The notes under the pieces: generated by a model | Seen by the model: only the letters and a program-made list of their open reading frames with translations | The model's database searches: none | Told to the model about the DNA's origin: nothing | Program-made: the position numbers and the translations under genes | Assembly: GCA_040776945.1 (NCBI GenBank) | Contig: JAXGZN010000001.1 | Coordinates: 800,001-864,000, forward strand | Direction: 5' to 3' | Source of the DNA: Methanomassiliicoccaceae archaeon | GTDB lineage: Archaea > Thermoplasmatota > Thermoplasmata > Methanomassiliicoccales > Methanomassiliicoccaceae | Length of the DNA stretch: 64,000 bases | In this document: piece by piece, positions 1 through 64,000 of the stretch | How the letters are laid out: every line of letters begins with the position of its first letter | Position numbering within the stretch: position 1 is the stretch's first letter

Positions 1-1294
1 GGGAGGCGAACGCCAGGACGCGGTTCATTCCGCCCTCGAGCTGTCCGGCGGTGTCCGGGCAGGCCTCGGCCACAATCTCCAGGACGTCGTCGCCTACCAC
101 GCAGCCCCCCCTTGAGGCCACCTTCCTGAGCATGCCGATCCGGGTCGCTTGGTCCAGCGGCCCGATCTCCACCACCAGCCCGGACTCCATCCTCGCCGCC
201 AAGCGGTCGGCGAGGGAGGGGATCCTTCTAGGCTCGCGGTCGGCGGTCATCACCACCTGCTTCCCGGCGGCGATCAGGCGGTTCACCGCCCGCATGAGGT
301 CGTCCTGCGCCCCCTCCCTGCCCGACAGCATCTGGACGTCGTCGATCAGCAGCGCATCGGCGGTGTCCAGTTCCTGGCGCAGGGAGGCCCGCGCCGCCTC
401 CGTGGTGCCGAGGTCCACCGAGTCCAGGGGTAGATAGACGACGTTCAGCTCCCGCCTCAGCCTCTTCATCTCATGCCCCACCGCCTGAAGGAGGTGGCTC
501 TTGCCCATCCCCTGGCGGGAGTGGATCACCAGCGGGTTGTATCGCCGTCCGGGCTCGGCGGCCACCGCCCGGGCGGCGGCCTCGGCGAAGCGGGAGCCGG
601 GGCCTCCCACGAACGCCGAGAACGAGGCCCGCGGGTCCATACGAGGTATCGAGGGGCTCTCCTCTTCCCGGGACGCGCAGCGCGGGCAGTAACCCAGAAG
701 ATCGATGGGACCTCCGCAGTCGCAGCAGACCCCTATGCCCTGGGAATCAGCGCGCATCTTGTGGTACTGGAGAACGAGGTCGTAAACCCCGCGGGCCTGC
801 TTCTCTGCACGATGGTCGTCAGTCCCCAGGCCGGCAGCGGCCAAGAGGTACCCTCCGGTGTTCTCCGGCTCCGCCCGGCGCAGCTTGTCCGCCCTCACCT
901 TCTCGGGAGGCAGGACGTTCCGGGGAGCCTCCGCGCGACGGACCTTGGCCCCCGGGAAGAGCTGTTCGAAGTCCTTGAGGTTCACCTCGGAGTGGAGGGA
1001 GACGACCGCCTCAGGACGGCAAGCGTCGTACCACAGGTACTCCGAAGCCTTCTCCCCGAGGAACCACAGCTCGTCCATGCCAATAGGGCGGAAGACATGG
1101 AGGCAAAGCGACGGTGACCCTGCGTACACCGAGAGAATGGACTCCGAGCGCTCGCCTTCGGCGCTGAGGACCACCTTGATGTAGCCGTTCAGGGAGGCCG
1201 AGCGGGCGCTCTCCGCCGCCTGGTCCAAGACGCCATCGCCCCCCTTCCACCGGGAGACGACCAGCCCCTGAGGGATGCCGAGCTCGAGAAGCAC
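1..1294 (-). CDS. Chimeric DnaA/Hda-family AAA+ protein: N-terminal DUF2226-like domain, Zn ribbon, DnaA domain III; C-terminus runs off the window
   Basis: Hand translation from GTG 1294, with no stop found in the stretches read: LNGYIKVVL..LGEKASEYLW (DUF2226-like); CCDC..YCPRC (677-727); SFSAFVGGPGSRFAEAAARAVAAEPGRRYNPLVIHSRQGMGKSHLLQAVG (Walker A); LLIDDVQ (Walker B); RLAARMESGL; QLEGGMNRVLAFAS. Missing from the ORF track because it has no stop inside the window. Confidence 0.85.
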   Translation of the reverse strand, partial: MLLELGIPQGLVVSRWKGGDGVLDQAAESARSASLNGYIKVVLSAEGERSESILSVYAGSPSLCLHVFRPIGMDELWFLGEKASEYLWYDACRPEAVVSLHSEVNLKDFEQLFPGAKVRRAEAPRNVLPPEKVRADKLRRAEPENTGGYLLAAAGLGTDDHRAEKQARGVYDLVLQYHKMRADSQGIGVCCDCGGPIDLLGYCPRCASREEESPSIPRMDPRASFSAFVGGPGSRFAEAAARAVAAEPGRRYNPLVIHSRQGMGKSHLLQAVGHEMKRLRRELNVVYLPLDSVDLGTTEAARASLRQELDTADALLIDDVQMLSGREGAQDDLMRAVNRLIAAGKQVVMTADREPRRIPSLADRLAARMESGLVVEIGPLDQATRIGMLRKVASRGGCVVGDDVLEIVAEACPDTAGQLEGGMNRVLAFAS

Positions 1295-1321
1295 ACTGAC
1301 CGGCGCAGCATCGCCCGGCGC

Positions 1322-1336
1322 GCTTAAAGCGTTTAT
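1322..1336 (-). promoter_or_regulatory. Putative BRE/TATA of the dnaA-like gene (near-leaderless)
   Basis: Minus strand reads AAACGCTTTAAG about 30 nt upstream of GTG 1294. Confidence 0.45.
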
Positions 1337-1370
1337 GTCATGGCTCCGTTCCAGCATAACGAGGGCCGAA

Positions 1371-1386
1371 GAAAAACATTAAATTG
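1371..1386 (+). promoter_or_regulatory. Putative BRE/TATA of tRNA-Thr
   Basis: GAAAAACATTAAATT about 30 nt upstream of the tRNA 5' end. Confidence 0.5.
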
Positions 1387-1412
1387 GGGAATGGCTTGAT
1401 GGAAACCATCAT

Positions 1413-1514
1413 GCCACTGTAGCTCAGCGGTAGTTCCCGGCCGGCCGGGGACCGCGAAAGAGCGACAGTTTCGTAAACTGTAGGCCGGGGGTTCGAAACC
1501 CCTCAGTGGCTCCA
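1413..1514 (+). tRNA. tRNA-Thr(CGU) with a 25-nt intron in the D-loop (about 1433-1457); CCA encoded
   Basis: Acceptor stem GCCACTG/CAGTGGC, D-stem GCTC/GAGC, anticodon arm ACAGT-TT-CGT-AA-ACTGT, T arm GGGGG-TTCGAAA-CCCCT, 3' TCCA. The D-loop insertion folds as a bulge-helix-bulge. Confidence 0.9.
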
Positions 1515-1515
1515 C

Positions 1516-2790
1516 TCATCCCTTCTTGAGGTAATCGTTGACGATCTTGATGGCGCAGACGTCGCCGCACATCGAGCATCCTTCCTTCTCATCGGTCACT
1601 CCCCGCGAGCGGTACTCTCTGGCCTTGGCCTCGTCTATGGCCTCACGGTACATGCCGTCCCAGTCCAGCGCCTTCCGGGCCAGGGACATCCGCATGTCCC
1701 GGTCCTTGCCCCGGCCCCGGGCGATGTCCGCGGCATGGGCCGCGATCTTCGACGCTATGAGGCCGTCCTTCACATCCTGGGGGGTAGGCAGGGAAAGATG
1801 CTCGGCCGGGGTCACGTAGCACAGGAAGTCAGCTCCGTGGTACGCGGCGAGAGCGCCGCCGATCGCCGCGGTGATGTGGTCGTATCCCGGAGCGATGTCC
1901 GTCACCAGGGGGCCGAGGACGTAGAACGGGGCGCCGTCGCACACGCTCTTCTGCAGCCGGACGTTCGCCTCCACCTGGTCCAGGGGCACGTGCCCTGGCC
2001 CCTCTACCATGGCCTGAACCCCGGCCCGGCGGCATCGGCGGACCAGCTCCCCGAGGTTCAGGAGCTCCTGCACCTGCGGACCGTCGGTGGCGTCATGCAC
2101 GCACCCTGGGCGGAAGCCGTCCCCCAGGGACAGAACGAACCCGTGCTCCCTCGCCAGCTCCAGCAGGTAGTCGAAGTTCTCATACAGCGGGTTCTCCTTT
2201 CCGTTGTGAAGAATCCACGCCACCAGGAAGGAGCCTCCCCGGGAAACCACATCGGTTATCCGGGGGCTCCGCCTCAGCCGCTCCACCGCCTCCCGGGTGA
2301 TGCCGCAGTGCACGGTCATGAAGTCCACGCCGTCCTTGGCATGCTGGACGATCCCGTTGAAGATGTCGTCCTCGTCCATGTCCACCAGGGCCCCCTTCCT
2401 TGCCATCCGCAGCCCGGTCTGGTAGATGGGCACCGTTCCGACCGGGACATCGCATGAAGCGAGCACCTTGCGGCGGATGGCGTCGATGTCCCCGCCGGTG
2501 CTGAGGTCCATTATCGCGTCGGCTCCGTACTGGAGGGAGATGCGGAGCTTCTCCATCTCCTCCTCCACCTCCACCCGGTCGCGGGAGGTCCCGAGGTTGA
2601 CGTTGACCTTGACCCTGAGCCCCTCCCCGATGCCGCAGGCCCGCGGCCGGTGCACGGGATTGCAGGGGATGACAACTCGGCCCTCGCGGAACCTCCTTGT
2701 GAGAACATGCTCATCGACGCCCTCGCTGCGGGCGATCTCCCGGATCCTGTCGCTATACGGTTCGCTTGCCACGACCATCTCGATCGGCAC
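1516..2790 (-). CDS. thiC: Phosphomethylpyrimidine synthase (ThiC family)
   Basis: KVNVNLGTS, IMDLSTGG, VGTVPIYQ, SRGGS, SLGDGFRPG, GYDHIT, LCYVTPAEHL, CSMCGDVC. Confidence 0.93.
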   Translation of the reverse strand: MPIEMVVASEPYSDRIREIARSEGVDEHVLTRRFREGRVVIPCNPVHRPRACGIGEGLRVKVNVNLGTSRDRVEVEEEMEKLRISLQYGADAIMDLSTGGDIDAIRRKVLASCDVPVGTVPIYQTGLRMARKGALVDMDEDDIFNGIVQHAKDGVDFMTVHCGITREAVERLRRSPRITDVVSRGGSFLVAWILHNGKENPLYENFDYLLELAREHGFVLSLGDGFRPGCVHDATDGPQVQELLNLGELVRRCRRAGVQAMVEGPGHVPLDQVEANVRLQKSVCDGAPFYVLGPLVTDIAPGYDHITAAIGGALAAYHGADFLCYVTPAEHLSLPTPQDVKDGLIASKIAAHAADIARGRGKDRDMRMSLARKALDWDGMYREAIDEAKAREYRSRGVTDEKEGCSMCGDVCAIKIVNDYLKKG

Positions 2791-3030
2791 GGACTAAGCG
2801 CGTCCCCCTAAAAGACCCTTGCTTCGGGGGCGATGGTTTAGGCATGTCTAAATAATCATGTTGGAAGAAGGCATCTTAACAGAGGTTCACAATGTGAGTG
2901 GCCCACTTATATAGCCAGATGCACCTAGAAGGGTATTAATACGTTGAGCCCTTTACCAAAGTCGTCGAGATAGAGGAAGGGATGCACATATTCTGCAATA
3001 TAAAATCGACCGGGTCAGCCCAGATGCTGA

Positions 3031-4962
<1,932 letters not shown>

Positions 4963-4975
4963 GGGGGAACTTACA

Positions 4976-7522
4976 ATGGCGGAAGAGAACAACGATAACA
5001 CAAACAATGCGCCGGCGGGATCGGCGGGCAAGGAGGTCCACCGGCCGATCGAGCAGGAGATGAAGAAGTCGTACATCGACTACGCGATGAGCGTCATCGT
5101 CGGGAGAGCGCTCCCGGACGTCAGGGACGGCCTCAAGCCGGTGCACCGGCGCATCCTATACACAATGTACGAACTGGGTAACACATTCAATAAACCTCAT
5201 AAAAAGTGTGCCAGGATAGTCGGCGACGCACTTGGGAAGCTGCATCCTCACGGCGACACCGCGGTCTACGACGCCCTGGTCCGCATGGCCCAGGACTTCT
5301 CCTTGCGTTACACCTTGGTCGACGGGCACGGCAACTTCGGCAGCGTTGACGGCGACAGCGCGGCGGCGATGCGTTACACCGAGTGCCGGCTGGACAAGAT
5401 AGCCGAGGAGATGCTGCAGGACCTCGAAAAGGAAACGGTCGACTGGGCCGATAACTTCGACGGCACGCTCAAGGAGCCCGTTGTCCTGCCCTCGAAGCTC
5501 CCCAACCTGCTGGTCAACGGCTCCTCGGGCATCGCCGTGGGCATGGCGACCAACATCCCGCCCCATAATCTAAGGGAGGTGTGCGACGCGCTCGTCCATC
5601 TCATAGATGAGCCGTCGGCGGACAGCCTGGACCTTATGGCCTACGTCAGGGGGCCGGACTTCCCCACCGGCGGCATCATCTACGGCACCAACGGGATCGT
5701 CGAGGCCTATTCCACCGGCAAAGGCCGCCTGAAGGTGAGAGCGCGCACGTTCGTGGAGGAACACGAGGGCCGGAAGCGCATCATCGTGTCCGAGATACCA
5801 TACCAGGTGAACAAGTCCAACCTGCTGGAGAGCATCGCTGACCTGGTCAAGGACAAGAAGATCGAGGGCATCACGGACCTCAGGGACGAGAGCGACCGCG
5901 ACGGGATGCGCATCGTCATCGAGGTGCGCAAGGACGCCATGGAAGAGATTGTCCTCAACCAGCTGTTCGCGCACACCCAGATGGAGGTGACCTTCGGGGT
6001 CATCAATCTCGCCCTGGTGAACAACGAGCCGAAGGTCTTGACGCTCAAGGAGATGCTCCAGGCGTACGTCGACTACCGCAAGGAGGTCGTGACCAAGCGC
6101 GTGCAGTACGAGCTCCGGCAGGCGCTGGCCAGGGACCACATACTGCAGGGGCTGATAAAGGCGGTCGATTCCATCGACGAGACCATACGCATCATCAGGG
6201 AAGCGCGCACGACGGACGAGGCGCGGGACTCGCTGATGAAGCGCTTCGAACTGGACGACGTGCAGGCGAAGGCCATATTGGAGATGCGCCTGCGGGCCCT
6301 TACTGGTCTTGAGATCGAGGACCTCAAGGCCGAATACCTCGCCCTGGAGGTCAAGATCAAGGAACTGCAGGACATCCTCGCCGACATCGCCAAGATAATG
6401 GCAATCATCAAGGATGAGCTGGCGGAGGTGCGGGCGGAGTACGGTGATGACCGGAAGACCGAGATCGTCATCGACACCGGCGAACTGGACATCGAGGACC
6501 TCATCCCCAACGAGGAGATGGTGGTCATGATCTCCAGCGACAACTACATCAAGCGGCTGCCGCTCGATACATACAAGCAGCAGCACCGCGGCGGGCAGGG
6601 TCTCCTGGGCATGCAGACCAAGGAGGACGACGAGGTGGTCGATCTCTTCGTGACCATGACCCACAACAACATCATGTTCTTCACCAACAAGGGCCGGGTA
6701 TACCAGCTCAAGGCGTACCGCATCCCGGTCGCCGGGCGTCATTCCAAGGGCAAGCCCATCGTGAACCTGCTGCCCAAGCTCGAGGAGGGGGAGAAGATCG
6801 AGGACAACCTGCCGATCGACTCACTGGACGAGAACCAGGACCTGATGTTCGCCACCCGCAGCGGCATCGTCAAGAGGACGCCGCTCAAGGAGTACCGCAA
6901 CATACGCTCCAGCGGGATAATCGCCATCAGCCTGCAGGAGGGCGACTCGCTCGTGGACACCCAGTTGGTCCGCCCAGGCGACGAGATCGTGCTGGCCACC
7001 CGAAAGGGCCAGGCCGCCAGGTTCGACGCCTCTCAGGTCCGCTCGGTCGGCCGCCCGGCCATTGGGGTCATCGGCATGCGGCCGGACGAGGACGACGAGG
7101 TGGTCAGCATGGCGGTGGTGAGGCCGGAGGACAAGCTGCTGTCGATCACCGAGAACGGCTACGGCAAGATATCGCTGGTGTCGGACTACCGCAAGACCAA
7201 ACGCGGAGGGAAGGGGGTCATCACCATACGGACCACCGAGCGCAACGGCTGGGTGGTCTCGGTGAGCGCCATCCACGACGACGACCAGATCATCCTGACC
7301 ACCGTCCAGGGGAACGTGATACGGACCAGGGCCGAGGAGATCAGGACCATGGGTCGGTCCACCCAGGGCGTGACCATCATGGGGCTGACCAACGGGGACA
7401 AGATAACCGCCGTGGCGCGCCTCGCTGGAGCGCGGGAGGAGATGGCCGTCGTGCACACTGAGGCCAAGGAGGGCGATGACGTCCTTCCGCTGGTCAAGGA
7501 ACCCGATAACCCCGAAGAATAG
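4976..7522 (+). CDS. gyrA: DNA gyrase subunit A
   Basis: [36 protein letters not shown] catalytic Tyr, GyrA-box QHRGGQG, C-terminal pinwheel repeats. Confidence 0.97.
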
Positions 7523-7530
7523 GCACCGCT

Positions 7531-7562
7531 GGCCCGCTGCGGGCCTCGGTAATATTTTTTAT
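7531..7562 (+). terminator. Putative terminator after gyrA
   Basis: GGCCCGC-T-GCGGGCC inverted repeat followed by a T-run at about 7555-7560. Confidence 0.45.
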
Positions 7563-7614
7563 TATTCAGGTAGATAACTATTTAATTGACAATGAAATTG
7601 AATCCGGGGGTGAC

Positions 7615-8319
7615 ATCACGCTCAGGGACTCCATAGCGGGGCTCGATCGGATATTCAGGACAGACATCGACGCTCCCAAGGTGATATTGGTCTCCGGTCC
7701 ACCCGGCTCGATGAAGACCAGCTTCTGTCATTCGGTCATGTCAGGTTATCTGAACAAGGCCGGCGAGATCGGACTGTACGTCACTTTGGAAGAGACCGTG
7801 GCCAGTCATCTCAGCAACATGCGGGGCCTGGGGATAGAGCCAAGCTCCAACATGGAGATCTCGGACATCACCGACCTCCGGGAGCTGGACGAGATCATCG
7901 AGGAGGACCGGCCTACCGATTACATCCAGTTCATTGAACAGACCATCGAGTACTACAAGAAGAAGCACGGCGATCGGTTCACAGTTTTCGCACTGGACTC
8001 TCTGGGGGCCCTGTACTCGCTCATGGACGACAGCGAAAACATGCGAAAGAAGATGTTCTATTTCTTCAAGACGCTGCGCGACCAGAACCTGGTGTCGTTC
8101 ATCGTCATGGAGAGGTCCAGGGGCGGGCCGTCCGACCTCCTCGGCAACGAGGGGTTCCTGGTGGACGGGATCATCGAGCTTGGGCTCGACCGCGCCAGGG
8201 GCAAGCTGGCCCGGTTCATCAGGGTCGAGAAGATGAGGGCCTGCAAGCACAGCATGGAAAAGCACACCGTCGAGGTCGGGGACAAGGGAATGACCATCCT
8301 CGGTCCGACCCTTGGGTAA
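7615..8319 (+). CDS. KaiC/RAD55-family ATPase (start probably upstream of GTG 7681)
   Basis: In-frame upstream residues ITLRDSIAGLDRIF match the family N-terminus; variant Walker A GPPGSMKT, YVTLEE, FALDSL, LVDGIIEL, RVEKMR. Confidence 0.85.
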   Translation: MTLRDSIAGLDRIFRTDIDAPKVILVSGPPGSMKTSFCHSVMSGYLNKAGEIGLYVTLEETVASHLSNMRGLGIEPSSNMEISDITDLRELDEIIEEDRPTDYIQFIEQTIEYYKKKHGDRFTVFALDSLGALYSLMDDSENMRKKMFYFFKTLRDQNLVSFIVMERSRGGPSDLLGNEGFLVDGIIELGLDRARGKLARFIRVEKMRACKHSMEKHTVEVGDKGMTILGPTLG

Positions 8320-8371
8320 TGACATGACCGCATACACGGCGCAGCCAGCAGAGGAATCCGGAGGATCGCAC

Positions 8372-9433
8372 ATGGCCAATGATGAGACCCCCATATGGGA
8401 GGTCATTGAGGAGTTCAAGGAGAAGGTTAAAAGCCAGGAATACGAGCTCAAGAAGCGCAGGGACAAGCTGGAGAGCACCGAGGAGGAGCTGTCCAGGGTC
8501 CACAAGGAGCTCGAGGAACGGACCGCCCAACTGGATGCCCGGGAGCGGGACATCCAGGGACGGCTTTCCGAACTTGTCCCGCGGGAGAACGCGGTCCAGG
8601 AGGCCGAGCTGGCCCTGCGCGCCCAAGAGAGGGAACTGCGTCTCCGCGAAGAGGAGGTGCAGCGCTCCAGGGTGGAGATCGAGCGCCGCCAGGCGGACCT
8701 CAGTCGCCAGGAGGAGGCCCTGGTCGCTCTGTCGGAGCGCTCAGCGGCATACGAGAGCAGCATCCAGGCAATGAGCGAGCAGATCAAGGAGATGGAGTCC
8801 GGACTTCTCAAGGACCAGGAACGCGCCAGGCAGCTCCTCGAAGAGCTCACCACGGCGAGAGAGGGCCTGCTGGCAAAGGGCAAGGTCCTTGCGGACCAGG
8901 AAGCCCTGCTGGCCGAGGGCCGCAGGATCGTCCTGGAGGAGCAGAAGCGCTTCGTCGGCTGGGAAAGGACCCTGAACGAGAGGGAGGAGAGCATCGCCCG
9001 CCGTTCATCGCTGCCGCCTCTCGAGGCGCCCACCGAAGAGCCCGAGCTGTCAGAGGCCTCACCGCCACATGAGCCTGAGCCAGTTGAGGCCGAGCCGGAG
9101 ATAGAGCCATCCATCGCCGAGCCAGAACCGGTTGCTGAGCCCGAACCGATCGAGGAGGACGAGGCCCCCACACCGGTCTACCGCGCCGAGGAGCCCGAAC
9201 CGATCGAGGAGGACGAGGCCCCCACACCGGTCTACCGCGCCGAGGAGCCGAGGCCGTCCGGGCCGGCATGCCCCAACTGCTCGGAGCCGGTCGCTGAGCA
9301 CGACGATAGATGCGGGCATTGCGATCACGCATTGAAGGAAACGCCCAAGGCAGGGGAAGCGGAGAAGGGGGACACGAAAGAGGACCCGTCGAAGAAGCCG
9401 GTTTCCATCCGCAAGATCATCCGCCGGAAGTAG
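8372..9433 (+). CDS. Coiled-coil protein with acidic Pro-rich linker and C-terminal Zn ribbon
   Basis: Long E/R/L heptad region; CPNC..CGHC; basic tail IRKIIRRK; GGAGG before ATG 8372 (ORF open from 8312). Confidence 0.8.
   Translation: MANDETPIWEVIEEFKEKVKSQEYELKKRRDKLESTEEELSRVHKELEERTAQLDARERDIQGRLSELVPRENAVQEAELALRAQERELRLREEEVQRSRVEIERRQADLSRQEEALVALSERSAAYESSIQAMSEQIKEMESGLLKDQERARQLLEELTTAREGLLAKGKVLADQEALLAEGRRIVLEEQKRFVGWERTLNEREESIARRSSLPPLEAPTEEPELSEASPPHEPEPVEAEPEIEPSIAEPEPVAEPEPIEEDEAPTPVYRAEEPEPIEEDEAPTPVYRAEEPRPSGPACPNCSEPVAEHDDRCGHCDHALKETPKAGEAEKGDTKEDPSKKPVSIRKIIRRK
9137..9249 (+). repeat. Perfect 54-bp tandem duplication (EPEPIEEDEAPTPVYRAE x2)
   Basis: Identical units start at 9137 and 9191. 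Confidence 0.9.
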
Positions 9434-9561
9434 GCCAGAAACCTCTTTTTTATTCATTCGTTTTTATCACATTGGATGGGTTCACTTTTTGTTAATTGTA
9501 TGCTCAGATATAAATAAAGAAAATCTGCTGATACAACCAATTTCCAACACAATATATAAAA

Positions 9562-12500
9562 ATGCCAGGTGGGTTCATGAAAGGTCGCATATTGGCCAGT
9601 AGAGCTGCGAGCGTCATGATCGCGATAGGCCTTCTTTTAACGCCGATCGCGAGCGTGGTGTTCCTCATGGGTACGACAGGGGGCGCGGGCCCGCTGCCGT
9701 CTGACTACTCGAACGGCGACCGCGTTATCGGTTCGGACTACGCGGTCGAAACGTGGAGCGTGACGTCCACATACACTATGAACGGGAACCTGACCATCAG
9801 GTCCGGCGGTGTGGTCACGGTCTCCGGCGGAGGCCTTGTGTTCGCTGAGAACACCGGTCCCGATAAGATCGCCGGTACCGCTGATGATCGAGTGTATACG
9901 CTAACGATAGAGGACGGCGGAAAGCTCATACTGAGCAACTCGACGCTCACCACTAACCTGAACCAGCTCAACTCCTTCCCCAGCTTGGGGGTCATCGTCC
10001 GCAACGGAGGCGTCCTGGAGGCATATGACAGCGTGCTGTCCTTCCCGGGCCACCTGGTGGTCGACGATTCCACGCTGACCATGTGGAGGTCCAACATCAC
10101 CGGCAACGATCAGGTCGGCATCTACTGTAATGACACCTTCTTCCCGGAGCAGATATTCCGATACGCCCCGGTCCTGATGTTCATGTCATCTACCGTCAAC
10201 CTGTTCGATTCCTCGCTGCCGAACATCTACCAGACCCCCAACTCCACCGCGTACAACACGACCGAGATGTACACGAGCATGTACAATCACAAGTATCCGT
10301 TCGCGGTCGATGTGAACAACCCAATAACCAAGGCCAGGGAGAGCACGGCCTACTATCTGGAAAGGATGCCCTCCGCCAAGGGCGCCAGCGATAACACCGG
10401 CTCGGTGCTGCGGAACCTCCAGATGTCCGACAGGCTGTATTACAACGTGACGAACGGACAGACCATGGCGCTGGACGGGTTCGACGCCGGCGGCCTAATG
10501 TTCAGCGCCTCCGACAGCGTGGTGGCGAGGCTGAACGTTCAATACTACACCGATATTGGATACTCCAGCCCCTCAACCGTGCAGTACCAGTTCCGCAACG
10601 GAGCTACCGGCTCGACGGCCCTTTCGTTCACCAATACGCCGATCAACCCGGTGACCGGCACGGCGGACGAGGCTACGGCCTCGGCGACCCTGCCTCTCAT
10701 GTCCTCCCTGGACCTGTACGGCCTGAACCTTAGGTTCACAAACAGCGGCGGCCAGACCATCCACATCAACAAGATATGGATAACCTTCGAGATAATCGCA
10801 CCCACCTATACCAGCATCAATCTGGCCGGCAACACTCAGCTGACCGCGGTCAACACCTTCCTTGGCGTGGACTTCTCCAACAAGGAGAACCACAACACCA
10901 TGGTGCTCCGCGACAACTCGATGGCCTACCTGTACGGAGTGTCTCTGGACAACAGCACGGAGAAGACGGTCTCTCCGGCCGATAGGCAGCCCGCCTTCGT
11001 GACCATAGACAAGACCTTGGAGGCCACCGTCTCGTCCAAGTCGGTGAACGACACCACCGGTGAGAACATCGGAAGCCTTACCGCGATAGATACTTCGTAC
11101 TACCAAATAATGCCTGGTAGGGTCATGGAGATCAACGGGTTCAACACAAGCGATCTTAACGGACCCCTGTCTGGAGCGACCATCACTCTGACATATTCGA
11201 CAAGCTCGGGCTACACTCCAGGCAATTACCTACAATGGAGAGCGGACGACGGAACCTTCCATAACACCGCAATCCGGCCCCAATATACGCCAACTGCGGT
11301 ATCTGCCAGCTTTAACCTTTATGGCAATGGCGTTACCGAGGTGTCCGACGTCAGGAACCTAGAGGTCAGGTTCGCGAATGCGCACGCTAGCGCCAACGTG
11401 ATCGTGAGCAAACTATCCGTTGCGATGACCGTCAGTCCGACCATCTACATCTACCGCTGGGCGAACCTGATGGTCACCGACGAGCAGTCCCTGCCGGTCT
11501 ACGGCGCTACCGTGTCGTCAGTGCTCCAGAACTCCGGCGCCCCGGCGTACTACTACACGCCCGGCGGCCTTAGCGCCTATCCGTCCAGCGAGGTGCTCCA
11601 GTACCTCGGCAAGGATCTGACGAGCTACGGCGCCACCGACAACGAGGGAAAGGCCAGCATGCCGTTCCTGTCAGAGGTGCTCAACCAGGCCAACCCCAAC
11701 CCGTACGCGGCCTTCGCCTACGAGCTGACGGTGACCTACCAGAACTCGACCGGTTCAGTGTTCACCAACACAACTGGACTGGCCTTCCGCCCCTACCCGG
11801 ACATGACCCCTGCCAATACTTGGAAGAGGGTCAACATCACCATGCCCTCGCTTGCCCTCGAGCTCCCGGACCTGGTGATGCTGCCGATCAGCCTAGCCCC
11901 GGCGACGATCTATGACGGGGAGAGCGTGCAGATATCGGCGGTCCTTCATAACCGCGGCAGGACCACCGCCACCAGGGTGGAGGTGTCCATCATCGGCTAC
12001 ATCAACGGCTCGATACCTGCGTTCTGGTCCAACCAGACCATCGACACGATAGCGCCCGGCACTGAGAACGATCAGCCGCTTGCTACCGTGACCTGGGCCC
12101 ATATACCTGCGGGCAAGCACATCGTCAGCGTGATAATCGACCCCGCTCGCAAGATATCCGAGGAGAGCAAGGCCAACAACGTGATGTCCAAGCAGTTCAC
12201 CGTCCTGGCGAACCTGCCCGACCTCACGCTCAGCTCGACGGACATCGTCTTCGATCCCCAGCCGGCCAGCTCCAGCGACCTGGTCACCGCCACCATCTAC
12301 GTCAACAACACTGGGCGGGCCTCGGCCGACAATGCCACCATCTCGCTGTATGCCGGTGATGCCAGCCTCGGAGGCCAGTTCATCGGGTCCACGGTGGTGA
12401 CGATATCCGCCGGAAGCTTCGTGAAGACCACCTACAGCTGGAAGCCTTCCCAGATCGGCACCTATCCAGTGTTCGTTTACGTGAACGCCGACCGCTCCAT

Positions 12501-15500
12501 AGTGGAGTACGATTTCGACAACAACGAGGCGTTCAAGTCCATGACCGTCACCATGACCATTGACGGCGAAGACCTGGTGGTCGGAGGGGTGGACTACCCA
12601 ACGCTGACCATAGCCGGTCCCAACGCCTTCAACTGGGCCTACAACGTGGCGGTCATAAACAACGGCGTGCTGACGATCAGCAACACCGCTTTCACCGAGG
12701 TTCAGTCCAGCGCGTACCAGAGCAGGATCGTCGTGCAGGACCACGGCAAACTGGTGCTCACCGACGGGACGATGCTGAACTCCAACTTCAACATGGACAT
12801 GTATCTGATGGACAACGCCAACCTTACGGTGACGAACTCCAAGATATCGAACTCTGTGCGCATCCGGGCGGACGGCGCGAGCTCGGTGAACATAATGTCC
12901 TCGGAGATCGGCGCGGACCTTGTGGCTCCTGAGACCTCGCACGCCCACGTGTTCGTACAGGACACTACCTTCAGCCGCGCGTGGTCCTCCTTCGGAGGGC
13001 ACGCGGTGGCCGATGTTACCAACGTGTCGATAGCTTCGCTCAACGCCCAGGGCTCCGCGGTGATCAACCACTACCGCTGGGTCAAGGTCGTGGCCCTCGA
13101 TGGCACCGGGGAGAGGCTCCCCGGCTCTTACGTCGCCATCAGGCACCTGGTCAATGGGCAGTATGCGAGCGGGATGACCGGCGCGGACGGGTCCATAACC
13201 TTCAGGGTCCTGACCGATGTCCGCACCGCAGGCATGACCGTCCACCAGGGCTTCATTGGGGACTACATCGCCAACACCACCTACACCTATCAGGGCCAGA
13301 GCTTTGCCGGCCAGCACCCCATGAACGTGGGCATAGTCGGCTACTCGGAGCCTCTGGTCAGGTCGGTGCTGCCCCCGGTGACGATCCCTGTCCCCGGCGC
13401 CCTGCCGGACCTGGACCCTCCCATACATGTGTCCACCAGCACCCCGACCCATTATCAGGACGTTACAGTCTCGACCACCGTGTCCAACATCGGCGTGGTG
13501 GCGGCCCATAACGTCCTGGTGATGTTCAACGACACCGGCGTGACGTTCTATCAGTACACCATACCGGTGATCCAGCCGGGCCAGTCGGTGGACATCAGCA
13601 CCATCTGGAACGCCAGGCAGCTAGGGGAGCGCAACATCAGCGTGGTCATCGACCCCTACGGCAGGATCAACGAACTGGACAAGACCAACAACGGCAACTA
13701 CACCATCGTGAACGTCCAGGGCATAGCCGATCTTTCCGTCCAGAGGAACGATGTGACCATAAGTCCGACGACCCCGGCAAGGGGCCAGACCTCCACGATA
13801 TCGGCGAACATATGGAACACCGGCGATGTCTCCGCCAGCAACGTGCTGGTGAGCTTCTACGTCACCGCGCCAGGAGGCACCGTCAGAACATTGCTGGCCG
13901 ACGTCAACGTGGCCTACATCGACGTGAATGAGCACGGCGTGGCCACCACCGCGTGGACCCCTAGCCAGCCGGGCACCTACACCATCGAGGTGATAATCGA
14001 CCGCAACTCGGCGATCACCGAGATATCGGAGGAGAACAACAGCGTGTCGTTCTCCCAGAAGGTGCTGAACTACGCCGACCTGAGGCCCAGCTTCATAGTG
14101 TTCAATCCCGCCAGCCCGGTAAGCGTCGGGCAGAACGTCAATATAGAGGCGGCGGTGAAGAACATCGGTGAGGTGCCGGCGACCAACGTCGTCGTCCACT
14201 TCTACCGCGGCACCACGGCCGGTACCCTGATCGACACCCAGATCATCAGCTCTATCAACCCCGATCAGACGGTCACCGTGACCGGGCGCTGGACGGCCAC
14301 GCTTCTCGGCGGGGGGGTCTCGAGCACCCCGATAACGGTCTCCGTGAACCCCGCCGGCGAGGGCCGCATCAACGAGATCGACTATAACAACAACGCGATC
14401 AGCCAGAACCTGGTGGTCAACGACCTGAGGGCCGACCTCCTGTTCGTTGACGATATAGTCATAACCAGGGGCAGCGAGGCCGTGAGCCACGCAGCGCAGG
14501 GCGAGACGGTCGACATTTCCGTCATCGCCGCGAACGGAGGAAGCACCACCGCGATATCCGCGGCGTTCTACTTCTACGCGGTGAACGAGGATGACGAGCG
14601 GACCCTCATCGGCATCGCCCTGAAGAACCTGGAGGCCGGGGCCGAGGTGAAGGTCAACACCACATGGCAGATCAACCTCACCATGGGCACCTACGGCATC
14701 CTGGTCATAGCTAACGCGGATGGCATAATCGATGACAAGGACGCCACCAACAACGAGGTGGCCGCGCTCTTCACCATCGACGCGCCCAACGCTGCGGTGG
14801 AGATATACACCCTGGACAGCACGTCCTACGCCCCGGGCACCAACATCTTCGTGACCGGCAAGGTCTTCAACAGGAACACCTCGCAGGCCATACCTGGTGC
14901 ATCGGTGTCGGTATGGCTGGAGCGCAACGGCGTGCAGGTGGGCGAGAAGTTCAACGGCAGCACCAACGCCGAAGGCATCTTCGCCATCCCGCTGTATGTG
15001 CCAGAGGGCTCATCGGGCAGCTACCAGATCCATGGCGAATCGGCCATGGGGGACAAGGTGTTCACCTCCTCAAAGAACGTGAGCATCGTTCAGGTCGACG
15101 GTGGCGGCATCCCATGGTACATCTACCTGATGATCCTGGGGGTCATCGCCGCGGCCATCATCCTCTTCTCCGCCTGGCTGTACAAGTATGGTCTGGGAAA
15201 GATGGTGGAGTGCGGGGAGTGCGGGGCCCTGATCCCGGACTCCTCCAAGCGCTGCCCCAAGTGCGGCGTGGAGTTCGAGGTCGGCACCGCGAAGTGCAGC
15301 GAATGCAGCGCATGGATACCGTCGAACTCCACCACCTGTCCGGAGTGCAATGCCCGGTTCATCGGGGACGCCATCGAGGAAGAGGAGGACGCCTACCTCA
15401 AGAAGATGAGGGAACAGTACGAGGCCTACGTGGAAACCTACCGCGAGGAAGCGAAGAAGTCCATGGGCAAGAAGTACTCCGACGGCAAGTTCCAGGATTG

Positions 15501-15840
15501 GTTCAAGAAGCAGCCGAGCTACGTAAGCTTCGAGAACTGGCTGTCCAAGGAGGAGGAGAAGCGGAAGTTCACCGGGGTCTCCTGCCAGAGCTGCGGCACC
15601 CTCAACCCGCGCGGCTCGCCGGTCTGCCATAAGTGCGGCTCGAACCTAGAGGTAAAGAAGCCAGAGGCGCCGGAGGAGCAGTCCAAGCCCGAGGCCCCCA
15701 GGCCGATGAGGCGCATCGTGCGCCGGCCCGTGGAGAAGAGGACGGTCAAGTCCGAAGCTCCGGCGGAGGAGCCCAAGGCCGAGGAACAGCCCAAGGCCGA
15801 GGAACAGCCGAAGGCCGAAGAGGACAAGCCAGCGGAGTGA
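9562..15840 (+). CDS. Large cell-surface glycoprotein: CARDB repeats and beta-helix-like segments, C-terminal TM helix, cytoplasmic Zn ribbons
   Basis: N-terminal signal sequence; six (LP/IA/YA/RA)DL..N.G..E....NN CARDB-type units; many N-x-S/T sequons; TM WYIYLMILGVIAAAIILFSAWLY; six CxxC pairs in the tail. Confidence 0.88.
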   Translation: MPGGFMKGRILASRAASVMIAIGLLLTPIASVVFLMGTTGGAGPLPSDYSNGDRVIGSDYAVETWSVTSTYTMNGNLTIRSGGVVTVSGGGLVFAENTGPDKIAGTADDRVYTLTIEDGGKLILSNSTLTTNLNQLNSFPSLGVIVRNGGVLEAYDSVLSFPGHLVVDDSTLTMWRSNITGNDQVGIYCNDTFFPEQIFRYAPVLMFMSSTVNLFDSSLPNIYQTPNSTAYNTTEMYTSMYNHKYPFAVDVNNPITKARESTAYYLERMPSAKGASDNTGSVLRNLQMSDRLYYNVTNGQTMALDGFDAGGLMFSASDSVVARLNVQYYTDIGYSSPSTVQYQFRNGATGSTALSFTNTPINPVTGTADEATASATLPLMSSLDLYGLNLRFTNSGGQTIHINKIWITFEIIAPTYTSINLAGNTQLTAVNTFLGVDFSNKENHNTMVLRDNSMAYLYGVSLDNSTEKTVSPADRQPAFVTIDKTLEATVSSKSVNDTTGENIGSLTAIDTSYYQIMPGRVMEINGFNTSDLNGPLSGATITLTYSTSSGYTPGNYLQWRADDGTFHNTAIRPQYTPTAVSASFNLYGNGVTEVSDVRNLEVRFANAHASANVIVSKLSVAMTVSPTIYIYRWANLMVTDEQSLPVYGATVSSVLQNSGAPAYYYTPGGLSAYPSSEVLQYLGKDLTSYGATDNEGKASMPFLSEVLNQANPNPYAAFAYELTVTYQNSTGSVFTNTTGLAFRPYPDMTPANTWKRVNITMPSLALELPDLVMLPISLAPATIYDGESVQISAVLHNRGRTTATRVEVSIIGYINGSIPAFWSNQTIDTIAPGTENDQPLATVTWAHIPAGKHIVSVIIDPARKISEESKANNVMSKQFTVLANLPDLTLSSTDIVFDPQPASSSDLVTATIYVNNTGRASADNATISLYAGDASLGGQFIGSTVVTISAGSFVKTTYSWKPSQIGTYPVFVYVNADRSIVEYDFDNNEAFKSMTVTMTIDGEDLVVGGVDYPTLTIAGPNAFNWAYNVAVINNGVLTISNTAFTEVQSSAYQSRIVVQDHGKLVLTDGTMLNSNFNMDMYLMDNANLTVTNSKISNSVRIRADGASSVNIMSSEIGADLVAPETSHAHVFVQDTTFSRAWSSFGGHAVADVTNVSIASLNAQGSAVINHYRWVKVVALDGTGERLPGSYVAIRHLVNGQYASGMTGADGSITFRVLTDVRTAGMTVHQGFIGDYIANTTYTYQGQSFAGQHPMNVGIVGYSEPLVRSVLPPVTIPVPGALPDLDPPIHVSTSTPTHYQDVTVSTTVSNIGVVAAHNVLVMFNDTGVTFYQYTIPVIQPGQSVDISTIWNARQLGERNISVVIDPYGRINELDKTNNGNYTIVNVQGIADLSVQRNDVTISPTTPARGQTSTISANIWNTGDVSASNVLVSFYVTAPGGTVRTLLADVNVAYIDVNEHGVATTAWTPSQPGTYTIEVIIDRNSAITEISEENNSVSFSQKVLNYADLRPSFIVFNPASPVSVGQNVNIEAAVKNIGEVPATNVVVHFYRGTTAGTLIDTQIISSINPDQTVTVTGRWTATLLGGGVSSTPITVSVNPAGEGRINEIDYNNNAISQNLVVNDLRADLLFVDDIVITRGSEAVSHAAQGETVDISVIAANGGSTTAISAAFYFYAVNEDDERTLIGIALKNLEAGAEVKVNTTWQINLTMGTYGILVIANADGIIDDKDATNNEVAALFTIDAPNAAVEIYTLDSTSYAPGTNIFVTGKVFNRNTSQAIPGASVSVWLERNGVQVGEKFNGSTNAEGIFAIPLYVPEGSSGSYQIHGESAMGDKVFTSSKNVSIVQVDGGGIPWYIYLMILGVIAAAIILFSAWLYKYGLGKMVECGECGALIPDSSKRCPKCGVEFEVGTAKCSECSAWIPSNSTTCPECNARFIGDAIEEEEDAYLKKMREQYEAYVETYREEAKKSMGKKYSDGKFQDWFKKQPSYVSFENWLSKEEEKRKFTGVSCQSCGTLNPRGSPVCHKCGSNLEVKKPEAPEEQSKPEAPRPMRRIVRRPVEKRTVKSEAPAEEPKAEEQPKAEEQPKAEEDKPAE
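15766..15830 (+). repeat. Short 18-bp coding repeats (EEQPKA)
   Basis: cccaaggccgaggaacag repeated imperfectly at the 3' end of the CARDB gene. Confidence 0.7.
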
Positions 15841-15943
15841 TCCCTGGCCTAAACCTTTTCCTTCCTTTTTATCCGCTAGTGGTTTTTTGGCCTGTCACGG
15901 CGATGCGTAGCTTTAATCTCACCCTCCGGCATGTCGAGGGCTG

Positions 15944-16531
15944 ATGACCGACAAATGTCCGCGATGCGGCGCCAATGTTCCTGAGGGGGTCGACGCGTGC
16001 GTCATATGCGGGGCCGAGTACAGCAGGGACGCCCAGCCTGCGCAGGCCGCTCCGACAACGAGCGCGGACGTGAACCAGACCGCCAGATGCCAGAACTGCG
16101 GGGCCGTCCTGCAGGGAAGGGAGGTGTTCTGCGGAAGGTGCGGTTTCCTCATCGATGCCCCTTATGAGTGCCGGGACTGCCGGACGCGGATCGGCGCCGA
16201 GGACCGCTACTGTACTGGCTGCGGACGCCTGGTCCGCCCGGCCAAGCTGTTCCGCTCCCCCTCCCGGCCGATAGCCGCCCTGCTGTTGGGGCTGGTGCCC
16301 GGACTGTTCTCGGTATGGGGGCTGGGGCAGCTGTTCTCCGTATCGATCAAGAAGGGAGTGCTGTTCTTCGTGCTGGGCATAGTGATGACGCTGGTGAACC
16401 CGTTCACCATCATAGCCGCCATCAACGGTCTCGGGGACCTTGCCGGCCTGTCCATACTGGGAATGGTGCTGTGGGCCGCGCTATGGATCCTTCAGGCCAT
16501 CGACGCGTACTGGGAAGCGGGCGGGGAGTAG
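15944..16531 (+). CDS. Triple double-Zn-ribbon membrane protein (TM2-like C-terminus)
   Basis: Six CxxC pairs, then AALLLGLVPGLFSVWGLGQLF and further TM helices. Confidence 0.8.
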   Translation: MTDKCPRCGANVPEGVDACVICGAEYSRDAQPAQAAPTTSADVNQTARCQNCGAVLQGREVFCGRCGFLIDAPYECRDCRTRIGAEDRYCTGCGRLVRPAKLFRSPSRPIAALLLGLVPGLFSVWGLGQLFSVSIKKGVLFFVLGIVMTLVNPFTIIAAINGLGDLAGLSILGMVLWAALWILQAIDAYWEAGGE

Positions 16532-16551
16532 AAAAAGGGCGATGGCCGGGC

Positions 16552-18234
16552 TCACTCGGCCATCTTCTCCTTGACCTCTTTCATCACTTTCTCGGGGTCC
16601 TTGTAGTAAGCGGACACGATCTTCGCCACCTGGCGGTAGTTGTTCACCCCGATCTTCTTCATGTACTCCAGGATGTCGATGCGCCTCTTCACCTCCCGCT
16701 CCATCTCCCTGGGTGACCAGTTGCGCACCGCCCTGACCTTCTCGTATATGTAGGAGTGGCCGGAGTAGGTGAACGAGTCGTCGGCGGGGTTCCAGTTGAA
16801 CACCGAGTTGGTGATGAGCTCGCCGGTCTCGGGGTCCATGCCCACTATCTCCGTCAGGCCCTTCACCCGCCGGGTCATCTTCGTCCCGACCTTGACCTGG
16901 CCTTGGAGCAGAACGAGGTTCAGGGCGGTGAGCAGGGCGCGAGGCAGCTCGATCGGCTCGTTCTCCAGCCGATGGACCATCGCCTGAACGTCCTCAGCAT
17001 GGAACGTCGAGTACGATATGTGCCCAGTGGCCATGGCCTGGAAGACCACGTACGCCTCTTTGCCACGGACCTCGCCGACCATCAGGTACTGGGGCCTTTG
17101 CCTCAGCGCGGCGGTCAGCAGGTCGAACATGTTGATGGTCCCGCTCATCGCGCCGGTCTTCCCGCCGAAGCCCTCCCTGGTCAGGCCGGGGATCCAGTTC
17201 TCGTGGGGAAGGTTCAGCTCACGAGTGTCCTCGATGCTGACGATCTTCATCTGCGGAGGGATGAACAGCAGGATGGCGTTGAGCGTGGTGGTCTTCCCGG
17301 ACGCTGTCCCGCCGCATACGAGCATGGAGGAACCGAACTCCACCGAGATCCATAGATAGGCCATCATCTCGGTGGAGAGGGTCTTGAAGCGCAGCAGGTC
17401 CACCGGAGTGAAGGGATTGTCCTTGAAACGCCGGATGGTGAACGACGACCCCCGTTTGGTGACATGCTTTCCCAGGGTCGCATTGAGCCTGGAGCCGTCA
17501 GGGATGGTGGCGTCGAGAAGGGGGTTGGCCACCGATATGTGCTTCCCGCACTTCTGGGCCAGCCACACCACGTAGGCGTCCAGCTCGTCCTCCCGCTCGA
17601 ACTTGATGTTGCTCTTGATGCTGCCGTACTTGCGGTGGTAGATGTAGAGAGGGATATCGACCCCGTCGCAGGAGCAGTCCTCGATGTTGGGGTCTATCAT
17701 CATCACATTGATGACGCCGTAGCCGGTGAAGTCACGGCGGAGATAGTACATGATCCGCTCCTTGGAGATGGGGTTGATCTCGACCCCGAGCTTGTTCAGG
17801 AGCCTTTCGGTCGCGCGGTTCAACACATCCCGCTTCTCCTCCACCTCCTTGGTCTCGGCAAGGTTGAGGGATACGATGAGCGAGCTCTTGAGCACGTCCA
17901 GAAGGGCGCTCTCGTCTGCGGTGAGCTTCGGCTCGATCACCTCGAAAAGGTACTCTCCGGCAGTGCCGTCGTACTTAATGCGCACGAAGGAGTAGGGGTC
18001 CTCGATAGGGATGACCTCGACCTCCTCCATGTCCGGCTCGGTGATCTTCGGCACCTCCGTGATGCAGGTCGAATCGCCGCAGGCGATGGCGCTCGGCAGC
18101 CGTACCCGCACCGGCCTCTTCCGCACCTTGTGAAGGAACGAGAGGTAGCGGGAGGCGATGGACAGCCTTTCCTTCTTCTCCTGCTCATCCTCGAACAGAG
18201 GCTCTATCTCGTCCTGCTGAATAGCTTCGTCCAT
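16552..18234 (-). CDS. Type II/IV secretion (VirB11/ArlI-like) pilus ATPase, copy 2
   Basis: EDCSCDG, SFTIRRF, GGTASGKTT, SIEDTRE, ALRQRPQYLMVGEVRG, ATGH. Confidence 0.93.
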   Translation of the reverse strand: MDEAIQQDEIEPLFEDEQEKKERLSIASRYLSFLHKVRKRPVRVRLPSAIACGDSTCITEVPKITEPDMEEVEVIPIEDPYSFVRIKYDGTAGEYLFEVIEPKLTADESALLDVLKSSLIVSLNLAETKEVEEKRDVLNRATERLLNKLGVEINPISKERIMYYLRRDFTGYGVINVMMIDPNIEDCSCDGVDIPLYIYHRKYGSIKSNIKFEREDELDAYVVWLAQKCGKHISVANPLLDATIPDGSRLNATLGKHVTKRGSSFTIRRFKDNPFTPVDLLRFKTLSTEMMAYLWISVEFGSSMLVCGGTASGKTTTLNAILLFIPPQMKIVSIEDTRELNLPHENWIPGLTREGFGGKTGAMSGTINMFDLLTAALRQRPQYLMVGEVRGKEAYVVFQAMATGHISYSTFHAEDVQAMVHRLENEPIELPRALLTALNLVLLQGQVKVGTKMTRRVKGLTEIVGMDPETGELITNSVFNWNPADDSFTYSGHSYIYEKVRAVRNWSPREMEREVKRRIDILEYMKKIGVNNYRQVAKIVSAYYKDPEKVMKEVKEKMAE

Positions 18235-18235
18235 A

Positions 18236-19138
18236 TCAGATCAACCTCGTTCCCATGAACCCTATGAGCAGCATGATGAAGGAGTGCTTCAGCCCGGTAG
18301 GGATCTGGCCGTCCGCGAGCACTCCCGCCAATATACCGTCGCCGAAGGCGTGGATAAGCACCGACAAGATGAATATGGTCTGGATCGTGGGGATCGTATC
18401 GACCTTTATGGTCGCCAGGCCAGAGGTGTCCACTCCGGCCCTCTCCGCACCCTCCGCGACCATCTGCCCAGCCTCGGTCATCTTAGGCAGGAAGGTCGAG
18501 TTCAGGATGAAGATGGTGGCTATGAACACCGCGAAGGCAACATAGATGACCACGGTGTAGGTGGACATGGCCAGCTTTCGCTCGGCCTGATTGAGCATGG
18601 ACTCCCTGGCGTCGTGAGCGACCATGGTCAGCACGTCGGAGACCGAGCCCCCGGCGTCATTGGCCTTGATGATGATCGACGTCATCCTCTTGACCAGCGG
18701 GGTGTTAACGCGCTCGGAGAACAGCCTCATGGCCTCCGAGGCCGGCACACCCCAGTCTATCTGGGCGGCCATTCGGTGGATCTCCGGCGTTAGCTTGCCG
18801 TAGCGTCCCCGGGAGGAGACCTTGATCGCCTGCGCCAGGGTCATTCCGAAGCGTCCCGCCTCCGCCACGTCCCGAAGGAACTCCGGCAGGCGGACCTCGA
18901 TGTCGCGGATCTTCTTCATCTGCGCGCTCTTATAGAACCCGTACGGCCCGCTGATGGCCATAAGGCCGAAGAACACGAAGTCGACCCAAATGAACGGCGT
19001 GTCGATGCCTCCGATGGCCTCCAGGAATGCCATGGCGAACAGCAGCGCCGCTATCACCCCGCAGACGATGAGGATGGTCTGGCTGTAGTCGAGCTTTTTC
19101 AGGTCCAGTTGATCCAGGTCAATGATGTCCTCGGCCAT
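18236..19138 (-). CDS. Type II secretion F / TadC-like membrane platform protein
   Basis: RLPEFLRDVAEAGRFGMTLAQAI, YGKLTPEI, several TM helices. Confidence 0.88.
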   Translation of the reverse strand: MAEDIIDLDQLDLKKLDYSQTILIVCGVIAALLFAMAFLEAIGGIDTPFIWVDFVFFGLMAISGPYGFYKSAQMKKIRDIEVRLPEFLRDVAEAGRFGMTLAQAIKVSSRGRYGKLTPEIHRMAAQIDWGVPASEAMRLFSERVNTPLVKRMTSIIIKANDAGGSVSDVLTMVAHDARESMLNQAERKLAMSTYTVVIYVAFAVFIATIFILNSTFLPKMTEAGQMVAEGAERAGVDTSGLATIKVDTIPTIQTIFILSVLIHAFGDGILAGVLADGQIPTGLKHSFIMLLIGFMGTRLI

Positions 19139-19147
19139 GCCATCACC

Positions 19148-20188
19148 TCACATCGACGACTCCTTGGTCATGTTCCAAATAAAGAATATGAATCCGAACT
19201 GGGAGATCGGTATCATCAGCCCCACCACCAGCTCCAACAGTATGATGGTCATGGACGAGTCGTTGCCGCCCCCGGGCACGATGGCCATGATGGCCATGAT
19301 GACCACCAGGAACAGGGGGAACGCCACCACCACGGTGACGAACGTTTCGGCCATAAGCCCCAGGGTCTCCATCTGGGACCGCATCTCCAGCTTGCCCTCC
19401 TTCTCGAACTGCTCGGCCTTCTGCAGGAAGTACGGCTTAAGCTGGCCTCCGGAAGTGGAAGAGGTCACCACGCCCTGCAGGAACTCCTGGAACTTTATGG
19501 ATGGAGTGCGCTGCGCGGCGCGGTTGATCGCCGTAAGGATGTCATATCCCAGGAGCTCGGTGTCCCTGGTGATCCAGGCGGCCTCGTTCTTGATCTCGCC
19601 GTATATGTCCTGCTTGGCCAGCTCCTTGAAGATGACGTCGACGTTTACGTCCGCGGAGGCCATTGCGGAGATGAAGCTCATGGCCGCGCCGATGCGCTTG
19701 TTGATGTCCCGGGCCCGCGTCTTTGCCTTGGAACCGGGAACGGACATGAGGACGACCATGGTCAAGATAGGCGGGATGGCCACCAGCAAGATGAAGAACA
19801 CCAGGACCAGCGCTGGCTCCACATGCAGGAAGGCGATGAGGACCCCTCCGAAGAAGGCGGCGATCCCGGCGCAGGCTATCAGCACCACCATCGCGCTCAT
19901 CCACACATAAGCGACATACTCCTCCGGACGCATCCGCATATGGGCCTGCTGCAGCTGCAGCTCCAGCCTGGGATTGGGCTTGGACTTGAGCTTGACCGCC
20001 TTTCCCATCGCCCGCCAGGCGAACATCTGGAACGGAGTCAGGGATATGTAGTCGGGGAGCGCGCCCTCTTGGAGCTTGATCAGGTGTGGCCCCATCTTCT
20101 CTGTCGGTTCCTGGGTCTTCTTGGTCTTGAGATAGTCCTTCTTCTTCTTGGCATCGAACTGGGTGAACGAATCAGAGATCTCAGGCAT
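19148..20188 (-). CDS. Type II secretion F / TadC-like membrane platform protein
   Basis: AMSFISAMASA, YGEIKNE, LLGYDILTAI..RTPS.KFQEFLQG, TM helices. Confidence 0.88.
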   Translation of the reverse strand: MPEISDSFTQFDAKKKKDYLKTKKTQEPTEKMGPHLIKLQEGALPDYISLTPFQMFAWRAMGKAVKLKSKPNPRLELQLQQAHMRMRPEEYVAYVWMSAMVVLIACAGIAAFFGGVLIAFLHVEPALVLVFFILLVAIPPILTMVVLMSVPGSKAKTRARDINKRIGAAMSFISAMASADVNVDVIFKELAKQDIYGEIKNEAAWITRDTELLGYDILTAINRAAQRTPSIKFQEFLQGVVTSSTSGGQLKPYFLQKAEQFEKEGKLEMRSQMETLGLMAETFVTVVVAFPLFLVVIMAIMAIVPGGGNDSSMTIILLELVVGLMIPISQFGFIFFIWNMTKESSM

Positions 20189-21923
20189 GGCCGGCAGCCT
20201 CCTGGAGCTCGCGGCGGACCCGCTTGATGGTCTTCTCCGGGTCCTTGTAGTACTGGTTTATCAGCTCCCAGATCCTGCGATGGTCGGAGAACTGCCGGTA
20301 TACCATGTACTTGATGAGGTCGACCCGGCGGTCGAACTCGTTCATCATCTCCTCATGGGTGAGGTTCTTCATCTCCATGATCTTGTCGAACAGGAAACTG
20401 TGGCCCTTGAAGATGAAGCGGTCCGTGGCCTGGTCCCACTCGTACACAGTGTTGGATATTAGCTCGTTGGTGTCAGGCTCGAAGCCGACGATCTCGATGA
20501 CCTGCTTCATCCGCCGGCAGAGGTCCTGCCCCACCCTGACCTGTGATTGGATTATGACGTTCCTAAGCGCCGTGAGCAGAATCCGCGGGCAGTTGATGGG
20601 CTGGTTCTCCAGCCTGTTGACCATCGACTGCACGGAATCGGCGTGCATCGTCGAGAACGTGGTATGGCCAGTGGCCATGGCTTGGAACATGGTGTACGTC
20701 TCCTTCCCTCGGACCTCTCCGACGATGATGTAGTTCGGCCTCTGACGCAGCGAGGCGCGCATAAGGTCGTACATGTCGATCTCCCCAGGGGCCTTGCCGT
20801 CAGGGCCGCGCTCCCCGACCCCCGATCGGGTGGTGCCGGGAATCCAGTTCATGTGCGGCAAGTTGATCTCCCTGGTATCCTCCATGGTGACGATCTTCGC
20901 CCCGGGAGGTATGAACAGCGCGATGGAGTTCAGTGTCGACGTCTTTCCCGACGCAGTGCCTCCGCAGATGATCATCGACTCGCCGTTCTCCACACCCAGC
21001 CAGAAGTAGGCGACCATTTCTGGACTGGCCGTCTTTGTCCTCACCAGGTCCACGGGTGTCCAGGGAGTGTCCTTGAACCGCCTTATGGTGAAGGTCGAAC
21101 CCCGGGTGGTGACCTCGCGGGCATAGGTCGCCTGTATGCGGTGCCCCTCAGGGGATGTGCCGTCCAGGATGGGTGAGGACACCGAGATCTGCTTCCCCGA
21201 CCTCTGCCCCAGGGCGACCACGTAGGAGTTCAAGGCGTCCTCGTCGTCGAACACCAATCCGGTCTTGATGCTGCCGTACTTGCGGTGGTAGACGAAGAGA
21301 GGCACGCCGACCCCGTCGCAGGAGATGTCCTCGATCTGATTGTCCCGCATCAGGATGTCCATCTTGCCGTAGCCGACGAAGTCCCTGAGTATGTAGTAAT
21401 CGAGCTTCTTCTTCAGAAGGGGGCTGACCTTGACCCCTCGGCTCTTGATGAAGGAGTCCACGCTCTCCACCAGGTACTCCTTCTTGTCCAGCACGGTGAG
21501 CTTGTCCCATTCATAGCCCAGCGTACGCCCCAGAGTGTCCTTGATCAGCAGGAGGAGCTTCTCGTCCTCCGGCGATAGGCTGGGCTCTAGCGCTTCCAGG
21601 AAGTACTCGCTGGTATCGTTGTCATAGGTGATGCGGGTGTAGCTGTACGGTTCCAATATGGGGTAGACCTCGGTGGTCTCCACCGCGGGGTTATCGATCT
21701 TGGGTATCTCAGTGATCACCGAGCCACGGCCCTTGGACCACTCGATCCGCTGCTCCACCTCGGCGGTGGACATCCTGACCCGCGATGCCCGCCTGGGCAC
21801 CATCTTGCGCAGGAACTTCAGGTATCCGTCCCGCATCCTGTCCTTGGCGCTGTCCCTGGGCGAGTCGAACTCGGCAGGCATCAGGCACTCGGCGTTGGTC
21901 TCCTTAGGTTCTGCCTCTTGCAT
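20181..21923 (-). CDS. Type II/IV secretion (VirB11/ArlI-like) pilus ATPase, copy 1
   Basis: EDISCDG, GGTASGKTS, MEDTRE, SLRQRPNYIIVGEVRG, ATGH. Confidence 0.93.
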   Translation of the reverse strand: MQEAEPKETNAECLMPAEFDSPRDSAKDRMRDGYLKFLRKMVPRRASRVRMSTAEVEQRIEWSKGRGSVITEIPKIDNPAVETTEVYPILEPYSYTRITYDNDTSEYFLEALEPSLSPEDEKLLLLIKDTLGRTLGYEWDKLTVLDKKEYLVESVDSFIKSRGVKVSPLLKKKLDYYILRDFVGYGKMDILMRDNQIEDISCDGVGVPLFVYHRKYGSIKTGLVFDDEDALNSYVVALGQRSGKQISVSSPILDGTSPEGHRIQATYAREVTTRGSTFTIRRFKDTPWTPVDLVRTKTASPEMVAYFWLGVENGESMIICGGTASGKTSTLNSIALFIPPGAKIVTMEDTREINLPHMNWIPGTTRSGVGERGPDGKAPGEIDMYDLMRASLRQRPNYIIVGEVRGKETYTMFQAMATGHTTFSTMHADSVQSMVNRLENQPINCPRILLTALRNVIIQSQVRVGQDLCRRMKQVIEIVGFEPDTNELISNTVYEWDQATDRFIFKGHSFLFDKIMEMKNLTHEEMMNEFDRRVDLIKYMVYRQFSDHRRIWELINQYYKDPEKTIKRVRRELQEAAGHA

Positions 21924-21932
21924 CGTCCCACC

Positions 21933-22895
21933 TCAGGACGTCAGCATGGTCATGCTGACGTAGGCGCGGTTATAGTACAGTTCATTGCAGTTCTTCAGAG
22001 TGAGCGTGAGCGTGGTCAGCCCGTTGGTGGAGCCGGCCACGGGGAGGGGCGAGGTCAGCACATAGTCGGTGTCGTTGACCAGCCCATTGGTTCGGCATAG
22101 CTGGGAGAGGTAACCGTACCAGGCATTACCATAGGTCGTGTTGAACCTCAGGCAGAAGGTCCCGTTCTCGGCCCCTATGGAATACTTCTGCGAGTCGATG
22201 TATATCAGGTCCAGGCTGAACCCGACGGTGTCCGAGCCGGTCAGCGACTGAGCGTTGCCGATAAGGTCGACCTGGGTGAACGCGACGTTAAGGGTATGAT
22301 TGTCCTTGCTGATGTCCAGGTTGGGGTAGGCGCGGATGGACTGACCGTCCTCCTGCCCCAGGATGATGGCTCCGTTCTCATAGGCCAGCCACTGTTGGAC
22401 GTAGTAACGGTTAGGGGCGTAAAGCTCCACCTTGCCGCCACCGTCGACGTCCACCGGCACAACGAACGTCTGCCCGCCGGGGCCGGAACCGGTGTAGTTG
22501 AACCGTACGTTGAGGCTGGACGATCCCATGCCTTGCGGATTATATGTGAGCAGGCCTGCGGTCGGCGAGGCGAATATGGGGACGCCCGAGGCCCCCATGG
22601 TCATGGGAGCGTACATCTTGATGGAGGAATCCCCTGTGACCAACTGCTGGGAGATCATGCTGTCCACCTTTCCCTTCAGCTGGCCGAACTGGTCGATGGA
22701 CACGTTCATGTGCGACCGCTCGTTATCAAGCATCCAGGCCGGCACGTAGGAGTTGACGATGAGGGCCATGAACGCGAGGAAGACGAGCAAAGCCATGATC
22801 GTTCCGATGGTGGAGGCCACGCCCTGGCGGTCCCTCCTGAGAAGGGCTGCCCTGCTCGACCTCTTCAGAGCCCTGCTACGCACTGGTACCGCCAT
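21933..22895 (-). CDS. Pilin-like protein with class III signal peptide
   Basis: RRDRQG|VASTIGTIMALLVFLAFMALI..YVPAW..NERSH; first gene of the pilus operon. Confidence 0.75.
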   Translation of the reverse strand: MAVPVRSRALKRSSRAALLRRDRQGVASTIGTIMALLVFLAFMALIVNSYVPAWMLDNERSHMNVSIDQFGQLKGKVDSMISQQLVTGDSSIKMYAPMTMGASGVPIFASPTAGLLTYNPQGMGSSSLNVRFNYTGSGPGGQTFVVPVDVDGGGKVELYAPNRYYVQQWLAYENGAIILGQEDGQSIRAYPNLDISKDNHTLNVAFTQVDLIGNAQSLTGSDTVGFSLDLIYIDSQKYSIGAENGTFCLRFNTTYGNAWYGYLSQLCRTNGLVNDTDYVLTSPLPVAGSTNGLTTLTLTLKNCNELYYNRAYVSMTMLTS

Positions 22896-23023
22896 AAGTA
22901 TGATGCACCTCGATTCGTCGAATCAAGCATCGGGTACATCTTAAAGCCTTCGAGCTGGCTTGCAATTATAAACATTAATAATTATCTGAAGATGGTATGG
23001 CTAGATGTTATTGCCGGCGACTG

Positions 23024-23039
23024 AGAAACATTATTATAG
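23024..23039 (+). promoter_or_regulatory. Putative BRE/TATA of tRNA-Phe
   Basis: GAAACATTATTATAG about 25-30 nt upstream of the tRNA. Confidence 0.5.
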
Positions 23040-23063
23040 CCGGGCCGATTACTCTCTGGCGAA

Positions 23064-23136
23064 GCCGCAGTAACTCAGCTGGGAGAGTGCAAGACTGAAG
23101 ATCTTGAAGTCGCTGGTTCAAGTCCGGCCTGCGGCA
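23064..23136 (+). tRNA. tRNA-Phe(GAA), no intron, CCA not encoded
   Basis: GCCGCAG/CTGCGGC acceptor, ACTC/GAGT D-stem, CAAGA-CT-GAA-GA-TCTTG, GCTGG-TTCAAGT-CCGGC. Confidence 0.95.
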
Positions 23137-23223
23137 CTCCGATTCTTAACCAAGACGTTCTGACCGCTCATTGCATGGACAAGTTCTATTAGCGGGACAG
23201 GACATAGCTCGCGGGGCGAAGAC

Positions 23224-23655
23224 ATGAATCTATCGGGTTTCGAGATCAACACCATCGAGGCCAAGCGGTTCTCCAAGACCGGGGAGCACATGGCGAACAT
23301 CCGCATCGATCACAACAGCACTGTTACCCAGATCGGCCGCGCTTCCGAACGTACCGCATCCGTGGAGTTCCGTTTCACCGTCAACTACGTGGGCATGGGC
23401 TTCGTAAAGATCGAGGGCACCGTCCTTCTCGAGGGCCAGGTCGACACGCTGGTCAAGGAATGGGCCGCCACCTCTTCAATGCCCAACGAGGACGCCAACA
23501 TCGTTCACAACGTGGTGGTGTCCAACTGCATCCCCGTCGCCCTGCTCATCGCCCGGGACATCCGCCTGCCGCCGCCGTTCCCTCTCCCCCGCATCAACGT
23601 GGAGAAGAAGGCCGCGCCGGCGCCCCGGTCCGCCCCGGGCCCTGAGTTCGCTTGA
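23224..23655 (+). CDS. Conserved archaeal hypothetical protein (possible SecB-like fold)
   Basis: Coding-like 143-aa ORF; IDHNSTV..VEFRFTVNY..VKIEG, C-terminal LPPPFPLPRI. Confidence 0.7.
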   Translation: MNLSGFEINTIEAKRFSKTGEHMANIRIDHNSTVTQIGRASERTASVEFRFTVNYVGMGFVKIEGTVLLEGQVDTLVKEWAATSSMPNEDANIVHNVVVSNCIPVALLIARDIRLPPPFPLPRINVEKKAAPAPRSAPGPEFA

Positions 23656-23681
23656 GAAGGCTCCAGCGCAAAGGGCCACGC

Positions 23682-23710
23682 GCGCCAGTGCCGGGCCCTG
23701 GCTTTTTTTC
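23682..23710 (+). terminator. T-rich terminator region between convergent genes
   Basis: GC-rich stretch followed by T7 at 23703-23709. Confidence 0.4.
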
Positions 23711-23722
23711 AATTGCCTACCG

Positions 23723-25555
23723 TCACTTGATGTGGTCCAGGGCGAACGAGCCAATGCTCAGCCCGTGCCGGGTGGCGTTGTAGCGGATGTACGATCGGGA
23801 CTGCACGTCGGTGATCCCCCTCACCATGAAGAAGGTCCGGAGCTGGTCTATCTTGAAATCGATCATGCCGTCCATGATGGAGCCGAGCATCTGGATCTCC
23901 TGCTCCCCATGCATGCCCTTCTCGATGGTGTAGAACGAGACGGCCCGATCGCGCTTGCGCCGGCCGCAGAACGGGGTTAGGAAGCGGAAGATCTGCGTGG
24001 GGTCGGAGTACGCGATCAGCGTGGAAAGGGTACGGAACGCCAGTCGGTAGTACTCATGCTTCTCCCTGAACGCCTTGGACGCCTCCTCCACCGCGTCCAT
24101 GATCTGGTCATGGGCGGTGGGCTCCTCGATATAGGTGGTATACTTGTCCATGGTGGTGTCGCCCATCCCTCGGGAGTATGAGTCGACGTACCGGACCAGG
24201 CCCAAAGCCTCATAGTCCTCGTACGAAGGCAGCACCAGCTTCATCTCCTCGCGGAGGTCCGCAGGGGTCTTGTCCGTCGTGACCCAGATAGCGGGTATGC
24301 CCTTCTTCAGCCCCTCGGCGATGAACTGGTCAACCATCGTCTCCTTGCCTACGAACGGCGGACCGTGAACCAGGACGTTGGATCCGAATGGCACGCCGCC
24401 CAGCAGCAGGTCGTCAAGGCGGGGATTGCCGGTCTTGGCCTTTGCCGCCTCGGCCTCCAGGGCGATCTCCTGTTCCTTATGCTTCAGCTCCTCCTCGATC
24501 GCTCCCATCTCCCGCCGGCGGAGGTCGGCCTCCTTGCTGCGAATGTACTCCTCCTTGGCCTTGAGGTCCCGCTCCTTCTTTTCCACCTCGCCTCGGAGCT
24601 CCTCAAGGCGTTTCTTAAGCTCCGCCTCCTCCAGACCTCCGGTGGAGCGCTTGGCCTCTTCCAGCCGCCGCCTCTCCTCGGTCGTCTTCCTCTCCCTGAA
24701 GAGGAGGTCCTCCTCTCGGCGGGACAGTTCTTGCTCCTTGTAACCGATGATCTCCTTAAGGCCCTTCAGCTCGTCCTCCCTCTCGGTCAGGAGGTCCTTC
24801 ATGCGGCCAACGGTCTCCTGCAGCTCCAGGATGCGCTTCTCCTTCTCCTGGAATCCCTTGATCTTCTCGTCGATGGCCTTGTTGGCCTCGGGCTTGGACA
24901 TCCTGGCCAGCTGCAGCTCGTCATCTCGGAGCTTGATCTCTATCTCCCGCGTCCTAAGTTCGGCCTCCAGCTGCTGCACGCGCCCCTTCAGCTCCTCCTC
25001 GCGGCTCCTGGCCTCGGCCTCCTTCTCGCTCAGCTCTGCCCGGTACCTCTCCATGATGATGGCGCTCTCGGCCCCGTTCATCCCCAGGGCCCGCTCCCGC
25101 ATCTCCAGGTCGTTCTCCTTGTCCCTCAAGGCCGCCTCGCGGTCCTTGAGCGATTCCGGCGCTGAGGCCACCGCGCGGTCTCGAAGCTCCGAGTTCACCT
25201 TGGTGAGGCGGGCCACCTCCGCGCTCAGGCGGGCCACCTCCGCGCTCGTACCCGCAGCGTCCCCGCCGCCGGCCGAGGCAAGCTTGCGGAGCTGGGCGAT
25301 CTCCGCCTCGTAATTCGCTATCCGCTCCTTGAGCTCGGGGTCGAGGTCCAGGACGTCAGGGGTATCGCTGTAGAACGTGGTCTGCCGTTCAGGGTCCTCC
25401 TCCAGCCAGGCCATAAGGGTGGACTCACCGGCCATCCAGCGCCGTAGCTCCTCGGCCTGGTCGGCGCTGCCGTCCTCTGGTCCTGAGGGCATTGCCCGAG
25501 AACCTTCCTCGCTCTTCTGAGGTACCCCTTCTTTGGCCTTTTTTCTGCGAGCCAA
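23723..25555 (-). CDS. Coiled-coil protein fused to a C-terminal KaiC/RAD55 domain with degenerate motifs
   Basis: About 300 aa of heptads, then KTGNPRLDDLLLGGVP, GPPFVGKE, RLAFRTLSTL, IMDGMIDF. Confidence 0.85.
   Translation of the reverse strand: MARRKKAKEGVPQKSEEGSRAMPSGPEDGSADQAEELRRWMAGESTLMAWLEEDPERQTTFYSDTPDVLDLDPELKERIANYEAEIAQLRKLASAGGGDAAGTSAEVARLSAEVARLTKVNSELRDRAVASAPESLKDREAALRDKENDLEMRERALGMNGAESAIIMERYRAELSEKEAEARSREEELKGRVQQLEAELRTREIEIKLRDDELQLARMSKPEANKAIDEKIKGFQEKEKRILELQETVGRMKDLLTEREDELKGLKEIIGYKEQELSRREEDLLFRERKTTEERRRLEEAKRSTGGLEEAELKKRLEELRGEVEKKERDLKAKEEYIRSKEADLRRREMGAIEEELKHKEQEIALEAEAAKAKTGNPRLDDLLLGGVPFGSNVLVHGPPFVGKETMVDQFIAEGLKKGIPAIWVTTDKTPADLREEMKLVLPSYEDYEALGLVRYVDSYSRGMGDTTMDKYTTYIEEPTAHDQIMDAVEEASKAFREKHEYYRLAFRTLSTLIAYSDPTQIFRFLTPFCGRRKRDRAVSFYTIEKGMHGEQEIQMLGSIMDGMIDFKIDQLRTFFMVRGITDVQSRSYIRYNATRHGLSIGSFALDHIK
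25206..25247 (-). repeat. 21-bp tandem duplication (one heptad, SAEVARL x2)
   Basis: aggcgggccacctccgcgctc repeated twice. Confidence 0.85.
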
Positions 25556-25783
25556 ATTCTACACCATTTATAATAATTAGCCTTGGGACCGCCCATGGAC
25601 TTATTAACGATTTCGCCCTGTATGCTGTTGGGCGAAAACGTCCCGAAGGCATTTTTATTCAATTGGACCATATGGGACTGGAAAGGGAGCCAGTAAGCTT
25701 CACGATACGATTGCCAAAGACAAAGAGATATATACCGACATGATCATTCAATTTGGAGAGCCATTACGGCCAGGTGCCCTTAT

Positions 25784-25954
25784 ATGGAGAAGCAGATACA
25801 TGTCAAGATCGACAAGAAGAGCGACTTGACGCTTCGTGAGGTGCTTCGCAAGATCGAGGAGATCCAGGCCGAGCACCCGGAGTTGGACGTTTTCTTCGAC
25901 GGGGATATCTATGCGATATGCAGCCGGCCCCGGAAGCAGTCCGAGCAGCAATGA
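25784..25954 (+). CDS. Small 56-aa hypothetical protein (below the ORF-track cutoff)
   Basis: MEKQIHVKIDKKSDLTLREVLRKIEEIQAEHPELDVFFDGDIYAICSRPRKQSEQQ; AGGTG upstream; coding-like codon usage. Confidence 0.7.
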   Translation: MEKQIHVKIDKKSDLTLREVLRKIEEIQAEHPELDVFFDGDIYAICSRPRKQSEQQ

Positions 25955-26148
25955 TCCTCCCTGCATCTTTCTCTCATCTTCTTTGATGACCTCGCTATAT
26001 CGTGCATTTCAGGCCCGGCTAGGGAACAAGAAGGCTAAACTTAATATCGCCGACCTCATCACAGCAACCACGGCGGGGGTTTCGTCGACCTCGATCGGGC
26101 CGCTGGACGGCCGATCGACGTTCCCGTCGAAATAGCGAGTGAACATCC

Positions 26149-27171
26149 ATGAAAAAGAAGGACCTCTTGAAGAGAGCCGTCAAGCAGGTGGACGCGACCA
26201 AGTTCGATTCCACGCCGATCATCGACAGCATGCGCGAGATGTCGTTCACATCACGTGATGCCGCCCGGGCGGCCGACATCTTCAAGCTGATGCTGGAGGA
26301 CAAGGACTGCACCACCATGCTCACCCTTGCAGGCAGCACCAGCGCCGGCGGGTGTATGAACGTCTACGCGGACATGATCAAGTACAACATGATCGACGTG
26401 GTGGTGGCCACCGGGGCCTCCATAGTGGACATGGACTTCTTCGAGGCCCTTGGCTACAAGCACTACCAGGGCACGCCGTTCGTGGACGACCACATGCTGA
26501 GGGAGAACTACGTCGACCGCATTTATGACACCTACATAGACGAGGAGCAGCTGCAGAAGTGCGATGCCACGGTGAAGGCCATCGCCGACGGCCTGGAGCC
26601 CCGCCCCTATTCATCGAGGGAGTTCATCCGTGAGATGGGCAAATGGCTCACCAAGAACGCAAAGAAGAAGAACTCGCTGGTGGAGCTCGCGTACAAGCAC
26701 AATGTGCCTGTGTTCTGCCCCGCCTTCTCCGACTCCAGCGCTGGATTCGGGCTGGTAATGCACCAGCATGAGAACCCTAAGGAGCACGTCTCCATTGACT
26801 CGGTGAAGGACTTCTACGAGCTCACCAAGATCAAGATGAAGGCGAAGACCTCCGGTCTGTTCATGATCGGCGGCGGAGTGCCCAAGAACTTCGCGCAGGA
26901 CACCGTGGTATGCGCTGAGTGCCTGGGAGTGGAGGTTCCCATGCACCAGTACGCCGTCCAGATAACCGTTGCCGATGTCCGCGATGGCGCCTGCTCCTCC
27001 TCGACCCTTAAAGAGGCCTCCTCCTGGGGAAAGGTGCAGACCACCTACGAACAGATGGTTTATGCTGAAGCGACCACCATTGTCCCGCTGATCTTCAGCT
27101 ACGTGTACCACAACATGGACCTTAAGGCCCGGAAGCGGTTCGCCTGGACCAAGATGCTGGATAAAGAGTAG
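26149..27171 (+). CDS. Deoxyhypusine synthase-like protein (bacterial-type DHS/homospermidine synthase clade)
   Basis: LTLAGS, VATGA, VDRIYDTYIDE, CPAFSDSSAG, IGGGVPKNF, DGACSSSTLKEASSWGK (catalytic Lys). Confidence 0.88.
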   Translation: MKKKDLLKRAVKQVDATKFDSTPIIDSMREMSFTSRDAARAADIFKLMLEDKDCTTMLTLAGSTSAGGCMNVYADMIKYNMIDVVVATGASIVDMDFFEALGYKHYQGTPFVDDHMLRENYVDRIYDTYIDEEQLQKCDATVKAIADGLEPRPYSSREFIREMGKWLTKNAKKKNSLVELAYKHNVPVFCPAFSDSSAGFGLVMHQHENPKEHVSIDSVKDFYELTKIKMKAKTSGLFMIGGGVPKNFAQDTVVCAECLGVEVPMHQYAVQITVADVRDGACSSSTLKEASSWGKVQTTYEQMVYAEATTIVPLIFSYVYHNMDLKARKRFAWTKMLDKE

Positions 27172-27276
27172 GCTCTCAACGGCCTGAGGGCCCCTCTCTT
27201 TCTATCCAATATCGAAAATGATGGCATGGCCAAGGTTTAAGCATGGCACGGGCCTCCGGTGCCATTACGGTGAACT

Positions 27277-27828
27277 ATGCGCCGATCAGGCCGCCTGACC
27301 ATGGCACTGTACAACTCCTATGATCCCAGGAGCTTCCGCGAGGCCCACCGCCGAGCTCTGGCCCGGGCCGGGCCGCTGGCATTGGCATTCGGCTTCAACC
27401 TTGCTACCTTCGGCTTCCCCTTCTCCAAGGACCTTGCCACTCCCCAGGAGGTCGCGGACTGGATAGCCACGACCACGTCCATAGGCGAGCATGGAGGGTT
27501 CTTGAAGGAACTTACCGCGAAGGGGCGCTTCCAGACCTTCGATTATCCAAACCGCGGCTTCCCGCCCCAGATGGGCGAGGCAGTGCTCACCACCAGGAAG
27601 CCGGAGGCGGGGAAAACGACGAGCATCGAGGAGATCGCCTCTGGCCTGAGGAGGGGGCAAAGCGTCATGGTAATCTTCGGTCTAGGGCCGAAGGGCGCCC
27701 CCAAAGAGGTCTTCGAGATGACCAAGAAGCACTTGGACATCACTCCGGGAGGATATTCCTTGGAGACCTGCACCGCCATGGGCGTTGTGGTCGGGGCCAT
27801 CGCCTACCGCCTCGATGAAGAGAGATAG
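27277..27828 (+). CDS. DUF531-family protein (putative SPOUT-fold RNA methyltransferase)
   Basis: LTMALYNSYDP..HRRALARAGPLALAFGFNLA..FGLGPKG..HLDITPGGYSLETCTAMG. Confidence 0.75.
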   Translation: MRRSGRLTMALYNSYDPRSFREAHRRALARAGPLALAFGFNLATFGFPFSKDLATPQEVADWIATTTSIGEHGGFLKELTAKGRFQTFDYPNRGFPPQMGEAVLTTRKPEAGKTTSIEEIASGLRRGQSVMVIFGLGPKGAPKEVFEMTKKHLDITPGGYSLETCTAMGVVVGAIAYRLDEER

Positions 27829-27975
27829 GGCACCCTCCATGTCATTTAGTATTATCGATTTATATTCTCATAATTATCAAAAATAAAAAATCCCAGACTA
27901 AGATTTATATCAAGAAAATTTGTGGTTCTCAATCCCAGGAAACTAGAACGGTCTAGGCCTGGATGAGGGATCGAA

Positions 27976-28560
27976 ATGTTAAGGAAGAGAGCCACCATTG
28001 CAGGAATATTGTTAGTCATGGCCGCCGTGCTCAGCACCGGCGCTATCTATGCGTACTTCAGTGACACCGAGACCAGCAGCGGCAACACGTTCACTGCTGG
28101 TACCCTTGACCTCAAGGTCAACGGGGTCGATAATCCGGTATCCTCGTTCACAGTAGGCAACGTTTATCCCGGAGCCAGCGGCTCCGTGTCCGTCACCCTG
28201 ACCAACTCGGGGACCATCGCCGGCACCCTGACCATGGCCATCGTCTCGGTGGTAAACCTCCCGGGCGTCACAACAGAACCGGAGGCGGCCCTGGGCACCC
28301 CTGACAACGGCGAGCTTGGCGCCAACATGCAGATCACCATCTGGGTGGACAGCGACGGGGACGGGACCCTTGATGCTAGCGAGTCCACGCTGTACAGCGG
28401 CCTGCTCAACGGAGCAGGTGGAGCGCTCAGCGTAGGCAACCTGGCGGGCGGCGAATCTACCCATGTCGGCATAGCGTACAACGTCCCGACCACCGTTGGC
28501 AACGAGATCCAGGGCGACATCTGCACCTTCAGTATCCAGTACACCCTTGTCCAGGCGTGA
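27976..28560 (+). CDS. TasA/CalY-family protein with SipW-cognate signal peptide
   Basis: GAIYA|YFSDTETSSGNTFTAGTLDL; NVYPGASG..LTNSGT; DSDGDG; NEIQGD..FSIQYTLVQ. Confidence 0.88.
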   Translation: MLRKRATIAGILLVMAAVLSTGAIYAYFSDTETSSGNTFTAGTLDLKVNGVDNPVSSFTVGNVYPGASGSVSVTLTNSGTIAGTLTMAIVSVVNLPGVTTEPEAALGTPDNGELGANMQITIWVDSDGDGTLDASESTLYSGLLNGAGGALSVGNLAGGESTHVGIAYNVPTTVGNEIQGDICTFSIQYTLVQA

Positions 28561-29078
28561 GCCGGACGGCATGGAGAGGTAGGATGAGGCCACGGCCAGG
28601 TCACCTGGGGGCAGCGTTCCTTGCTGTCTTCCTAGCTCTGGCCCTGGCCAGTGTCCTGGCCCCCACCTTCGGGTGGAGGATGGATGTGGTGCAGAGCGGC
28701 AGCATGTCCCCGGCCATCGGGGTTGGCGACCTGGTGATCATCTCACCATGCGCCCCCTCGGACGTCCGCGTCGGGGACGTGGTCTGCTTTCGATCCGAAG
28801 GCAGATTGGTCTGTCACCGTGTCGTCTCCATCGACCCGATCGACCAGACCATCCTGACCAAGGGGGACGCCAACGCGGCCCCGGACCCGCCTGTCCCGTT
28901 CGGCGACATGGCGGGAAGGGTGAGCGTCAGCCTGCCCCTCCTCGGACATGCGGTCTCGTTCCTCAAGGGCCCGTTCGGGTGGGCCCTGATGATATTGCTC
29001 GCTCTCTTGGTCACGGTTGCCGGGAGGGAGGACGGTACCGAAGATGGAAAGGCTGAGATGAGGGAGGGGAAGACCTGA
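28557..29078 (+). CDS. sipW: Signal peptidase I, SipW/Sec11 type
   Basis: VVQSGSMSPAIGVGDLVII, VCHRV (Ser/His), TKGDAN, flanking TM helices; overlaps the tasA-like stop (GTGA). Confidence 0.85.
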   Translation: MSRTAWRGRMRPRPGHLGAAFLAVFLALALASVLAPTFGWRMDVVQSGSMSPAIGVGDLVIISPCAPSDVRVGDVVCFRSEGRLVCHRVVSIDPIDQTILTKGDANAAPDPPVPFGDMAGRVSVSLPLLGHAVSFLKGPFGWALMILLALLVTVAGREDGTEDGKAEMREGKT

Positions 29079-30436
29079 GGCCCTTCAGAGCCTGGGCGTT
29101 GGTGTTCGCGCTGTTCGCCGTTGCGATCATGGCCACCAGCGACGTTCACTGCGCACTCGTGGACAGGGAGACCGCGGCCTCGAACAGCGTAATCGGCTAC
29201 ATCCCCAGCCTGTGGAGGCAAACCTCTCACGCCGATTTCCTGCAGGGAACGGCGGCCGGAACGCAGGTAAGCGACGACTCGGACAGCGTCCATCTGAGGG
29301 CGCATTACACAGATCCCGGGGTGTATGTCCTGGTCGGCGGACGATCGACCGCCTTCTACCGCTACAACATAACCTCAGGGATATGGTCCGAGATGGCGCC
29401 CATTCCAGCCGCCTTGGCCGACGGCGCGGCGATGGTGTACGACGGCTCGGCACAAGTCTACGCGCTGGCCGGGGGCTCGAGCAGTGCCCTGTTCCGCTAC
29501 GATGTCCTGGCCAATACCTGGTCCTTGTTCGCCACGGTACCCGCCAACGTAGGCAAAGGAGGGGACATCACCTGGGACGGCACCTATTTGTACGTGATGG
29601 GAGGAGCATCCGGCCGACAGGTCTGGAGGCTCGACGTGGCGAGCCTGACGTGGCTCCAGATAACGACGGTGCCGGGAGCCACGGGCACAGGGGCCTCGGT
29701 CCTGTACAACAAAGGCTATCTGTACGTAACCAAGGGAGACGGCACCAAGACCTTCTGGAGGTACGATCTGAGGTCAGGCAGGTGGGCAGCGATGGCGAAT
29801 GCCGGGGGCAAGATCGGGGCCGGATCGGACCTGATCGCCGGCCCGAGAGGCGCACTGTACGTTCTGCAGGGGAACAACGGAAGGCAATTGGCCTCGTACG
29901 ACGCCACTGTCAATGCCTGGTCCCGTCTGTCCAACCTACCCAATGCCGTGAGCTATGGCGGCGGCCTCACCTACGGGGGCTCAGACATCATCTACTCCAT
30001 CAACGGCAACGACCAGAGATACTTCCACTCGTTCAACAGGACGCTCAATTCATGGACCCGGCTGGCCATGGTGCCTTCCGCAGTGAGCGACGGCGGGTGC
30101 TTGGTATACGTGCCTCCGGTGCCGATAGATTTCCCACCGTCGGGAACACTGACCTCGGCAACCTTCGACTCCGGGCAGGCCGGGACGAGATACGTCCATG
30201 CATTCTGGGACCGGACGGTGCAGCCAGAGACCTTGGTGAAGATCGAAGTTCGGGCGTCGGACTCGTTGTCCGAAGGCTCCCCCGCCGCTGAATGGAGGTC
30301 CCTGGGGACGGGAACATCAGGGGCTATGGACGACCTCACCGGCAGGTATGTGCAGTGGAGGGCCACCCTTACCACCTCGGACGCTTCCATGACCCCGGAG
30401 CTGCAGGAGGTGAGGATATACTATTACCACGTTTAG
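29075..30436 (+). CDS. Secreted Kelch beta-propeller protein with SipW-like N-terminus
   Basis: Signal peptide then ALVDRETAASNSV; six Y-x-x-x-G(G)..RYD..W Kelch blades; C-terminal GRYVQWRATLT..TPEL sandwich; probable CTG start overlapping the sipW TGA (track start 29099). Confidence 0.82.
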   Translation: MRPFRAWALVFALFAVAIMATSDVHCALVDRETAASNSVIGYIPSLWRQTSHADFLQGTAAGTQVSDDSDSVHLRAHYTDPGVYVLVGGRSTAFYRYNITSGIWSEMAPIPAALADGAAMVYDGSAQVYALAGGSSSALFRYDVLANTWSLFATVPANVGKGGDITWDGTYLYVMGGASGRQVWRLDVASLTWLQITTVPGATGTGASVLYNKGYLYVTKGDGTKTFWRYDLRSGRWAAMANAGGKIGAGSDLIAGPRGALYVLQGNNGRQLASYDATVNAWSRLSNLPNAVSYGGGLTYGGSDIIYSINGNDQRYFHSFNRTLNSWTRLAMVPSAVSDGGCLVYVPPVPIDFPPSGTLTSATFDSGQAGTRYVHAFWDRTVQPETLVKIEVRASDSLSEGSPAAEWRSLGTGTSGAMDDLTGRYVQWRATLTTSDASMTPELQEVRIYYYHV

Positions 30437-32001
30437 GCGCTGCTATCGCGCTCAGCTTCATTTTACTGCTGCCTATTGCCTCGCAGCCGGTCCAAGGGGC
30501 CGGGGCGCCCATCGATCTGGTCATGGGCGAGCGGGGGGGCCTGCCGTGGGCCATCGAGAACATCAGGCCGGGAGACAGGGGGAGCGAGAGCACGGTGATC
30601 AGCAACGTGGGGAGCGGGACAGGTTATCTGAGGATATGGATCAGCGGCATCGAAGGAACCGACCGCGGCGGGGACGGAGCGGCGCTGGCCAAGTACATGA
30701 GGTTCTCACTGGTCTCGGACGGCCTCACCACCACAATGGCCCTGCCCGCGCCCATCGACCGTTTCCCCGCCTCTCCCACCGATCGCGGGCAGCTTGTCAT
30801 CGGACCGATAGCTCCCGGCAGTTCGACCTCCCTTAGGTGGACCTGGGAGTTCACCGACACCGGGGACGACCAGAACGACGCGCAAGGAGACGGACTGAGC
30901 TTCAGCATCAGCTACATGCTCACCGATGCGCCCCCGCCGGCCGCGGCCTACAAGTACGTTGCAGTGGACCTATTTGGCTGGCAGAACGTGGTGGAGACCG
31001 ACAGCGCAGGGGTGGCGCAGCATGACGTCGATGCGGTGGACCCTCTTGGGATACACCATCTCAAGATCCTAGCAGGCACCAGGATGATCGATGAGGAAGG
31101 CACGGTCCCCGCCCGCATAGTGCTTTCGGTCGCTGGGCACGATGGCGGCGCTGCCGGGCCGGCAGGGGCCGTAGCGGTCTCCCCTGCGTACGTTCTGCAG
31201 GGCTTCCTCGCCGACGGTTCGGAGGCAAACCTCACCTTCTCGGCGCCGGTGATCGTCATGATCGGTGTCAACGCCTCGATCGTGCCCGCTGGCTACCTGC
31301 CCATGGGGGTCCATGCGCTAAACGGCGACCGGTGGACCCGCCTGCCATCCGCAGGCCTTGAGATCTCCCGCTGGTCGGCCGCCGGGGCTATTCAGCGTAG
31401 CGGCGTACTGACAGTGTTCGCCGCCCCGGTGATGGGCGACAGCGGCGCGCTGCACGTCACCGATATGGTCGTACGGCCAGACACCAGGAAGAACGGATGG
31501 CCAGTGGCCATTTCCACGACCATCGGACGCTCGATCGAAGTGACCGCCCAGATTATCTGCGGAGGGAACTCTTCTGGCATATGGACGGTGGAGCTGGCCA
31601 TCGACGGCGTGGTGGGCAGCTCGGCCTTGCTGGTCATGGAGCCGGGGGAGCCATCGACGGTGGTCCTGACCGCATCGGGGATCGGGGACGGCGAGCATAC
31701 GGTTACGCTCCTCGATCGCTCCATGGTCTTCCGCGCCGGGACATATGTCGACTGGGCGCTCATAATAATATCCAATATCACGGTGTTCTCCTCGCTGCTG
31801 ATCGTCAGGCAGCGGCACCTCGTGCGCCATCCCCACAGTTCCGGCGGAGAGGCACCGCAGAAGGATGAGGTACCACTCGGGACGACGTCAGAGAGGCCCG
31901 AGGCGGCCGATCTCCAGATCGTCGAATCCATAGGAGAAGTCTGGGAGGCCAGGCGGACCGCGGAGCAGGTGGTGGAGCGCCGGCTCCGCGAGCGGCCGTA
32001 G
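30418..32001 (+). CDS. Membrane-anchored protein with N-terminal TasA-like domain, Ig-like domains and C-terminal TM helix
   Basis: Signal peptide LLPRLGAAIALSFILLLPIASQPVQGA; ENIRPGDRG..ISNVGS..QNDAQGDGLSFSISY (parallels the tasA-like gene); TM WALIIISNITVFSSLLIV-RQRH; start uncertain (ORF open from 30292). Confidence 0.75.
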   Translation: MLLPRLGAAIALSFILLLPIASQPVQGAGAPIDLVMGERGGLPWAIENIRPGDRGSESTVISNVGSGTGYLRIWISGIEGTDRGGDGAALAKYMRFSLVSDGLTTTMALPAPIDRFPASPTDRGQLVIGPIAPGSSTSLRWTWEFTDTGDDQNDAQGDGLSFSISYMLTDAPPPAAAYKYVAVDLFGWQNVVETDSAGVAQHDVDAVDPLGIHHLKILAGTRMIDEEGTVPARIVLSVAGHDGGAAGPAGAVAVSPAYVLQGFLADGSEANLTFSAPVIVMIGVNASIVPAGYLPMGVHALNGDRWTRLPSAGLEISRWSAAGAIQRSGVLTVFAAPVMGDSGALHVTDMVVRPDTRKNGWPVAISTTIGRSIEVTAQIICGGNSSGIWTVELAIDGVVGSSALLVMEPGEPSTVVLTASGIGDGEHTVTLLDRSMVFRAGTYVDWALIIISNITVFSSLLIVRQRHLVRHPHSSGGEAPQKDEVPLGTTSERPEAADLQIVESIGEVWEARRTAEQVVERRLRERP

Positions 32002-32022
32002 GCGGGGCAAGAAGGTGAGGGC

Positions 32023-33054
32023 TCAGTACCTCTCGTATCTTAGGCCCAGCGAGGGCACGGTGACGCCGCCGCCCTCGACCGCTCGGCCGACGATCCTGGC
32101 GCCCTCGCCGTAGATGGAAACGGCCTTGCGGGCCTCCTCAGGGGGGCAGACCAGGGCGAAGCCCAAGCCCATGTTGAACGTCTGGTACATCTCTGATGGC
32201 TCCACCGACCCAAGGTCCCCCAGGACCTTGAACACCGGAGGGACGGGCATGGGGTCGTCTATCGTAATCCCCACTCCTTGCCGCAGTCTAAGGAAGTTAC
32301 GCAGGCCTCCGCCGGTGACATCGATCATTCCATGCACCCGGCACTCCCTGGCGATGCGCAGGACCTTACGTACGTAGATCTCGGTTGGCGTCAGAAGCTC
32401 AAGGCCGATGCTCCGACCGAGCTTGGGGAACTTCTCTTCAAGGTCGACCTCGTTCCTCTCCAGCACCTTGCGCGCCAAGGTAAGCCCGTTGGAGTGCACG
32501 CCCGATGAGGGCAGGCCCACCACGACATCGCCCACCGCGACCTTGGAGCCGTCGATGATGCGATCCTTGGGCACCATGCCCAGGCAGGAGCCGGAGAGGT
32601 CGACCTCCTTCATGATCTCCGGCAGAACCGCCACCTCGCCGCCCACCAGGTCGCAGTCCGCCAGCTCGCATCCCTTATCTAGGCCGATGCCGATCTGCTC
32701 CATCATCGCCGGCCTGGGCTCGTCGACCGCCAGGTAGTCGACGAAGGCGATGGGCTCCGCCCCCACGCATATGGTGTCGTTCACGTTCATGGCCACGCAG
32801 TCGATGCCCACGGTGTCCCACTTGTTCAGGGCCTTGGCGATGAGGAGCTTGGTGCCCACACCGTCGGTGCACAGCGTGAGCGCGACGTCCCCGAAGTCGA
32901 TGAGCCCGGTGAACTGTCCCGGGAGATCGATCATCCTCACCTTTCCGGAGCGCCGGTAGGTGAGCTGCTTCACCAGGGCCTGGATGGCATGGGACTTGGC
33001 GTCGATATTCACGCCCGCCTGGGCGTAGGTCATGGGCTTTCTGATGCAGGACAT
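32023..33054 (-). CDS. purM: Phosphoribosylformylglycinamidine cyclo-ligase
   Basis: TYAQAGV, TDGVGTK, GIDCVAMNVND, GGEVA, SSGVHSNG, TFNMGLG. Confidence 0.95.
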   Translation of the reverse strand: MSCIRKPMTYAQAGVNIDAKSHAIQALVKQLTYRRSGKVRMIDLPGQFTGLIDFGDVALTLCTDGVGTKLLIAKALNKWDTVGIDCVAMNVNDTICVGAEPIAFVDYLAVDEPRPAMMEQIGIGLDKGCELADCDLVGGEVAVLPEIMKEVDLSGSCLGMVPKDRIIDGSKVAVGDVVVGLPSSGVHSNGLTLARKVLERNEVDLEEKFPKLGRSIGLELLTPTEIYVRKVLRIARECRVHGMIDVTGGGLRNFLRLRQGVGITIDDPMPVPPVFKVLGDLGSVEPSEMYQTFNMGLGFALVCPPEEARKAVSIYGEGARIVGRAVEGGGVTVPSLGLRYERY

Positions 33055-33374
33055 GTTGACCTCTACCGTATCCTCTCCTCACCTTCAAATTATTTCTCGG
33101 GTCAAGCCGTCCTAGCGGCGTCCGCCGTACCCGCTAGCGCCTAGCCATCAGGACGACGTCCTCGGAGGCCGCCCCATCTGCAGAGCGAACGGGCATCAAT
33201 GGTCATAGAGAGAAATGCGTTCTCCGCTCACCACATGGTCCCATGCACATAGGCTCCATCGTCCCTTTTGGGACCTGCGGGCTCGCCGAGGGGTTCGGGA
33301 AGAGCGGCAGATGCCGCGAGGCCGTGAAGGCCTTGGTGGGGAAAGTTTAAGCCGTGGGTTGGAATAGAGCACCC

Positions 33375-34016
33375 ATGGGCAAGCGCTGGCTCAACGAGCG
33401 GAGGCAGGACTTCTATTACCGCAAGGCCAAGCAGCTCAACTATCGCTCCCGCGCGTCGTTCAAGCTCCACCAGATAAACGAGAGGTTTGGGATCTTCCGG
33501 CCGGGCATGGCGGTCGTGGACCTCGGCGCTGCGCCGGGAGGATGGCTCCAGATCGCCAAGGAGAGGGTGGGGCCCCAGGGCAAGGTGGTGGGGGTCGACC
33601 TGCAGCACATAGCCCCCCTCGAAGGGGTGGAAACGATCAGGGGCGACATGACCAAGCCGGAGACGGTGCAGGAGCTCATGTCCCTGCTGGAGGGCAAGGC
33701 CGACGTGGTCATCTCGGACATGTCGCCGAACATCAGCGGCAACTACTCTATCGATCACGCCCGCTCGGTGGACCTTTGCCATCATGCCCTGGAGTTTGCC
33801 CGTCGGACCTTGAGGCCAGGAGGATCGCTGGTGATGAAGGTCTTCGAGGGGGACATGCTGAACGATCTGCTTACCGACATCCGCCGGAGCTTCGGCTCGG
33901 TGCGCCTGCACGGGCCCAAGGCATCACGCTCCAGCAGCTCGGAGATCTACATCGTGGCCAAGGGCTACAAGGAAGGCGGGTCGTCACAGGCCGGCGCGCC
34001 GGGGCCCCTGGATTAA
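33375..34016 (+). CDS. rlmE: 23S rRNA 2'-O-methyltransferase RlmE/FtsJ
   Basis: YRSRASFKL, DLGAAPGGW, VGVDL, ISDMSPN, KVFEG, ASRSSSSEIY. Confidence 0.93.
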   Translation: MGKRWLNERRQDFYYRKAKQLNYRSRASFKLHQINERFGIFRPGMAVVDLGAAPGGWLQIAKERVGPQGKVVGVDLQHIAPLEGVETIRGDMTKPETVQELMSLLEGKADVVISDMSPNISGNYSIDHARSVDLCHHALEFARRTLRPGGSLVMKVFEGDMLNDLLTDIRRSFGSVRLHGPKASRSSSSEIYIVAKGYKEGGSSQAGAPGPLD

Positions 34017-34251
34017 TATCTATCGTAGAAATCAAAATTGATTGCCGGCCCTGCTCCTTTTAATACCTACCAGGGCGCTCAAGGTCATTAGGGAGCGGGA
34101 GAACCCCCCGTATCATTAGCCCCCCCCCCAACGAATCCGCGATATATTCTTCGCCGCTCCCATTATTTTCTTCCTTCTCCGCCTTGTTTGCTCCCTCCTG
34201 CATCTGGGCCGTGAGATATCCTTTAAATTCACAATCTCCATTCACACATCG

Positions 34252-34485
34252 ATGATAACATATCTCACGGTCACCTTCAGCACCGAGGGGGCCCGCCCGT
34301 CGGAGGTCATGGACGCGCTCCACGGCCTAGGGTTCGAGCCGACCACCGGCAGCTACGACTTCATCTACCGGTGGGGGAACAAGGCGACGGTCGAGGACGC
34401 CATCTATCTTGCCGACAAGGTCCATCAGACCCTGAAGGGGCGCCAGGTGCTTTTCAAGCTCCAGACGGTCAGCGACTACCTCTGA
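34252..34485 (+). CDS. Small conserved hypothetical protein
   Basis: YLTVTFSTEGARPSEV..LGF..GSYDFIY; TTTAAA about 25 nt upstream; 9 nt before the FAH gene. Confidence 0.7.
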   Translation: MITYLTVTFSTEGARPSEVMDALHGLGFEPTTGSYDFIYRWGNKATVEDAIYLADKVHQTLKGRQVLFKLQTVSDYL

Positions 34486-34494
34486 GGCGACGGC

Positions 34495-35118
34495 ATGGAG
34501 CATTGCAAGATCGTATGCGTCGGGCAGAACTACCATGCCCACGTGAAGGAGATGAGGTCCATCGTCCCCGAAGAGCCGATGATCTTCCTGAAACCATCCT
34601 CGGCCATCATAGGGGACGGGGAGGAGATCGAAGCTGGCGACGTGGGCCGGGTCGACCATGAGATCGAGCTAGCGCTGGTGATCGGGCGCACCGCAAGGAA
34701 AGTGCTCGAGAAGGACGCGCTCGATCACGTCTCGCACATCGCGGTCTTCAACGACGTCACCGCACGGGACCTTCAGTCGGAGGCCCGCAGGGCGGGCAAC
34801 CCATGGACGCTCGCCAAGGGGATGGACACATTTGCCCCGATGTCCCGCCCAGTGCCCATATCGCGCGCGAAAGATGTCCACGACCTCGATCTCGAGCTCC
34901 GCGTCAACGGCGAGATAAGGCAGAAGGGGAACACCAGCGACATGATCTTCGGCCCCGAGGTGCTGGTATCGTACATATCGAGGTTCATTACCCTAGAGCC
35001 GGGCGACATCATCGCCACCGGGACTCCGGAAGGAGTGAGCCCCCTCAATGACGGCGACCGGGTGGAGGCGTCCATACCCGGGGTGGGGACGGTCCGCAAC
35101 ACCTTTCGCCGGGTCTAG
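34495..35118 (+). CDS. Fumarylacetoacetate hydrolase family protein
   Basis: KIVCVGQNY, FLKP, DHEIELA, NDVTARD, AKGMDTF, GDIIATGTPEGV. Confidence 0.92.
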   Translation: MEHCKIVCVGQNYHAHVKEMRSIVPEEPMIFLKPSSAIIGDGEEIEAGDVGRVDHEIELALVIGRTARKVLEKDALDHVSHIAVFNDVTARDLQSEARRAGNPWTLAKGMDTFAPMSRPVPISRAKDVHDLDLELRVNGEIRQKGNTSDMIFGPEVLVSYISRFITLEPGDIIATGTPEGVSPLNDGDRVEASIPGVGTVRNTFRRV

Positions 35119-37853
35119 TCCCAGAACCGCTTGGTCCGGGCATAGGTCAGCTCCGCGCTGAGGATGTCCCGCAGGAACTCGTCTTCGTCCTCGTAGAACG
35201 AGGAGAGCACCCTCGCCGCAGTGTCCGGACCGATGCCCCGGCCGGCCAAGGCGACCAGGGCCCTCCGGCCGTGCTCCTTGACCAGGGAGGCGTTCTTGTA
35301 CATCCGCCTGATCTCCTTGGCCTCCTCCTCCGTGGGCTTATCCTTCTTCAGAAGCCCGATGTCCTGTTTGTTGTATGGAAGCAGGGCGGCGACCATCCGC
35401 CCTCCGCAGCGCGGGCAGACGATGCGCTCGGGAGCATCCTGGGGCTTAAGCCTCCACTGCGCCTGGCAGCTCAGGCAGGACATGCTCATGACCTCCGCCT
35501 CCAGCCTTTTCTTCAGCGCCATCAGGATGCTGTGGTCGGCGCGCTGAGGCATTATAAGCTCGCGGGAGTGCTGAAGCCCTGCCCGGCCGATGGTGGTAAG
35601 CGGCATGGTCTTGAGGGCAACCTCCCCGTGCTCGATCCGCTTGATTGCCGCGACCGTCCCATCGATGTCGAAGTCCTCCCACAGGACCCGCCGCACCGCC
35701 TCCTCGAACAGCGGGGTATCCTCGAACGCCTCAGCCAGTCGGGTAAAGTTGACCTGCCTATAGTCGGCGTCTTTCTCGATGGCACCGAACTTCTTGGCGA
35801 CAAAGACAAAGCGGTACCGGAGGTAGGAGGAGGACTTCAGCACCAGGCGGACAAGCGACTCCACACCCTCCGATCGGATGGAGCGCAGCGTGTCTATGAT
35901 GGTCTGGGGGCTTATGTCCCGCGGGAGCTCGATGACGATGCGGTATGGGTCGGTGTGCACTCCGACGCTCTCCCCCAGACGGGCGGAGAGGAGGACGGAG
36001 AGCACCTTAGAGATGGTCTCGTTGACCTTGGTCCCGAAGCACATGTTGAGAACCGCCATGCGCTTCCCCATCTCCAGCGTGACCAGCCTATCGGACGGCA
36101 CCGCTCCGTCGCGGTCCTGCTCTTTGAGGTAGCGGTCCAGCTCACTTACCGCGTCGTCGTCCCCGGCGTAATCGGCGTAGCGCCGCTCCCGCCTGAGCCT
36201 TCCGACCTCCTGGGCGATGCTGTAAGGCACTGGGATGTCCTCGCCCATCCACGAAGGAATGGACCCGATGTCCCTTACCTGCTCCACCAGCAGTTCGTCC
36301 TCCCTCACCTCGACGATCCTCCAGGTCTTCCCGTGAGTGATGAACGCGGCATACGGCTCCGCGAACGATAGGACGAACGACTCGTCCAGCGTACCAACGA
36401 TGCGCCTGGTGGCTATGTCCCGGATGAAGAACGTGCGTTCGTCCGGTATCATCGAGAGGTTATCGTAGAAGTACCGCATGCCCCTGGAGGTCCGCCTGTA
36501 GTGGGACCCGTTGTCGAACAGCAGACCGATCCGCACCAGCTGGTCCAGCACCCCGCGGAACTCCTCTCTGCTGAGGTTCCTGAAAGGGTACGCCCTGCGC
36601 ACCACCTGGTACGCCAGCTCCTTCTCCACCTGGCCGACCATGGCCATGGCCACCAGCTGGTTCGCCAGGACGGCCATGGGCCTCTCTCTCACCCTCAGGT
36701 CCTCAAGCTCACCGGCCCCGGCCTTGCGGGCGATGACCATGCTTTCCGCGATCTCATCGGGGTTTGAAGCGACTATCGCACCCTCGGTGCGCTCGCCGAC
36801 CGCGTGACCGGCACGCCCCATCCTCTGGATGAGCCTAGCCACCTGGCGGGGGGAGTTGTACTGGATGGCGAAGTCCACCGAACCGATGTCGATGCCCAGC
36901 TCCAGGGAGGAGGTGCAGATAAGCCCCTTCAGCCGTTCCTGTTTGAAGTCCTCCTCAGTCTCCACCCGGATGTCCTTGGAAAGCGAGCCGTGGTGCACCC
37001 CTATCTTGAGATCCTCGTCCCAGATGCGATACCTAGCTGCAAGCGCTTCGGCGGTGTCCCTCGTGTTGACGAACAGCAGGGTCGATCGATGCTCCTCGAT
37101 CAGCCGCTTGCACCTCCTCATCCCGGCCACTAGATGGGGGTCGCTTTGCAGCCGCCCCGCGAGGTCCCGGTCCTCCTCCGTCACCGGAGGGGACTGTACC
37201 GTTACATCTATGTCCTTGGACACCTGGGCCCGTACGGTGCGGACCTCCCGGCCTCCTCCGAGATAGCGGGCGACCTCGTCCACTGAGCCCACCGTCGCCG
37301 ACAGGCCGATCCTCTGGAAATCCCCGGCGATCTCGGCCAGGCGCTCCAGCGCGATGGCCAGCTGGGCACCTCGCTCGTTGCCCGCCAGCTCATGGATCTC
37401 GTCCACCACCACCCACTTAACCCGCGACAGGTGCTCCCGCAGCCTCTTCCCGGTGAACAGCACCTGCACCGTCTCCGGCGTGGTGATGAGCACGTCCGGA
37501 GGGTTCTTGGACTGGCTTTGCCTCTCGGCCTGAGAGGTGTCCCCGTGCCGCACCGCGACGCTCATTTCCAACGCTTCCCCGAACTCCGTGAGCCTCTTGA
37601 GCATGTCCCGATTTAGCGCCCGAAGCGGGGTGATATAGATGCACTTTATGCCCTTCCCTGGAGTGTCAAGAAGCTTGTGGAAGATGGGGAGCATGGCCGC
37701 CTCGGTCTTGCCTATGCCGGTGTGCGCCACCAGCAGCAGATGTTCCCCGCGCAGGATGATCGGGATGGCCTCGCGCTGAGGACCCGTAGGCTCGTGGATG
37801 TCCCTGTCCAGAAGGACCTTCTGTACTCTATCGTCAAGGAGTTCGAATACCAT
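35115..37853 (-). CDS. lhr: Lhr-family DEAD/DEAH helicase with C-terminal Zn finger
   Basis: AHTGIGKTEAA, TPLRALNRD, TTPE, VDEIHE, LSAT, HHGSL, TSSLELGID, QRMGRAGH, CLSC..CPRC. Confidence 0.93.
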   Translation of the reverse strand: MVFELLDDRVQKVLLDRDIHEPTGPQREAIPIILRGEHLLLVAHTGIGKTEAAMLPIFHKLLDTPGKGIKCIYITPLRALNRDMLKRLTEFGEALEMSVAVRHGDTSQAERQSQSKNPPDVLITTPETVQVLFTGKRLREHLSRVKWVVVDEIHELAGNERGAQLAIALERLAEIAGDFQRIGLSATVGSVDEVARYLGGGREVRTVRAQVSKDIDVTVQSPPVTEEDRDLAGRLQSDPHLVAGMRRCKRLIEEHRSTLLFVNTRDTAEALAARYRIWDEDLKIGVHHGSLSKDIRVETEEDFKQERLKGLICTSSLELGIDIGSVDFAIQYNSPRQVARLIQRMGRAGHAVGERTEGAIVASNPDEIAESMVIARKAGAGELEDLRVRERPMAVLANQLVAMAMVGQVEKELAYQVVRRAYPFRNLSREEFRGVLDQLVRIGLLFDNGSHYRRTSRGMRYFYDNLSMIPDERTFFIRDIATRRIVGTLDESFVLSFAEPYAAFITHGKTWRIVEVREDELLVEQVRDIGSIPSWMGEDIPVPYSIAQEVGRLRRERRYADYAGDDDAVSELDRYLKEQDRDGAVPSDRLVTLEMGKRMAVLNMCFGTKVNETISKVLSVLLSARLGESVGVHTDPYRIVIELPRDISPQTIIDTLRSIRSEGVESLVRLVLKSSSYLRYRFVFVAKKFGAIEKDADYRQVNFTRLAEAFEDTPLFEEAVRRVLWEDFDIDGTVAAIKRIEHGEVALKTMPLTTIGRAGLQHSRELIMPQRADHSILMALKKRLEAEVMSMSCLSCQAQWRLKPQDAPERIVCPRCGGRMVAALLPYNKQDIGLLKKDKPTEEEAKEIRRMYKNASLVKEHGRRALVALAGRGIGPDTAARVLSSFYEDEDEFLRDILSAELTYARTKRFWD

Positions 37854-38234
37854 GTCCAGAAGTGCGCTTATCCAATCGATGTGGATATTTCAACCTGTCG
37901 CTTGGACGACCGCCATCATCGCTGCGACGTTACCCGGGCATCGGCCTCAAGGGATGCCATTCTAACAACAGGGCCGGTAAGGCCCTTTTGCCTCTGGGTC
38001 TAGATGGGCTTGCTAGCCGCCACACCCTGTCTAGAATGTGCAAGGATGTACATTCAAAATTCGCGGGCCGAGGAACGGAAAGGCTCAACGCACGAGGGCC
38101 GTTGGGTTCGATACCGTCAGATGCTCCTTGTAGGCCCAAGCCGGGCTCGGTCTGGCAGCGGAGCGTTGGACCTATCGGTCGCTCCGCGGGGCACCAGGCG
38201 TGCCAAGCACAAAAAAGGGAAAAGAGGAAGGGAC

Positions 38235-39518
38235 TCAGGCGCCCTGGGCCTCGGCCTTGGCCTTCGCCGGGGCCTTGGGCACGCCCTCCGCTTTCGCCGG
38301 TGCGGGCCTCTCCGCCCTGCCCTCCGCTTTCGCGCCCTCGGCCTTCGCCGGGGCAGCGGCAGGGTCGGTGGCCTCGAGCAGAAGCTCAGAGACGTCCAGA
38401 ACCTTGATGTTGGACCCTATGGCCTTGGCTCCCGCCTGCAGGTTGAGCACGCAGAACGGACAGGTGGTCACCAGGATGTCCGCCCCGGTGGCCACCGCTT
38501 CCTTGACCCGCTCAGCGGCGATGTTCACCGCCACGTCGTTGAAGGCGCTCTTGAAGCCCCCTCCAGCGCCGCAGCAGCGGGAGCCACGGCGGTTGCGGGG
38601 CATTTCCACCAGCTCAACTCCTGGTATCTTCTTAAGGATCTCGCGGGGGTCCTCGTACACCCCTCCATGCCTGCCGAGGTGGCAAGGGTCGTGATAGGTT
38701 ACCTTGGCCTTGATCTCCTTGGTGAACTTGAGCTTCTTTTCCTTGATCAGCTGGTTCACGTACTGCGCGAAGTGATATACGGGAAAGGTCGGGTTGCTGA
38801 AGTACTTGCCGTAGTCGGTGGACGTGGTCTTGTAGCATCCGGCGCAGGTGGTGACCATGGCCTTTGCGCCGCGGACCTCCACGGCGCGGATGTTATGCTC
38901 GGCATATTCAGCGGTCATTCCTGTCTGCCCCGTCCTGAGAGCAGGAGAGGTGCAGCACCACTCGTCGCCGCCGAGTATGTCAATCTTGACCCCGGCGCGG
39001 CTGAGGACCAACGCCCCGGCCTTGGCGATCTTCTGCATCCGGTAGGACCCAGTGCACCCGGCGAAGAAGATGACGTCAGGCTGAGAATAGCGGGGGATAT
39101 CCTCGGGCCACCAAGCGCCGCGCTTCTCGGCCGGCTCGTTATAGGGATTGTGGGTCTCCTTGATGGCCTTGGCCAGCTTGGCATGGACGGGAAGGGGGCC
39201 TTTGCCCTGGTCGACCACCCACTCGCGGACCTTCTCCCAGAAGTCCGCGAACTCGATGTTGACGTGACATACCGTCTCGCACTGGGCGCATCCGGTGCAA
39301 CGGAACAGAGCCTCCACGAACTCGTCGTCCACCTTGACCTTGCGGCCCAGGATGGCGTCCACGGGCGATTTCTTCGAGATCTGGCTCAGATAGAATACCT
39401 TGCCCCGGGGAGTGATCGATTCCCAAGGCGTCTGCTCGTAGGCGGGGCAGACCCGCACACAGTATCCACACTGTAGACAAGCGAGAAGTTCCCTTTTGAT
39501 CTCCGGCATTTTAACCAT
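38235..39518 (-). CDS. Fe-S oxidoreductase with 2x[4Fe-4S] and two CCG domains (HdrD/GlcF-like)
   Basis: CLQCGYCVRVCP, CTGCAQCETVC, FAGC..WCC..CAGC, YHDPCHL..CCGAGGG..CPFC; Ala/Lys/Pro-rich tail. Confidence 0.88.
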   Translation of the reverse strand: MVKMPEIKRELLACLQCGYCVRVCPAYEQTPWESITPRGKVFYLSQISKKSPVDAILGRKVKVDDEFVEALFRCTGCAQCETVCHVNIEFADFWEKVREWVVDQGKGPLPVHAKLAKAIKETHNPYNEPAEKRGAWWPEDIPRYSQPDVIFFAGCTGSYRMQKIAKAGALVLSRAGVKIDILGGDEWCCTSPALRTGQTGMTAEYAEHNIRAVEVRGAKAMVTTCAGCYKTTSTDYGKYFSNPTFPVYHFAQYVNQLIKEKKLKFTKEIKAKVTYHDPCHLGRHGGVYEDPREILKKIPGVELVEMPRNRRGSRCCGAGGGFKSAFNDVAVNIAAERVKEAVATGADILVTTCPFCVLNLQAGAKAIGSNIKVLDVSELLLEATDPAAAPAKAEGAKAEGRAERPAPAKAEGVPKAPAKAKAEAQGA

Positions 39519-39654
39519 AGGTGCAACCTCGGTGAAATGAAGAGAGCCTTTCTGCTGTTAAGTAAAGGCTTTTGGAACGAGTGAAGGGAAGAAAACTTCT
39601 TATAACTATCGCTGGGCCGGAGGGACCGCAGGGGGGCCAGCGCCCTCTCCCCGT

Positions 39655-40158
39655 TCATCCGTCCAGAATTGGAGTGTAGCCATACCAGCTGCCGCCGCGC
39701 TTAAGGTACTCCAGGTTATCTTCCAGGACCCTCTGGTGCTCCCTCTCCCACTGCACAAGCCGCTGCATCAGCATCTTCAGCTCCATGTCATTGGTGAGTC
39801 TGGCCACCTCCTCGTACATGCGCACCGAGGCCTTCTCCACTCCGATGGCCATCTCTACCGCGGCTATCTCGTCCTTGGGAGACAGGCAGGACCCCTCGGG
39901 AAGGTCCGGGAAGGCCTTGGCGGGCACAACATCAGCGTACGACGGATCCGGTCTGATCGTGCTCACGTCCTTCCCCGGGAAGATCCGGTCGACCTGCCGG
40001 GCGAGCCACAGCCGGTGCTCCTTCTCGTCCCGTGACAGCCCCCTAAGTATCAGCTTGCCTTCCTTGTCCCGAATGCAATCGCTCAGCCTCTGGTAGAACT
40101 CCCTGCCGAACGTCTCCACCCTGATGGCAGCGGCAAGCAGGCCCAATTGCTTGTTCAG
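39655..40158 (-). CDS. Ferritin-like / rubrerythrin di-iron domain protein
   Basis: AIRVE..FY..DEKEH and AIGVE..MY..WEREH; real start probably CTG 40158 or TTG 40146, not 40371. Confidence 0.82.
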   Translation of the reverse strand: MNKQLGLLAAAIRVETFGREFYQRLSDCIRDKEGKLILRGLSRDEKEHRLWLARQVDRIFPGKDVSTIRPDPSYADVVPAKAFPDLPEGSCLSPKDEIAAVEMAIGVEKASVRMYEEVARLTNDMELKMLMQRLVQWEREHQRVLEDNLEYLKRGGSWYGYTPILDG

Positions 40159-40417
40159 GCTTTCCTCATCGTCTTTCCAGTTGCTGCGTTCGAAACGCGT
40201 TCCCGTCCCTCCAATGGCAAACGGCCATCGGCCGATAAATATCTTACCGAAGAAAGATTGACGGTCCAGACCATCCGGCGGTCCAAGCGTTCTCCGAGCA
40301 AGTCGAGCTTGGATGGAAATATTTAAGAAAGTCCACGGGCTTGCCAGCATTAAAGGGCGGGCGATATACAACGCCGATGGGATCTGATGGGATGCTGAAT
40401 ATCTGGGTGCTGATCTG

Positions 40418-42481
40418 ATGTACGGTCAGGTGCTCTTTCCGACGCTCATCGGCGCATCCATTGCCGGGGCGCTGTTGGCCATGGCGCTGGGGAGGAGGGA
40501 GCGGCTCTGCCGCATCACCTCGTTCTCAGCATCTGCGGCCGCCTCCTTGATCGGGCTCGCCATCGCCCTCGAGGTCCTGGCCACCGGAAGCGAGGTCACC
40601 TTGACCTTGCCTACTGCGGTGTCGGCCCTAGGGCACTTCACCTTCACCGTGGACCGACTGTCCGCCTTCTTCCTGCTCGCCACATCCTTGCTCGGGCTGT
40701 GCGTTTCTATATACTCTGCCGGCTACACCCAGGAGTATGCTGGCCGGTACAGCCCATCGACGATGGGCGCTCTTTTCAACATATTCCTGCTGAGCTTGGT
40801 CCTGGTCGTCACCGCATCCAACGCCGTTCTCTTTCTCATAATGTGGGAGACCATGTCCCTCAGCTCATACCTCCTGGTGATCTATGAGAACAGGAACCGG
40901 GAGAGCGTGTCCTCCGGACTGCTGTACCTTATAATGACCCATCTGGGCACCGCCCTGATCACCGTGGCCTTCATCATCTTGTGGTTGCACACTCCAGGGG
41001 ACCGCTCCTTCGACTTCTCCGCATTCCGCGGCCTGGGTGCTGGAGCGGTCCCGGACGCCTCCCGGTCCTTGGCCTTCGTCCTCTTGCTGATAGGCTTCGG
41101 CACCAAGGCAGGATTGGTGCCGCTGCACGTCTGGCTGCCGCAGGCGCATCCGGCTGCGCCCTCCAACGTCTCGGCGATGATGTCCGGGGTGATGGTTAAG
41201 ACCGCGGTGTACATGCTCGTCCGCTGCTGCTTCGACTTCCTTGGCGTCGTGGACTCCTGGTGGGGCCTGACCATCTTGTTGGTTGCTTCGGTATCTGCGC
41301 TGGTCGGGATCCTTTACGCGCTCATGGAGGGGGACATCAAGCGGGCCTTGGCCTTCTCCACGGTGGAGAACGTCGGACTGATATTCATCGGGCTGGGGGC
41401 GGCCATGGTGTTCCAATCGTACTATCTCGCTGACCCGGCGGCCAACGCCCAGCTCGCCGATCTGGCCGCCTTGGCGCTGATCGCGGCGCTGTTCCACACG
41501 CTCGCCCACTCGCTGTTCAAAGGCCTGCTGTTCATGGGCGCCGGCTCGGTCATCTTTGCTACCCATACCCGCGACCTGGAGAGGATGGGTGGACTGGCCA
41601 AGCGGATGAAGTGGACCGGGATACTGTTCTTCATAGGCGCTCTGTCCATCTCCGCCATCCCGCCGTTCAGCGGGTTCGTGGGGGAGTGGCTCATGTTCCA
41701 GTCACTGCTCCTCACCCAACATATCAACGATCCCATGGTCAATGTGCTCATCCCAGTGGCCGTTGCGGTCCTTGCTCTTACGGGGGCATTGGCCGCCGCC
41801 TGCTTCGTCCGCATCTTCGGAGCAACGTTCTTGGCCCGGCCCCGCAGTGACCAGGCAGCCGAGGCCAAGGAGGTCCCCCGCCCCATGCTGGCGGGAATGG
41901 GCACCGCCGCCGGCGCTTCGGTGGCCTTGGGCCTCCTGTCCGCCCTCATCGTGCCGATCATCGATGACGTCACATCATCGGTCCTGGGGGTGAGCATATC
42001 ATCGAAACTGGTGAACGGCCTGGTGCTGACGCCACCGGCTGGCGAGTTCAGCAGCATGAGCCCTCTGGTGATCGGCGCCCTGCTGCTTATCGCCGTCCCC
42101 TTCGCCTTCATGGCCTCTCGCCGCCTGGGCGGCCGCCAGGAGGTGGTGCGTGGCGATACCTGGGACTGCGGGACGCCCCTGAGTTCGCGCACGGAGTACT
42201 CGGCTGCCGGGTTCTCGGAGCCGATTAACCGCATATTCCGCTCAGTGTTCAGGCCACACATAGAGGTCAGGACCGAGTACTCATCCTCCATGCTGATAAA
42301 GAGGAAGATCACTTATTCCAGCACCATCGAGCCTCTTTTCGAGCGCCATCTGTACGCCCCCGCGGTAGCGCTGGTGATAGCTTTGGCACGACGCGTCGGC
42401 GTGATCCAGAAGGGCAGCATCCAAGCATACCTCACCTACATCTTCGTGATACTGCTGGTCATGCTGGTGGTGTTCCGATGA
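40418..42481 (+). CDS. hyfB: Ehr/Hyf-like complex antiporter subunit (HyfB/NuoL-M-like)
   Basis: WETMSLSSY, GFGTKAGLVPLHVWLPQAHPAAPSNVSAMMSG, FSTVENVG, HSLFKGLLF, WDCG. Confidence 0.85.
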   Translation: MYGQVLFPTLIGASIAGALLAMALGRRERLCRITSFSASAAASLIGLAIALEVLATGSEVTLTLPTAVSALGHFTFTVDRLSAFFLLATSLLGLCVSIYSAGYTQEYAGRYSPSTMGALFNIFLLSLVLVVTASNAVLFLIMWETMSLSSYLLVIYENRNRESVSSGLLYLIMTHLGTALITVAFIILWLHTPGDRSFDFSAFRGLGAGAVPDASRSLAFVLLLIGFGTKAGLVPLHVWLPQAHPAAPSNVSAMMSGVMVKTAVYMLVRCCFDFLGVVDSWWGLTILLVASVSALVGILYALMEGDIKRALAFSTVENVGLIFIGLGAAMVFQSYYLADPAANAQLADLAALALIAALFHTLAHSLFKGLLFMGAGSVIFATHTRDLERMGGLAKRMKWTGILFFIGALSISAIPPFSGFVGEWLMFQSLLLTQHINDPMVNVLIPVAVAVLALTGALAAACFVRIFGATFLARPRSDQAAEAKEVPRPMLAGMGTAAGASVALGLLSALIVPIIDDVTSSVLGVSISSKLVNGLVLTPPAGEFSSMSPLVIGALLLIAVPFAFMASRRLGGRQEVVRGDTWDCGTPLSSRTEYSAAGFSEPINRIFRSVFRPHIEVRTEYSSSMLIKRKITYSSTIEPLFERHLYAPAVALVIALARRVGVIQKGSIQAYLTYIFVILLVMLVVFR

Positions 42482-43413
42482 TCCTCGAGATCGCCCAGTT
42501 CCTGCTGGTCCTCGGCCTGGCACCCCTGGTAACCGGGTTCATCCGCAAGGCCAAGGCCCTGATGCAGAGCCGACGAGGCCCCAGCGTGCTTCAGCCCTAC
42601 CGGGACCTAAAAAAGTTGATGCAAAAGGGTTCCGTCATATCCAAAGATGCATCCTGGTTGTTCAACATCACTCCGTACGTCTGCATCGCCGCCGTCACGG
42701 TCGCCGCGCTCCTGGTCCCCGTGCTGTACGCCGGCACCTTCGGATTCCTAGGCGACCTCGTGGTCCTGATATACCTATTGGCAATGATGCGGTTCTTCAT
42801 GGCCCTCGCCGCCCTGGACACCGGCTCGGCCTTTGGGGGCATGGGCTCCAGCAGAGAGATGTACATATCCTCGATCGTCGAGCCGACCATGCTGCTGTCG
42901 ATCTTCGCCATGGCCCTGGTGGCGGGGACAACCTCTCTGGCCAGCATATCCCAGAAGATTGCCTCCATCGGCCTGGACCTTGTGTCGCCTGCACTGTTCC
43001 TCGCGGCCGCGGCCTTCTTCATCGCCACCCTGGCCGAGAACTCTCGAGTGCCCTTCGATAATCCAGCGACCCACTTGGAGCTGACCATGATACACGAGGC
43101 CATGCTGCTCGAGTATTCAGGAAAGCAGCTGGCGCTGATGGAGCTGGCATCCATGACCAAACTGGTCGTCTTCCTGGCCATTCTCTCCAACGTGTTCTTT
43201 CCATGGGGCATCGCCGTAGGGTCCGACCCCATCGCGGTGGCCATAGGGGCGCTGGCCTTCCTGATCAAGATCGCCCTACTTGCGCTGGCCATCGCCCTTC
43301 TGGAGTCCTCCATGGCCAAGATGCGGCTGTTCCGTCTGCCGAACCTGCTCACGGCAGCGTTCATGCTTTCCCTTCTGGCTGTCGTATCGTTCTACATCCT
43401 GGGGGTGTCCTGA
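42478..43413 (+). CDS. hyfC: Ehr/Hyf-like membrane subunit (HyfC/HycD/NuoH-like)
   Basis: RRGPSVLQPYRDL, AFGGMGSSRE, ENSRVPFDNPATHLELTMIHEAM. Confidence 0.87.
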   Translation: MILEIAQFLLVLGLAPLVTGFIRKAKALMQSRRGPSVLQPYRDLKKLMQKGSVISKDASWLFNITPYVCIAAVTVAALLVPVLYAGTFGFLGDLVVLIYLLAMMRFFMALAALDTGSAFGGMGSSREMYISSIVEPTMLLSIFAMALVAGTTSLASISQKIASIGLDLVSPALFLAAAAFFIATLAENSRVPFDNPATHLELTMIHEAMLLEYSGKQLALMELASMTKLVVFLAILSNVFFPWGIAVGSDPIAVAIGALAFLIKIALLALAIALLESSMAKMRLFRLPNLLTAAFMLSLLAVVSFYILGVS

Positions 43414-44079
43414 ACGGCCTTCTCCGCCATCACCATAATCGACGGCCTGGCCGCCGCCATCCTCCTGATATCGTTCACCGAGGTGATCGTCAACCGCATG
43501 TCCACGCTGGTGCGCCTGTTCGCACTGCAGTCGACCTCCCTGGGAGCACTGGCCATCACCGTGGCGTTCGAGACGGACGCGGCGCACATCTATGCCGTCG
43601 CCGTCCTGACAATAGGGATCAAGGGCGCGGTCATACCATGGATGCTGATGTACGTGATGAGGCAGATCAAGATCGAGCGGGAGATCGAGCCCATAGTCGG
43701 CATACCAATGGCCCTGCTGCTGTGCGGCGGCCTTACTGTGGTGGCGTTCTACCTCACCCAGCCCATCATCTTCGTCGGCGGTGCCATCGACACAATCACG
43801 AAGAACTGTCTGGCCATATCCTTGGCGGTGGTGTTCATCGGGTTCTTCACGATGATATCCCGTAAGAAGGCCATCACTCAGATCATGGGCCTGCTGACCA
43901 TGGAGAACGGGCTGTTCCTCGCTGCCATCTCCGTTACCTACGGCATGCCGCTGATCGTCGAGCTGGGCATTTTCTTCGACATCCTGATGGCGGTGCTCAT
44001 CATGGGCCTTTTCGCCTTCCGCATCAATAGGACGTTCGCCAGCGTGGACACTACCATCCTCAGGAGGCTTCGGGATTGA
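43414..44079 (+). CDS. hyfE: Ehr/Hyf-like membrane subunit HyfE (probable ACG start; track start 43483)
   Basis: LFALQS, IKGAVIP, QIMGLLTMENGLFL, MPLIVELGIFFD, LRRLRD; first TM helix lies upstream of GTG 43483. Confidence 0.83.
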   Translation, partial: TAFSAITIIDGLAAAILLISFTEVIVNRMSTLVRLFALQSTSLGALAITVAFETDAAHIYAVAVLTIGIKGAVIPWMLMYVMRQIKIEREIEPIVGIPMALLLCGGLTVVAFYLTQPIIFVGGAIDTITKNCLAISLAVVFIGFFTMISRKKAITQIMGLLTMENGLFLAAISVTYGMPLIVELGIFFDILMAVLIMGLFAFRINRTFASVDTTILRRLRD

Positions 44080-45545
44080 TCACATATCTGTTGGTCATAC
44101 CTCTCATCGCCGCGGCCATATGCTACCCGATCCGATCGAACCGCCTCATCGGAGCGGTGGCGGTGACCGGATCTGCAGCGACGCTCGGGATGGCGACCTG
44201 CCTCTCTTACATAGTGTTCACCTCAGGCACGCTGGACGAGGGGTTGCTGTACATGGACGCCTTCTCCGCCTACACTCTCATGCTGGTGTCCATAGTGAGC
44301 CTGGCCGCAACCTTATATTCGATACCCTACATCGGAAAGGAGAACGAGGAAGGGATCATCACCGACCAGAAGCTGAAGAACTACTATCTCTTCCTCCAGG
44401 TGTTCGTGTTCACCATGCTCATGGTGGCCGTGTCCAACAACCTAGGGGTCATGTGGATCGCGATAGAGGCGACCACCTTGGCATCGGCCTATCTGGTTGG
44501 GCTCTATGACCGGGAGACCTCGGTGGAGGCGGCCTGGAAATACTTGATCATTTGCTCTGTGGGCATAACCCTGGCCCTGCTGGGCATCATAATCGTCTAT
44601 GCCTCCTCCATCATAGTGCTGGGAGAGTCGTCCTCGGCATTGGACTGGTCCACGCTCATGGCCGTGGCAGGCTCGCTCGACCCTACCTTGCTGAAGATCG
44701 CCTTCATCTTCATCCTCATCGGATACGGGACCAAGGTCGGCCTGGCGCCCATGCACACTTGGTTGCCGGACGCCCATTCCCAGGCCCCCACCCCAGTTTC
44801 CGCTCTGCTGTCCGGGGTCCTGTTGAACTGTGCGATGTACGGCATCCTGAGGCTCCACATGATCGTTTCCGGGTCGTCCCTCGGAGCGGGATTCTCAGGC
44901 GGTCTTCTGCTCCTCTTCGGCTTCATATCACTGGGCTTCGCCGCCGTATACATAATCATGTCCAAGAACTACAAGCGGATGCTCGCCTATTCCTCCATCG
45001 AGCATATGGGAATAATTGCCATAGGGTTCGGTTTCGGAGGCTACTGGGGCATCTTCGGCGGACTGTTCCACATGCTCAACCATGCGCTTGCCAAGACCCT
45101 GATGTTCCTGGGGGCGGGGAACCTGCACCAAAGGTTCGGCACCAAGGACATCGATAAGGTGCGCGGAGCGCTCAAGGTCCTGCCGGCCACTGGGGCGCTG
45201 TTCTTGGGAGGGGCGCTGGCGATCACCGGTTGCCCGCCGTTCTCCCTGTTCCTCAGCGAGTTCATGGTGCTGGTCGGAGGGATTGGCTCCGGCAGCATCC
45301 TGGGCGTAGCGCTCTACCTTTTCCTGCTGGCTGTTATCTTCGGAGCGTTCCTCTATCATGCGGGCCGCATGATCTTTGGCGAACCCGCCCCGAGCGCCGA
45401 GCCATCGGGAGAGGGGAACAAGGTCGGCGCAGCGCTCATGGCCGCCCTTCTCCTGGCAGTGCTGGCCCTCGGCCTTTACATCCCGGCGTTCCTAAATGAC
45501 GTGCTGCAGCAGATCGTGGACCTTTTCCTGGGAGGGGGCGCATGA
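44076..45545 (+). CDS. hyfF: Ehr/Hyf-like antiporter subunit HyfF
   Basis: WIAIEATTLAS, EAAWKY, GYGTKVGLAPMHTWLPDAHSQAP, KRMLAYSSIEHMG. Confidence 0.87.
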   Translation: MITYLLVIPLIAAAICYPIRSNRLIGAVAVTGSAATLGMATCLSYIVFTSGTLDEGLLYMDAFSAYTLMLVSIVSLAATLYSIPYIGKENEEGIITDQKLKNYYLFLQVFVFTMLMVAVSNNLGVMWIAIEATTLASAYLVGLYDRETSVEAAWKYLIICSVGITLALLGIIIVYASSIIVLGESSSALDWSTLMAVAGSLDPTLLKIAFIFILIGYGTKVGLAPMHTWLPDAHSQAPTPVSALLSGVLLNCAMYGILRLHMIVSGSSLGAGFSGGLLLLFGFISLGFAAVYIIMSKNYKRMLAYSSIEHMGIIAIGFGFGGYWGIFGGLFHMLNHALAKTLMFLGAGNLHQRFGTKDIDKVRGALKVLPATGALFLGGALAITGCPPFSLFLSEFMVLVGGIGSGSILGVALYLFLLAVIFGAFLYHAGRMIFGEPAPSAEPSGEGNKVGAALMAALLLAVLALGLYIPAFLNDVLQQIVDLFLGGGA

Positions 45546-47128
45546 GGGACGGACACCTTCTTTCCGTGCTCCGGGGCCTCCCGTCAGAGATTACCGTCAG
45601 GGTGGACAGCCACGAGCTGGAGGGCAACGATCTCCATCTGGCCGTCCGGCCGGATGCCTTGGTGCTTCTGGCCCGCCACCTACGCGCCGAGCACAAGGCG
45701 GAGCTGGTCACGCTCCACGCTACTGACGATCGGGCGCTGGAGGGCTGCTTCAAGCTCCATTTGGTCATGGGCCTCAAAGGAACGGACGCCTTTGTGTCCG
45801 CCACCGCCCCCCTGGGCCTGGCGGAGTGGAGGTACGAGTCCCTAACCTCCGCCATCAATGACGCGGTATGGTACGAGCGGGAGATGAGAGACATGTTCGG
45901 ACTTGTGGCCATCGGCCACCCGGACCCCCGGCCGCTTAACCTGCACGAGGACTGGCCCGAGGGCAAATTCCCTCTGCGTAAGGACTTCCCATCGGGAGAG
46001 CGCCCTCCCATGGCCAAAGGGCATTACAACTTCACCAAGGTGGACGGCGAAGGCGTGTACGAGATACCGGTTGGCCCGGTGCATGCCGGTGTCATCGAGC
46101 CCGGGCATTTCCGCTTCTCTGTCGCCGGGGAACCGATTATTAACCTGGAAGTGCGCCTCGGATACACCCACCGGGGCGTGGAGAAGCTTTCGGAGTCCAC
46201 ACCCTACGCCAAAGGGGTGTACCTGGCGGAGCGCATCTCAGGGGACAACTCCGTCGCTCACTCCACCGCCTACTGCCAGGCCATCGAGCGGGCGGCCTCC
46301 TGCCAGGTGCCGGAACGAGCGGAGTACATCCGCACGGTGATGCTGGAGTTGGAGCGCCTGTACAATCTATTCGGGGACATCGCCGGCATCGCCCTGGACA
46401 CCGCGCTAAGCGTGGCCGCTGCCAGTGGGTACCTTCTGAGGGAGAGGGCCATGTGCCTCAATGAAAGCCTCACCAGCTCCCGCCTGCTGCGCTCGGTGAA
46501 CGTCCTGGGAGGGGTCCGCAAGGACCTTTCGCCGAACGACCGGGAGAAGGTCCTGGCGACCATAGTCAAGCTCAAGCTGGAGTTCGACGACCTGGTCACA
46601 ATGATGCTCACCTCGCCCTCGATGATGGACCGCGTGGTGACCACCGGGAAGCTGTCCAGGGAGATGGCCACCAACCTTAACGTGGTCGGCCCGGCGGCCA
46701 GGGCGAGCGGGATCGACCGGGACGTCCGCAGGGACCATCCCTACGCCGCCTACGGCAAGCTCGACTTCCTAGTGCCAACCCAGTCCGCGGGGGACGTCAG
46801 CGCCCGGATGAAGGTGAAGATGGATGAGGTGCGGGAATCGTTCTCCCTTATCGAGCAGGCACTGGACTCCATGCCCTCCGGCCCGGTGAGGGCTAGCGTG
46901 GGAGAGGTGCCCCAGGGACGCATCGCCTACTCTCTAGTGGAATCGCCCAGGGGCGAGCTGGTCCACTGGGTCCTGTCAGGAAGGGGAACGCCTGCAAGGC
47001 ACAAGGTGCGGGATGCCTCCTTCTGCAACTGGCTGGCCCTGGAGCAAGCGGTGCTGGGCGACATCGTACCGGACTTCCCGCTCATCAATAAGAGCTTCAA
47101 TCTATCCTATGCCGGGAACGACCTGTGA
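45542..47128 (+). CDS. Ehr large subunit (NuoC-NuoD fusion) lacking the Ni-binding cysteines
   Basis: WYEREMRDMFG, GPVHAGVIEPGHFRF, YTHRGVEK; L1 motif replaced by ERISGDNSVAH and L2 by NKSFNLSYAGNDL. Confidence 0.9.
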   Translation: MRDGHLLSVLRGLPSEITVRVDSHELEGNDLHLAVRPDALVLLARHLRAEHKAELVTLHATDDRALEGCFKLHLVMGLKGTDAFVSATAPLGLAEWRYESLTSAINDAVWYEREMRDMFGLVAIGHPDPRPLNLHEDWPEGKFPLRKDFPSGERPPMAKGHYNFTKVDGEGVYEIPVGPVHAGVIEPGHFRFSVAGEPIINLEVRLGYTHRGVEKLSESTPYAKGVYLAERISGDNSVAHSTAYCQAIERAASCQVPERAEYIRTVMLELERLYNLFGDIAGIALDTALSVAAASGYLLRERAMCLNESLTSSRLLRSVNVLGGVRKDLSPNDREKVLATIVKLKLEFDDLVTMMLTSPSMMDRVVTTGKLSREMATNLNVVGPAARASGIDRDVRRDHPYAAYGKLDFLVPTQSAGDVSARMKVKMDEVRESFSLIEQALDSMPSGPVRASVGEVPQGRIAYSLVESPRGELVHWVLSGRGTPARHKVRDASFCNWLALEQAVLGDIVPDFPLINKSFNLSYAGNDL

Positions 47129-47137
47129 GGTGCTGAA

Positions 47138-47461
47138 ATGCTTAGGTTCATCAAGCTGGGAGTGCTCAAGAAAGGGGTTCAGACCAATGACTATCCGGAG
47201 GAGCGGAGCGTTCCCTGCGACGCGTTCATGGGATTGCCGGAGGTGGACATGGACATGTGCGACCGATGCCTGGATTGCGTATATGCCTGTCCTGTCCAGG
47301 CCATTACGGTGATGCCTGCCGAGATAGAGATCTCCGTCGAGCGGTGCATCTTCTGCGCAGCATGCGCGGAGGCCTGCTCCGGAGCGATCGCCATGGGCAA
47401 GCGCTTCGAACTGGCCTCCCGCACCAAGGAGGGAATGAAGGCGGTGTACCGCCATGGATGA
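47138..47461 (+). CDS. 2x[4Fe-4S] ferredoxin-like subunit (HyfH/NuoI-like)
   Basis: CDRCLDCVYACP, CIFCAACAEAC. Confidence 0.85.
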   Translation: MLRFIKLGVLKKGVQTNDYPEERSVPCDAFMGLPEVDMDMCDRCLDCVYACPVQAITVMPAEIEISVERCIFCAACAEACSGAIAMGKRFELASRTKEGMKAVYRHG

Positions 47462-47915
47462 GGCGACCGAGAGGCTGGGAGAGGAGCTCAAGGGGAGGAT
47501 ACGCGATGCCTTCGGGCGGTCCCTTTCCATCAGGGAAGTGGACACCGGGTCCTGCAATGGATGCGAGGTGGAGGTCAACGCCCTGACCAATGCCGTGCAC
47601 GATCTGGAACGCTTCGGTCTTCGCATAGTGGCCTCCCCCCGCCATGCCGACATGCTGCTGGTGACCGGCCCGGTGACCAGAGGGATGCTCCCTGCGCTAA
47701 TGCAGACCTACAAGGCGACCCCCGCCCCCAAGATGGTGGTGGCCATGGGCTCATGCGCCATATCGGGAGGGATATTCCGAGGTTCTTACGCGACCTTCGA
47801 CGGGGTGGACAAGGTTCTGCCGGTGGACGCCTATATACCCGGCTGTCCGCCCAGGCCCCAGGCCATCATCCAAGGCATACTTCTGGCCTTGGACCGGTGG
47901 GGATCTAGAGACTGA
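47454..47915 (+). CDS. Small subunit (HyfI/NuoB-like)
   Basis: GSCNGCE, SPRHAD, VTGPVT, GSCA, PGCPPRP. Confidence 0.9.
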   Translation: MDEATERLGEELKGRIRDAFGRSLSIREVDTGSCNGCEVEVNALTNAVHDLERFGLRIVASPRHADMLLVTGPVTRGMLPALMQTYKATPAPKMVVAMGSCAISGGIFRGSYATFDGVDKVLPVDAYIPGCPPRPQAIIQGILLALDRWGSRD

Positions 47916-48314
47916 TCACTTCACCACGATGACGGTGCATTTCGAGTTCCGCACCACATACTCGGAGACCGATCCTATGAGAATGCGGTCCATCACCGAC
48001 TTCCCGGAGGAGCCGACGATGATGGCCCCTGCCTTGATCCGCTCGGCCGTGGACACGATGGCCTGATGAGGGGGGCCGCCCTCCAGCAGAGTGGTGATGT
48101 CCAGTCCGCGGTCCGCTCCCCGCTGCTTCAGGTCCTGCAAGACGCTCATCCCGTCCTTGATGACCCTCGAACGCACCGATTCGTTCCTGGAGCTGACCAC
48201 GTACATTATGAAAAGCTTCGAGGAGGCCAACTGGGCCATTTCCATCGCGAGCTCGATGGCCTTGGCCGAATGAGGCTTCCCGTCCGTGGCCAGAAGCAAG
48301 TTCCTTCCCTGCAC
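47916..48314 (-). CDS. Universal stress protein (UspA family)
   Basis: LLLATDG..S, IIVGSSG..ILIGSVSEYVVRNSKCTVIVV; GTG 48314 after GGGAGG (ORF open from 48344). Confidence 0.9.
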   Translation of the reverse strand: MQGRNLLLATDGKPHSAKAIELAMEMAQLASSKLFIMYVVSSRNESVRSRVIKDGMSVLQDLKQRGADRGLDITTLLEGGPPHQAIVSTAERIKAGAIIVGSSGKSVMDRILIGSVSEYVVRNSKCTVIVVK

Positions 48315-48467
48315 CTGACCCTCCCGCGCCGGGGTTCCCTCCATGTAGCCGACATTGGCGACCGAGGTAAAAAGACATCGTTCTCCGGCCCAAAGGCCTG
48401 GAAGCGCCGCATCGTTCCAATGATAATCAATGAGTATAATAATCCTGGAATGGAATAGAGGCGGACG

Positions 48468-50348
48468 ATGAGCGCGGGAGAGCTGTTAGCAGTATTGCTT
48501 TTCCTTGTCCCCATGATCGGAGCGGTGGTCGTCCTGGTAGGCAGGAGCGTGCCGGTCATCAAAGTTACCGTGGCAGCGGTCACGGTGGTGCTGGCCTTAT
48601 CTTCCGTCGGCCTCCTGCTCGTTCTCGCGTCCCGCTCCTTCGCCCCATTGGCCATCGAGGCACAGGCGCTCTACCCCTTGTCCCCGGTCCTGATCGTGGC
48701 CGACCTGGCGCTCACCGCGCTGTTCATCATCATAGGGTGGAGGCTGAGGAGCATGATCATCGCTGCGGCGGCCGCTCTTAACCTGGCGCTGACGGTGCTT
48801 CTCGGAGCATGGACCGGGTTCTCCGAGTCCGATCCGGCGATGCTGATCGACAATCTCGCACTTATCATGGCCCTTATCACCTCCCTCGTCGGCTCGGTGA
48901 TCGCCATCTATTCATTTAGGTACATGCGCGAGGACCCCAGACAACCAAGGTTCTTCGCGGTGACCCTGCTCTTCCTGGGCGGCATGAACGCGGCGGTGTT
49001 CTCCAACGACCTGCTGTGGCTGTTCCTGTTCTGGGACGTGACCACCCTGTGCTCCTTCCTTCTCATCGCGCACGATGGCACAATGGAGGCCAGGGATGCG
49101 GCGAGGAGAGCGTTGGCCATCACCCTGGGCGGGGCCACGGCGTTCATCATCGGAGCGGTGCTCGCTCTGGAGCAGTACGGGACACTGTCCATCTCTGATT
49201 TCCCGGTGGCGGGACTGGGCGGCCTGGCCCTCCTCCCCCTGTCCCTGCTGGCGATAGCGGCGTTCACCAAGTCCGCCCAGCTTCCGTTCCAATCCTGGCT
49301 CCTGCGCGCCATGGTCGCGCCGACCCCCGTATCGGCGCTGCTCCACAGCGCCACGATGGTCAACCTCGGGGTCTACCTTCTGCTTAGGATATCGCCGAGC
49401 ATCGTCAATGCGGCAGCCATTAATTGGCTGGTCGCCTTGATCAGCGGGGCCACCTTTCTCGCCTCCAACATACTGGCCATGACCCAGAGGAACGCCAAGC
49501 GGGTGCTGGCGTGGTCCACCATCGGGAACCTGGGGCTGGTGGCGATGTGCGTCGGCATATCGACCTCGCTGGCGATCGCCGCCGGGGTTATACTGCTCCT
49601 CTATCATTCCATATCCAAGGCGCTTCTGTTCCTGTCCGTGGGCGCGGCCAAGGAAGGCCTTGGAAGCGAGGACATCGAAGCCATGGAGGGCATGCGGGCC
49701 AAGATGCCGTTCGTATCCGCGGCCCTTTTCATCGGCATCTTCACCATCGTCCTGCCGCCGTTCGGGATGTTCGCCTCCAAGTGGATCATCAGCTCCGCGG
49801 CGTTGACGTTCCCGTTGCTCATATTCCTCCTGGGGGTAGGCTTCGCGAGCACGCTGGTCTACTATTTCAAATGGGTCGGCAACATCCTCTCGGCCGCTCC
49901 GGGCAGCCGGCGGGTGACGCTAAGGGCCGACCCCCTGCCCGCCAACTACAAGTGGACGCTCGGCTCGCTGATGGGCGGAGCGATCGTTCTTTCGGCCCTT
50001 ATCGGACCGGTGATACGGTATCTCGTGCAGCCGTTCATCGATCGGCATTTCATCCTGCCAGTTGGAACGAACGACCTTAACATCTTCACTTCGTCCGGGG
50101 AGTTCCCTGTGCTCGTGCTCCTCCTGCTCGTCGGACTGATCTTTGCCGGTCTGGCGATCATAGTACGTCCAGGAGAGGAAGAGATGTCCAAGCCATATGC
50201 CAGCGGGGAGGACTTTGATTTCGAGTCCCGGGGCAACTATTTCGCCTCCGAGGCCGCGGTGATGCAAGGCATCAAGGTATCCGAGGGGGCGGGGGTCCTT
50301 CTCGTGGTCCTGCTCATTGCCTTGCCGATCGCTCTGGAGGTGATGTGA
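48468..50348 (+). CDS. echA: Energy-converting hydrogenase subunit A
   Basis: WDVTTLCSFLLI, TKSAQLPFQSWL..AMVAPTPVSALLHSATMV, first gene of an echA-F order. Confidence 0.85.
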   Translation: MSAGELLAVLLFLVPMIGAVVVLVGRSVPVIKVTVAAVTVVLALSSVGLLLVLASRSFAPLAIEAQALYPLSPVLIVADLALTALFIIIGWRLRSMIIAAAAALNLALTVLLGAWTGFSESDPAMLIDNLALIMALITSLVGSVIAIYSFRYMREDPRQPRFFAVTLLFLGGMNAAVFSNDLLWLFLFWDVTTLCSFLLIAHDGTMEARDAARRALAITLGGATAFIIGAVLALEQYGTLSISDFPVAGLGGLALLPLSLLAIAAFTKSAQLPFQSWLLRAMVAPTPVSALLHSATMVNLGVYLLLRISPSIVNAAAINWLVALISGATFLASNILAMTQRNAKRVLAWSTIGNLGLVAMCVGISTSLAIAAGVILLLYHSISKALLFLSVGAAKEGLGSEDIEAMEGMRAKMPFVSAALFIGIFTIVLPPFGMFASKWIISSAALTFPLLIFLLGVGFASTLVYYFKWVGNILSAAPGSRRVTLRADPLPANYKWTLGSLMGGAIVLSALIGPVIRYLVQPFIDRHFILPVGTNDLNIFTSSGEFPVLVLLLLVGLIFAGLAIIVRPGEEEMSKPYASGEDFDFESRGNYFASEAAVMQGIKVSEGAGVLLVVLLIALPIALEVM

Positions 50349-51208
50349 TGGACCTACTTGCCTACGCCCTTCAGGTGCTGACGGTGATCGTCGCGCCCTT
50401 AGTGGTCGGTCTGGCGATGGGAATGGACAGGAAGATTACGGCCAGGATGCAGAACCGCCGTGGTCCGCCGGTGCTGCAGCCGTTCTATGATGTTGGGAAG
50501 CTGCTGTCGAAGCGCCCCATGCTGCTCTCCGAGCTACAGGCGACGTTCGCAGGCGCAGCCCTTCTTTTCCACGCCGCCGCTCTGGCCCTATTTGTTTCGG
50601 GGAGCGATCTGCTGGTCACGTTCTTTGTCTCCGGCACGGGCTCGGTGTGCTTGGTCATGGGTGCGTTCTCCGCGCGCTCGCCCTACTCGTTCATTGGAGG
50701 GCAGAGGGAGCTTCTGGCGATCCTGGCCTATGAGCCAGTGCTGTTCCTGGTCGTCCTGTCCATAGGCATGAGGTCATCGTTCCTGGTCGGCGACATACAG
50801 GGAGGTCTGCTCCATGACCTGCCCCTGGTGCTTCTGGCCCTGGTCCCTGTGCTGGTGGTCCTTCTGGAGAAGTCTCCGTTCGACGTCCCCACCGCGCACC
50901 AGGAGATCATCTCCGGCCCGTACGTGGAGTACTCCGGCCCTTACTTGGCCATCCTGGAGGTGGCCAGGTGGTTCCAGTTGGCGTTCGTGTTCGGAATGGT
51001 CACGCTGTTCTTCTGGAGCGGTGACGCCGTGATATCGATCGCGGGCAAGCTTGCTCTGGCCTTCGCGGCGCTGTTCGCCACCATCGTCATTGACAACGCC
51101 TCCGCGAGGCTTACCAGGGAGAACATGGTGAGCTTCATGCTGATCGCAGGCATCGGGCTGGTGGCCATCAATCTGCTGGTATTGTTCATCCTTAAGGGGT
51201 CGATATGA
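50345..51208 (+). CDS. echB: Ech subunit B
   Basis: DRKITARMQNRRGPPVLQPFYD, GGQREL..YEP, KSPFD..HQEI..EYSG. Confidence 0.87.
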   Translation: MMDLLAYALQVLTVIVAPLVVGLAMGMDRKITARMQNRRGPPVLQPFYDVGKLLSKRPMLLSELQATFAGAALLFHAAALALFVSGSDLLVTFFVSGTGSVCLVMGAFSARSPYSFIGGQRELLAILAYEPVLFLVVLSIGMRSSFLVGDIQGGLLHDLPLVLLALVPVLVVLLEKSPFDVPTAHQEIISGPYVEYSGPYLAILEVARWFQLAFVFGMVTLFFWSGDAVISIAGKLALAFAALFATIVIDNASARLTRENMVSFMLIAGIGLVAINLLVLFILKGSI

Positions 51209-51660
51209 TGACGTTGGAGAGCAAGATGAGGATCAGGTCGCCGTGGATCATGCATTTCGATACCGGCTCATGCAACGGCTGCGATATGGAGGTCTGGGCA
51301 TTGCTCACCCCTCGCTATGACATTGAGAGATTCGGAGCGATGAACCGGGCGAACCCTAAGCAGGCCGATATACTCCTTATAACGGGGCCGGTGACCAAGA
51401 GGTGCGAGGACCGCCTGAGGAACCTATACGAGCAGACGCCGGAGCCCAAGCTGGTCATAGCCTGCGGGGACTGCGCATCGACCGGCGCGCCGTTCCATAA
51501 CTGCTACAACGTCAACGGTGGTGTGGACAAGGTGATCCCGGTCGACGTCTATGTGCCGGGATGTGCCTGCCGCCCGGAGGTCCTGATCGATGCCCTGGTG
51601 CTCGGACTGTCAAAGTGGAGGGAGAAGGCCGCTGGGGCTGACAAGGAGGCCGAGGGATGA
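51205..51660 (+). CDS. echC: Ech small subunit C
   Basis: SPWIMHFDTGSCNGCD, NPKQADIL, GDCA, VPGCACRPE. Confidence 0.9.
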   Translation: MMTLESKMRIRSPWIMHFDTGSCNGCDMEVWALLTPRYDIERFGAMNRANPKQADILLITGPVTKRCEDRLRNLYEQTPEPKLVIACGDCASTGAPFHNCYNVNGGVDKVIPVDVYVPGCACRPEVLIDALVLGLSKWREKAAGADKEAEG

Positions 51661-52037
51661 ACGAGGCGGGACCAAAGATCGAACGCAATGCGTGCCTGGA
51701 GGTACGGAAGAGGACCAAGGAGATGGTCGAGGCCGGGGCGAGGATGATAGCCATAGTGGCCCTCGAGCGCGAGGACGGCTCGATCGAGCTGATATATAGC
51801 TTCGACCGTCAGCCCGGGATAGTCGACTTCCGGTTCCAGATCCTTCCGGAATGGGAGGTCGATTCGGTCGCCGACATCTTCACTGGTGCTCTGACATTGG
51901 AGAGGGAGGTGGTCGACCTGTTTGGCCTTAAGTACAAAGGGATCCCTCCCGGGCTCTTTCTCGAGGCGGGCAAGAGCCCGGTCGCGCCGCTGCGCCGAAG
52001 GCCCGCTCCGGCCAAGGGGGGCGATGAGGATGGGTAG
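51657..52037 (+). CDS. echD: Ech subunit D (NuoC-like)
   Basis: ELIYSFD, SVADIF..LEREVVDLFG; position in the operon. Confidence 0.82.
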   Translation: MNEAGPKIERNACLEVRKRTKEMVEAGARMIAIVALEREDGSIELIYSFDRQPGIVDFRFQILPEWEVDSVADIFTGALTLEREVVDLFGLKYKGIPPGLFLEAGKSPVAPLRRRPAPAKGGDEDG

Positions 52038-53106
52038 GGCCACGACGATCCCGTTCGGCCCACAGCATGCCGCCTTCCTCGAGCCGCTCAACGTGACGCT
52101 GACCCTGGAGGAGGAGAAGGTGGTTGGAGCGGTGCTGAACCAAGGGTACAACCACCGGGGCATGGAGCACGCCCTCTCGCTGGACTACAGGAAGTCACAG
52201 TACATCTCGGAGAGGGTCTGCGGAATCTGCTCGTTCCATCATTCCACCGCATACTGTCAAGGGTTGGAGTCCATCTATGGCATCGATGTCCCGGAGCGCG
52301 GGAGGTTGATACGCACCATCATGATGGAGTGCCAGCGGCTGACCTCTCACCTGCTGGCGCTGGGGCACATCGCCGAGTCGGTAGGCTACGAGAACCTGTT
52401 CATGCAATGCTTCCGGGAGCGTGAGCTCGTCATGACCCTGGTCAACCGCATCTCCGGGAACCGGGTGCACTACAGCATGAACGTGGCTGGCGGGGTCAAG
52501 CGGGACATATCGCCGGAAGGGCTCAAGGACATCCAGGCCACCATGTCCCGCCTGAGGCCTCGGCTTCGAGAGCTGCACCGTGTGTTCAGCCGGGACAGGA
52601 CCCTGTCCAAGCGCACCAAGGGCATCGGCGTGCTTTCGAACCAGGCGGCCCGGGAATGGGGCAACGTCGGCCCGGTGTCCCGGGCGTCCGGGATACCCCG
52701 GGACATCCGGCAGGACGGTTTCGCCGCTTACTCTATGGTCAAGTTCTCCCCTATCGTCAGGGAGGAGGGCGACTGCTATGCCCGCATGATGGTACGCATG
52801 GACGAATGCCTGCAGTCGATGGACATCATTGAGCAGTGCCTTCCCCTGATAAAGGACGGGCCGGTGGCGATCCAGATGAAGGGGCACCCCAAGGGCGAGG
52901 CGTACTCACGGGTGGAGGCGCCCCGGGGGGAACTGGTGTACTTCATCAGGGCCAACGGGAAGACCGCCCTGGAGCGCATCAAGCTCCGGACCCCTGCGCT
53001 GATGAACGTGGCGTCCCTGCTGGCCATGCTTCCGGGATGCCAGTTGGCGGACGTGCCTACCATCACAGTGTCGGTCGATCCCTGCATATGCTGCACGGAC
53101 CGGTGA
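52030..53106 (+). CDS. echE: Ech [NiFe] large subunit E
   Basis: IPFGPQH, L1 ERVCGICSFHH, L2 DPCICCTDR with no C-terminal extension. Confidence 0.92.
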   Translation: MGRATTIPFGPQHAAFLEPLNVTLTLEEEKVVGAVLNQGYNHRGMEHALSLDYRKSQYISERVCGICSFHHSTAYCQGLESIYGIDVPERGRLIRTIMMECQRLTSHLLALGHIAESVGYENLFMQCFRERELVMTLVNRISGNRVHYSMNVAGGVKRDISPEGLKDIQATMSRLRPRLRELHRVFSRDRTLSKRTKGIGVLSNQAAREWGNVGPVSRASGIPRDIRQDGFAAYSMVKFSPIVREEGDCYARMMVRMDECLQSMDIIEQCLPLIKDGPVAIQMKGHPKGEAYSRVEAPRGELVYFIRANGKTALERIKLRTPALMNVASLLAMLPGCQLADVPTITVSVDPCICCTDR

Positions 53107-53110
53107 TCCA

Positions 53111-53500
53111 ATGTCGATGCTCACATCATCAATAAAGAACCTGTTCAGCAGGCCGTTCACCACCAGATATCCAAAGGTCCCGGCCGACCTGCCTCCCGGC
53201 AATCGGGGAAGGGTCCTGTATGACATGTCCAGATGCATATTCTGCCGGAAGTGCGAGCGAAGCTGTCCCACGGTCGCCATCATCACCGATAGGGATGCCA
53301 AGACCCAGACGGTGATCCGCCACCGGTGCATCGGGTGCAACACCTGCGTCGAGGTCTGCCCTACGGAAACGATAACCATGGTCCAGGAGTACTCGCGCCC
53401 GGATACCGCCCCCACGGTAAACGTGTTCTCCCTGGACCTGCCGAGGCATGAGTATCGCATCGAGCATCTCCCTCGGCACGATGGAAGGAAGAAGGACTGA
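53111..53500 (+). CDS. echF: Ech subunit F, 2x[4Fe-4S]
   Basis: NLFSRPFTTRYP, CIFCRKCERSCP, CIGCNTCVEVCP. Confidence 0.88.
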   Translation: MSMLTSSIKNLFSRPFTTRYPKVPADLPPGNRGRVLYDMSRCIFCRKCERSCPTVAIITDRDAKTQTVIRHRCIGCNTCVEVCPTETITMVQEYSRPDTAPTVNVFSLDLPRHEYRIEHLPRHDGRKKD

Positions 53501-53683
53501 CACCGTTCATCAAGTCCCCGCTTTCCGGCGGAGGGCCGGAGATGCCGGGACAAGGACCCGGCGGCCCTCGAACCCCTTTATCATGTTGATTTTATTCTTA
53601 TTCAACGAATCATGATTATAACTGGCATCAAGGAAAAGGCTTAACTTAGCCGTCCCTCCATTATATAGCCTGCGAGGTCGGAC

Positions 53684-54763
53684 GTGGATTCCAAGGTATG
53701 CCCGGACTACAGCAGCAGGAGGTACCTGTCGGCCGCGGAGGCAGCGCGCTATCTCGGGACATCGGTCCGAGAGCTCCATCGCTTGGTCCGAGAGGACAAG
53801 GTGCCCATGATGATATCAGGAAGCGGTCAGCAGCGGTTCGACCTGGCTGCCCTGGGAGGAGCGGCCGCCGGGGAGGTCCGCCCCGCGATGGCCGGTGGGA
53901 GAGAGATGATATATATCCATGGCACCGGCCAAGAGGTCGTCTGCTCGACCTCGGCGGACATGCGCGGGATCGAGGACGGAAGCATTAACCTCGCGCTCAC
54001 CTCCCCACCTTACTTCAATACCAAGATGTATTCCCCACATCCTCTGCCAGGCGACCTGGGCGATGTCCACTCGATGGAGGAGTGGTTCGAGCAGATAGGG
54101 AAGGTCTGGGCCGAGGTGCTCCGGGTGCTCCAGCCCGGTAGAAAGCTTTTCATCAACATCATGAACCTTCCAGTGCGGTTGGAGGACGGGAGCTTCCGGA
54201 CCCTGAACCTGGTCGGCCGCACCGTGCAGCAGTGCGAGGACATTGGCTTCATCTTCAAGCGGGACATCGTGTGGCAGAAGACCAACGGGGTCCGCGCACC
54301 GTTCGGCACATATCCCTATCCGGGAGGCATATTGCTGAACAACATGCACGAGTTCATCCTGGAGCTGGAGAAACCCTGCACCCGGGCAGAGCGGTCCCGC
54401 AAGTATGCCCACATCTCCCCCGAGGACCGCGAACTGTCCAGGCTGGAGAAGGATTTCTGGCTGTCGATAAAGAGCAGCGACGTGTGGCTCATGGCCCCTC
54501 GGGGAAGCGGGGACCGGAGAGACCATGTGGCGCCTTTCCCCATGGAGCTGCCTTTGCGGCTGATACGGGCGTACAGCTACCGGAGCGAGAGGGTCCTCGA
54601 TCCTTTCCTTGGTTCGGGGACCACCCTTCAGGCCGCGGCGGCGACCGGCCGCAACGGGATTGGCTTCGAGATAAGCCCCTCGATCGCCGCCGAGGCCGTC
54701 AGGTCCTTGAGGGCCCTTGGTGCCGAGGCCGGCATGTCCTCCGGAACGGGGGGAGTCGGCTGA
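53684..54763 (+). CDS. Beta-class N4/N6 DNA methyltransferase with N-terminal excisionase-type HTH
   Basis: YLSAAEAARYLGTS..L.RLVRE (HTH); TSPPY precedes HVAPFP and VLDPFLGSGTT. Confidence 0.87.
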   Translation: MDSKVCPDYSSRRYLSAAEAARYLGTSVRELHRLVREDKVPMMISGSGQQRFDLAALGGAAAGEVRPAMAGGREMIYIHGTGQEVVCSTSADMRGIEDGSINLALTSPPYFNTKMYSPHPLPGDLGDVHSMEEWFEQIGKVWAEVLRVLQPGRKLFINIMNLPVRLEDGSFRTLNLVGRTVQQCEDIGFIFKRDIVWQKTNGVRAPFGTYPYPGGILLNNMHEFILELEKPCTRAERSRKYAHISPEDRELSRLEKDFWLSIKSSDVWLMAPRGSGDRRDHVAPFPMELPLRLIRAYSYRSERVLDPFLGSGTTLQAAAATGRNGIGFEISPSIAAEAVRSLRALGAEAGMSSGTGGVG

Positions 54764-56100
54764 GCGGCAAAGGCCCCCTTGGCTCGCCTTGGACCGAAGA
54801 GCGTCCCCGGACCCGTCCGGTCACCAAGCTCAAGGAGGACCTCGAAGCAGATGTGGCGATAATCGGCGGTGGCATATCTGGCCTGGCCACCGCTTACATG
54901 CTGATGAGGACCAGCGATCTGCGGGTGGCGGTCCTGGAGGCCGGGCTGGCCGGACACGGCGCCACCGGCAACAACGGAGGCCAGGCGGTGGAAGGCACGG
55001 AGGCAGGGTTCAGGGAGATAGCATCGATCGTGGGGGAGGAGAGGGCGGTGCAGGGATTCAGGGAACTGGCCGGGGCGATGGATGAGCTCGATAGAATGGT
55101 AGGCAAGGTCGGCCCTCCCGGCATGCTCGCCAAGGTCGCGGGCAGAATGGGCATCGCTGACCAGGGGCTGCTCGAACAGAGGATCGAGGACCTCAGGGCA
55201 AGGAGGGCCGCGGGGCTGGACAGCGGCAAGGTGCATTTCGCCGACGATGCCCTCATCGGGCTGCAGGCGGAAGGGCCTCGAGAACCACGGGCCCTGCTCG
55301 CTCGGCAGTTGTGGTCCAAGGACCAACGGTACATCGCATTCATTGAGATGAGGATGGGCCTCATCAACACCTGGGACCTGGTAGAGAAGATAGCGTCCCA
55401 TCTAAGGTCCGAGGCCCCGGAGCGGTTCAGTATCTATGAGCGTTCCCCGGCCCGCCTTCTGAGGCTGAGCGAGGAGGACGTGACCATAGGTTGCAACGGC
55501 AGGATCATGGTTGCCAGCTCAGCAGTCCTGTGCACGAACGGCTATCTCTGCCCGCGCATCGAGGCATGCTCGCCCCCGTTCGTCAAGGGCAAGGTCAAAG
55601 GTGTCGTTGGCTACATGGTGGGGTTCGAGGATGGCAGCGGCCCTGAGGGGGCAAGAGCGTACTTTCCGGGCGGTAAGGACTATTATTACCTATCCAGGAA
55701 GAAGACCCGTACAAACTGGCTGACCGCGGTCGGAGGGCCCGAGGGGTCGATCAGCGGCGAGTACGATGAGGGTACGGTCTACCATCCGGACGCCTATTCG
55801 CAGCTGGGGTCGTTCATCTCGTCCACCCTCGGCCTCTCATACCCTCCCGCCAGAAGGTGGCAGGGGCTGATGGGTTACACCTCGACGGGCATCAGGATCG
55901 CTGGGCAGGACCCGCGGCTGCCCGCTCTTTATTACAACATGGGGTGCAACGGAATAGGCATACTTTCTGCCCTGGCCGGGGCCAGGAGGCTCGCGGACGA
56001 TATGGGCGGAGAGGACCAGGAGCCAAGCATGTTCGACCCTGAGGCCATGGCCGGGGCCAGGATCACAATGGACGGTCACGAACGGGCGCATCGTCCTTGA
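54760..56100 (+). CDS. FAD-dependent oxidoreductase (DAO/PuuB-like)
   Basis: SPW..DVAIIGGGISGL, LEA..GHGATGNNGG, LCTNGY, WQGLMGYT, GCNGIG; probable CTG start overlapping the MTase TGA; the track's extension to 54232 overlaps the MTase. Confidence 0.83.
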   Translation: MSGKGPLGSPWTEERPRTRPVTKLKEDLEADVAIIGGGISGLATAYMLMRTSDLRVAVLEAGLAGHGATGNNGGQAVEGTEAGFREIASIVGEERAVQGFRELAGAMDELDRMVGKVGPPGMLAKVAGRMGIADQGLLEQRIEDLRARRAAGLDSGKVHFADDALIGLQAEGPREPRALLARQLWSKDQRYIAFIEMRMGLINTWDLVEKIASHLRSEAPERFSIYERSPARLLRLSEEDVTIGCNGRIMVASSAVLCTNGYLCPRIEACSPPFVKGKVKGVVGYMVGFEDGSGPEGARAYFPGGKDYYYLSRKKTRTNWLTAVGGPEGSISGEYDEGTVYHPDAYSQLGSFISSTLGLSYPPARRWQGLMGYTSTGIRIAGQDPRLPALYYNMGCNGIGILSALAGARRLADDMGGEDQEPSMFDPEAMAGARITMDGHERAHRP

Positions 56101-56356
56101 ACAGTATGACCAGGCCAACCGTCATGAGGCCTACATCGGCCACCACTGCCAGGGACAGGCCTAGGCTTAGAGGCTGGAAGACCGCGGTGCTTGTGGACGA
56201 GGCGTCCTGCACCTCGGCCAAGGTCCGGGGCCCATCCGCCTGCCGGTCCGCGGAAGCCTGCACCATGAACATGGCCATTGCCCCCACCGCCACGATAGCC
56301 AGTATGCAGATGGCATTGAAGGTTCGCGCTCTCAATGATGTCCCCGAAGGTTCCAT
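56063..56356 (-). CDS. Small two-TM hypothetical membrane protein
   Basis: Two hydrophobic segments; start uncertain; 3' end overlaps the FAD gene. Confidence 0.5.
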   Translation of the reverse strand: MEPSGTSLRARTFNAICILAIVAVGAMAMFMVQASADRQADGPRTLAEVQDASSTSTAVFQPLSLGLSLAVVADVGLMTVGLVILFKDDAPVRDRPL

Positions 56357-56422
56357 ATTATAAGAACGTGGCCGTCCGGTTCTCACCTCGAGCTGCATCT
56401 GGCCATCCACGCCGGCCTAGCG

Positions 56423-56803
56423 TTAGAAACGTCCAGAGAGGCCCGATGCGCTCCAAGCGAGGTATCCGCCGTTGAGGACACGCACATCCCGAAATCCCAT
56501 GCCGATCAGGCCCTCCGCGCATCTCTTGCTCCTGTTGGTCGTCCGGCAGTACAGGATGAGCGGGCGGTCCCGGTCCAGCTCTTTGGACCATTTGCCCGCT
56601 TGGGAAAGTGGCAGGTTCACCGACAGCGGAATGTGCCCGGCCTCGTGCTCATGCTTCTCCCTCACATCCACGAGCAGGCACCTACCCTCGAGCAAAGCGG
56701 CCTCAAGGCCCTTCAACGCATCCGGGGTCAGCATGCCCACCGAGCTCACGAAGGGGGTGTGACGCCGGAGGGACATAAGTATTTGGCGCCAATTCCCGCT
56801 CAT
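56423..56803 (-). CDS. Single-domain rhodanese (sulfurtransferase)
   Basis: LVDVRE..E..GHIP.S.NLP, active loop YCRTTNRS, LNGGYLAW. Confidence 0.88.
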   Translation of the reverse strand: MSGNWRQILMSLRRHTPFVSSVGMLTPDALKGLEAALLEGRCLLVDVREKHEHEAGHIPLSVNLPLSQAGKWSKELDRDRPLILYCRTTNRSKRCAEGLIGMGFRDVRVLNGGYLAWSASGLSGRF

Positions 56804-57693
56804 CCTCGTATCTCCAGCTCTTTGTCCACCCTCCCGGTGGCCCTCAAGGCGTCGATGTCCGCAGGGTCCGAGAGCAGGAGAACGACCTGCCTCTTCCTTA
56901 GGAAGTCCAGCATAGCTGAGAAAAGGCCGCCCCGCTCGATGCTTCCAGCACCCTCCAAAGGATCATCGAGGAAGATCGGGCAAACGACCGCGCCCTCCCC
57001 GGCGAAGGCGATCGCATGGCTAAGGACCGCCATGCGCACCTGCTCCGGGGACAGGGGGCCTTCGACGGAGATCTCGGGGCGCCCTTCCGGATCATAGCCC
57101 AGTGTTCCGATCTGGGCGCTGGGACACATCTCAAGGAACAGGGAGGTGGCGGCAAACGAGCATCTGATGCTAAGGTCACTGGTACACCAGGAGCCACTGC
57201 ACCTTATGGCCCTTTCCGGCCCGCAGGTCCCTCCTCTGGCCACGCCTGCAAGGGAGCTTCCACTGATGAGGCCGGCGTGCACGCAGGCCTCAGGGAACAG
57301 CCTCTCTGCCTGCTCGGAGAACGCCTCGGCGTCATCACCCTCTGCAAGAACCTCCCCGTTGCTGCCGGTGAGCCGCCATCCCCATCTCTGCCTCTCCGCC
57401 CGGTCTTCGGCCAAAGAGAACAGGGCGTAGCGCTCCAGCCGCTCCCCGTTGATGAAGGTCAATGCCACCAGGACCTTCGTCATGCCCGTGCCAAGGGCCT
57501 CGCGGTTGGGCACCAGGGCAGGGTCCGCCACCATATCGTTTCCCAGCAGGCACCAGGAGATGGCTTCGAGAACGGAGGTCTTTCCCATGCCGTACGGAAC
57601 GACCACCAGGTTCACCCCTGGGTCAAGGGGCAGCTCGATCTCCCCGGCGAAGCGGCGGTAGTTGACGAGGGTCACAGAACGAAGCTTGGCCAT
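56800..57693 (-). CDS. Short Rad50/SbcC/DndD-like ABC ATPase without a coiled coil
   Basis: VTLVNYRRF, NLVVVPYGMGKTSVLEAISWCL, degenerate signature LSPEQ, IFLDDPL, QVVLL; ATGA overlap with the rhodanese. Confidence 0.7.
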   Translation of the reverse strand: MAKLRSVTLVNYRRFAGEIELPLDPGVNLVVVPYGMGKTSVLEAISWCLLGNDMVADPALVPNREALGTGMTKVLVALTFINGERLERYALFSLAEDRAERQRWGWRLTGSNGEVLAEGDDAEAFSEQAERLFPEACVHAGLISGSSLAGVARGGTCGPERAIRCSGSWCTSDLSIRCSFAATSLFLEMCPSAQIGTLGYDPEGRPEISVEGPLSPEQVRMAVLSHAIAFAGEGAVVCPIFLDDPLEGAGSIERGGLFSAMLDFLRKRQVVLLLSDPADIDALRATGRVDKELEIRG

Positions 57694-58134
57694 GGCCCGT
57701 ACTATGCGCGGGAGCGATTAATAGCTTCAGGTGGGTTGCGGGCCTTGACCGTACGCCTGGCATCCTCCAAGCCACCGGTGTGAACAGGGACCATAAGCGC
57801 CGCCCTGCGGCGCCTAGACCTCGCCCAGGCCGTCTTACGACGGCACGGTCGTTCGGCCTAGACCGCGCTCCCCCTCCGGACTCCGCGCTCAGAGGGGATA
57901 AAAGGGTCGTCAGGTCCTATACATGGCCCCTGTCTCCTTCCCCCAAAGACATATATACCCCGGTCCCGTGTTCCAATGCAGTACGGTCGGGACGACCGGA
58001 ATTTACGCTTGGCTGACATCATGCAAGGCCTCTTGGAGGCGTTTGGTGGATGAAGCAAGAAGCCTCGGCCGCCAGAACGGAGCGGTCCAACAATCGAAGG
58101 GTTCTGGCGATATCAACAGAACGGAGATTTTAAC

Positions 58135-59574
58135 ATGGACGAGAAGCGCATCGAGGATAGGCAGCTTGCCTTCCTGGTCGATGGAGACAATGCCCAGGCC
58201 ACGATGATCGAGGATATGCTGGCGGAAGCGTCGAAGTACGGCTCGGTCATCATCAGGCGTGTCTATGGAAATTGGACCGCGGGCGGGCAGGTCAATTCCT
58301 GGAAGACGAAGCTGAAAGAGTATGCCCTCTCCCCCTACCAGCAGTTCCCCAACATCTCCAATCGGCATGTGACCAAGAACGCGACCGACATTGCCCTGAT
58401 CATAGATGCCATGGACATACTTCATGACGGGATAGTCAAGGGGTTCGTCATCGTATCCAGCGATTCTGACTATACATCGCTGGCGATCAAGATACGAGAG
58501 CATGGGCTGTTCGTTATCGGCATTGGCAAGAAGGACACCCACGATTCCTTCCGGCGGGCATGCGACGTGTTCGTGTCGACGGAGAACCTCGGCAAGGAGG
58601 TCGAGGAGAAAGAGGCCCCCAAGGCCCCCAAGGGAAGCGCCCGGCCAAGAAAGACCCCGCGGGACGCGATCGAGATCCTTAATCGAGCGTTCGACTACGC
58701 CGTCAACGACGATGGTCGGGCCCTCAACGGGGACATCGGGGCTGCGCTGCGGCGCTTGGACCCGGCCTTCGACACCAGGAGCTATGGCAAGGCCTCCCTG
58801 CTAAACCTTATCGAGGAACTGGACGACCTGTTCGAGGTCGAGCGCGCCGACCACGGAGCGATCTATGTGCGCCGCAGGGACGACTACCTTAGCGTCCACA
58901 CAGAACAGCCGGCCTCCGTGCCGGCGAAGAAGGAGGCCGCGCCGCCTGCGAGCAAGGCGGCGGTCTGCACCTGCCGGACGCCAAGCGACGCGCTGCCCCT
59001 TCTTATGGAAGCGTTCCGCATAGTGGAGAAGAACAGCGACGGCACGGCCGATACTTTCAGGATGTTCAAGGCGGCAAAGAAGGTGGACCCCGCCTTTGAC
59101 AGCGCCAACTACGGGAAGGAAAAGATCTCCCACCTGCTGGAAGCGCTGCCTGACCAGTTCGCACTTGTCAGGAAGGGCAAGAGCATGATGGTGCGCAAGG
59201 TGGAGCGGGCGGAGGAGGAGATCGAGGAGCCAATGGCGGCGGAGGAAGAGGCCATGACCGTTGAGACGGAGGTCCCGGAGGGAACGGGCCCGCACGAGCC
59301 ATCGCGCAGCGGCATCGATCTGCTGAAGGTGGTCACCGCGGCCTTCGACCGGGTGGTCAAGGACGACGGCCTGGCCTTCCTGCCCCATCTGAGCAAGGAG
59401 GTCAAGCGAGAGGACCCCGAACTGGACTTCAAGGACTACGGCAAGCCCGGTCTCAGGCAGTTCTTGGAGGAGTTCGATGACGTGTTCACCCTACACAAAA
59501 AAGGCCGCAATGTTTACGTGAGCAAGCGGAAAGGCAAGCGGCCCGCCCGTCATATAAGCGAGCTTGTGAGGTAG
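58135..59574 (+). CDS. NYN-domain (LabA/DUF88) ribonuclease with three OST-HTH/LOTUS domains
   Basis: LVDGDN, RRVYGNW, KNATDIALIIDAMD, SSDSDY; three (P.F/L)D...YGK..L units. Confidence 0.88.
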   Translation: MDEKRIEDRQLAFLVDGDNAQATMIEDMLAEASKYGSVIIRRVYGNWTAGGQVNSWKTKLKEYALSPYQQFPNISNRHVTKNATDIALIIDAMDILHDGIVKGFVIVSSDSDYTSLAIKIREHGLFVIGIGKKDTHDSFRRACDVFVSTENLGKEVEEKEAPKAPKGSARPRKTPRDAIEILNRAFDYAVNDDGRALNGDIGAALRRLDPAFDTRSYGKASLLNLIEELDDLFEVERADHGAIYVRRRDDYLSVHTEQPASVPAKKEAAPPASKAAVCTCRTPSDALPLLMEAFRIVEKNSDGTADTFRMFKAAKKVDPAFDSANYGKEKISHLLEALPDQFALVRKGKSMMVRKVERAEEEIEEPMAAEEEAMTVETEVPEGTGPHEPSRSGIDLLKVVTAAFDRVVKDDGLAFLPHLSKEVKREDPELDFKDYGKPGLRQFLEEFDDVFTLHKKGRNVYVSKRKGKRPARHISELVR

Positions 59575-59649
59575 AGCATTCTCTGCAAACCTCTCCGCGG
59601 AGGGGGTCTCCCCCTCCTTCACGCACCTCAGGCCGCCCCGGCCGCGGCC

Positions 59650-60111
59650 TCAATGCGTGAACATCGAGATGGTCCAATTAACGCCCGCCACCACTAGGAC
59701 GGACGCAAGGAAGATCCCCAGGTTCTCATAGAAGGTGAAGTCACCGGCGTAGAAGAACAACCAGATCACCAGGAAGGTGAGCCATGCGATGGCCGAGAGC
59801 CCACCTATCCCGGACCTGATCCTCGAGCGCACAGGATATGGCATATAGCCCGGGCCCTGCGGCGGCACAGGCCGGGGAAATCGAAGCGTCCATGTGACCC
59901 AAGTGACCAATAGCAGTGCCACCACTATCAGCAGGGACAAAATGAAGACCGCGAGGTTCTGGGCAAGCAGGAACCCGGAGGCGAGGAAGAACAGCCAAAG
60001 CACGAGGAACACCAACCATCCGAACACCGCCACGATGGACAGAACAGCTCTCCACATCAGTCCCCCTTCCCTATTGTCCAAGCGCATGGTCACAGCTTCC
60101 TTTATCGGCAT
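59650..60111 (-). CDS. Small membrane protein with an internal duplication
   Basis: Two similar halves: WLVFLVLWLFF..QNLAVF and WLTFLVIWLFF..ENLGIF. Confidence 0.75.
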   Translation of the reverse strand: MPIKEAVTMRLDNREGGLMWRAVLSIVAVFGWLVFLVLWLFFLASGFLLAQNLAVFILSLLIVVALLLVTWVTWTLRFPRPVPPQGPGYMPYPVRSRIRSGIGGLSAIAWLTFLVIWLFFYAGDFTFYENLGIFLASVLVVAGVNWTISMFTH

Positions 60112-60147
60112 GGGAGGCGGTTCGGCGCTTAATATCCTTTGTCCGGA

Positions 60148-61359
60148 CTATTCGCTCGGCTCCACGTTCCTGAACAGTGCGTAGAACAGGCCGACCGAGG
60201 CGACATAGAACAGGGCAGCGAGGTAGAACGGCTCAGAGTACAGCCCCATGCCTAACAGGACGCCGCCTATGACCGTGGTAACGCTGTGAGGGAGCCTCCA
60301 TACGATCGAGTTGATGGCACTGGCAAGCCCTCTCTCCTCCTTGGTGATGATCCCCATGAGGAAGGCGTCCGAAAGCGGACTGGACATGTTCATAAGCATC
60401 GTCCGGACGACATAGAGGCCTCCGGCGGTGACAGGGTCGGGGGCGAAGGCCAGGGCCAGCATGAAGACCGTGGACGATCCCTGGCACAGCACGATGGCCC
60501 GCACCGTGCCGAAGCGGCGTGCAAGGCGGGTGCTGGCAATGGAGGCGAAGCCCATGGTCAAGCTCGCCAGGGCCAGCAGGGGGCCGCTGTAGGTGTCCGC
60601 GATACCAAAACGGTTCAGCAGCCATAGCGGTATAAGCGGTATGATGAACCCCGCCCCCAGACCGATCAGGGAATTGAGGGCCGAGAACTTCAGCATCGGT
60701 CGGAGGTTGCGCCCCTTCTTAAGGGACAGTCCCTCCCCGACGATCTCGGAATGATCCCTCAAGAGACGGGCCAGGGAGGCCGGCGTGATGAGCGACACCA
60801 GGGCGAGGATCACGAAGAAGACCTCATGCACTTGGTTCGTCGTCAACCCTCCAAGGCTGGCGATGGTGGGGAACGCGTAGGGCAGGGCGAAGCCGGCCCC
60901 GCTGGTGACCGCCATCACGATGAACGACATGGTGAACGCCTCTTTCCGCCCCTCGCCCGAGGCCATGTCCGCGATGAGCGCGTTCCAGGTGGTGAGGAAA
61001 GCGCCTTCGGCCGCTCCGGCGATCACTGAGGCCAGAACAAGGAACGGCAGGTCGGAGGTTAGTGCGTAGATGAGGAGGGCAGGAGGCATTCCCAATGTCC
61101 CTAAGATTAGGATGCGCTTCCTACCGACGCGGTCAGCGAGCATGCCCAGCGGCACGGCCGCAAGTATGAACACGATGCCGTTGACCGACAGAAGCAGGCC
61201 GACCGATCCGCCTGGAACGCCGATCTCCGGCAGGTAAGCCGAGGTCGCCACCCAATAGTACCCGGTCGCCAACGAGGAGAAGGACATGAGCAGCACCAGC
61301 CATTTCACCTTGATGGGCACCAGGCCGAAGGCGCCCCCTGACGACCGTCCGCTCAGCAT
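60148..61359 (-). CDS. MFS transporter
   Basis: About 12 TM helices; motif A GMLADRVGRKR and LARRFG; start probably ATG 61359 or 61377 rather than 61470. Confidence 0.9.
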   Translation of the reverse strand: MLSGRSSGGAFGLVPIKVKWLVLLMSFSSLATGYYWVATSAYLPEIGVPGGSVGLLLSVNGIVFILAAVPLGMLADRVGRKRILILGTLGMPPALLIYALTSDLPFLVLASVIAGAAEGAFLTTWNALIADMASGEGRKEAFTMSFIVMAVTSGAGFALPYAFPTIASLGGLTTNQVHEVFFVILALVSLITPASLARLLRDHSEIVGEGLSLKKGRNLRPMLKFSALNSLIGLGAGFIIPLIPLWLLNRFGIADTYSGPLLALASLTMGFASIASTRLARRFGTVRAIVLCQGSSTVFMLALAFAPDPVTAGGLYVVRTMLMNMSSPLSDAFLMGIITKEERGLASAINSIVWRLPHSVTTVIGGVLLGMGLYSEPFYLAALFYVASVGLFYALFRNVEPSE

Positions 61360-61430
61360 GTTCCGACCCCGGAACATAGTCCGTTGTCGATTAAAAGGTG
61401 CTCGAAGGGATTCCCGAACCGCTCCAAGGC

Positions 61431-62423
61431 TCAGGGCCGTTGTTCCTTGGCCCCCTTCAGGGCCTTCCACCGCCGGACCTCGAGGTTATGCTCCCGGACC
61501 ATGTCCTGGGAACGATAGAGGGCCACCAGCCTCCGGTGTCCCTCACGGTCCCCGGGCTCCAGTTCCATCAGGGCCTCCAGTTCGCCGATGGCCGCCATGA
61601 CCAGGCCTCGGGACTCGTACAGTTCGGCCTTTCTGAGTAACGCTGCCGGGGTCCTCGGCCGTATGGACAGCGATCGCTCGAACCACTCCAGGGCCTCGTC
61701 CGTCCTTCCTTGGGAAGCATGCTCCTCCGCTCTCTGCATGCTCTCCCTGAAGCATGCCTCGGGGCCAGGAACCTCGATCGAACCGTCAGCCAGCGCCTCC
61801 AGGAGATGCTCCGTCTCGATCATGTCCGCCCCAGCATGCTCAGCGATGCGGAGCATCGAGGAGGCATACTCGGCGTAGTCATGGGCCGGTTCCAGGTTCG
61901 AGACCTCTCCCCTGGAGCGCAGGAGACACATCGCCTTCCGGCTCACCATCGGCCAGGCATAAGGGTCCTGTATATGCCACAGGCAGGCGGCCAGCTCCAC
62001 CCATCCTGCCTGCGCCGCCTCGCTCCTGTCCAGGCTGCCGGAGCTTACTGCCTTCTCCATGATCCCCTCGAGGTCCATGAGCGAGCCCTTGGCCGCTCCC
62101 GGGTCCTCTGGCAGCGCACCGGTTCGCCTCAGTCCAGGGTCAAGGTCGTCCAGGGGCACCCCCAGCGCGAGACTGGTGAGGGTCGAGGACACCGTCCGGG
62201 GCGGGAAGGCGTGTCCGCTCTCCACCGAGGCCTGGTCCATACGGTATTTCAGCGTTCCGAAGTTCCATTTGCCCTCGAGGAAGCCTTCAACCGTATCCCG
62301 CAGCGAGGTGGCCGCCCGCCTCCTGGCCTCGGTCTCGTCCATCCGCTCGATCCTCAGTTCAGAGCCGAGGTAGGCGGCATAGGCGCATCGCCACCATGTC
62401 TCCTCGGAACGGTTCTCGTCCAT
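61431..62423 (-). CDS. Hypothetical protein with C-terminal TPR repeats
   Basis: GRTDEALEWFERSLSIRP, ALLRKAELY..G..AIGELEALMELEP. Confidence 0.75.
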   Translation of the reverse strand: MDENRSEETWWRCAYAAYLGSELRIERMDETEARRRAATSLRDTVEGFLEGKWNFGTLKYRMDQASVESGHAFPPRTVSSTLTSLALGVPLDDLDPGLRRTGALPEDPGAAKGSLMDLEGIMEKAVSSGSLDRSEAAQAGWVELAACLWHIQDPYAWPMVSRKAMCLLRSRGEVSNLEPAHDYAEYASSMLRIAEHAGADMIETEHLLEALADGSIEVPGPEACFRESMQRAEEHASQGRTDEALEWFERSLSIRPRTPAALLRKAELYESRGLVMAAIGELEALMELEPGDREGHRRLVALYRSQDMVREHNLEVRRWKALKGAKEQRP

Positions 62424-62435
62424 AACGGCCGGACC

Positions 62436-62834
62436 TCAAAGCAGCTTGCGGAAGTTGCCCATTCCGTCGTAAAGATAACCGGCGAAGATGAACTTCCGAG
62501 TGGCCCCGCTCTTGGCTATGCGGCCTCGAAGATCGGAGAGGATCGTGGTCGCTATGGCCGGGGTGTAGTCGGTCTCTGGAAGCGCCACGCTCACCGTCCC
62601 GAACTCATTGGCCGCGAAGACGTAGTCCTCCAGATAGGCATGCACCGCAGCCGTCTTGGCGGTCTCAATGAACTCGAACGCCACGATACTGCCCTCCTTC
62701 TCCGCCTTCACCACTCCCCGGGGCGCCCGATCGTCCAGGGTATGGGATGCCTTTATCGAGGGGTCCTGTTTCTGGAGATGCTGGGCCCGGCGTCCGGCAA
62801 CAGTGTCCAGGTATGCCTTGACCTCCTGCTTCAT
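62436..62834 (-). CDS. Hypothetical protein
   Basis: Coding-like 132-aa ORF within a minus-strand gene run. Confidence 0.7.
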   Translation of the reverse strand: MKQEVKAYLDTVAGRRAQHLQKQDPSIKASHTLDDRAPRGVVKAEKEGSIVAFEFIETAKTAAVHAYLEDYVFAANEFGTVSVALPETDYTPAIATTILSDLRGRIAKSGATRKFIFAGYLYDGMGNFRKLL

Positions 62835-62861
62835 GCTACTCTATCTGCCCGATGGTCATAA

Positions 62862-63707
62862 TCATTTTCCTTCCCTCTTGCCCCCATAGGCCCTGACATG
62901 CTCCCAGGCGAGGTGGTGCTCCGGGTACCTTTCCGGGTGCGTATACATCCCTGCATCCTCCCGTCCATATCCCTTGCGGTCCTGTCCCACCGGGCATACC
63001 TTTATGCATATCCCGCAGGGGGAGATGTGCCTCGAATAGAGCTTAATGTTGTGCTCGGTGCATCGGTCCTTCAATGTCAGGGCGGAGGGATAGTCCCCCT
63101 CGACGATGGCGTGGGCCGGGCAGGACCGCGCGCAGCGCATACATCGCACGCAAAGCTGTTCTGTCATCACGGGGTCCGGTGGCAGCTCTGCGGTGGTGAG
63201 TATGGAGGTGAACCTGACCCGGGGCCCATATTGGGGAGTAAGGAGCATATTGTTGACCCCGAAGGTCCCCAGGCCGGCGAGGTAGGCCGCGTGCCGGTGA
63301 GAGAAGAAGGCGATCGGCCGGTCCCTCAGGACGTCCATGCCCCCATATCCGTCCCGAGGGATGAAGATCGATGGCCAGCCCATCTCTCCCAGCATGGTGG
63401 CGATGCGATATGAGGAATCATCGAGGAGGCGGTTCACGGTATTGTACAGCTCACGATAGAATATCGAAGGGCTCGTCTCAAGCGCTGGCAGCTCCACCGG
63501 TATGCCTATCACTATGACCGATCTGGCCTCAGGATAGACGCCCCGGGGACGGAACCGTTCAGGCACCCAGGGGGTGAAAGGCCCCTCGTTCCAGCGCTCG
63601 ACGGGGGCCACCCCCATGAGAGGTATGTCCAGATGATTGCACTTAGATCTCAGCGCTCTCTTCAGCGATAGCGCCTCTGTGTTCCTATCATCGACGTACA
63701 TGATCAT
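62862..63707 (-). CDS. QueG/reductive-dehalogenase-like Fe-S protein
   Basis: ARSVIVIG, FSHRHAAYLAGLGTFG.N.MLLTPQYGPRVRF, CVRCMRCARSCP, CGICIKVCP. Confidence 0.85.
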   Translation of the reverse strand: MIMYVDDRNTEALSLKRALRSKCNHLDIPLMGVAPVERWNEGPFTPWVPERFRPRGVYPEARSVIVIGIPVELPALETSPSIFYRELYNTVNRLLDDSSYRIATMLGEMGWPSIFIPRDGYGGMDVLRDRPIAFFSHRHAAYLAGLGTFGVNNMLLTPQYGPRVRFTSILTTAELPPDPVMTEQLCVRCMRCARSCPAHAIVEGDYPSALTLKDRCTEHNIKLYSRHISPCGICIKVCPVGQDRKGYGREDAGMYTHPERYPEHHLAWEHVRAYGGKREGK

Positions 63708-63710
63708 CGC

Positions 63711-64000
63711 TCACGGAATGTCCTGAGGGTCCCAGGTGGTATGGTAGCCCTCGTCGAAGCGGTCCATTTCCGCCTCGTCCTTGGCCGAGATCTCGAAATC
63801 GAAGATCGCGGCATTCTCTCTCATCCGCTCCGGCCGCACGCTCTTAGGTATGGCCGCCATGCCCTTCTGGACCACCCACCTGAGGAGCATCTGGGCAGGC
63901 GTTCTCCCATATTCGCGGGCCAAGGCCACCAGCCGAGGGTCGTTCAACCGTCTCCCTTTCGTCAGCGGACTGTAGGCCTCAAGGGCGATGCCTTTGTCGC
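63711..64000 (-). CDS. Aldo/keto reductase, C-terminal part (5' end outside the window)
   Basis: EAYSPL, YGRTPAQMLLRW, IPKSVRPERMREN..FDFE. Confidence 0.9.
   Translation of the reverse strand, partial: DKGIALEAYSPLTKGRRLNDPRLVALAREYGRTPAQMLLRWVVQKGMAAIPKSVRPERMRENAAIFDFEISAKDEAEMDRFDEGYHTTWDPQDIP

Follow-up and report, generated by a model that had tools for sequence, protein, structure and literature searches.

Archaea initiate replication with Orc1/Cdc6, and the question raised by this locus is what an ATPase module of the bacterial DnaA type is doing in the genome of one of them. The window, which is the whole stretch of 64,000 nucleotides analysed here (positions 800,001 to 864,000 of contig JAXGZN010000001.1, Methanomassiliicoccaceae archaeon, assembly GCA_040776945.1), begins inside the gene concerned, here termed FAM. 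This gene encodes a protein of 630 amino acids, and its codons 1-452 occupy window 2..1357 on the minus strand. The last 178 codons, which cover the remainder of the lid of the AAA+ module, a linker and a DUF835 domain, lie to the left of the window (full gene G000:C1:799465-801357 in the window's own genome). FAM is an archaeal protein in which a DnaA-type AAA+ module is placed between a PATAN-like N-domain and DUF835.

The reading frame is open at the left window edge and is therefore absent from the open reading frame track, an omission already recognized in the first-pass annotation. Two candidate starts are present, an ATG at 1357 and a GTG at 1294 (codon 22). The GTG is the start in most homologues and has the same position as the end coordinate of the first-pass annotation; a TTTAAT box is found by eye ∼20 nt upstream of the ATG.

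The DnaA-type AAA+ module

The AAA+ module is composed of a DnaA-type base (residues 240-397; 167..640, minus strand) followed by a lid, of which residues 398-452 fall within the window (2..166, minus strand). Translation recovers all of the motifs quoted in the first-pass annotation, including the zinc ribbon described below, Walker A GMGKSH (494-511, with Lys K286), Walker B LLIDDVQ (332-352), box VII RLAARMESGL (176-205, with the arginine finger R389) and the segment PDTAGQLEG, in which Gly438 (44-46) holds the sensor II position, all on the minus strand. The assignment to the DnaA type is confirmed by sequence and profile comparisons at levels far above chance, in which FAM is matched by Pfam Bac_DnaA (142.4 bits, E 1.8e-41), by B. 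subtilis DnaA (8btg; 158 bits, E 2.3e-45) and by the NCBIfam DnaA model TIGR00362 (205 bits over profile positions 98-335 of 437, below the equivalog cut-off of 343.9 bits), DnaA being the best match to the AAA+ module among solved structures and family models. Scores are far lower for Hda (TIGR03420, 91.4 bits against a cut-off of 194.8; PDB Hda, E 8.5e-10), IstB (26 bits, cut-off 200), the DnaC model (12 bits) and the DnaC/DnaI type (about 20 bits), and the real IstB of this genome is encoded elsewhere.

FAM has in common with domain III of bacterial DnaA the Walker A motif GxGKS/TH, the Walker B DD, the sensor I Asp, the box VII arginines and the lid, but it lacks domains I/II and the domain IV helix-turn-helix, and its module is housed in a different protein, in Orc1/Cdc6-bearing archaea. 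The N-domain and zinc ribbon stand where domains I and II would be, as first proposed, and domain I (DnaA_N, PF11638) has no match in FAM. A domain IV had been thought a possible continuation of the contig, but extension reaches DUF835 next (Pfam PF05763; residues 493-625, 81.5 bits against a gathering threshold of 33.1, E 6.3e-23), and a Pfam scan finds Bac_DnaA_C neither in FAM nor in 20/20 relatives. Bac_DnaA and DUF835 are both present in all 21 proteins scanned (FAM and those of 20 genomes of the class). Relatives are named "DnaA/Hda family protein" by NCBI and, in one source, "chromosomal replication initiator protein DnaA", a name corrected by this domain analysis.

Horizontal acquisition of the module, as suggested by the first-pass annotation, finds partial support in trees in which the archaeal AAA+ sequences can form a single clade beside the sampled bacterial DnaA, although direction and donor are not established. 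Shorter proteins recovered for comparison were mostly fragments with no Hda among them, which left no Hda outgroup, and the Orc1/Cdc6 genes failed to align with the AAA+ HMM under the thresholds chosen. The trees accordingly have either no root or one placed on the Gemmatimonadota paralogues, and their backbone is weak. No donor can be named, since the bacterial DnaA sample consists of the sequences nearest to the query, and a bacterial origin is plausible from these sequences. Hda and the Gemmatimonadota-type "DnaA/Hda family" paralogues likewise possess a DnaA-derived AAA+ module and no DNA-box-binding domain, but the Gemmatimonadota paralogues have other flanking regions, and both trees group the archaeal sequences with true DnaA to their exclusion.

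Flanking domains and distribution of the family

The N-domain (residues 22-135; 953..1294, minus strand) was initially called DUF2226-like by eye, and this call survives at the level of the superfamily. Pfam's own DUF2226 model (PF09987) is silent: it does not match FAM at E<=1, nor anything in the genome at E<=10, and it has no match among the 25 listed of 56 families at E<=10. Its cut-off is reached by 0/151 genomes of the phylum. The Pfam DUF4388 model likewise does not match the N-domain. Profile searches, conversely, connect the domain to the PATAN (DUF4388)/DUF2226 superfamily: among 1.84 billion proteins, the N-domain profile A3 retrieves 378 at E<=1e-3, DUF4388/DUF2226 proteins among them (whole-protein E about 1e-15, single stretches 2e-7 to 1e-3), DUF4388 is present in 12/12 of the targets checked and DUF2226 also in 2/12, and hhalign aligns the N-domain with the superfamily at 97.9% (E 6.2e-13, 76 columns). 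Membership of the superfamily through a remote link is thus supported by profile similarity. Searches with the AF2 model of the domain (pLDDT 91.7) returned nothing from the PDB at E<=1e-3 with Foldseek, and the best hit of a wide VIA-align search (Z 5.3, PPC/DUF296-like and other chains) is below chance level, while the ESM Atlas offers as leads a DUF2226-bearing cluster (0.87) and a PatA_N cluster (0.86). The N-domain profile and the PilB/PilC theme are common to FAM and to DUF2226 and PatA-type PATAN proteins such as PixE and PixG, but the FAM N-domain is too diverged for Pfam, and its fusion partners are AAA+ and DUF835 in place of a receiver domain; the alpha-clip insertion of PATAN was not identified in it.

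The N-domain is followed by a linker (734..952, minus strand) with a conserved helix, VYDLVLQYHKM; at the same site most other lineages have ∼130 additional amino acids with a W..GY.V..LE motif and a predicted coiled coil. The zinc ribbon, CxxC-x9-CxxC (C211, C214, C224 and C227; 671..733, minus strand), reads GVCCDCGGPIDLLGYCPRCAS and is invariant in 23/23 close relatives, and a CxxC..CxxC motif is found in 39 of the 59 AAA+-bearing loci.

The C-terminus, where DUF835 lies outside the window, was not visible to the first-pass annotation. According to its model (pLDDT 92.2), DUF835 is an ArlH/FlaH-, RecA- and KaiC-like fold without a P-loop. Foldseek gives 167 matches to this model at E<=1e-3, of which the best is FlaH (4yds, E 1.9e-6, TMq 0.65), followed by RecA, Elp456 and KaiC. 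In KaiC and ArlH ATPases this RecA-like fold is accompanied by a Walker A P-loop (GxxxxGKT/S), whereas in the DUF835 of FAM the P-loop is replaced (SYIVLEPRPDRAY), the loop after strand 1 being EPRPDRAY, and by eye GK[ST] is absent from 22/22 aligned C-domains. DUF835 has been classed as an inactivated-KaiC ("iKaiC") output domain (PMC5847659). It is found elsewhere in the same genome behind other input modules, such as a receiver domain in L133. FAM differs from the archaeal DUF835 response regulators in its upstream module, a DnaA-type ATPase, which goes unmentioned in the available portions of PMC5847659 and of the 2016 survey of archaeal type IV pili (PMC4858521), the latter containing the word "DnaA" 0 times. 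Literature searches at the level of main texts found no description of an architecture combining the DnaA-type module, DUF835 and the N-domain.

Uncultured Thermoplasmata share the FAM architecture widely. Of 80 loci from named MAGs, 54 have it complete and 20 are devoid of the AAA+ cassette but keep the N-domain, DUF835 and the slot of the partner gene described below. FAM was not found in family f21 (0/33 genomes), and families f2 and f13 gave weak partial matches only; in genus g2 of the window's own family, both FAM (0/1) and PilB-type ATPases (0/4) were missing. A module known from textbooks as bacterial replication machinery is here an established component of an archaeal protein that is passed down vertically in many uncultured Thermoplasmata families.

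The pilus-like gene cluster and a predicted adaptor role

The gene directly downstream of FAM, here termed the partner, meets it at a 0-nt convergent junction and encodes double zinc ribbons and a helical domain. It is convergent with FAM in 57/59 AAA+-bearing loci and 19/21 short-form loci (14/18 loci of the first set carry it), an orientation that excludes co-transcription. In G026 and G047 an identical contiguous order is found, consisting of FAM, partner, KaiC, zinc-ribbon protein, giant CARDB protein, PilB, PilC and PilB. The window carries the genes of this cluster with a tRNA-thiC-gyrBA segment inserted. A 99-nt tRNA gene between FAM and thiC (1413..1511, plus strand) is called by Rfam RF00005 at 58 bits, and ARAGORN finds no tRNA at these positions; thiC (1516-2790, minus strand), gyrB (3034-4962, plus strand) and gyrA (4976-7522, plus strand) follow, so that 1516..7522 separates FAM from the rest of the cluster. 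Beyond gyrA lie genes for a KaiC-family ATPase of single-domain size (7681..8319, plus strand; Pfam PF06745, 107 bits) and for a coiled-coil protein with a C-terminal zinc ribbon and basic tail (8312..9433, plus strand), which corresponds in position and layout to L140:5096-6274 (BLASTP E 7e-5). They are succeeded by a giant double-zinc-ribbon protein with CARDB repeats (9562-15840, plus strand) and a small double-zinc-ribbon protein (15944-16528, plus strand), both also encoded in L139 and L140, and by a PilB-type ATPase (16555-18234), a PilC/T2SSF protein (18239-19138) and a second PilB-type ATPase (20184-21923), the last three on the minus strand.

PilB-type genes are located 9-27 kb from FAM on the same contig in 16 genomes of 8 families, although these genomes are not independent, since their gene order is common by descent. 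At least 11 genomes have two PilB-type genes near FAM, and G116, G121, G232, G226, G092 and G020 each have at least one. In family f20 (G021, G033) the PilB-type genes are ∼240 kb away, and in 23 fragmented genomes they lie on contigs separate from that of FAM, where linkage is undecidable. Simple co-occurrence is unspecific and uninformative, as PilB-type ATPases are nearly universal in the class (269/301 genomes), including in families without FAM (f13 65/67, f21 34/48). Counting against a filament role, Methanomassiliicoccus has been described as non-motile, and Makarova et al. (2016; PMC4858521) reported that the genomes of this genus then at hand contained no secretion ATPase. The same survey describes archaeal type IV pilus loci as accompanied by KaiC-family ATPases and double-zinc-ribbon proteins.

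Two precedents bear on the function of a protein in such a neighbourhood. In archaella, ArlH docks onto ArlI. PATAN, which is DUF4388, binds PilB1 and PilC in cyanobacteria (bioRxiv 10.1101/2021.06.11.447907). FAM is therefore proposed as an adaptor of a filament machine, and its genomic association suggests PilB and PilC as candidate binding partners. We assign a probability of about one half to the prediction that FAM serves a type IV filament-like apparatus as an adaptor or scaffold gated by ATP, and is not a replication initiator. ATP binding would allow the AAA+ modules to assemble through the box VII arginine finger in a DnaA-like manner, and this assembly would govern the docking of the N-domain and DUF835 onto the partner and the PilB/PilC/KaiC machine. 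The ATP-binding and arginine-finger residues are conserved across the family, with the counts given below. In the window's lineage the AAA+ module appears to be eroding, with sensor II lost and a shorter insert between the Walker motifs; ATP turnover there is probably slow, and the outer domains may do most of the work. If the adaptor reading is true, exaptation has turned an initiator ATPase into the nucleotide switch of a protein that regulates this machinery. Archaeal pili and archaella would thereby gain a new class of accessory factor, and a shared context open to testing would exist for PATAN-like and inactivated-KaiC domains.

Alternative readings of the locus

It is possible, if unlikely, that FAM is instead a chromosome-associated factor whose AAA+ modules form ATP-dependent filaments on DNA with the help of the zinc ribbon, with a role in replication control, in the organisation of the origin or chromosome, or in DNA topology, beside Orc1/Cdc6 and gyrase. 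This reading is consistent with the full set of DnaA motifs kept in most of the family: among 135 unique sequences, the Walker A Lys is present in 134, the Walker B Asp residues in 135 and 133, the sensor I Asp in 130, the two box VII arginines in 125 each and the sensor II Arg in 126. Also in its favour, the stretch between the Walker motifs appears DnaA-like by eye in length and consensus in most lineages, Bac_DnaA scores 170-238 bits in 16 of 20 other lineages (with four lower or close values of 99.6, 162.4, 165.2 and 170.0), and the AAA+ module is nearer to true DnaA than the Gemmatimonadota-type paralogues are. Moreover, gyrB lies 1.7-8 kb from FAM, closer than the pilus genes, in 7/11 genomes (the window's genome and six others). 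This linkage, however, is lost in G047 and G114, where gyrB is on other contigs, and loose in G021 and G008 (48 and 112 kb), and G047 keeps the pilus cluster beside FAM all the same. A chromosomal role is further opposed by the absence of domains I and IV from 21/21 proteins, by the failure to find FAM in whole families of the class and, for an initiator in particular, by the AAA+ deletion in 20/80 loci and by two Orc1/Cdc6 genes in the same genome, the ordinary archaeal initiation genes that the first-pass annotation had led one to expect; on these genomic grounds, FAM is most likely not an initiator.

A scenario in which dnaA and gyrBA were transferred together from the origin region of a bacterium was also considered. 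It was set aside as unparsimonious, since archaea carry gyrase far more widely than they carry the DnaA-type module of FAM, and gyrB is linked to FAM in only 7/11 genomes.

Less likely again is the view that the AAA+ module is a decaying relic in this lineage and that the N-domain, DUF835 and the partner alone matter. At the corresponding syntenic position, MAGs of related Methanomassiliicoccaceae carry short orthologues without AAA+, and so, as a separate case, does L117; in FAM itself the sensor II Arg is gone, the insert between Walker A and Walker B falls 4 residues short of that of B. subtilis DnaA, and the Bac_DnaA score of 142 bits is below the range of most other lineages. Against decay, the reading frame is intact, Walker A and Walker B persist together with the sensor I Asp and the pair of box VII arginines, and the AAA+ region is 64-79% identical among the closest relatives, without stops. 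Lineages without sensor II, without the zinc ribbon or without the whole AAA+ cassette constitute natural experiments within the family.

The first-pass annotation itself favoured a permanently ATP-bound oligomeric switch linking the chromosome to division or polarity, which now appears improbable. DnaA mutants in sensor II are defective in regulated ATP hydrolysis. The observation behind this proposal is sound, in that Gly438 replaces the sensor II Arg while Walker A, Walker B and the box VII arginines are intact, and PATAN proteins do function in polarity systems (bioRxiv 10.1101/2021.06.11.447907). The loss is nevertheless restricted to 9/135 sequences, namely FAM, its closest relatives, P0027 and the divergent pair P0148/L040, and most FAM relatives, including those at 76-77% identity, share the sensor II Arg with bacterial DnaA. 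Judged from these sequences, the change arose late, within a small subclade, and the ATP-locked interpretation, which rests on it, cannot describe the working of the whole family. A scaffold or polarity function would fit loosely with the type IV filament-like cluster, but a link from chromosome to division would not, and nothing was found that ties the protein to cell division: the conserved neighbourhood yielded no division gene, and the sole division-related hint, an ESM Atlas lead from the partner to EzrA (0.79), is within chance range.

Similarly doubtful is a reading in which the DnaA module may retain nucleic-acid filament activity while tethered to the PilB/PilC motor by the PATAN-like and ArlH-like domains, coupling DNA to the filament machine. 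FAM could then belong to an archaeal device for DNA uptake or export, or anchor the chromosome at the machine, and a replication-initiator ATPase would be working at a cell-surface apparatus.

An artificial fusion created by a chimeric assembly, which the first-pass annotation had held in reserve, can be dismissed for practical purposes, given the same architecture in 20/20 class genomes scanned and in the 54 complete loci, the recovery of 97-100% of FAM's sampled words in DNA runs (seven studies, 14 runs), and contigs across the junctions. RNA-library contigs from three studies are 100% identical to FAM, and such contigs bridge both the junction of N-domain and zinc ribbon and that of AAA+ and DUF835. 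One DNA contig spans the partner gene, DUF835, AAA+ and the zinc ribbon with zero differences.

The AAA+ module of FAM

FAM, the gene at the left edge of the window, is encoded on the minus strand as an ORF (window 2..1357) that is open at that edge, and in full comprises 630 aa (C1:799465-801357) in the two-contig, 2.17 Mb, 99.84% complete genome G000, of which the window covers C1:800001-864000. Two start codons are candidates, ATG at window 1357 and GTG at 1294; the GTG position is the start in most homologues, three homologues reach the ATG, and a TTTAAT box was read by eye ∼20 nt upstream of the latter. The motifs quoted in the first-pass annotation are all present at the stated positions, and its suggestion that the central module is of the bacterial DnaA type agrees with the profile comparisons. 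Pfam places Bac_DnaA at residues 241-397 (142.4 bits, E 1.8e-41), with no match to DnaA_N, Bac_DnaA_C, or DUF2226 in the same scan, and the NCBIfam DnaA equivalog aligns over positions 98-335 of 437 at 205 bits (cut-off 343.9), against 91 bits for Hda and 26 bits for IstB. Searches of the PDB follow the same order, with B. subtilis DnaA at 158 bits, T. maritima DnaA at E 1.2e-37, Hda at E 8.5e-10, and DnaI-type loaders at E about 1e-3. Because these scores favor DnaA over Hda, IstB, and DnaI-type loaders, the module is assigned by sequence to the DnaA type, and a grouping with IstB is contradicted. The sole other Bac_DnaA-like match in G000 is an ordinary IstB-like protein elsewhere in the genome.

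The suspicion that the fusion might be an assembly chimera is likewise contradicted, since the architecture recurs and the gene and its junctions are carried by DNA runs and contigs. Fourteen DNA runs from seven studies contain 97-100% of FAM's sampled words (wastewater, sludge, digester, and biofilm metagenomes, some of which may be the source of the G000 assembly), and one DNA contig spans the convergent downstream gene, hereafter the partner, through the zinc ribbon with zero differences. RNA-library contigs from three studies are 100% identical to FAM and bridge its domain junctions, which suggests, without proving, that the gene is transcribed.

Among 135 unique AAA+ sequences of the family, the Walker A Lys is kept in 134, the two Walker B Asp positions in 135 and 133, the Asp of the sensor I region in 130, the two box VII Arg positions in 125 each, and the sensor II Arg in 126. 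The conservation of the Walker and arginine-finger residues argues that in most lineages the module functions as a switch for nucleotide-dependent assembly. The sensor II Arg is replaced in nine sequences, by Gly only in FAM of G000, by Ser in five close relatives and P0027, and by Asn in the divergent pair P0148/L040; it is retained in relatives with 76-77% identity to FAM, and its loss is a late, local change. Sensor II mutants of E. coli DnaA are defective in regulated ATP hydrolysis, and loss of the Arg may have a like consequence in FAM, whose residues are presumably analogous.

In a FastTree phylogeny of 137 sequences, sampled bacterial DnaA group with the archaeal family in a single, weakly resolved cluster that excludes the Gemmatimonadota-type paralogues. 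In a quick IQ-TREE analysis of 70 sequences, a branch with SH-aLRT 96 has all 27 bacterial DnaA on the same side. When the 31 archaeal DUF835-type sequences were constrained to group together, the likelihood exceeded that of the unconstrained search (+35 lnL, p-AU 0.94; p-AU 0.93 with the long forms added), compatible with a single origin of the archaeal module. The bacterial "DnaA/Hda family" proteins (P0033-P0065, P0075, P0080, P0115, and P0117, Gemmatimonadota-labelled or unlabelled, ∼570-710 aa) lack domain IV, carry the AAA+ module N-terminally or near the C-terminus, and fall into two separate clades outside true DnaA.

The flanking domains

Domain IV of DnaA, which might have been expected beyond the window's edge, does not follow: the extended ORF has no Bac_DnaA_C match and instead carries DUF835 at residues 493-625 (81.5 bits, Pfam), outside the window. 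A model of this domain folded with 22 relatives (pLDDT 92.2) is closest to FlaH/ArlH of S. acidocaldarius (4yds, E 1.9e-6, TMq 0.65) among solved structures, with RecA, Elp456, and KaiC next, and the P-loop is replaced in FAM. The C-domain is an ArlH-like pseudo-ATPase, and both the fold match and the replaced P-loop agree with the label "DUF835 (iKaiC)" found in Galperin et al. (2018; PMC5847659). DUF835 occurs in nine G000 ORFs, behind differing upstream modules. In one of the nine (locus L132, G000:C2:561900-565370; ORF L132:1495-3471, minus strand), DUF835 ends a 1392-aa open frame whose upstream part resembles by eye the C-terminal region of isoleucyl-tRNA synthetase, an odd fusion if real.

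The N-domain, modelled over residues 22-150 with 40 sequences (pLDDT 91.7), adopts the order strand-helix-four strands-helix-strand-helix, with no convincing relative among solved structures, and is present in one copy in G000. The Pfam DUF2226 and DUF4388 models gave no score at E ≤ 1 against FAM and 20 relatives and matched no N-domain at E ≤ 10 across the whole G000 genome. For 23 close relatives at E ≤ 10, neither model was among the 25 families listed out of 56, and none of 151 genomes searched in the phylum reached the DUF2226 cut-off. Searched against 1.84 billion representatives, a profile (A3) built from 25 N-domains nevertheless recovered 378 proteins at E ≤ 1e-3, including ∼340-aa tandem-domain proteins assigned by Pfam to DUF4388, the PATAN domain, and one protein with DUF2226 at 51.8 bits. 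Aligned with hhalign to 12 such proteins (DUF4388 in all 12, DUF2226 as well in two), A3 reached 97.9% probability (E 6.2e-13) over Pfam's DUF4388 stretch. The DUF2226-like call, made by eye in the first-pass annotation, therefore holds at the superfamily level, where profile searches match, and fails at the family level, where the Pfam models do not; the N-domain is of the PATAN kind, through a remote link.

Distribution and loss of the AAA+ cassette

About 30 full-length FAM clusters come from Methanomassiliicoccus-like sources, under names that include "DnaA/Hda family protein," "DUF835 domain-containing protein," and "chromosomal replication initiator protein DnaA." Matches at E ≤ 1e-5 occur in 230 of 301 genomes of class Thermoplasmata, a count that takes in weak partial matches and the flagged unpublished genome G098. 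Strong matches over the zinc ribbon, AAA+, and DUF835 are found in most families (e.g., f7, 39/39; f18, 41/41); in this search f21 has none (0/33 genomes) and f2 and f13 only weak ones. All 20 diverse members inspected combine Bac_DnaA with DUF835 and lack domain IV.

A C-domain alignment searched against species genomes found 159 relatives, the best 80 of which are all from MAGs labelled Methanomassiliicoccales, Thermoplasmata, Thermoplasmatota, or unclassified Euryarchaeota/Methanobacteriota. Among these 80 loci, 59 have AAA+ in the same ORF (54 complete with N-domain, 39 with CxxC..CxxC), 20 have the N-domain and DUF835 without AAA+, and one has neither. The orthologous short forms (340-445 aa; L052-L075 from Methanomassiliicoccaceae MAGs, and L117) keep the N-domain, DUF835, and convergent partner. 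Since L117 also retains the coiled coil and zinc ribbon, the cassette was lost at least twice. Metagenome forms of 1250-1420 aa (P0177, P0212, P0216, and P0232) have the N-domain, a ∼850-aa middle, Bac_DnaA at ∼230 bits, and, where FAM has DUF835, a double zinc ribbon at the C-terminus; these four are sister to bacterial DnaA in the FastTree phylogeny.

The partner gene, the filament cluster, and the proposed role of FAM

At L001 964/965 (G000:C1:799464/799465), to the left of the window, the stop codons of FAM and its partner abut with 0 nt between them. The partner's product has between one and three double zinc ribbons, a linker rich in Pro, Ala, and Glu, and a ∼250-aa helical domain with no Pfam family. 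The gene lies convergent and directly downstream in 57 of the 59 loci that bear AAA+ and in 19 of the 21 with short forms, both exceptions among the latter having <310 nt of flank. RNA-library contigs also span the junction (X15 record 10, X17 record 16); if they are real RNA, the 3' ends of the two transcripts overlap.

Within the window lie genes for a KaiC-family ATPase (7681-8319), a coiled-coil/zinc-ribbon protein (8312-9433), a 2092-aa protein that combines six CARDB repeats with a double zinc ribbon close to the C-terminus (9562-15840, plus strand), a small double-zinc-ribbon protein (15944-16528), a PilB-type ATPase (16555-18234), PilC (18239-19138), a second PilB-type ATPase (20184-21923), and a 610-aa KaiC/DUF7504 protein (23726-25555). 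In G026 (f17) and G047 (f23), these genes form one uninterrupted run with FAM and its partner, in identical order; in G000, tRNA-thiC-gyrB-gyrA separates FAM from the KaiC gene. The CARDB-repeat gene adjoins PilB/PilC genes in G026 and G047 too. PilB-type genes lie 9-27 kb from FAM on the same contig in at least 16 genomes of eight families, and, among the matches listed, ∼240 kb away in two f20 genomes and, in 23 fragmented genomes, on contigs other than that of FAM; these counts combine several place listings (the largest with 150 of 636 matches listed) and come from related genomes, which are not independent evidence. The PilB-type pair is seen where both members were listed, and six of the 16 genomes show one among the matches listed. 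Nearly every genome of the class has PilB-type ATPases (269/301, a tally that includes the unpublished G098 and G212), so their presence or absence does not discriminate.

Three independent lines, the PATAN-kind N-domain, the ArlH-like C-domain, and the conserved KaiC/PilB/PilC/zinc-ribbon cluster, converge on a putative role for FAM tied to a type IV filament-like machine. In Synechocystis, PATAN domains are binding partners of PilB1 and PilC (bioRxiv 10.1101/2021.06.11.447907). Makarova et al. (2016; PMC4858521) name KaiC-family ATPases and double-zinc-ribbon proteins among those that accompany type IV pilus loci in archaea, with no mention of DnaA. Because the cassette is excised in some lineages that retain the partner, the AAA+ module would modulate FAM function and not constitute it. 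A DNA-linked role is also conceivable, as the stretch between the Walker motifs stays DnaA-like in most lineages and FAM often has gyrase genes as neighbors (gyrB within 1.7-8 kb in 7 of 11 genomes). Replication initiation by FAM is unlikely, given that domains I and IV are absent, that G000 has two Orc1/Cdc6 genes, that some lineages have lost the cassette, and that whole families lack FAM.

Two minor features accompany this region. A 99-nt tRNA gene at window 1413-1511 (plus strand; Rfam, 58 bits) was missed by ARAGORN and therefore probably carries an intron, and a comparable tRNA-like stretch upstream of FAM in locus L015 was seen only via a similar translated peptide. A 476-aa ORF at window 7741-9171 (minus strand), which overlaps the KaiC-family and coiled-coil/zinc-ribbon genes on the opposite strand and has no family match, is probably spurious, an open frame of the sort that GC-rich DNA produces.
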